Virus record (IMG/VR): IMGVR_UViG_3300050138_000133
From: an uncultured virus (IMG/VR IMGVR_UViG_3300050138_000133)
Taxonomy: Duplodnaviria > Heunggongvirae > Uroviricota > Caudoviricetes
DNA: 20,000 bases
Direction: 5' to 3' (one strand)
In this document: piece after piece, positions 1 through 20,000 of the stretch
How the letters are laid out: each line of letters starts with the position of its first letter
Numbering within the stretch: the first letter of the stretch is position 1
Program-made: the position numbers and the translations under genes
The notes under the pieces: model-generated
Database searches by the model: none
Told to the model about the DNA's origin: nothing
Seen by the model: the letters and a program-made list of their open reading frames with translations, nothing else

Positions 1-738
1 AAAGTTGGCCGTGGCCGGCGCGGTGGCGTTTGTAGTGCCATTCGCAACCGAAGCTGTCCCGGTGCCCGCCGCCCATTGGATAGAAAATTTCTGTCCATTC
101 CTTGAAAAGCCGGGAGGAACGTTCGCGCCGGAAGTGAAATCGAGACCATACGTGTACTGCTGGTAGGAAGCGCTGGTTACGTGAGGAATGTTTGCTTGCA
201 GATCACCATTCGCATCAATAAACTGGAGCACATTGCTGTTAGCGCCGTGCAGCGACGAGCCTTTATCTGGTGGATTTCCTCCATTCAACAATACGATCAG
301 ATCGGCAACGTTGGGGGTTCCGATCCCTGCGGTTCCAATCCAAGAAAAGGTATTCGCTCCATCAACAACAACGTCAGCGTTTCCGCTGTGGGTCCATCCC
401 GATAGCGACGTTCCGCCGTTCTTGACGTTGTTGACCGTGATCGTCCAGCCTCCAACACCCGTTACGCCAAAGGGCTGGTTTGCATAATTGGGATTGTAAA
501 GACCATGGGCGGCTGAGGTCGTGGCTTGCAGCCATCCCGAAACTGTTGGATGGGCAGCAATCGAGGTGATGAACCCTGCGTAAGTCAATGTCCATGTCGG
601 AGCGCCGCCACTTTTAACCCAATTGTTGAACGGCTGTAGATTAGTATAATAGCCAATTCCGTTTAGACCAATTTGATTGTTCCCAAAGATGGCTGAGAAG
701 GCGGCGGTGGTCACAAAACTAAGTAATCCAACAGTCAT
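1..738 (-). CDS. Partial ORF (runs off the left edge), probable virion-associated carbohydrate-binding or glycoside-hydrolase-like protein
   Basis: Not in the ORF track. ATG at 738 abuts the upstream TAA (739-741) and the frame is open for 246 codons: MTVGLLSFVTTAAFSAIFGNNQIGLNGIGYYTNLQPFNNWVKSGG... G/T/N/S-rich composition like its neighbours. Confidence 0.8.
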   Translation of the reverse strand, partial: MTVGLLSFVTTAAFSAIFGNNQIGLNGIGYYTNLQPFNNWVKSGGAPTWTLTYAGFITSIAAHPTVSGWLQATTSAAHGLYNPNYANQPFGVTGVGGWTITVNNVKNGGTSLSGWTHSGNADVVVDGANTFSWIGTAGIGTPNVADLIVLLNGGNPPDKGSSLHGANSNVLQFIDANGDLQANIPHVTSASYQQYTYGLDFTSGANVPPGFSRNGQKFSIQWAAGTGTASVANGTTNATAPATANF

Positions 739-1521
739 TTACCAGCGCGCCACAAGGTAGGCGTCAAGCAGCGCAATATTAGTCGGCGTCATTGCATCCT
801 TTGTGAAAATAATTTCAGAAATGGCACCACCCCAGGAAACGTTCCCGAGAACGCCGCCGCTGCCAACACTAGTTCCTACCCCGATATAACCCGCCGATAT
901 TGCGGAATCGGTCACAGCCGCACTAGTTCCAGCCACGCCATTGATATAACTGTTAACGGTAGAGCCATTAGCCACACCGCCGAATCTGGCTTCTGTTGCA
1001 AGTGAAACCGATGAAGGCGTTGCGTTGTTGGTGGTCGCTCCCTTTTCAGCGTAAGTAGCGCTGGTGGCATTATTTCGTATTACGGGGATAAACGAGCCAG
1101 TAGAAACATCGGCCGAGGAAGGGCCCACATAAGCTAATGCTCGGCCGAAGGCGTTGGTATTGGTTGTCATCGTACCGATGAAAAAAGCCGATCCCGAAGT
1201 CCCGGTGCCCCACGCCACCCCCGCCGCAGTAATCATTCCATTGTGACTCGCCGCATTGAATACAAGCGTAGGCTTGCTATTAAGTCCGCCTGACTGGAAC
1301 GTTGGACAATTGCTTGAACTTGGCGTTCGAATTAGATTATAGCCGTTGCCGCTCTGATCGTTCCATTGCACGGCGCGCGTTGCAGTCGGGCAAGATGTAA
1401 AGCCAAGATCACTATAAACCCCGACATCAGCCTTGTACCAGGCTAGGAGATTTGGCAGAGACGTAGGCGTCCATGTCGAAATCGAACCCGTATCACCTGC
1501 TCCCATTAAAAGGAACGACAT
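739..1521 (-). CDS. LamG/concanavalin-A-like lectin domain protein (putative fibre or decoration protein)
   Basis: 260 aa. Motifs WTPTSLPNLLAWYKAD, VQWNDQSGNGYN, GAISEIIF and LDAYLVARW are typical of phage LamG-like domains. TAATG overlap with the upstream gene. Confidence 0.8.
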   Translation of the reverse strand: MSFLLMGAGDTGSISTWTPTSLPNLLAWYKADVGVYSDLGFTSCPTATRAVQWNDQSGNGYNLIRTPSSSNCPTFQSGGLNSKPTLVFNAASHNGMITAAGVAWGTGTSGSAFFIGTMTTNTNAFGRALAYVGPSSADVSTGSFIPVIRNNATSATYAEKGATTNNATPSSVSLATEARFGGVANGSTVNSYINGVAGTSAAVTDSAISAGYIGVGTSVGSGGVLGNVSWGGAISEIIFTKDAMTPTNIALLDAYLVARW

Positions 1522-2567
1522 TATGCGAACTGCACGTTGAGTGTAGTTCCGACCGCAACAGCAGTGGCATCGGCATCCGCCGCCAGATTGGTGAAGGTAT
1601 AAGAAATGGCCGTTCCGAACACGATGCCAACGGGGAACGCAATCGCAATACCTGAACCAGTCGTCGCCGTGGTTGGAACCGGAATGGTCACAAGCGGAAC
1701 GGTTGTTCCGACTGAAACGCTACCGGATGCAGTGTTGTATATCTTGAGGTAGATCGGAGCCGCACCGGTATTGACCGCCTGCACGCCGTAGAGCGTTCCG
1801 GCAGATGCCTTGATAGCAACGGCTGCGGGACCACTGGTTACACTGAAGAAGTGCAAATTAGTTGCGCCACCCGTAGCAGCGGCGCCGGGTGATACCGGCT
1901 GAGTGGCCTGCCAGAACGTACCGGAAACTGGCTGCGTGGCTAGCCAGAACGTGCCGGAAACCGGCAATAGTGTTCCTGACCCGTCGATCTTCAAACCCCC
2001 GCCGGTCCCGAGCGCGGGCGGCAGAAGCGTAATCAAGGAACTGATGCGCTGTGCAATACGCTGCAAGCGACCGTTTAGACCGCTGGAGGCTGTATCCGAT
2101 CCTGGGGCGGTTTCAGTGATGATACCGACACGGGCGACATCTTCAAACGATGCCGTGACCGGGGCAGAACCTGCAGCCGCCTTCGAATCGTTCGTGTTCG
2201 CATTCGTAATGACAACATTAATGCCCGCCGCGAGCAGCTTCACCAAACCGCGAAGATATTGCTGCAACGTGCCGGTTGCGTCCGTGATGACGGCCGTTCC
2301 GGTCGTTACGCCAAAAGTGGCGTTAGCTCCATCGATAAGAGTCGCAGTAATCCGCTGTGCGATACGCTGCAGTCGACCATTTAATCCCGACGATGCCGTG
2401 TCAGTAGCTGGTGCGGTTTCAGTCAGGCCACCAATGCTATCTCCGCCCGAAAGGTCGCCTGGGGACACCATTATGACTTGGCGCTGTTCGTGAATCCCCG
2501 ACGCGGCGAACGTGTCGCGCGTTTCAACAATCGCGCCTGTGCCGGGAAGCGTTACATCGTTAGCCAT
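1521..2567 (-). CDS. Virion fibre-like structural protein with internal repeats and a C-terminal beta-sandwich
   Basis: 348 aa, A/T/G-rich. Duplicated TETAPxxDTASSGLNGRLQRIAQRI motif, QPVSGTFWxAT repeats, C-terminal IKASAGTLYG...IYLKIYN...GIVFGTAI domain. Confidence 0.75.
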   Translation of the reverse strand: MANDVTLPGTGAIVETRDTFAASGIHEQRQVIMVSPGDLSGGDSIGGLTETAPATDTASSGLNGRLQRIAQRITATLIDGANATFGVTTGTAVITDATGTLQQYLRGLVKLLAAGINVVITNANTNDSKAAAGSAPVTASFEDVARVGIITETAPGSDTASSGLNGRLQRIAQRISSLITLLPPALGTGGGLKIDGSGTLLPVSGTFWLATQPVSGTFWQATQPVSPGAAATGGATNLHFFSVTSGPAAVAIKASAGTLYGVQAVNTGAAPIYLKIYNTASGSVSVGTTVPLVTIPVPTTATTGSGIAIAFPVGIVFGTAISYTFTNLAADADATAVAVGTTLNVQFA

Positions 2568-2592
2568 TTTGTGCCCTTCTCCGTTTTATACG

Positions 2593-3072
2593 TTACGAGA
2601 TGCGGATGAGCGCCAGCGTCGATGAATTGGTCGGCAAAATAACGGTGAACGTGCCGGCGGCAACGGATTGAGTGCCGCCAAAATCGAAGGTGCCAACGGT
2701 GCGACCAGCGACTCCGGTGCCGGCGTCGGCCGTCGAGATCACCGCTGAGGTCGCGGAGAATGTCGCCGTCGTCCAATTCGGATTGACGGAGAATGACGTT
2801 ATGGCGACGCCGGATGATAGCGCGGGCGCGACATTGGTTAGCGCAAAGCCAAGCGTGGTATAACCGGCGCCAGAGACTTCGTCGGTGCCGACGTTACTGA
2901 CGGTCGGCGCGCTGCTGCCCGGAGTGCCGATATTGGCCAGCGTATTATCGTAGGTGCCGCCCGGCGTAACTTTGATGAGCAACATTTTGTAGGCAAGACC
3001 GCCGGTTTTAAAGTTGTGGCCACCTTCGAGGCAGGCGCGCTTGAAGTCTTGGCTGAGTGCGGTGGTGGCCAT
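2593..3072 (-). CDS. Conserved phage virion structural protein
   Basis: 159 aa. FKxxxLxGxHNF...EVSGAGYT...WTTATFSA...DFGG...GTFTV pattern seen in phage structural proteins. GGAG RBS. Confidence 0.75.
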   Translation of the reverse strand: MATTALSQDFKRACLEGGHNFKTGGLAYKMLLIKVTPGGTYDNTLANIGTPGSSAPTVSNVGTDEVSGAGYTTLGFALTNVAPALSSGVAITSFSVNPNWTTATFSATSAVISTADAGTGVAGRTVGTFDFGGTQSVAAGTFTVILPTNSSTLALIRIS

Positions 3073-3163
3073 GTTTCAGTCTCCCAAAATAAAAACTACG
3101 GCGCGCGCCGCGGCCGATATGATGACGATGATTGCGAGTGAGGGTTAGGAGACCAGACGAATG

Positions 3164-3592
3164 TCAGGCCGAGAGACGGGCTGCTGCCTTATGCACGTCA
3201 CGATGGACGTTCATCTGCGAGCGCGTTTCGTGTTCAAGTTCCTGCATGATCGCGGCCTGCACGTCGGCGCGCTCGAAATGCGCAGCCAAGCCGTGGCCCT
3301 CATTATACGAGGCCGCGACGATCTCTTTCAGAATCGCAGCATCGACAACCGCTGTCAGCGGGTGATCGTACCTAGCCGCGCCATGCTCCGCGAGTGCGGA
3401 CTGCTCAGAATTTTCAACATCTGTGTGATGCTTGACGAGAATAGCTTCGACCGCCTTACGGAAGGCGCGCGAGGCGTTGACAAGATCAATCGGGGCATTC
3501 TCGCCAACTACAACGATTTTTTCGGCGGTAACTTCCGCGTGGAAGTCGGCGGGATGGAAATTGTTACCGTTCGTAATCATGACGCGGGTCAT
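3164..3592 (-). CDS. Hypothetical phage protein (alpha-helical)
   Basis: 142 aa, AGGAG RBS upstream, co-oriented with the operon. Confidence 0.75.
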   Translation of the reverse strand: MTRVMITNGNNFHPADFHAEVTAEKIVVVGENAPIDLVNASRAFRKAVEAILVKHHTDVENSEQSALAEHGAARYDHPLTAVVDAAILKEIVAASYNEGHGLAAHFERADVQAAIMQELEHETRSQMNVHRDVHKAAARLSA

Positions 3593-3643
3593 CGATATCT
3601 CCTGTCTACATAATTCTAATTTGAAGAAGGTGCGCCGCTAGGG

Positions 3644-5197
3644 TTAGGGGTAAGACCCGTATCCTGTGGTCGGATTATGGTTGTAGTATTTGATCGATGA
3701 CAGAACCTGCTCGCCTGTGAGGTCAATCAACGTCGATCCACCCCGGATCAGTTTTATTTCCTGCGATCCCGCGTTGAACGCCACACGAGTATGGGTCATT
3801 CCAGATGGGACGGCGGTATCAGTAGTAGTTCCGCCGCTGATGACCCGCAGAATAGCCGGCGCGGTCAACCGTGTAGTTACATAGATATTGTCGACCAGAT
3901 CGAAGAACGCTGTTGTTACGCTAAGATTAGAGAATGCCCGACTTGTGATTGTCGATGTTTCAAAGGTCGAATAGGTGCCCGTTCCGCCGCTGCCGTTTCC
4001 ATCAAACGCGCTCACCGTGACGTTGCCGCCGGTGCTTGTTAGAACTTGGCCCAAGTAGATCGGGCCGCCTGATGCGGCTGTCACGGTCAACGTCTTTGAC
4101 GAGTGCGACGCGGTTAACGCAGTGGCTGTTGGAGTAGCCGCTGCGGGCTGCGTCCGGTAGCAGTAGAAAACTTCATCCGAAATGATTGCCGGCTGCCCGA
4201 GGGTCTTGAACTGCGAGATAAAGCTCTTGTGGAACTTCGCAAACCCAATGTGCGGCGACTGCGCGGGCCACGCATAAGTCCCGGCTCCATTTAATGCCAT
4301 CAACGAAGGATCGGCCGGCGTGATATAGGACTCTCCTATGTCGTTCCATGTGCATAGAAGCACCCAGGGCGGCTTCTGCGTGTTGATGATCGAGGCCCAC
4401 TGCGCCGCAATACCTTCGTAGCCGAAACGTTCAACAGCAAGTATGGATGTTTTGGAGAAACTGGTTTGTGCGTAATAGCTGTTGAGTCCCGCAAGATATA
4501 TCCGGCTGTTGTCGCGCATGACCTGCGCGTAGGCTTCCTCCGATGTGATGAGATCGCCGGTCGAGCCATTCGAATTGATCGCCAGCCCGTCGAAGACGAA
4601 GTAAAATAGCCCGCTGGCGACGCTGTTCCACCACGTACTGAAATCGCTGGTGATCTCCGCATAGGTCGGGTTGTCGGTGTTGATCTGCCCGCCTGTTGGG
4701 CGTCGCGTTACGAAGTTAGGATAGAACGAAACCTGAAAGCCGCCACTAAAGACCGAGGCCCAAAAAGTCTGCCCCGCAGCGCTATCCGAACCTGCTCCAT
4801 GCTCCCCACTACTGGTCGTCAGAAACGGCTTACTGGCAAACCAGTAATAATTAGTGCTACTGACCCCTGTGGACGTGGCGGGAGCCGTTCCCTTGAAGGT
4901 ATTAACCATGTTCTGCACGTCAGCAGCGACGAGTGCACCGCCCACCTCCGCTGACATGAATAATTTAAATTTAGTCCCATCCGAATTGTTCGATGCAGCC
5001 TGTGCAGCGGCGAACATCGCAGCAGCATGGGTTTGATAGTTTGAATCCCATGCGCCGGCCGCTATCGCAAAGCCGTCAATCCCTAGCGCCTGCGCGTCAA
5101 TAATGTCTTGCGCGTAGTTGGCCTGCAAGAACCCGTAGGTGCTGGTTGCAAGCATATAGTACGCGAACACCATCGGCGTTTGGTGCTGGGTAAACAT
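3644..5197 (-). CDS. Glycoside hydrolase family 71 (alpha-1,3-glucanase/mutanase-like) protein
   Basis: 517 aa. GH71-type motifs VFAYYM, DIIDAQALGIDGFA, FKLFMS, TWNDIGES, VFYCYRTQP and a C-terminal sandwich DNIYV...LIRGG...YNHN. TGATG overlap with the upstream gene. Confidence 0.85.
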   Translation of the reverse strand: MFTQHQTPMVFAYYMLATSTYGFLQANYAQDIIDAQALGIDGFAIAAGAWDSNYQTHAAAMFAAAQAASNNSDGTKFKLFMSAEVGGALVAADVQNMVNTFKGTAPATSTGVSSTNYYWFASKPFLTTSSGEHGAGSDSAAGQTFWASVFSGGFQVSFYPNFVTRRPTGGQINTDNPTYAEITSDFSTWWNSVASGLFYFVFDGLAINSNGSTGDLITSEEAYAQVMRDNSRIYLAGLNSYYAQTSFSKTSILAVERFGYEGIAAQWASIINTQKPPWVLLCTWNDIGESYITPADPSLMALNGAGTYAWPAQSPHIGFAKFHKSFISQFKTLGQPAIISDEVFYCYRTQPAAATPTATALTASHSSKTLTVTAASGGPIYLGQVLTSTGGNVTVSAFDGNGSGGTGTYSTFETSTITSRAFSNLSVTTAFFDLVDNIYVTTRLTAPAILRVISGGTTTDTAVPSGMTHTRVAFNAGSQEIKLIRGGSTLIDLTGEQVLSSIKYYNHNPTTGYGSYP

Positions 5198-7047
5198 CAG
5201 GCATCAGCCGCCATTGCGCGGATAGAGGGCTGGGTTTGTCCGGTTGACCAGTAATGCTCCCAAGTATGGTAGCGTCCGCGCTCTGTGGCAAAATTGGTGT
5301 TCGTGCTTCGGATTAGTTCGCCTTCGGGAAGCACCCACACCACAGAACCATCGCCGGGATAAGCAACGGCGCCGTTGTATTCTGTTGCGCCGTCAAGCGC
5401 ACAGACCGGAGCGAACACATAAGTCTGTACGGTCGTCAGGGAGCTGATCCAGTATTCGGTTGCCATGGTGTCCGACGCAAGAAAGTGATGGTCCGAATTA
5501 GATGTAATGTTCGCTGTGGTAGTCATGCCGTTCGGATTTTGAATAAGGGCGACTTCTCCTCCAATCGTTGCCGCAGAGAATCGCATTGCGACCGACATCA
5601 ATTTTGCAGCCGCCAGAAGATCGACGGCGGTATATCCGGCGGTCGTACCGCTGCCGCTGTCCGCCGTGATAAGCCGCTTGGTTGAAATCGTTGGGACGGT
5701 AATGACACCGGCAGCCGCAATCTGCGTATAAGCCTGCCCGGTCGGTGCGGTCCCGATAGCACCGTCTGCACGGTCGAAGTCATCGAAGAACGTCACACCC
5801 GCCTTGGAAAGCGTTGCACACGAGACGCCGGACTGCGCGGTTCGCAGGAACGTGGCCCTGGCAATCGTGGCATTGAGATACCCCGTGGTTCCGCCGCCGA
5901 ACTGCCCTTCGTTGAAACCGGTTGGCGAAGTGATGGCTGCCGTGACCGCGGTTTTGCCATTCAGCGACGCTGTGATGCCAGTCGGGGAAATCGCCAGAAC
6001 AACAGTTGATCTGGTCAGGATTGGCACCACGCCGATTGTCGTGTCAGTCAGCGTCGATCCGCCGGAAACTACCTTGCACTTGAGCAAGTAGCCTGACGTG
6101 TAAATCTCAATCCGGTTGTTGGCGGCATCGCCCGAAATCCGTTCCTCCCAAACATTGAAGTTTGGATTGAGACGCGGCGCATTGAACGAAAGCGCAACCG
6201 TTCGGTTTACGCTAGCAAAATAGGCCGAGCCGCCCGACAGCAACGCCACATCCGCCGACCGTGTCGCGGCGGGCTGGAAGGTGGAACGATAAGCAGATTT
6301 CTCAATCTGAGGCCGCTCGATGCGGTATTTTGCATTGATCGGCGTTCCGCTAACAACAACGGGATTGATCGGATAGTAGGTAAGCCGCGCCGTCGTCGCC
6401 GGAAGCGTTCTCACATACTGCTGCGGGAACACCTTGTCGCTCTGCGGGGCCGCCCCGGCCTTATAGGTGCTGTTCCCGATCAGTGCCCCGGCTGCGGTAT
6501 AGTATTCAAATAACTGATCTGAGGGGCTGTTTATCCCCGTCGATTGGAAGCAGCGAACGAAAGCTGACCCGCACCATACATCCCCAGCGACGCAAACGGC
6601 GCCGCCGGTCCCGGTCGGGTTGACGCCTACATAAAAACCAGCAGTTCCGGTCGGAGTTCCAACGAACGTAAATTCAATACCCGTTGCATCTAGTGCAGTA
6701 ATCGTTGTCGTAATCCCGCCCGGCATTCCCTTGAATGTCCAGCTAGTCGGGAATGCGCCACCGGAGCCAATTACCCCGGTCGCAGCGCCCGCTAATGTCG
6801 GGCTTGACGCACTGTTGACAGCCGACGCCTCGATCAGCAGTCCTGCCGAAGCGGCGAATATCTCGTCACAACTGATTCGGGCGGCATTGATCGCGGCGGT
6901 CGATAGCGAATAGTCCGAATTGACAACCTGCGCCGTTGTGGATCGAGTGACGGAAACCCCAGCGGAGTTACCGGCCGCAAAATTACAATCTATGGTGCCG
7001 ACTAAATTGCGCAGGACGTTTTTACGAGCAGATACCCTCGATGGCAT
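5197..7047 (-). CDS. Head-spike/fibre-like multidomain protein with LamG-like and lectin-like domains
   Basis: 616 aa. VTRSTTA...AINAARI...GLLIEASAVN and PQIEK...STFQP..TRSAD motifs of phage fibre proteins, then a LamG-like region and an FFDDFDRADG-initiated domain. Confidence 0.75.
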   Translation of the reverse strand: MPSRVSARKNVLRNLVGTIDCNFAAGNSAGVSVTRSTTAQVVNSDYSLSTAAINAARISCDEIFAASAGLLIEASAVNSASSPTLAGAATGVIGSGGAFPTSWTFKGMPGGITTTITALDATGIEFTFVGTPTGTAGFYVGVNPTGTGGAVCVAGDVWCGSAFVRCFQSTGINSPSDQLFEYYTAAGALIGNSTYKAGAAPQSDKVFPQQYVRTLPATTARLTYYPINPVVVSGTPINAKYRIERPQIEKSAYRSTFQPAATRSADVALLSGGSAYFASVNRTVALSFNAPRLNPNFNVWEERISGDAANNRIEIYTSGYLLKCKVVSGGSTLTDTTIGVVPILTRSTVVLAISPTGITASLNGKTAVTAAITSPTGFNEGQFGGGTTGYLNATIARATFLRTAQSGVSCATLSKAGVTFFDDFDRADGAIGTAPTGQAYTQIAAAGVITVPTISTKRLITADSGSGTTAGYTAVDLLAAAKLMSVAMRFSAATIGGEVALIQNPNGMTTTANITSNSDHHFLASDTMATEYWISSLTTVQTYVFAPVCALDGATEYNGAVAYPGDGSVVWVLPEGELIRSTNTNFATERGRYHTWEHYWSTGQTQPSIRAMAADA

Positions 7048-7050
7048 GAC

Positions 7051-7863
7051 TTAATCCTGCAGGGCGTCGAGCGTGACCGTGAACACCTCTCCCGTCCCCG
7101 GCGTCCATGTGCCGCCGTTGCGAGCTTCGAGTATGCCGTAAATGATCTGCGCCGTGGCGACGTAAGGGATCGATCCGCGCGAATTGTCCGGTGCCCCGGT
7201 GCCCCACGCCACGTCCGAGAATCCGACAAAAGTCGGGATGTCGATGTAGCCGAGATAGCCCTTACCCGAGGCGACAACTACGGTGGTCATTGCCGAATTA
7301 TCGCCGGCGCTTGTAAATGTCGGAATGGTATTGAACAGATGCAGGCGCAGCGAGGCTGTTACAGTATTGACCGACTTCTGGATCGACGCGCCGACGATAA
7401 CGCCGGAACTACCGGAAACACGAGCCAAGGTCGTAAACTGCAAAGCGGCGACCGAACCCGCCGTAACCGAGTTGGCGACCAAATCGCCTAGCGTGTAAGC
7501 GGTTGTATCAGCGGGTCTTGTAACTGTGGATGACGCCGCCTGCGTGATTGTGAGGCCACCCGTTGCCACCGGCGTCATCGACGCAATGCCCTGCATCGAG
7601 ACGACCTGTGTCGAAGCCGAGCCTGCCGTACCGACCGTTAGTGCGCCAGTAACGAGCGCTTGAACGCTGGCGCTGATCTGCTTCCAGATCGATATGCCGG
7701 AAACTGCAGTCGTGTCCGTTGCTGTGGACTTGGCGTCGGCTTTCGCGCCAAGCGTGGCCTGGCCGCCATCTGCCATTAAGGCGTCAATGGTGGATACATC
7801 GCCCGTGCCCGTGTTCGGAACGCCATTAACGACACCGACTTTATTTCCAGCAATGGCTGCCAT
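7051..7863 (-). CDS. Virion structural/decoration protein
   Basis: 270 aa, A/T/G/S-rich N-half. C-terminal domain TRPADTTAYTLGD...LRLHLFN...YGILEAR seen in phage structural modules. Confidence 0.7.
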   Translation of the reverse strand: MAAIAGNKVGVVNGVPNTGTGDVSTIDALMADGGQATLGAKADAKSTATDTTAVSGISIWKQISASVQALVTGALTVGTAGSASTQVVSMQGIASMTPVATGGLTITQAASSTVTRPADTTAYTLGDLVANSVTAGSVAALQFTTLARVSGSSGVIVGASIQKSVNTVTASLRLHLFNTIPTFTSAGDNSAMTTVVVASGKGYLGYIDIPTFVGFSDVAWGTGAPDNSRGSIPYVATAQIIYGILEARNGGTWTPGTGEVFTVTLDALQD

Positions 7864-7866
7864 ATT

Positions 7867-8229
7867 TTAAAATCCGTATATGTAGAATGTGGGAGTTGAA
7901 CCGCCGCCGCCGCCGCTAATTCCATTGACCGCAATGCGCGAAAGTTGGCCGTAAATATCGTTGGCGTAAGCGCCCGTCGCGCCAGCGTCGGCGATCTTTT
8001 TGATCTGCCCATAGATATCGCCGTTGTACGTTCCGGCCGCGCCGACCTGATCCGCGATACGTTTCAGTTGGCTGTATTTGTCACCGCTATAACCAGAAGC
8101 CGCGGCGCCGACCTTGTCGGCAATGCGGTAGATCTGCCCATAGATATCATGCGGGTATGTATCGGGAGCACCGGCATTATCGGCGATCTGCAATAGCATT
8201 CCATAGACGTCATTGGTGTACGTTGGCAT
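7867..8229 (-). CDS. Small tandem-repeat protein
   Basis: 120 aa. Five ~20-aa repeats YxxDIYGQLxxIADxxGA, then a poly-Gly linker and TPTFYIYGF. TGATG overlap with the connector gene. Confidence 0.8.
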   Translation of the reverse strand: MPTYTNDVYGMLLQIADNAGAPDTYPHDIYGQIYRIADKVGAAASGYSGDKYSQLKRIADQVGAAGTYNGDIYGQIKKIADAGATGAYANDIYGQLSRIAVNGISGGGGGSTPTFYIYGF

Positions 8230-8861
8230 CAGATTAGCGGCGGGCGGTAATTATCAAGGATATCGGTAATCGAAGGATCCATGTTACCCGCCTCGGTCCC
8301 CGTAGCGATCCACCAACTCTGCTCCAGAACTCCTGGAATATTCTGCTGTTTCAAATTCGGATCGCGTCCCTTGGAAGCGAAGCGACGCGTCACCATTCGA
8401 ATAATGGCGTCTTCAACGTCAACCGGTATCGTTGCGTAACCGGCCGAATAGACAATAGTCAGCGGGAGCGGATGCCAGTAGACCGATAATCCGGATGCAT
8501 CCAGGCGCGTTAATTGCCCATTCGTTTTATCGACCAGATAATCGGTATTTTCGACAAGCAGGGTGCTGTCTTCGGTAACGTTCGTGCTGCTGGCAATCAG
8601 AGGCCACCGCGCGAGCTGAAGTACCTTGACGCCGCCGCGGACCATTCGATTAGGATGATCGGCAAAGAACTGCTCGGAAAGTGTTTCGATCGCAAAGGTA
8701 CGGTTGCAATACTGCATCGCAGCCAATGACGCGCTGCTGATATAGCGAGCAAGGATAGAATCGCTGGCACCGTCCTTGACGCCAAGTTCGTCCTTAACGT
8801 CGGAGAGTTCGGTCAGGTCATAACTTGTCGCTGCAATCGTAACGGTTAGGATCGATTGCAT
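8229..8861 (-). CDS. Head-tail connector / head completion protein (HK97 gp6 / SPP1 gp15-like)
   Basis: 210 aa. LTELSDVKDELG, ILARYISSAS..AMQYCNRTF, YSAGYATIPVDVEDAI and C-terminal ILDNYR. Lies downstream of the capsid genes. Confidence 0.85.
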   Translation of the reverse strand: MQSILTVTIAATSYDLTELSDVKDELGVKDGASDSILARYISSASLAAMQYCNRTFAIETLSEQFFADHPNRMVRGGVKVLQLARWPLIASSTNVTEDSTLLVENTDYLVDKTNGQLTRLDASGLSVYWHPLPLTIVYSAGYATIPVDVEDAIIRMVTRRFASKGRDPNLKQQNIPGVLEQSWWIATGTEAGNMDPSITDILDNYRPPLI

Positions 8862-8960
8862 TTAGAATGATCCTGATCCGCTGTCGTGCGGCTCGTCTTC
8901 AATCCAGAGAAAAAGACCGAAGATAGTGACAGCAAAGCAGATCTCAAAAATATGAGACAT
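8862..8960 (-). CDS. Putative 32-aa small hydrophobic protein
   Basis: Below the ORF-track cutoff: MSHIFEICFAVTIFGLFLWIEDEPHDSGSGSF*. It tiles the gap exactly (TAG-G-ATG at its start, TAA-ATG at its end). Confidence 0.5.
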   Translation of the reverse strand: MSHIFEICFAVTIFGLFLWIEDEPHDSGSGSF

Positions 8961-8961
8961 C

Positions 8962-9162
8962 CTATTTCAGTTTCAGCGTTGGCTTGTTCTGATTAGTCGA
9001 TTTCACCACGGGTTCTTCCGGCGCAATCTCGGCCTTTTCTTCGGGCTCATCCGATCGTTTCTGCATCTTGATGGATTGCAGCAATTCCCGCAAATACCGC
9101 GCGCGCGGTGATTCGTATTCGGCATCGCCCTTGGCGAGATAATCTTTTCCTGCTTGCATCAT
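8962..9162 (-). CDS. Small charged hypothetical protein
   Basis: About 66 aa starting MMQAGKDY. ATG at 9162 overlaps the upstream TGA (ATGA). The track start at 9171 is less likely. Confidence 0.65.
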   Translation of the reverse strand: MMQAGKDYLAKGDAEYESPRARYLRELLQSIKMQKRSDEPEEKAEIAPEEPVVKSTNQNKPTLKLK

Positions 9163-10346
9163 TTCCAGCACTCTTCCGGGACACCGTTCTGTTGAAAATC
9201 AGTCATTGACTGATAGTGAACATTCAAATTGATGTCGGGCCATCGCGCCATAAGCTCGGCATGGCCAATTGCAACGCGATTTGCGAGATGGAGCGAATTG
9301 CCGGCGGTTTCCCACTTGCGCCAAAATTCGATGTCTTCATCGATATGACCTTCATTCCAGTCTAGATCTGGAGACGGCACGGACTGAAACCACGGCTTCG
9401 CCATCTTCTTAAGCGCCGCTGTTCTGATCAGCGTAAGCCCGAAGTGCGCGGTTGAAACCTGAGAGGTATCACCTTCGAATCGAGTGCGCGGAATGGTCGG
9501 CGCATTCTTTTCCGCTGAATCGTCTCGAACCGTGAACAGTGCCGTATTTAGATGGCGCGATGATTGGATGGGCGCTAGTGCATCAATGTCAGGGTAAAGG
9601 CACATTAGCTGCATGAGATGCGCCAGATGGCGGGGCAGGAAAACAGAATCGTAATCGATAGTAAGGATCGCGTCCGGATCATCTTCCTCGATGATCCGTT
9701 CAAATACCTTGGTCATCGACTGGCCCCAGAAGGCACCGCCGTGTTTTCGCAACTTCACATGACAAGGAAGGCACGCTTCCATGCAACTGAAAAAATTATC
9801 GGTGAAAGTAAGTCTCGGCATGCTCATCGCGCCGGAGACATTGATCTCCGGCATATGAGGCTTGTACGCCTCCAGGTTCAGCGAGATCGGATAAGCAGCG
9901 CAGTCCTCGATTTCCGAAACCCATGGCCGGATTAGAACTAGACCCTGGCCGGCGAGTAATGCCCGCAATTTGTCGCGATCGAACATCGCCTTGTGGTAAT
10001 CGTTCTGGTCGACCTGGCCGCCCATCATGTACATTTCATGAGGCTGCGCTTTGCCGTTCAGATAATCCTCCGCAATCGTTTTGAAATCTGGAACGGCGAT
10101 CTTGAGTTTGCCGCCCTTCTTGAGAGCGCGAACCCAATCCTTCAGGACCGCTTCTACCTGGCGGTGCGGGAAATGTTCGAGGACGTGAGAGGCAACAATT
10201 TCGTCAACCGATCCATCGGCGTAGGGCAGCGGATATATCTCAGACCCGTAATCTCTGCCGAGCGGAATGAAACTGGGGCGCGCAATTTCGCCTGCGCCTA
10301 AATCAAGTTTAATCTCAAATTTCGGAAGCGTAGCTTCGATATGCAT
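9159..10346 (-). CDS. Class I SAM-dependent methyltransferase fused to a GT-A (GT2-like) glycosyltransferase
   Basis: 395 aa. N-half has LDLGAG, LPYADGSVDEI, SHVLEH and RALKKGGKLKIAVPD. C-half has a DxD motif (ILTIDYD), HFGLTLI, KPWF, DEDIEFW and IGH. Confidence 0.85.
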   Translation of the reverse strand: MHIEATLPKFEIKLDLGAGEIARPSFIPLGRDYGSEIYPLPYADGSVDEIVASHVLEHFPHRQVEAVLKDWVRALKKGGKLKIAVPDFKTIAEDYLNGKAQPHEMYMMGGQVDQNDYHKAMFDRDKLRALLAGQGLVLIRPWVSEIEDCAAYPISLNLEAYKPHMPEINVSGAMSMPRLTFTDNFFSCMEACLPCHVKLRKHGGAFWGQSMTKVFERIIEEDDPDAILTIDYDSVFLPRHLAHLMQLMCLYPDIDALAPIQSSRHLNTALFTVRDDSAEKNAPTIPRTRFEGDTSQVSTAHFGLTLIRTAALKKMAKPWFQSVPSPDLDWNEGHIDEDIEFWRKWETAGNSLHLANRVAIGHAELMARWPDINLNVHYQSMTDFQQNGVPEECWK

Positions 10347-10352
10347 TTGTTG

Positions 10353-10439
10353 CCCTTGTCGGAGGGGATCGATGGAGATGGACCGACATCCATCTCCATC
10401 TATTCAGCGCTGAGGTCTCATTCCGCTGTCGGGCAGAAT
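10353..10439 (-). promoter_or_regulatory. Candidate structured cis-regulatory RNA leader: three hairpins with complementary hexaloops
   Basis: mRNA sense: AUUCUGC-CCGACA-GCGGAAU (10439-10420); GAUGGAGAUGGA-UGUCGG-UCCAUCUCCAUC (10400-10371); CCCU-CCGACA-AGGG (10366-10353, covers the RBS). Confidence 0.6.
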
Positions 10440-10447
10440 TGGACGCG

Positions 10448-10918
10448 TTAACCCTCGACGAGCGAGAGCACGCCGGCTTTAGCTGCGGTCGACGGCGATT
10501 GTTCGGCTCGGAAACCGTTAGCGTTGACGGCGAACGTCTGCGTCGTGGTCGGCGAAACAACGACGTTCAGGTAACGCTTGCGGGAGCGGCAATCGACGTT
10601 GAACTTGTAGGCGTTCACGCCGGAGGTCTTGCCGACGCCCAACACATAATCGACGTTAGTCGCAGCGGCAGAGCCGCCGCGGAAACCGACGACGTCAGCG
10701 AAGCTGGTAACGACAGTCGTATCGCTTTCCTGGATCTTCAGAACGGAAGGCGAACCAGCCTGCGTCGACGCGCTCTGCGTGGTCGCGGAAATGTCGATGG
10801 TGACAAAATCGACACCCAGCGTATCGATATTCGCCGACGTTCCGGTTCCGGCGTTGGTTACGGCGCCGATGCTACCGGTGTTGGCATCGAGAAGAAGTTT
10901 AGCTGCGGGAACAGTCAT
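10448..10918 (-). CDS. Capsid cement/decoration (head-fibre base-like) jelly-roll protein
   Basis: 156 aa from ATG 10918 with an AGGAGG RBS, preferred over the track start at 10978. IDTLG...KIQESD...KRYLNV pattern, located just after the major capsid gene. Confidence 0.75.
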   Translation of the reverse strand: MTVPAAKLLLDANTGSIGAVTNAGTGTSANIDTLGVDFVTIDISATTQSASTQAGSPSVLKIQESDTTVVTSFADVVGFRGGSAAATNVDYVLGVGKTSGVNAYKFNVDCRSRKRYLNVVVSPTTTQTFAVNANGFRAEQSPSTAAKAGVLSLVEG

Positions 10919-11026
10919 GGGTGCCCTCCTTGGGCAAAGAGATAGTGAACGTCGCCGTATCCGCTGAATTGCGGCCACGTCGTTATGTCGTCTTTAGGCA
11001 ATTGCCCTTGGGACAGGATTGCGAGG

Positions 11027-11206
11027 CTAAACAGCCCCTCGCGCGGCTTTGGATTGAGCATTCGCTTGTCGCGTCGCTCTTACTTTGGCAATTCTAGCGG
11101 CCTTCTTAACTGGATCTTTCCAGCCCGCATTGCCGGCGGCTGAGCCAAGCGATGCAATCGCTTTGGCATGAGCTAATCGCCTCAGTTTCTTTTCAGGGTC
11201 CAGCAT
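11027..11206 (-). CDS. Putative 59-aa basic protein, possible homing-endonuclease DNA-binding remnant
   Basis: Below the track cutoff: MLDPEKKLRRLAHAKAIASLGSAAGNAGWKDPVKKAARIAKVRATRQANAQSKAARGAV*. Two DPxKK helical repeats. No clear RBS. Confidence 0.4.
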   Translation of the reverse strand: MLDPEKKLRRLAHAKAIASLGSAAGNAGWKDPVKKAARIAKVRATRQANAQSKAARGAV

Positions 11207-11207
11207 A

Positions 11208-11254
11208 GGGCTGGAGAAACGTTAGCGCGTTGCTCCAGCCCGACTCTTATAGCA
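11208..11254 (-). promoter_or_regulatory. Extended -10-like box plus 14-bp hairpin (copy B)
   Basis: TGC-TATAAG-AGTC-GGGCTGGAGCAACG-CGCTAA-CGTTTCTCCAGCCC-TA. 13 of 14 positions pair. Confidence 0.55.
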
Positions 11255-11259
11255 GATTA

Positions 11260-12585
11260 TTACGGAGCGACCAGCGAAACCAACGGGCCGGCATTCGTGT
11301 TATCACCGAAATCATGGGCCGATATGTCAAATCGCTCTGTCCCGAGTAACCCGATCTGATCGTTCTCGAAATACCGATGGTCCGAACGCTTGATCGTCAC
11401 GCCGCGGCGTTCGCCCATCATCGCCGCCTTGGTCAGGTCGCCGAAGAAAAGCATCGCCTTGGTGGTCTGCGACGCTGCGGTGATCGGAAGTTTCTGAGCG
11501 ATCGTCACATCGAAGCCGAGCAGCCGCTTCTGGATGCCCTCCGAGAGGATATCGAGACGGTTGCCACCAGCGCCGGCCAAGAGACTCGCAACGCAGGAAT
11601 AGAAACCCTGTTGCGACATATACCATTTGGCACCACCGAACGCGTACTGCGGCAGCGTACCCATCAATCCCGTGAGATCGCCCAGCGTCAGCAACGCGAA
11701 GGTATTGTGGCCAGTAGCCGCAGTGAACTTCGATGCGTTGTGATTGCCATCGGTCGCAAGCACGGTAAGACCGCGAATACCGCCGTAGGGGCTAGACCCG
11801 TCGCCGTTGAAACCACAGTCGTCTTCTTTCGAAGCGAAGGCGTAGGCCATTTCGCCGACAAGCCAGTCAGCGATCGCGACTACGGCATCCTGTTCGATTT
11901 CAGTCGACATGCGGGTCAACACGGCACACTTCTTAGCGGTCAGGTTGACGTTATCCCAGGAAGCCTGAGACTCGGTCACGCCCTGATTTTCACCAGTGAA
12001 GAACGCAGTCAGGCCACCAGTCCGACGCGGCCAATTGAGCGTATCGGAACCCATCGGGACGACCTGGCATTCCTGCCGGAAGACGCCGAATTGTTCACGA
12101 AGCACGATGATGTTGGCCATCAGCTCTTCGGGAACGAGGTAGCCGCCAGCGCTGTCAACGCCTTCACCCTGTGCCTTCTGAATGCCAATGCCGCGCGCCT
12201 TGCACCAATCCTGCGCTTCTGGATTGTCCATCAGGGTCGCTTTGAACCACATGCCGGCCGTGTACGCCTGATCGACGGCACGATACATTTGACCCTTGAT
12301 CTCGCGATCCTGGAAGTTCTTCACCGTGCTGAACAGCTTGTGTGCGCTGGGAGGAGCGAACGGCGTCAGACGGTCCTGACCGGGGACGGCGGTCGCGAGG
12401 TTACGCGCGATCGTCTCGGCCTCTTCAACGCGCCCGAGGCGCGCAGTAACTTCGACGAACTTTTCCTTAAGTGCGTCGTAGATATCCTGCTTGAAGCCCT
12501 CATCCTCGGACTTGCCGGCCATTTTCTCGATTTCGTCAGCCAGCGCAGAGAGCTGCTGTTTGACTTCATGTTTCTTGGTCGCCAT
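11260..12585 (-). CDS. Major capsid protein, HK97 family, full length with N-terminal scaffold/delta domain
   Basis: 441 aa. Coiled-coil-like N-terminus, GGYLVP, VNLTAKK, FNGDG, LLGFDV, FFGDL and ERFD motifs. Follows the prohead protease. Confidence 0.95.
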   Translation of the reverse strand: MATKKHEVKQQLSALADEIEKMAGKSEDEGFKQDIYDALKEKFVEVTARLGRVEEAETIARNLATAVPGQDRLTPFAPPSAHKLFSTVKNFQDREIKGQMYRAVDQAYTAGMWFKATLMDNPEAQDWCKARGIGIQKAQGEGVDSAGGYLVPEELMANIIVLREQFGVFRQECQVVPMGSDTLNWPRRTGGLTAFFTGENQGVTESQASWDNVNLTAKKCAVLTRMSTEIEQDAVVAIADWLVGEMAYAFASKEDDCGFNGDGSSPYGGIRGLTVLATDGNHNASKFTAATGHNTFALLTLGDLTGLMGTLPQYAFGGAKWYMSQQGFYSCVASLLAGAGGNRLDILSEGIQKRLLGFDVTIAQKLPITAASQTTKAMLFFGDLTKAAMMGERRGVTIKRSDHRYFENDQIGLLGTERFDISAHDFGDNTNAGPLVSLVAP

Positions 12586-12717
12586 CGCTATGTTTCCATA
12601 AATGTCGCTGGAGCGCTGCCCGGGCGCGTGAAAATGGGCGGTATCGCCAGCGACGCGATGCGCGGCCCGACTCCCGGTTGCTCCAGGTGTCGGTCGGTAG
12701 AAATTCAGAAAGATATT

Positions 12718-14046
12718 TTAGATTTGGACGGAAGCCCTTAGCGCTTTCGCCTCTGCGAGGCGTTGTTCGCGCACGGATTCCGCACTGAGAACCGTAACGG
12801 TCGGGACAGGATCAACGTCCGGCTCTACGTCATTGTCGCCATCAGGATCGGCAGCCGCGTTGCTGGCCAGAACATCCTTGATGCATTCTGTTGCGGACGC
12901 GTGATGGTCCATTGCCTTCTGCAGCAACGCCTCGTTGGCGTTGCTGATCTTTCGCCCAGCCTTATCCACTGGCGCGATAATAATTTCTGCGGTTACGTCT
13001 TTTTGTTCGGTGATATCTTTTTGCTCGTATTCGTCGGCGATTTCCTTCGCCAACTCGATGACATCAACGGGCGCTTCAGTCTGGGCGAGGCGCACCTGAG
13101 CGGCCGTAACGCCAGATTTAATCGCCTTTAGCTCACCGTCGACGATATCGGCGAATGGCAGTTTATAGCTGCTTCGCAGCACGGGATTCGCGGCGTCGTG
13201 AATAAGGAAGCCGCGAGCGGCCTTGGCGCCATCTGGGCAATCGCCATCGAATCCGGCATCATCGAGAACGCGTTTCGCCGCGGCGGCGCCGTCCCAAATC
13301 TCGGCATCGGCTACCGGTAAATCATCGGCGGCGCCGACCTTCCAGTCAGCCGCTTCGGATTTCGCTAGATATTTCTGGCGCGTGGTGCGCGGGGTCTTGG
13401 CCTGGCGGAACGTTTCCTCAAGCACGTTGCGCGGGATCAGCACCTTGCCTTCGCCGTCCAAAATTCGCTCCGCCCATTCCGAGATCGGACCCGTATCAAT
13501 GCCGGCTGATCGCGCATCGATCAGAGCATTTTGATTGCAAGGAATTGGGCACAAACTGACCTCGAGTAAAATTTGCTTGATAAAATCCAAGCCCGATGGC
13601 CGCTTCTTGTCCTTGGAGAATTCCCATTCAGTCGGGATGAAGCCGACCGAGACCGCATTTAGGAATTTGCCGCGAACCATTTTTGCAAGCGTAGCAGCAA
13701 ACGGATAAATATCTTCCGTTACGAATTCGAGATCGCCCTTCAGTTTGCCGGCGATAATTCCCAAGTTTTCCCATCGCCCAATGGGTGGCATAGAACTATC
13801 GTGGCACCAGAGGCCGACTCCGTTCTTTTCTTCGAAGTCTTTAAGATTTGTCCATCCAGATTGTTTGATGAGATCTCCGGAAAGATCTATGCTCTCGTCG
13901 CTGCATGTAAACCGAAAGACGTTCGGATTTGCGCCGTCGACCTGAGCTGGATCGCCAGGCATCGCCCGCAAAATACGGCAATCGGGTTGTGCGCCATCCT
14001 TGGCGGCAATCCTGAACGCATCTGCAGTCAAGAGTTCTATCGGCAT
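12718..14046 (-). CDS. HK97-family prohead maturation protease with an additional C-terminal domain
   Basis: 442 aa. SDESIDLSGD, LWCHD (His), PIGRW, AVSVGF (Ser) and LLEVSLCPIPCN motifs, followed by a WDGAAA...YKLPFADIVDGEL domain and a KAGRKIS motif. Confidence 0.92.
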   Translation of the reverse strand: MPIELLTADAFRIAAKDGAQPDCRILRAMPGDPAQVDGANPNVFRFTCSDESIDLSGDLIKQSGWTNLKDFEEKNGVGLWCHDSSMPPIGRWENLGIIAGKLKGDLEFVTEDIYPFAATLAKMVRGKFLNAVSVGFIPTEWEFSKDKKRPSGLDFIKQILLEVSLCPIPCNQNALIDARSAGIDTGPISEWAERILDGEGKVLIPRNVLEETFRQAKTPRTTRQKYLAKSEAADWKVGAADDLPVADAEIWDGAAAAKRVLDDAGFDGDCPDGAKAARGFLIHDAANPVLRSSYKLPFADIVDGELKAIKSGVTAAQVRLAQTEAPVDVIELAKEIADEYEQKDITEQKDVTAEIIIAPVDKAGRKISNANEALLQKAMDHHASATECIKDVLASNAAADPDGDNDVEPDVDPVPTVTVLSAESVREQRLAEAKALRASVQI

Positions 14047-14057
14047 TGAAACCTCGT

Positions 14058-14981
14058 TCAGTCTATCGGTGCGCCTAGCGCGGCTAGGCGGGCGCGCAGC
14101 CGATCAATGAGAATGTCTTTTTGGTGGTGTGTGAGCCAGCGATTGACTTTAGTCGCCGAATGGCGATTGCGACCGGCTTCGGATTTTTCGCCAACACTTT
14201 TCTCGTCGTGACAGACGGCGCATAGCACCTGAAGATTAGCTAGCTTCGTTTGTCCGCCACGCATCATTGGTATGATGTGGTCAATCTGCCATGTTTTTGG
14301 TGGCGCAAAAAAATCGAGCGGGACAGCACAATTCTGGCAGGATGACCCGGATCGCTCAAACAGAAACGCTCTTAGAAATTTTCCAGAAGCGCCGCGCGAT
14401 GCATATTCAGCGTCTGGATCGGCCAACATTTTAGCTCGGCCTGTATTTAGCCGCGCCGACTTGCCGAGATATTTCTGAAGTACCCCAATGTGATGCCCGC
14501 AAAGCGTGTTTCGCGCGTAGTCACCCTTGCGGGTAAGCAGCGTCTTGTGTGCAAGATATTGTCGGCCGCGGCTAGATTGAAGGATGGTTCGACAGGCCAT
14601 CGTCTCATTGCATTCTGGCCAACAACATTTTATTTGATGAAGGCCGAATGCATCGGTGCATTCTCTCGAGCAAAATGTGCTCTTCTTCAACTGGCTTCGC
14701 CGCCGTGTTACGGGATTACCGCATTGATGGCAGGGCGCACTTACATGCGTCCTAAGTTCTACCGCCTCACAACATGCCTCTGAGCACAGCCACTTGCCTG
14801 CTGTCGGATGCGCTCTCTTCGGGTTTGTTTTTCGGATTAATCTATTTCTCCGGCGATAGTGCAGTCTATTGCATTCGTCGCAGGGGACGACTTCTCCGGT
14901 TTTTGGTCGGCTTCCGACCTTCCGCGCGATTGCGGGGATGCTGTCAAACAGATCAAAAAGGGGTAATGTATTTTTAGCCAT
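14058..14981 (-). CDS. HNH endonuclease with N-terminal Cys-rich zinc-ribbon repeats (probable free-standing homing endonuclease)
   Basis: 307 aa. CDEC..LCSEAC and CHQC..FCSREC repeats. C-terminal CQNC...IDHIIP..RGG....NLQVLCAVCH. Confidence 0.88.
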   Translation of the reverse strand: MAKNTLPLFDLFDSIPAIARKVGSRPKTGEVVPCDECNRLHYRRRNRLIRKTNPKRAHPTAGKWLCSEACCEAVELRTHVSAPCHQCGNPVTRRRSQLKKSTFCSRECTDAFGLHQIKCCWPECNETMACRTILQSSRGRQYLAHKTLLTRKGDYARNTLCGHHIGVLQKYLGKSARLNTGRAKMLADPDAEYASRGASGKFLRAFLFERSGSSCQNCAVPLDFFAPPKTWQIDHIIPMMRGGQTKLANLQVLCAVCHDEKSVGEKSEAGRNRHSATKVNRWLTHHQKDILIDRLRARLAALGAPID

Positions 14982-15057
14982 TGTCTCGCGCCTCCAGCGC
15001 AGATGATGGTTAGGGTTGGCGCGGTGTTACAAGCACTGCGTCAACCCGCTAATTTTA
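14982..15057 (-). promoter_or_regulatory. -10-like box plus 14-bp hairpin (copy A) and RBS-occluding hairpin of the HNH gene
   Basis: TAAAAT-TAGC-GGGTTGACGCAGTG-CTTGTAA-CACCGCGCCAACCC-TA, then TCTGCGC-TGGAG-GCGCGAGA directly before ATGGCT. Confidence 0.55.
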
Positions 15058-15108
15058 CACTTTCTCCCGTTAAAATACTAGAAGTTTCCAGTTACCGGCA
15101 TCCCAAAT

Positions 15109-16170
15109 TTACGGCGCGACCAACGCGGCGAGCGGCCCGAAATTGTTGGAATCTCCAAGCCCATGCACGACTGCATGGAATCGCTCGGTTCCGAGGACGG
15201 CGATCTCGTCCTGATCGAGATAGCGATCCGCCGAACGCACCAGGGTCAGACCGCGGCGCTGCCCGAGCGCCCCGCCCTTATACATGTCACCGAAGGCGAG
15301 CATCGTGGCGCCGGAAAGCGTCGTACTGATCAGCGGAAGTTTCTGAGTAAGGATGACGGGGAAGCCCTGGAAGTAGGGTGTCATCACCCCATCGAGTTCT
15401 GCCATGGGCAGATAGCCGCCGCCAGCGATGCGGATGAGGGTCTGAGCAAGACAGGTCTGAGAACAATACCATGCCGCATTCGGGATCGCGGCGGCTGTTA
15501 CCGACGCCATCAGACTGCCGAGATCATTCGAATCGAGCGTCAAAAATGTATTGTGGCCGGTGGCAGCAACGACCTTTGCCTTGGCATGATTGCCATCGAG
15601 CACGATGGATCCGATGCCGCGCATCGTTCCGTACTTCGAAGTCCCGTCGCCATTGAAGGCGCAATCGTCTTCCTGAGCTGCGAATGCGTAGCCGATTTCG
15701 TTCGCTACAAAATCAACGATGTCCGAGATCGCATCTTCTTCAAGCTCGCTCGATATCCTGATGAGCGAAGCGATCTTCTTGGCCGTAAGATTGACCTTAT
15801 CGAGAGTGACGGCGGTCTCTACGTTAACGCCAGCGCTGTTATTACCTCCAACGAAGAACGCGCTGGCGCCATCTAGGCGCCGCGGAACATCGGTACTATC
15901 AGACGCCATCGGAATGATGCGGGCGCGACGACGGAAGGCGCCGTAAGTATCGCGAATATCCAAGATCGCGTTCGAAAGTTCGTTCGGAACCAGGAAGCCG
16001 CCGCTGGAGTCGATACCTTCACCGGTGGCCTTTGTGATCGCCACGTTATTCGATTTGCACCACGTCAGCGCTTTTTCGTTATGATAGATCGTAGCAAGGA
16101 TCCATTGACCGGCGCGCTGATATCGCGCCTCGATCTCTGGACCACGCCCCGGAAACGCGCGATGCCTCAT
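15109..16170 (-). CDS. Second HK97-family capsid protein (short paralog lacking most of the delta domain)
   Basis: 353 aa. GGFLVP, VNLTAKK, EDDCAFNGDG, AATGHNTF, FGD, GTERF and C-terminal LVAP are shared with 11260..12585. AGGAG RBS and ATGA overlap with the portal stop. Confidence 0.92.
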   Translation of the reverse strand: MRHRAFPGRGPEIEARYQRAGQWILATIYHNEKALTWCKSNNVAITKATGEGIDSSGGFLVPNELSNAILDIRDTYGAFRRRARIIPMASDSTDVPRRLDGASAFFVGGNNSAGVNVETAVTLDKVNLTAKKIASLIRISSELEEDAISDIVDFVANEIGYAFAAQEDDCAFNGDGTSKYGTMRGIGSIVLDGNHAKAKVVAATGHNTFLTLDSNDLGSLMASVTAAAIPNAAWYCSQTCLAQTLIRIAGGGYLPMAELDGVMTPYFQGFPVILTQKLPLISTTLSGATMLAFGDMYKGGALGQRRGLTLVRSADRYLDQDEIAVLGTERFHAVVHGLGDSNNFGPLAALVAP

Positions 16171-17555
16171 TCGTCATCTCCTGATTCTAATTCGGTCGCG
16201 CCAGTGTTCTGGACGAAATCGCTTTGTTCGCTCACGATGTACGGCGCTATCGCGGATTTCTGCGGAGCGGCCGGTGTACTTGGAGTATCCGGCAACGTTC
16301 CGCCATCGGGACGACCGGCACCGTCCGGCGCTGCGCCTGACATGTCCGAACCGCTGGGCGCAAGATTGACCGGCGTTAGAAGGACGTCGCCGCCCTCCAA
16401 AGGAGGATCGCCATTTTCGGCGCGGCATTCATTTTGTGTCGAGATGCCCGACATGATCTTGAGGCGCTGGTTATTGATCCGCGTCGCTTCCGCGGCACGA
16501 AGCAATCTGCGCTCGTCGAAATCAGCAACTAGACCTTCTTTATCCAGATTGAATTTCTGAACGAACTTCTGTTCCCACGCGTCTAGATCAGGCATGATCG
16601 TGGTATTGACGTATTGCTGATCGGCGTCGTCAACCTTGAGCCTCGACATCTCGCCCTTGATGCCGAGCTTGTAGAGCGGCATATCAAACCAGCGCGCAAT
16701 GTCGCCTATCGAATATTCACGCTGCGCTATGAATTCCAGATCAACCGAGCTAAGCTGCGTCGCCTGCCATTTCAGTCCCTCTTCAAGGATCGCAGTTTTT
16801 CCGGCGTTGTTAATGCCGGATCTGAGCTGTTCCCATTGCGTTCGCAATCGGGTTGCGGCGTCGAGAGATAGAAGTTTGTCCGTCTGCAGCACGCCACTCG
16901 GACGCGCTCCGTTATTCATGAATCGTGCGGCTTGCTGTTCGAAGCCCATCGCTAGACCGATCGAGTCTCGCGCGATCGAGATCAGAGAAAGGCCCATCAG
17001 CATATTGAAGCCGATATTCCGAAGATGAAAAATATCCTCTTCCGGAATCATCAGTGGTTGCGTTTTCAGGATGGCATTCAAAAAGATGCCCTGACGCGTT
17101 ACCGAATAGAAGATTTCGCCGCCCGGCGCCTCGTAAAGGATTACAAGATCCGGATTGATCGGAATCAGCGCGGTCGGATTTCCCCGCCCATCCCGCATGA
17201 TGACCGCAAACGCGTTGCCGCGAAGCAAATACGCTCCGTGCATCTGGCGAGCCCATTCGGTCCAGTCTTGCCACTGATTTGGGCGTTTGAATAATTTCGC
17301 GACCGGATGATTCGTGATCGGCTTATCGGCGCGCGCAGAATTCTCTCTCATCAGCCGCGGCGAACAACGCGCAACATCCTTCGACCTAATCGAGATACAA
17401 GCAAAGACCGTCGAAACACTGACGGCGGTTGTCTGATTGACGGCAAGTCCAGTTGCGGACTTCGTTCCACCGAGCAACGGATATAACGTGGAATTGCCGG
17501 TAGCTTTTTCGACCGTCCCGCCAAATACGCGGCGGCCCCAGTCGATCAAACCCAT
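16167..17555 (-). CDS. Portal protein, HK97 family
   Basis: 462 aa. VFACI, LLRGNAF, IFHLR, GLSLI, NGARPSGVL, ILEEGLKW, IARWFDMP and NECRAEN motifs. Confidence 0.96.
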   Translation of the reverse strand: MGLIDWGRRVFGGTVEKATGNSTLYPLLGGTKSATGLAVNQTTAVSVSTVFACISIRSKDVARCSPRLMRENSARADKPITNHPVAKLFKRPNQWQDWTEWARQMHGAYLLRGNAFAVIMRDGRGNPTALIPINPDLVILYEAPGGEIFYSVTRQGIFLNAILKTQPLMIPEEDIFHLRNIGFNMLMGLSLISIARDSIGLAMGFEQQAARFMNNGARPSGVLQTDKLLSLDAATRLRTQWEQLRSGINNAGKTAILEEGLKWQATQLSSVDLEFIAQREYSIGDIARWFDMPLYKLGIKGEMSRLKVDDADQQYVNTTIMPDLDAWEQKFVQKFNLDKEGLVADFDERRLLRAAEATRINNQRLKIMSGISTQNECRAENGDPPLEGGDVLLTPVNLAPSGSDMSGAAPDGAGRPDGGTLPDTPSTPAAPQKSAIAPYIVSEQSDFVQNTGATELESGDDE

Positions 17556-17566
17556 AAAGAATTTCC

Positions 17567-19447
17567 TTAGACGACTAGAATCTCTCTAGTCTCATATACT
17601 GAGGCGTCGGACCCAAATTCGGCGATTGCCGCACCCGTCGACATCGCTATCGTTACGAGACCGTCAATTCGTCCGCGTGAGCGTTTTTTATCGAATGCCC
17701 TGTTCTTCTGACCGTCTGCAATCAGAAGGGCATTCGCCGCGCAAGAGTAGGTCACGGGCGACCGCTCGATGGTGATGCCGTTGTTTAGAATTCGATCCTC
17801 GAGTCGCTCAACGGAGCGCGGCATACATAGCCGCTCGATCGGTTGCCCGTTCTGATCCAACTCTTTGTAGAAAATAACTCGCGTACCCTGACCATGCGAA
17901 ACTAGTTTAAGACCTTGGCCCCGATCAGTGTCCGGACCTTCCCAGAGCCAGACCGCGAAACCGTTCGTCTCGCAAGCCTTCATGAAGTCGCCCATGCCGG
18001 CCGGATCGAATGCTAGAAACTGAACATCGAACTCGCTGCAGATCTCGGCGACCTTGGCTGCGATATAAGTCTTGTCGATCACGGCACCGGTGACTGCTGT
18101 CAGATATCCGTCGGCTTCCCATTGCACATAAGGCGCGTTATCGGACGTCGCTCGATCGGCGAGTCCATCCTTCGTCGTCCAGTACCAGGTCTTGGCCCAG
18201 AGATGCTTGCTGTCGTCAATCCAAACTGCTGTTAGCGCTGTCAGATCGTTCTTCTGTGATAAATCGATCGATAGCCAGCATTTGCATTTCTTCAGTGCTG
18301 GCAGATCAAGGTCGCCCTGAACGGCCGACCATGCTTCTTCCGCAATCCAGAAGTCCACTGAGCCTAGCGGGATTCCGAAGAAGAGACGTTTGACGGACAT
18401 CGCCGTCGATATTTTCCATCTTGCCGTATTGACTTCGCCGCGGATATTTTCGACCGGGAAAGTAATATTAAGCGCGGGAAGCGCCTTAGACCAGCACGCC
18501 TCGTTATCGAAAACGGTTTCTCGGTCGGCCTTGTCGACGCGGGCGATGAAGGCAAAAGCCTCATCGTCCCTAATCTCTCCCCTCGCTACCTTCTGATAAA
18601 ATTCCGAATACTCTGTGCCAACGATCTGCGTTGACGCCGGCGTGTTTGTGCCAAGCAACATCAATGCGTCGCCCGACATTTTAGCGATTGCCCGCATCCA
18701 CGTCTCGATCGACGCGTTAGTTTTCATCTCGTGGATTTCATCAGCCGCAACGAGTATCGGCTTAGGTCCGGAGATCGCCTCGCCATTAGCCAGAGACTGG
18801 AAAACAGAATTAGTATCTGGATGCTCAATCTTGAAGGCATTATCCAGAATTCCGCGGATGACTACTTGGCCGCGGCTTTCTAGCGTGTCACCATCTTCCG
18901 GATCGGAGCCCGGTATAGGCGCGCGGCACATCGCCGCCGCATCCTTGAACAAGACATTCGCGGTCGCCTTATCCTGGCCGATCGCGTAGACCTTGGCGCG
19001 CTGCACGCCGTAATAGCCCATCATGTACAGGCCGATGGCGGCCATCAATGGCGATTTGGCTTGACCCTTTCCGGTCTCAAACCAGCCGGAGCGAAACCGC
19101 ATCCGGCCGGAGTCCTTACGCCAACCGAACAGCGAACCCACGCAAAACGTATGCCATGGCAAAAGATTGAAGGGCTGCCCAACCTTTGCACCCTCAGTAA
19201 TCGATAGGACTGCCGGGAAGAAACCGAAGGCATGTTCGGCTTTCTCTGGGCACCAGTGAAGGCCGCGCGCCGCGCCGTCTACCAAATCCTTAAGATGGCG
19301 CTCTGCGGCATGCCGGACTATCTCGCCGGAGACAATCTGTCCTTTGACGACATCACGCGCCCAGCGCGTGGTCGGATCACTTGGTAACCGACTTGAGGTA
19401 TCCACCGCCGATGAGCGACGGTTTTTGCCTCTGGACTTTTCCGCCAT
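17567..19447 (-). CDS. terL: Terminase large subunit
   Basis: 626 aa. Walker A ETGKGQAKS, Walker B VAADEIHE, RNase H-like nuclease IDLSQKNDLTA, FDP and RIDGLV. Confidence 0.96.
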   Translation of the reverse strand: MAEKSRGKNRRSSAVDTSSRLPSDPTTRWARDVVKGQIVSGEIVRHAAERHLKDLVDGAARGLHWCPEKAEHAFGFFPAVLSITEGAKVGQPFNLLPWHTFCVGSLFGWRKDSGRMRFRSGWFETGKGQAKSPLMAAIGLYMMGYYGVQRAKVYAIGQDKATANVLFKDAAAMCRAPIPGSDPEDGDTLESRGQVVIRGILDNAFKIEHPDTNSVFQSLANGEAISGPKPILVAADEIHEMKTNASIETWMRAIAKMSGDALMLLGTNTPASTQIVGTEYSEFYQKVARGEIRDDEAFAFIARVDKADRETVFDNEACWSKALPALNITFPVENIRGEVNTARWKISTAMSVKRLFFGIPLGSVDFWIAEEAWSAVQGDLDLPALKKCKCWLSIDLSQKNDLTALTAVWIDDSKHLWAKTWYWTTKDGLADRATSDNAPYVQWEADGYLTAVTGAVIDKTYIAAKVAEICSEFDVQFLAFDPAGMGDFMKACETNGFAVWLWEGPDTDRGQGLKLVSHGQGTRVIFYKELDQNGQPIERLCMPRSVERLEDRILNNGITIERSPVTYSCAANALLIADGQKNRAFDKKRSRGRIDGLVTIAMSTGAAIAEFGSDASVYETREILVV

Positions 19448-19877
19448 TGTTGCGTCGTCGCGGTGTGATGGTCAGCTCCGCTTCAGCGGCTGACGCCATC
19501 GCATTCGCATCCTTTAATACTGTGAACCACGGATTATAGGCGGGCTGCTTTTTGCCCTTGCGCGGGAACACCGCGCCTTCTTCCGCGACGTGGCGCATTG
19601 CGATCTCATATAGAACATAGCAATCTATCAGCCGCTTAATCTGGCGTTCATTAGCGTTCGCCAGTTTCTCGGAACTTCGAAGCTCGCCGACGATGACCCG
19701 CCATTGCTGGCGCGCCAACTCCTGATCTAGTTCATCAGTAAATTGCGTAGACCAATCCGGCTCGGTAATACCATCCACGATCGACAATGGAACCGGCGCC
19801 TTGCGTGGCTCCAGTGGAGACACCTTATCTTTTGGTTTGCGGCCGGCGCCGATACGCTTCCCGCCATGCATCGACAT
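19377..19877 (-). CDS. terS: Terminase small subunit, P27 family (start uncertain: 19871, 19877 or 19904)
   Basis: HGGKRIGAGRKPK N-terminus, YNPW...AELTITPRRR C-terminal motif. Overlaps the start of terL. Confidence 0.9.
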   Translation of the reverse strand: MSMHGGKRIGAGRKPKDKVSPLEPRKAPVPLSIVDGITEPDWSTQFTDELDQELARQQWRVIVGELRSSEKLANANERQIKRLIDCYVLYEIAMRHVAEEGAVFPRKGKKQPAYNPWFTVLKDANAMASAAEAELTITPRRRNNGGKVQRQKPSLIGGGYLKSVTK

Positions 19878-20000
19878 CAGATTTGAATTGTTCCTCAAAA
19901 TCAAGAAATCAAAATGATAACAAGTTCAATTTGTTATCGCCATATTGACCTCATTATGCGATGGGTCGGTCTTGATTTCAGGTCTTACTGCAAATGGAGC

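Follow-up and report, generated by a model that had tools for sequence, protein, structure and literature searches.

Introduction

Within one transcript, phage late operons set protein ratios of hundreds to one, and to our knowledge the means of doing so are known for only a few model phages. In phages P1 and P7, the immI operon encodes the c4 antisense RNA, which is like the element described here in being a phage RNA whose hairpin loops are complementary to the ribosome-binding site (RBS) region of the gene that follows in its transcript. Citron and Schuster are said to have found in 1990 that c4 target sites also lie upstream, and that phage specificity was shifted by compensatory base changes. 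Unlike the element, c4 is an immunity RNA that undergoes processing, acts in trans, has two loops and controls an antirepressor. According to PMC8198154, ant is fully repressed only with the C4 antisense RNA, for which a binding site precedes icd. The element, for its part, differs from c4 in having one such loop, set within late structural operons, in carrying a palindrome and in giving no match to the Rfam C4 model.

Fully complementary six-nucleotide hairpin loops like those of the element also pair in the kissing complexes of TAR-TAR*, ColE1 RNA I/RNA II, the HIV-1 dimerisation site and phi29 pRNA, and the GC-rich self-complementary sequence of the element resembles a dimerisation site. 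Unlike the element, those complexes serve replication control, genome dimerisation or packaging and are not mRNA spacers. Coupling by RNA unfolding, in which ribosomes finishing an upstream gene remodel the structure over a downstream RBS across spacers of tens of nucleotides, is set out in PMC12548453, with MS2 coat-lysis, E. coli rpmI-rplT (+52 nt spacing) and phage f1 genes VII-IX as examples. In the cases covered there, helices join the upstream region directly to the RBS, whereas the element would work through a proposed relay of loops over about 100 nt, perhaps with a negative outcome.

The element in the window

The window is the whole 20,000-nt stretch analysed, taken from an uncultured virus (IMG/VR record IMGVR_UViG_3300050138_000133). 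Three hairpins (HP1, HP2 and HP3) and a palindrome had been reported in a first-pass annotation ahead of a methyltransferase-glycosyltransferase gene, and our reading of the minus strand recovered all of them, as follows:

10448..10918, minus strand: gpX, the upstream gene, from the ORF list; stop codon 10450-10448
10420..10439, minus strand: HP1, arms ATTCTGC and GCGGAAT, 7 bp with one U·G pair; loop CCGACA at 10432-10427
10404..10413, minus strand: self-complementary tract TCAGCGCTGA in the HP1-HP2 linker, from the sequence read
10371..10400, minus strand: HP2, perfect 12-bp stem; loop UGUCGG at 10388-10383
10353..10366, minus strand: HP3, stem CCCU and AGGG; loop CCGACA at 10362-10357
9159..10346, minus strand: methyltransferase-glycosyltransferase gene, downstream, 395 aa; ATG 10346-10344

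The spacer between the two genes of the window is 101 nt long. HP1 starts 8 nt past the gpX stop codon, HP2 is flanked on its 3′ side by the C/U-rich tract GAUCCCCUCC, and the AGGG that forms the 3′ arm of HP3 ends 6 nt upstream of the ATG. The downstream protein fuses a class-I methyltransferase domain (Pfam Methyltransf_11, E = 1.4e-07) to a family-2 glycosyltransferase domain (Glyco_trans_2_3, E = 3.1e-04) and matches a methyltransferase in PHROG. The gpX gene, which lies after the major capsid gene, encodes 156 aa from the ATG at 10918-10916; the ORF list gives 176 aa from a GTG at 10978, and the Shine-Dalgarno sequence (SD) plus ATG agrees with the start MTVP... of the homologues. No Pfam or PHROG match was obtained for the gpX family. 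A structure prediction of low confidence (pLDDT 64) weakly suggests an all-beta, beta-sandwich protein with weak jelly-roll or CBM-like matches.

Taken by itself, the window sequence is suggestive only of a structured RNA, since the figures that it yields are modest. A 121-nt stretch folds with z = -3.0, and one of 200 shuffles folds equally well; the opposite strand gives a nearly equal z of -2.7; and the loop hexamer is found 20 times across both strands of the 20 kb (11.6 expected), three of these within 76 nt. Rfam 15, including its models for the SAM-II, SAM-V and SAM/SAH riboswitches and for C4 antisense RNA, matched nothing in the whole window, in agreement with the first-pass annotation, which had recognised no consensus of the SAM-II, SAM-V or SAM-SAH kind. 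In 301 nt around the element only a snoRNA model appeared (9.3 bits against a gathering score of 54, E = 8.1), and 12 related loci were without a match. We found no prior description of the motif in the open-access literature searched.

Comparative evidence for a structured RNA

The element was collected as 42 distinct copies from uncultured phage contigs, the nearest record to the window used for comparison being G001. Many of these copies were retrieved by patterns that demanded the loops or the palindrome, and the filters demanded complementarity between HP2 and HP3. A set of 19 homologous sequences was retrieved through neighbouring proteins, with no requirement on the loops. A model-fitted alignment (A5) contains reverse-strand matches and was left out of the counts.

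In the set of 19, 97.2% of the 644 cells are paired, compared with 82.8% in shuffles, and 21 of the 35 pairs have changed on both sides; none of 500 shuffles matches the data on any measure. Both sides are altered in five of the seven pairs of HP1 and in three of the four pairs of HP3, while HP2 is 100% paired with compensatory change in 11 of its 13 pairs. The three hairpins were recovered independently by RNAalifold, with 22 pairs, 17 of them showing compensatory change. Over the 42 copies, the 462 stem cells of HP2 comprise 417 Watson-Crick pairs, 41 G·U, no A·C and four others, and it is this presence of G·U in the absence of A·C that points to the sense strand as the folded one. The HP3 stem holds 154 Watson-Crick and four G·U pairs in 168 cells. 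Whole-element folding energy does not discriminate between the strands, the sense strand being the more stable in 20 of the 42 copies (p = 0.75). HP2 is very stable, with a median energy of -25 kcal/mol, and HP3 alone is weak, at a median of -3.4 kcal/mol. Judged by this covariation, the element is a genuine folded RNA of three covarying hairpins on the mRNA strand, where it had been placed earlier, and we regard the comparative data, not the window alone, as the decisive evidence. It would be a candidate for a new Rfam family.

Loop complementarity and the palindrome

The loops CCGACA, UGUCGG and CCGACA are found in 40 of the 42 copies, a conservation that is partly by construction because the search patterns and filters demanded loops, palindrome or complementarity. 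The first-pass annotation had noticed that the HP2 loop is complementary to both of its neighbours, and the homologous leaders keep the loops and this relation: in the set retrieved without a loop requirement, HP2 and HP3 are complementary in 19 of 19 sequences and HP1 and HP2 in 98% of cells. The two exceptions to the canonical loops are both in G003, the sole record of the 20 searched that has two copies, and in each of them all three loops have changed together, giving CCCACA / UGUGGG / CCCACA in copy 1 and CCGAAUA / UAUCGG / CCGAUA in copy 2. Cognate loop duplexes in G003 have energies of -8.4 and -5.9 kcal/mol, and cross pairs between the copies -1.0 and -2.5 kcal/mol. Scans in which each pair of loop positions was freed in turn returned no further loop variants among the matches listed. 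These two independent, coordinated triple-loop changes support the view that complementarity of the HP2 loop to both flanking loops is under selection. As in a cis-encoded antisense RNA of the c4 type, the element thus combines a loop complementary to the RBS region with covariation between phages. The loops are also far more conserved (40 of 42 canonical) than pairing alone demands, an excess that may reflect a trans factor.

Two mutually exclusive kissing or pseudoknot states had been proposed from this complementarity. The complementarity itself stands as selected; on geometric grounds, a kiss within one molecule between HP2 and HP3 with both stems intact is sterically implausible, since the gap between the two hairpins is only -3 to 10 nt, with a median near 2. 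Their pairing is therefore more likely to be a pseudoknot in which HP3 is opened, or to take place between molecules.

A perfect palindrome of at least 8 nt lies between HP1 and HP2 in 40 of the 42 copies, and the remaining two have palindromes of 12-14 nt that include G·U pairs. At least 10 different core sequences occur with self-complementarity retained, and the palindrome is as strongly selected as the stems. The duplex energy of the window tract is -17.3 kcal/mol. For copies whose palindromes are longer, prediction gives a small hairpin in the tract.

Genomic setting and distribution

In all 42 copies an ATG stands 9-17 nt past the HP3 loop, and the 3′ arm of HP3 is always AGGG, GAGG, AAGG, AGGA or GGAG, 5-13 nt upstream of that ATG, as had been claimed for the window. 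This last hairpin pairs the SD purines with a pyrimidine (anti-SD-like) arm; conserved pairing of a putative SD at initiation distance is what a leader hairpin that sequesters the SD would present. In six of the 42 copies, ahead of different genes, CCGAC directly abuts the ATG (CCGACAUG). HP1 begins 1-13 nt past the upstream stop codon in 31 of the 36 copies examined, and every one of the 42 copies shares its orientation with the flanking genes.

The upstream genes encode either a tail tube protein (PF18906) or the post-capsid protein gpX. Those downstream belong to at least five unrelated families and include methyltransferase-glycosyltransferase, GDP-mannose 4,6-dehydratase, tail assembly chaperone, Acb3, small ORFs and unknown genes. 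One relative, L070, has a decayed and an intact copy flanking a small ORF. In EBPR siphovirus 3 the equivalent spacer contains a canonical terminator plus hairpins with UGUCGG and CCGACA loops, and Azospirillum phage Cd, a relative by its tail-tube gene, has no element. A weak third match in G006 was rejected as an element.

Many uncultured phages carry the element; their sources include soil and peat besides other samples. Its matches in sequencing runs are peat and permafrost DNA contigs, with no RNA run among them. Against GenBank phages, blastn with the window region found no match and two element queries gave only partial matches (E = 0.09-0.3); among named relatives of the capsid protein none exceeds 25% identity. 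Of the loci listed from a metagenome scan with a loose pattern, the first 100 (L088-L187) include none with a meaningful element score (the one match reached 19.8 bits), and a regular-expression search found no element in 117 loci, again among the matches listed. Searching genome contigs with the gpX alignment gave one distant relative only, in a Planctomycetota MAG, and a search with the gene that follows the tail-side copy returned nothing but that gene.

Proposed mechanism

The complementary hairpin loops probably set the output of the next protein. The reading that we favour, tentatively and at somewhat less than even confidence, is that the element is a portable cis-acting module, a translational attenuator that would set protein ratios within one transcript. 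The HP2 loop would be a built-in antisense: when free, it would pair with the CCGACA beside the SD and hinder 30S binding, HP3 probably being opened to form a pseudoknot, and in some phages it could also pair with the further CCGACA that overlaps the AUG. HP1 would be a competing decoy with the same target sequence, which by kissing HP2 would keep the antisense loop occupied. Because HP1 begins a few nucleotides past the upstream stop, ribosomes ending translation there would unwind it and release HP2, so that heavy translation of an upstream structural gene would hold down a low-copy downstream gene. For this, gpX and the small upstream ORFs are assumed to be highly abundant. Which way the regulation runs is the least certain step, little more than a guess, as the SD could be uncovered, not hidden, when a pseudoknot opens HP3. 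The attenuator model assigns no role to the palindrome, for which any part would have to be conjectured. As to context, the upstream tail tube or gpX genes and the downstream chaperones, enzymes and anti-defence gene suit such an arrangement, and coupling by RNA unfolding, as at rpmI-rplT with its +52 nt spacing (PMC12548453), gives it a precedent.

A wider form of the proposal, possible though doubtful, would have the decoy, antisense and RBS target loops act with the pairing tract as a self-contained relay that reads upstream ribosome traffic and sets downstream initiation, possibly by way of two paired messages; diverse phages would reuse it ahead of unrelated genes, and where two copies coexist their loops would diverge against cross-talk.

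Alternative explanations

The same parts could be wired for positive coupling: a melted HP1 would free the HP2 loop, which would open HP3 and expose the SD, and the downstream gene would be translated only if the upstream gene is. The place of HP1 just past the stop codon (1-13 nt in 31 of 36 copies) would serve this as well, the SD is indeed paired in HP3, HP2 and HP3 are too close to kiss with intact stems so that their pairing should open HP3, and the RNA-unfolding model (PMC12548453) offers a precedent. We nevertheless consider it unlikely, since the CCGACA that overlaps the AUG in six of the 42 copies would be occluded by that very pairing, the 30S subunit may be impeded by a stable pseudoknot next to the SD, the weakness of HP3 (median -3.4 kcal/mol) leaves little to unlock, and the downstream genes are of a kind needed in low amounts.

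Secondly, the element may punctuate the mRNA as a processing site, a 3′-end stabiliser or a partial terminator that separates an abundant upstream message, the overlap of HP3 with the SD being secondary. Relatives that lack the element would fit this, as L073 and L076 carry a GC-rich hairpin and a pyrimidine- or T-rich run after gpX and the distant gpX relatives L080-L087 have another long hairpin at the same place; so would the canonical terminator of EBPR siphovirus 3 besides its UGUCGG- and CCGACA-loop hairpins, and the very stable HP2 followed by a C/U-rich tract. However, no U-tract follows any of the hairpins, and a terminator scan of 10347-10447, which looked for a GC-rich hairpin with a U run, was empty. 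Downstream products such as the tail assembly chaperone are needed for the virion, and both the triple loop covariation and the ATG distance of 9-17 nt, fixed in 42 of 42 copies, would be left unexplained. On balance we think punctuation decidedly unlikely.

Action between molecules, which we judge improbable, could take two forms: the tract would pair two messages and the HP2 loop of one would then kiss the HP1 or HP3 of the other, or a processed HP2 hairpin would serve as a small antisense RNA in trans. In its favour, self-complementarity extends over the whole tract, centre included, in at least 10 different sequences, the only palindromes that fall short, two in number, do so through G·U on the sense strand, a simple hairpin does not need a palindromic loop and the window tract has a duplex energy of -17.3 kcal/mol. 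The unlikelihood of an HP2-HP3 kiss in cis and the orthogonal loops of G003, the one record with two copies, point the same way. The small hairpin predicted for longer palindromes tells against it, as does the fixed place between stop and start codon, which favours a role in cis. An intermolecular reading is compatible with the attenuator explanation.

Control of the methyltransferase-glycosyltransferase by a riboswitch for SAM, SAH or a nucleotide sugar is disfavoured and very improbable. The first-pass annotation had linked the element to a SAM-using enzyme, and the window and most of its close relatives do have a SAM-dependent methyltransferase domain in the downstream gene, others having a GDP-mannose dehydratase, which gives the head-side copies a sugar-related theme. 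That link fails across the homologues, where association with SAM genes is inconsistent: the element also precedes GDP-mannose 4,6-dehydratase, tail assembly chaperone, Acb3 and unknown genes, and the methyltransferase-glycosyltransferase relative L009 has none upstream. No Rfam riboswitch matches, and there is no obvious ligand pocket, because the conserved unpaired bases are the mutually complementary loops and the self-complementary tract.

Least credible of all, and likewise disfavoured, is a DNA-level feature, either protein sites made of the hexamer triplet and palindrome or a recombination or cassette junction, for although coordinated loop changes would also fit an altered DNA motif (CCGACA and TGTCGG being one motif on double-stranded DNA), the element borders a variable gene slot and in L070 the decayed and intact copies flank a small ORF, the stem sequences vary freely with pairing retained and with 41 G·U against no A·C on the sense strand, the two copies of G003 differ in hexamers and palindromes, which argues against a single binding protein, and orientation and ATG distance are fixed.

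Implications

The idea of a metabolite sensor for a SAM-using enzyme is hereby corrected. What takes its place is a compact RNA module, defined by its sequence, with unusually clear comparative support, in the form of stem covariation, three-way loop changes and a palindrome that has been kept. Reused ahead of unrelated genes, it offers a testable case of loop-loop competition at an RBS and might supply an orthogonal part with which to tune expression inside operons.

Genomic setting of the element

The structural module of an uncultured tailed phage makes up the window, with every gene on the minus strand. The element, an RNA leader of three hairpins (HP1, HP2 and HP3) with a palindrome in the linker, occupies the spacer between gpX, the all-beta gene upstream, and a methyltransferase-glycosyltransferase gene.

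Features of the window, in gene order
Small and large terminase and portal, minus: first in gene order
16170-15109, minus: capsid-family gene, after the portal
14981-14058, minus: HNH endonuclease
14046-12718, minus: prohead protease-like gene
12585-11260, minus: major capsid gene
11206-11027, minus: small basic ORF (59 aa) within the capsid-gpX spacer (11259-10919)
10918-10448, minus: gpX, all-beta gene
10447-10347, minus: element
10439-10420, minus: HP1, 7 bp with one U·G, loop CCGACA
10413-10404, minus: palindrome TCAGCGCTGA, between HP1 and HP2
10400-10371, minus: HP2, 12 perfect bp, loop UGUCGG
10366-10353, minus: HP3, stem CCCU/AGGG, loop CCGACA, AGGG 6 nt before the ATG
10346-9159, minus: methyltransferase-glycosyltransferase fusion
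Head-tail adaptor, then tail genes, minus: last in gene order, after the fusion
5197-3644, minus: tail-region protein (517 aa), glycosyl hydrolase family 71 (GH71), E = 8.1e-42

The two capsid-family genes are 46% identical over 338 aa (E = 7e-103), with the HNH endonuclease and the protease-like gene between them; the first is shorter at the N-terminus, where about 90 residues present in the second are missing. Immediately past the capsid stop codon, on the minus strand of the capsid-gpX spacer, there is a hairpin (GGCTGGAG ... CTCCAGCC). The GH71 protein may be a glucan-degrading tail enzyme. The gpX model is an all-beta sandwich (pLDDT 64) with weak jelly-roll or carbohydrate-binding-module-like matches (TM about 0.44) as well as matches to small uncharacterised phage proteins, and gpX may be a surface protein of the capsid and a target of the adjacent glycosyltransferase. 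The window sequence occurs in DNA of peat and permafrost metagenomes; the viral record G001 has 81% of its sampled words in common and an identical element, and neither blastn of the region against GenBank phages nor comparison of the capsid protein gave a close named phage.

The first-pass annotation had described the hairpins, loops, palindrome and AGGG-ATG distance correctly in every detail, as re-reading of the minus strand confirmed. The single sequence is suggestive, not decisive, since the minimum-energy fold (z = -3.0) contains HP1 and HP2 while the HP3 bases are paired otherwise, the opposite strand of the region folds nearly as stably (z = -2.7), and the loop hexamer exceeds expectation only mildly (20 occurrences in the window, 11.6 expected).

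Homologues and covariation

The first homologue sets were gathered through the neighbouring proteins, without any demand on the element. Thirty-four loci came from relatives of the downstream protein, and the element is found in eight of nine aligned sequences (the window and eight close relatives, L009 being without it). Relatives of gpX gave 30 loci, 22 of them at 54-99% identity, and 19 of these 22 have the element; in its place L073 and L076 have a GC-rich hairpin and then a pyrimidine/T-rich run, and L072 stops too early for its presence to be judged. Eight distant gpX relatives (L080-L087, 37-40% identity) have another type of hairpin at about 2850-2960, long, nested and GC-rich with T runs, and then a glycosyltransferase-only gene, so the order gpX-then-glycosyltransferase is older than the element. 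At another locus, L070, a decayed copy (2990-3081, 23.6 bits) stands right after gpX and an intact one (3183-3276, 88.9 bits) about 190 nt on, with a small ORF between them, which looks like an insertion at the element.

The alignment A2, made of 19 distinct sequences from these unconditioned sets, bears out on homologues that the three stems covary and that loop complementarity is kept. Its 644 cells are paired in 97.2% of cases against 82.8% in shuffles, both-sided change occurs in 21 of 35 pairs, and none of 500 shuffles reached any of the measures. Shifting the partners by 1-3 columns lowers pairing to 30-47%. Compensatory pairs number 5 of 7 in HP1, 11 of 13 in HP2 (100% paired) and 3 of 4 in HP3, and RNAalifold, unaided, returned the same three hairpins (22 pairs, 17 compensatory).

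Pattern scans of viral contigs together with the covariance model R1 extended the collection to at least 42 distinct copies, a spurious reverse-strand match in L255 being left out. The scans demanded the palindrome or the loops and the filters demanded HP2/HP3 complementarity, so loop conservation in this wider set is partly by construction. The orientation is that of the flanking genes in all copies, and over the 11 loop-proximal HP2 pairs we counted 417 Watson-Crick and 41 G·U cells, no A·C cell and 4 of other kinds. The sense strand is thus the folded strand, since an antisense or double-stranded reading would make every G·U an A·C mismatch. Whole-element folding energy does not discriminate (sense more stable in 20/42, p = 0.75).

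Loops and palindrome

Complementarity between the loops of HP2 and HP3 holds in 19/19 A2 copies, and between those of HP1 and HP2 in 98% of A2 cells. Only two of the 42 collected copies depart from CCGACA/UGUCGG, both from record G003, and in each all three loops are altered together (L004, CCCACA / UGUGGG / CCCACA; L211, CCGAAUA / UAUCGG / CCGAUA). Among 20 records searched with R1 only G003 has two sense-strand copies; a weak additional match in G006 is not an element, and a single copy is present in each of four near-complete records (90-100% complete). The cognate loop duplexes reach -8.4 and -5.9 kcal/mol, against -1.0 and -2.5 for cross pairs between the G003 copies. This divergence looks like avoidance of cross-talk, and the low cross-pairing argues against a single protein reading all loops. 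Scans freeing each pair of loop positions in turn gave no further loop variants among the matches listed, so the canonical loops are more conserved than pairing alone demands; either drift is slowed by the need for a three-site change, or the loops have another reader.

In 40 of 42 copies there is a perfectly self-complementary tract, 8-16 nt long, that stops 10-16 nt ahead of the HP2 loop; in L305 and L359 the tract is 12-14 nt long and includes sense-strand G·U pairs. There are at least 10 different cores, and the centre is also self-complementary, which a plain hairpin would not need. Such sequences point to a putative pairing of one RNA molecule with a second, or to a loop which would kiss its own kind.

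Position and neighbouring genes

An ATG lies 9-17 nt past the HP3 loop in 42/42 copies, ahead of varied genes, so the element is tied to a start codon and not to a gene family. The downstream genes encode methyltransferase-glycosyltransferase, GDP-mannose 4,6-dehydratase (PF16363, E = 3.9e-115 and 4.1e-143), tail assembly chaperone (phrog_313), the CBASS inhibitor Acb3 (L284 185-988, minus strand; PF25187, E = 4.9e-80), small ORFs and unknowns. The element directly precedes an Acb3-family gene in three contigs (L284, L297 and L301), the last two placed in the family by similar N-termini only. Upstream stand gpX, a tail tube protein (PF18906) or small ORFs, and of 36 copies examined, 31 have the start of HP1 1-13 nt past the best stop codon upstream (17, 39, 40, 43 and 68 nt in the other five). 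In six of 42 copies, ahead of different genes, CCGAC immediately before the ATG creates a fourth CCGACA over the start codon.

Proposed mechanism and alternatives

The element is a sense-strand RNA with three covarying hairpins and the Shine-Dalgarno (SD) purines paired in HP3, and both the palindrome and the complementarity of the HP2 loop to its two neighbours are under selection. The gap between HP2 (9-13 bp) and HP3 (about 4 bp) is -3 to 10 nt (median about 2), and that between HP1 and HP2 is 19-30 nt. From A-form geometry we infer that the loops of HP2 and HP3 are unable to come together inside one molecule with both stems standing. HP1 and HP2 should be able to kiss, hence a two-state proposal. 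In the ground state the HP1 loop would kiss the HP2 loop; in the alternative the HP2 loop would form a pseudoknot with the CCGACA next to the SD, HP3 being opened, or would pair with the CCGACA that covers the AUG. Loops of 8 nt are able to span an 11-bp stem in the pseudoknot of coronavirus IBV. Ribosomes terminating just ahead of HP1 would change the relative occupancy of the two states.

We favour an attenuator, in which upstream translation would repress the downstream gene, because the downstream genes are presumed low-copy and the target overlaps the AUG in some phages. A coupling relay, the same RNA working in the opposite direction, is a serious rival. Punctuation by processing, stability or partial termination would agree with relatives that have hairpins at the same place, but it leaves the loops and the fixed start-codon distance unexplained, and the element has neither a U-tract nor a terminator-like site. 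The variety of downstream genes speaks against a ligand riboswitch, as does the Rfam check, since nothing in Rfam 15 matches the element; the SAM link proposed at first falls with that variety, whereas the RNA, its loop complementarity and the predicted control of translation stand. Against a DNA-level site stand the 41:0 asymmetry between G·U and A·C and the differing hexamers and palindromes of the two G003 copies.

The nearest system in logic is the c4 antisense RNA of P1/P7; according to PMC8198154, C4 prevents expression of ant and binds a site that lies ahead of icd. A precedent for the remodelling proposed here is translational coupling by RNA unfolding, a model in which ribosomes drive remodelling across spacers of about 50 nt (PMC12548453). 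In EBPR siphovirus 3 (JF412298; L401 3511-3720, between gp11 and gp12) the tube-chaperone spacer has the same two loops more loosely arranged: a canonical terminator is followed by a hairpin of 6 bp whose loop is UGUCGG and, about 85 nt further on, by one of 11 bp with the loop CCGACA, which lies just ahead of the SD and ATG; the covariance model search of this spacer did not detect the hairpin arrangement. The element is a new and widespread phage RNA motif, often found at the step from a presumably abundant structural gene to a presumably low-copy one.

Follow-up and report, generated by a model that had tools for sequence, protein, structure and literature searches.

The window (the whole 20,000-nt stretch of an uncultured virus analysed here) carries the head operon of an HK97-like phage, whose minus-strand genes were assigned by profile matches to Pfam and PHROG. 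The gene set is that of an HK97-type head module, with terminases, a portal, a prohead protease and a capsid protein whose coiled-coil scaffold is fused, and it includes two capsid genes, here called S (short) and L (long).

19377..19904, minus strand: terminase small subunit (PF05119, phrog_83)
17567..19447, minus strand: terminase large subunit (PF03354, PF20441, phrog_9)
16167..17555, minus strand: HK97-type portal protein (PF04860, phrog_12)
16178..16182, minus strand: AGGAG Shine-Dalgarno-like element of the S gene, inside the portal 3′ end, 7-nt spacer
16170-16167, minus strand: ATGA start/stop overlap of portal and S, read from the sequence
15109..16170, minus strand: S, short HK97-fold capsid protein, 353 aa, without coiled coil (PF05065, phrog_10); putative penton protein
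16030..16170, minus strand: S residues 1-47, predicted shell-binding scaffold part ending at the K47-A48 cleavage site (model and alignment)
15367..15450, minus strand: A-loop region of S (residues 241-268) at the capsomer centre, where S and L differ most
15013..15047, no strand: hairpin of 16 pairs, located between the S and HNH genes (intergenic folding z = -1.5 only)
14058..14981, minus strand: HNH endonuclease, 307 aa, intact; optional insert between S and protease (PF01844)
12718..14046, minus strand: prohead protease (PF04586, phrog_80)
11260..12585, minus strand: L, long HK97-fold major capsid protein, 441 aa, full scaffold domain (PF05065, phrog_10); putative hexon protein
12397..12576, minus strand: L residues 4-63, predicted scaffold coiled coil, absent from S (helix model and heptad-like hydrophobic pattern)
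10448..10921, minus strand: conserved 157-aa protein 3′ of L, kept in relatives; candidate cement/decoration protein (atlas lead)

The two capsid genes of the head module

Both open reading frames that a sequence-only reading had taken for intact capsid genes were confirmed, and they scored 113 bits (S) and 145 bits (L) against a PF05065 cut-off of 24.2. The identity of 45-50% estimated by eye was borne out by BLASTP (154/338 positions, 46%, E 7e-103, S20-353 against L110-441), all the motifs quoted as shared were found in both proteins, and the roughly 90 N-terminal residues said to be missing from S were counted as 88, since S4 aligns with L89. S was rightly placed between portal and protease, but the HNH endonuclease gene lying in between had been overlooked. 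This gene is missing from most relatives, and 32-44% homologs occupy the same site in three of them (L126, L141 and L157). The ATGA overlap and the AGGAG element are present as described; the coupling of S to the portal gene drawn from them did not hold, since the overlap occurs in only 5 of 25 loci, gaps reach 358 nt, and S has its own RBS-like element. A further locus (L025) carries a 3-kb insert between portal and S.

Two of the motifs are real in the window but do not generalise. AATGHNTF occurs in both proteins here, yet of 25 L proteins only two have GHNTF; FVGGNNSAG is present in S, yet its GGNN is a local quirk, with E there in 107 of 120 S homologs. Both are therefore uninformative about the pair in general. 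Gene conversion as the source of the shared AATGHNTF was rejected, because synonymous sites differ and solo capsids carry a similar motif.

For the 157-aa protein after L, the atlas lead is PF21190 (Bbp16), with a score of 0.93 and 18% of the cluster. Promoter and terminator scans of the window gave no excess over shuffles. The phage is temperate, long-tailed and infects Alphaproteobacteria, with relatives of 54-63 kb; its tail type rests on relatives because the nearest record to the window, a 31-kb fragment, has no tape-measure match. The S-carrying phages as a group are uncultured and temperate, with hosts among soil and peat bacteria.

Domain anatomy and divergence of S and L

The structure model of S (pLDDT 88) found its best folds among the capsids of RcGTA, cf-PICI, HK97 and D3, with RcGTA Rcc01687 (PDB 6TB9) and the HK97 and D3 proheads as the best matches in sequence (E 5e-15) and in structure (Z 18.2, rmsd 6.0, 262 aligned). 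S residues 17-353 aligned to residues 79-382 of HK97 prohead I, and 16-353 to residues 81-394 of the D3 prohead. These systems share with S a fused scaffold with a basic-residue cleavage site, whereas in them a single capsid protein makes both pentons and hexons. For L, the model is of low quality in the E-loop and P-domain (pLDDT 61), and only its helices and A-domain were used; it places helices at residues 4-23 and 33-63 (pLDDT ~70-83). In S, a scaffold remnant is modelled as helices 11-27 and 32-40, and 47 residues precede the predicted cleavage site as against 137 in L. The S site aligns with K88-A89 of RcGTA, with K/R in 120/120 and A in 118/120 homologs. S thus reads as L minus the scaffold coiled coil only, with the shell-binding scaffold part and the cleavage site retained, and because both are kept S is probably processed in the prohead. 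The proposal that S assembles on the scaffold domain of L is narrowed accordingly: having its own shell-binding part, S would borrow at most the coiled coil.

Divergence between the two proteins is uneven. Identity is lowest in the A-loop (14%) and A-domain (38%) and highest in the N-arm (69%) and parts of the P-domain (52-56%), which is where pentons and hexons would meet. The A-loop is predicted to form a beta-hairpin in S and a helix-loop in L. A hairpin turn with an aromatic residue was found in 0/8 L proteins, compared with 81/84 solo capsids and 56/62 short forms, indicating that its loss is confined to L in these sequences. Conservation of the E-loop, a site of shell contacts, is 0.48 in S and 0.87 in L. 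The share of C-ending codons was higher in L than in S in 24 of 25 loci, with S level with the protease. Shine-Dalgarno strength was not lower for S, being stronger than that of L in 16 of the 25 loci, and lower expression of S by this route is unsupported.

Conservation and origin of S

S is conserved and no relic. The 120 homologs among the matches listed are all full-length (347-363 aa, 63-100% identity), and median dN/dS over 25 loci was 0.28 for S, 0.21 for L, 0.39 for the protease and 0.46 for the portal, indicating purifying selection rather than the neutral drift that was to be checked for. Co-occurrence was counted in the 79 loci that a search with L retrieved, many of them near-duplicates (the 36 S genes have 30 distinct ends). 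A short partner was present in 38 of 38 informative contigs of the L clade, as S in 36 and as an alternative short capsid, Y, in two, while a second capsid was found in none of the 25 informative contigs outside the clade. Both loci without S (L021 and L060) carry Y 3′ of the 157-aa cement-like gene, that of L060 being known from 52 codons only; a scan for close relatives of Y returned only Y itself and two solo capsids. Two PF05065 matches were likewise found in 5 of 5 large records. The counts would fit an L that has come to depend on a short partner. Among cultured phages in GenBank, 203 records match S, all below 60% identity, and each of the 40 listed (25-28%) matches in one place only.

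S had been taken as a plain paralog of L. In the tree, however, it groups apart from L, alongside capsid homologs carried by satellite-like elements that lack a portal, and local duplication was rejected (p 0.0004 and 0.011), a result that weakens to p 0.13 once the A-loop columns are removed; the derived residues uniting S with G210-type satellite capsids number only five. A local duplication is probably not how S arose. Since its coiled-coil-less family also lives on PICI-like satellites, as Ccm does, it was probably gained sideways. S itself is encoded in the head region of a full phage, after the portal gene and before that of the protease, and hence does not share the satellite location of Ccm.

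The kin of S lie on six portal-less elements (G210, G259, G069, L226, L227 and L064), which we compared with the PICI core list (10.1101/2022.09.14.508007). G069, G259 and L227 combine an integrase, a replication-family match and the capsid, and G210 a primase-helicase and the capsid. A small terminase match occurs in G069 only (phrog_51, E 8e-5), and no family match to an alpA, merR or stl regulator was found in these elements. No tail genes or large terminase were seen in the G069, G259 and G210 stretches; tape-measure-like genes are present in L226 and L227 and TerL in L064, and for this reason we call the elements satellite-like and not PICI. On all six, a helical gene lies upstream of the capsid homolog, and it has no match in any S-bearing phage locus. 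Its atlas lead is PF07455 (P4 Psu/Sid, score 0.89), with no PDB or Pfam match, so that a Psu/Sid identity is unconfirmed. A search of 401 genomes at order level added no further element. In three of four sequencing runs, loose ends looked by eye like G210-type short capsids, which suggests that these elements and this phage occur in the same samples.

S as a putative penton protein

By analogy with T4 gp24, Jabs MCPp and SaPIbov5 Ccm, we consider it likely, with considerable room for doubt, that S forms the pentons and L the hexons. L, with its full scaffold domain, would be the abundant copy, recruiting the portal and building hexons. S, having lost the coiled coil and kept the shell clamp and protease site, would be made at a lower level, co-assemble into the prohead as 11 pentamers (55 copies) and be trimmed at K47-A48, like L. 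In this scheme S would have come sideways from a coiled-coil-less, satellite-associated family, after which L would have altered its capsomer-centre loop and come to need a short partner. In favour of this reading are the constant short partner in the L clade, the purifying selection on S, its retained cleavage site, the concentration of S-L divergence in the A-loop, the hairpin turn lost by L, and the stronger codon bias of L.

In all three solved precedents the partner with the short propeptide is the penton, and S matches those of T4 and Jabs in being a second HK97-fold gene in the head region with a propeptide shorter than that of the putative hexon protein. According to its preprint (10.64898/2026.07.24.740622), mycobacteriophage Jabs is an icosahedral siphophage with a long capsid protein, MCPh, whose N-terminal domain is cleaved, and a short one without propeptide, MCPp, which forms 11 pentons. 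Both phages thus have a long and a short HK97-fold gene in their own head region; MCPh and MCPp are, by that account, 18% identical and encoded by consecutive frames, whereas here the pair is 46% identical in the order portal-S-protease-L, and S retains 47 residues and a cleavage site. The present case further differs in that the hosts are Alphaproteobacteria, the clade comprises dozens of genomes and there is a link to satellites, the vertex role of S being proposed by analogy. Ccm (PMC8569155) is an HK97-fold homolog of ~355 aa whose delta domain is shortened and cleaved (propeptide of 87 residues against 128 in its partner) and which forms pentamers beside the hexamers of the phi12 helper. 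S resembles it in its fold, in a shortened and presumably cleavable delta domain, and in having its nearest non-phage kin on similar portal-less elements; Ccm, as described there, is parasite-borne and shrinks the head, whereas S sits in the phage's own operon with no sign of an effect on genome size. For T4, PMC9958956 describes a hexon protein, gp23, that has lost the ability to form pentamers and a dedicated, essential vertex paralog, gp24, with a propeptide of 10 rather than 65 residues; changes in the A domain matter, and some gp24-bypass mutations lie there. T4 differs, on the same account, in being a large prolate myovirus with a separate scaffold and a pair of ~20% identity thought to stem from gene duplication, while S seems to have an origin outside the lineage of L.

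Counting against a penton role are the far lower E-loop conservation of S, a Shine-Dalgarno strength that is not lower for S, and the 46% identity of the pair, compared with 18-24% in solved penton/hexon pairs. The loss of the coil is not required for pentons either, because solo HK97-type capsids form five-stranded coiled coils, as the D3 pentons do (PMC12749128); a mismatch between trimers and fivefold vertices as the reason for the loss was dropped on this ground. At 46% identity, S and L are close enough for irregular mixing of the kind described for the Family 2B encapsulin of Streptomyces lydicus, in which two HK97-fold shell proteins of one operon co-assemble, in a non-viral, irregularly tiled shell with no scaffold or maturation protease (PMC12407261; entries 9bje/9bix). 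A mosaic shell of S and L at variable ratio and irregular positions, tuning stability or surface, would also agree with the conserved N-arm and P-domain. Mixed capsomers are disfavoured because the intra-capsomer surface is the most divergent, and in each of the three solved pairs, from phages or a satellite, the two proteins occupy different types of capsomer; we regard the mosaic as unlikely. Equally unlikely, in our estimate, is that S mainly serves interference or counter-defence, competing with satellite Ccm-like proteins, poisoning the assembly of related competitor phages or decoying capsid sensors of the host, with membership of its own virion optional. The satellite-like kin, their presence in the same samples and the relaxed E-loop speak for it, but S stays in the late head operon and its protease site is conserved. 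Accessory conflict genes are usually patchy in distribution, whereas no loss occurred in the 38 informative contigs and another short capsid replaces S where it is missing. Such a function is compatible with S forming pentons.

The remaining alternatives are disfavoured more strongly. A switch of capsid size, by which S would carry over from a satellite past the making of a fraction of small heads, draws on the shrinking of helper capsids by Ccm (PMC8569155) and on the tracking of capsid size by coiled-coil length in HK97, D3 and T5 (PMC12749128). S-bearing genomes that are complete or nearly so measure 54-63 kb, however, against 57.7 kb for a complete relative with a solo capsid; small heads could not hold the S-bearing genomes, and the satellite helical gene is unmatched in every S-bearing locus; we judge it improbable. 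Still less probable is that S, translationally coupled, builds capsomers beside the portal. Its gene directly follows the portal gene, with the overlap in the window, but in HK97 it is coiled-coil towers, formed by residues 2-66, that bind the portal (PMC10275583), and S lacks this part. Beyond the rarity of the overlap, portals are exchanged (~40% against 80% identity) while S tracks L and the protease, the partial rho between S and portal with L held fixed is -0.06 as against 0.49 between S and L, and Y lies away from the portal gene. Of the minor-capsomer roles suggested earlier, the penton is thus the best reading and the portal-proximal one is unsupported. Decay or neutrality of S scarcely deserves credence: S evolves ~1.6 times as fast as L at nonsynonymous sites and one 1-kb contig (L130) has a frameshift in it, but frameshifts are probably assembly errors, because one also appears in L (L156), and the reading is refuted by the length conservation of the homologs and by a dN/dS lower than that of protease and portal.

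Separate penton proteins are known from T4-type phages, the 2026 Jabs preprint and the Ccm satellite, and the Jabs preprint calls such a protein unprecedented among icosahedral phages (10.64898/2026.07.24.740622). The origin of the hexon/penton split cannot be read in the known pairs, because at ~20% identity they are too distant. The present pair is 46% identical, occurs in dozens of genomes and has close single-capsid relatives and satellite-like kin, so that the hexon/penton switch of the HK97 fold becomes directly testable. Our more tentative suggestion, which we hold possible rather than likely, is that S and Y, two genes of the satellite family, are domesticated capsid-hijacking proteins from the phage's own satellites that became obligatory vertex proteins and, by occupying the pentons as cognate short capsids, block a parasite's Ccm-like protein, with L then losing the ability to form pentamers. 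A parasite gene for capsid redirection may thus have become a core virion gene of the phage; if so, gp24-like vertex proteins can arise from conflict between phages and satellites and not from tandem duplication.

Head genes of the window

The window carries its head genes on the minus strand, and two of them encode HK97-fold capsid proteins, a short one (S) and a long one (L).

Head genes and neighbouring features of the window
Minus strand, first of the head gene set: TerS
Minus strand, after TerS: TerL
16167-17555, minus strand: portal
15109-16170, minus strand: capsid gene S, 353 aa (PF05065, phrog_10)
15013-15047: 16-pair hairpin, preceding the HNH gene
14058-14981, minus strand: HNH endonuclease with a Cys-rich N-terminal part, between S and the protease
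12718-14046, minus strand: prohead protease
11260-12585, minus strand: capsid gene L, 441 aa (PF05065, phrog_10)
10448-10921, minus strand: conserved 157-aa protein gene; lead in the atlas to Bbp16 cement proteins (score 0.93, 18% of the cluster)
9159-10346, minus strand: methyltransferase and GT2-like glycosyltransferase fusion, directly 3′ of the capsid and cement-like genes
Minus strand, last of the head gene set: head-tail adaptor
3644-5197, minus strand: glycosyl hydrolase family 71 (GH71) gene (PF03659, E 8e-42)

S and L are 46% identical across 338 residues (E 7e-103), and the motifs common to both, the ATGA overlap and the AGGAG element described in the sequence-only reading were found on inspection of the sequence. 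That reading overlooked the HNH gene between S and the protease. This gene is an optional insert: the protease starts within a few dozen bases of S in most relatives, and HNH homologs (32-44% identity) are found at this position in L126, L141 and L157, three loci from metagenomes. Another insert, of 350 codons, lies there in locus L026, and the S-protease gap is an insertion hotspot.

The methyltransferase-glycosyltransferase fusion is kept in two-capsid and many single-capsid relatives, is adjoined by a nucleotide-sugar epimerase in genome G004, and is a candidate for virion glycosylation. Soon after the head-tail adaptor, the GH71 gene sits among several long low-complexity genes (739-7863) with weak matches to tail or virion proteins, possibly a depolymerase or head-fibre module. 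Locus L014 belongs to a near-identical phage (S 99%, protease 99%), whose L (window 11260-11800 against L014:3384-4697) is identical over the first ~260 residues and strongly different in the A-domain, while the two genes after L fall to 83% and 70% identity; in this pair, a recombination tract runs across the outer face of L, the cement-like gene and the fusion. At L240:804-4766, on a contig shared with L035 and L090, S ends an open frame of 1321 codons that overlaps TerL and portal in a different frame; this genome is very GC-rich, and the long frame probably arises from its codon bias.

Short capsid partners in relatives of L

IMG/VR was searched with L as the query, without selection for S, and 79 loci were obtained from the best 80 of 122 matches. 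The L clade comprised 42 of the 79: the loci at least 64% identical to L and, among the 42, also L038, joined to them in the tree with a support of 100. Four of the 42 end before the region upstream of the protease and are uninformative. S was present in 36 of the 38 informative L-clade loci (30 distinct C-termini). In one of the two others, L021, a different short form (Y), a 354-aa capsid without the coiled coil, lies 3′ of the 157-aa gene (L021:6870-7934). At the other, L060, we predicted Y as well, and a Y-type gene is present there for its first 52 codons (10018-10173), up to the contig end. Y has homologs in three proteins (P0121, P0322 and P0324), and S and Y were never seen together in one locus. 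Thus, L was not seen without a short partner, S or Y. Outside the L clade, a second capsid was found in none of 25 informative loci (12 were uninformative), and a complete 57.7-kb relative there carries one PF05065 gene.

A protein search with 6097 candidates returned 402 matches to S; all of the 120 listed fall within 347-363 aa, are 63-100% identical and have a common start motif. The hosts named for relatives are Bradyrhizobium elkanii and two MAGs, one of Afipia and one of Caulobacteraceae, and the sequencing runs containing the window's stretch are peat and permafrost metagenomes. A complete 62.7-kb relative (78 ORFs scanned) encodes an integrase, a repressor, a tape measure, minor tail proteins and an endolysin, and two further relatives have tape-measure genes, indicating temperate siphophages. 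A GenBank search found no close cultured phage.

Satellite-like kin and the origin of S

When representatives at 50% identity were searched with a profile, the best 150 matches included about 20 more clusters, 330-400 aa in length. Of 401 genomes from the family to which the Afipia MAG belongs, three had a short capsid of this kind as the only strong match. These capsids lie in elements at L222 (G069:C91), L223 (G259:C263) and L219 (G210), and similar ones occur in IMG/VR (L226, L227 and L064). A conserved helical gene of ~200 aa lies directly 5′ of the short capsid, integrase and replication genes are present where the DNA reaches, a protease, TerS, TerL or tape-measure-like gene is variably present, and the elements have no portal gene. 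The portal family PF04860 was not found in G210 (a single 7.3-Mb contig), G259 or the three virus records, two of them small fragments; in G069, it lies on other contigs than the short capsid. Because two elements carry a tape-measure-like gene and one TerL, we call them satellite-like rather than PICIs. Capsid homologs in PICIs of Gammaproteobacteria are described (PMC6092414; 10.1101/2022.09.14.508007), and these alphaproteobacterial elements are apparently undescribed. The helical gene, whose likeness to Psu is a lead only, had no match in any S-bearing phage locus. In three of four sequencing runs (X8, X9 and X11), a contig matching 15637-15673 runs on into sequence, identical across the three runs, that reads by eye as a G210-type short capsid gene; G210-type elements therefore occur in common samples with the window's phage, a co-occurrence that does not imply a helper relation.

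In mature-shell trees (LG+C20), S grouped with G210/G259-type capsids (94/91) and L with single-capsid phages (98/95). An S+L clade was rejected (p 0.0004, 42 rows; p 0.011, 37 rows), but the rejection weakened to p 0.13 when the columns of the A-loop, the capsomer-centre loop, were dropped; the tree without them still placed S, Y and the G210 type together (94). A single clade of all short forms had a support of 97 under LG+G4, was unresolved under C20 and was lost without the A-loop. S has five derived residues in common with the G210 type, five with the G069 type, three with Y and two with L. On these trees and residues, lateral gain of S from a satellite-associated pool would be the better reading, tentative both as to the gain and as to its direction.

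Anatomy and predicted placement of S

L starts with two long helices (4-23 and 33-63) in a heptad-like pattern. Exactly these are absent from S, which retains two helices and, at 47-48, a basic residue followed by Ala (K or R in 120 of the 120 listed homologs, Ala in 118), a site that aligns with K88-A89 of the RcGTA capsid. The confident predicted model of S (pLDDT 88) aligns from residue 17 with HK97 prohead I from 79 (Z 15.5, rmsd 4.4, 247 aligned) and from residue 16 with the D3 prohead from 81 (Z 15.9, rmsd 4.1, 254 aligned). HK97 residues 2-66 form portal-binding coiled-coil towers and residues 76-103 a spoke along every capsomer (PMC10275583), and the equivalent P-domain-associated region of D3 clamps three capsomers together (PMC12749128). 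Given these roles, homology suggests that S keeps the parts for prohead joining and cleavage, without the portal-binding part.

Within one genome, S and L agree best in the N-arm (69% identity), followed by parts of the P-domain (52-56%), the E-loop (46%) and the first stretch of the A-domain (38%), and least in the A-loop (14%), for which a beta-hairpin is predicted in S and a helix-loop in L. Among 154 family members, the hairpin-closing aromatic occurs in none of 8 L-clade proteins, against 81 of 84 among the remaining long capsids and 56 of 62 among the short ones, and the GGN motif in 8 of 8, 64 of 84 and 7 of 62, the short set including several long capsids whose gene calls are probably truncated; S and L have thus kept different portions of the ancestral loop at the capsomer centre. 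E-loop conservation is 0.48 in S, far more variable than in L (0.87), which speaks against a simple picture.

We consider it likely, without being secure, that L forms the hexons and S the pentons. L would nucleate on the portal through its coiled coils, while S pentamers would fill the 11 non-portal vertices, attach to the lattice by the clamp they retain, the N-arm and the P-domain, and be cleaved by the same protease as L. By codon use, S would be the less expressed of the two (C-ending codon share higher in L in 24 of 25 loci, ENC lower in L in 20 of 25); Shine-Dalgarno strength, greater for S in 16 of 25, gives no sign of this. Over 171 non-independent pairs, S distances follow those of L and the protease (partial rho 0.49 and 0.47) and not those of the portal (-0.06).

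An irregular shell mixing S and L is unlikely, and so, to the same degree, is an interference or counter-satellite role of S outside the virion, which is compatible with a penton role. The capsid-size switch considered in the sequence-only reading is less probable still, and a portal-side role for S would be surprising. Decay of S is hardly credible: S is real and conserved, and in 25 distinct loci with both capsid genes complete, the median pairwise dN/dS over unsaturated, non-independent pairs was 0.28 for S (219/300 pairs), 0.21 for L (298/300), 0.39 for the protease (157/300) and 0.46 for the portal (122/171).

In the main texts searched on two-capsid HK97 phages and on capsid homologs of satellites, mostly of non-subscription journals, we found no description of the L clade, nor of any phage head operon in which a satellite-type capsid gene has become fixed. 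Comparable proteins are described: the essential T4 vertex protein has a propeptide of 10 residues against 65, and some bypass mutations fall in the A domain of gp23 (PMC9958956); Ccm of SaPIbov5 (355 aa, delta 87 against 128) assembles into pentamers only (PMC8569155); and Jabs MCPp, without a maturation domain, makes up the pentons in a T=9 shell (bioRxiv 10.64898/2026.07.24.740622). S is not a Ccm, because it sits in a full phage. In its predicted vertex position, S would work like gp24, MCPp and Ccm.
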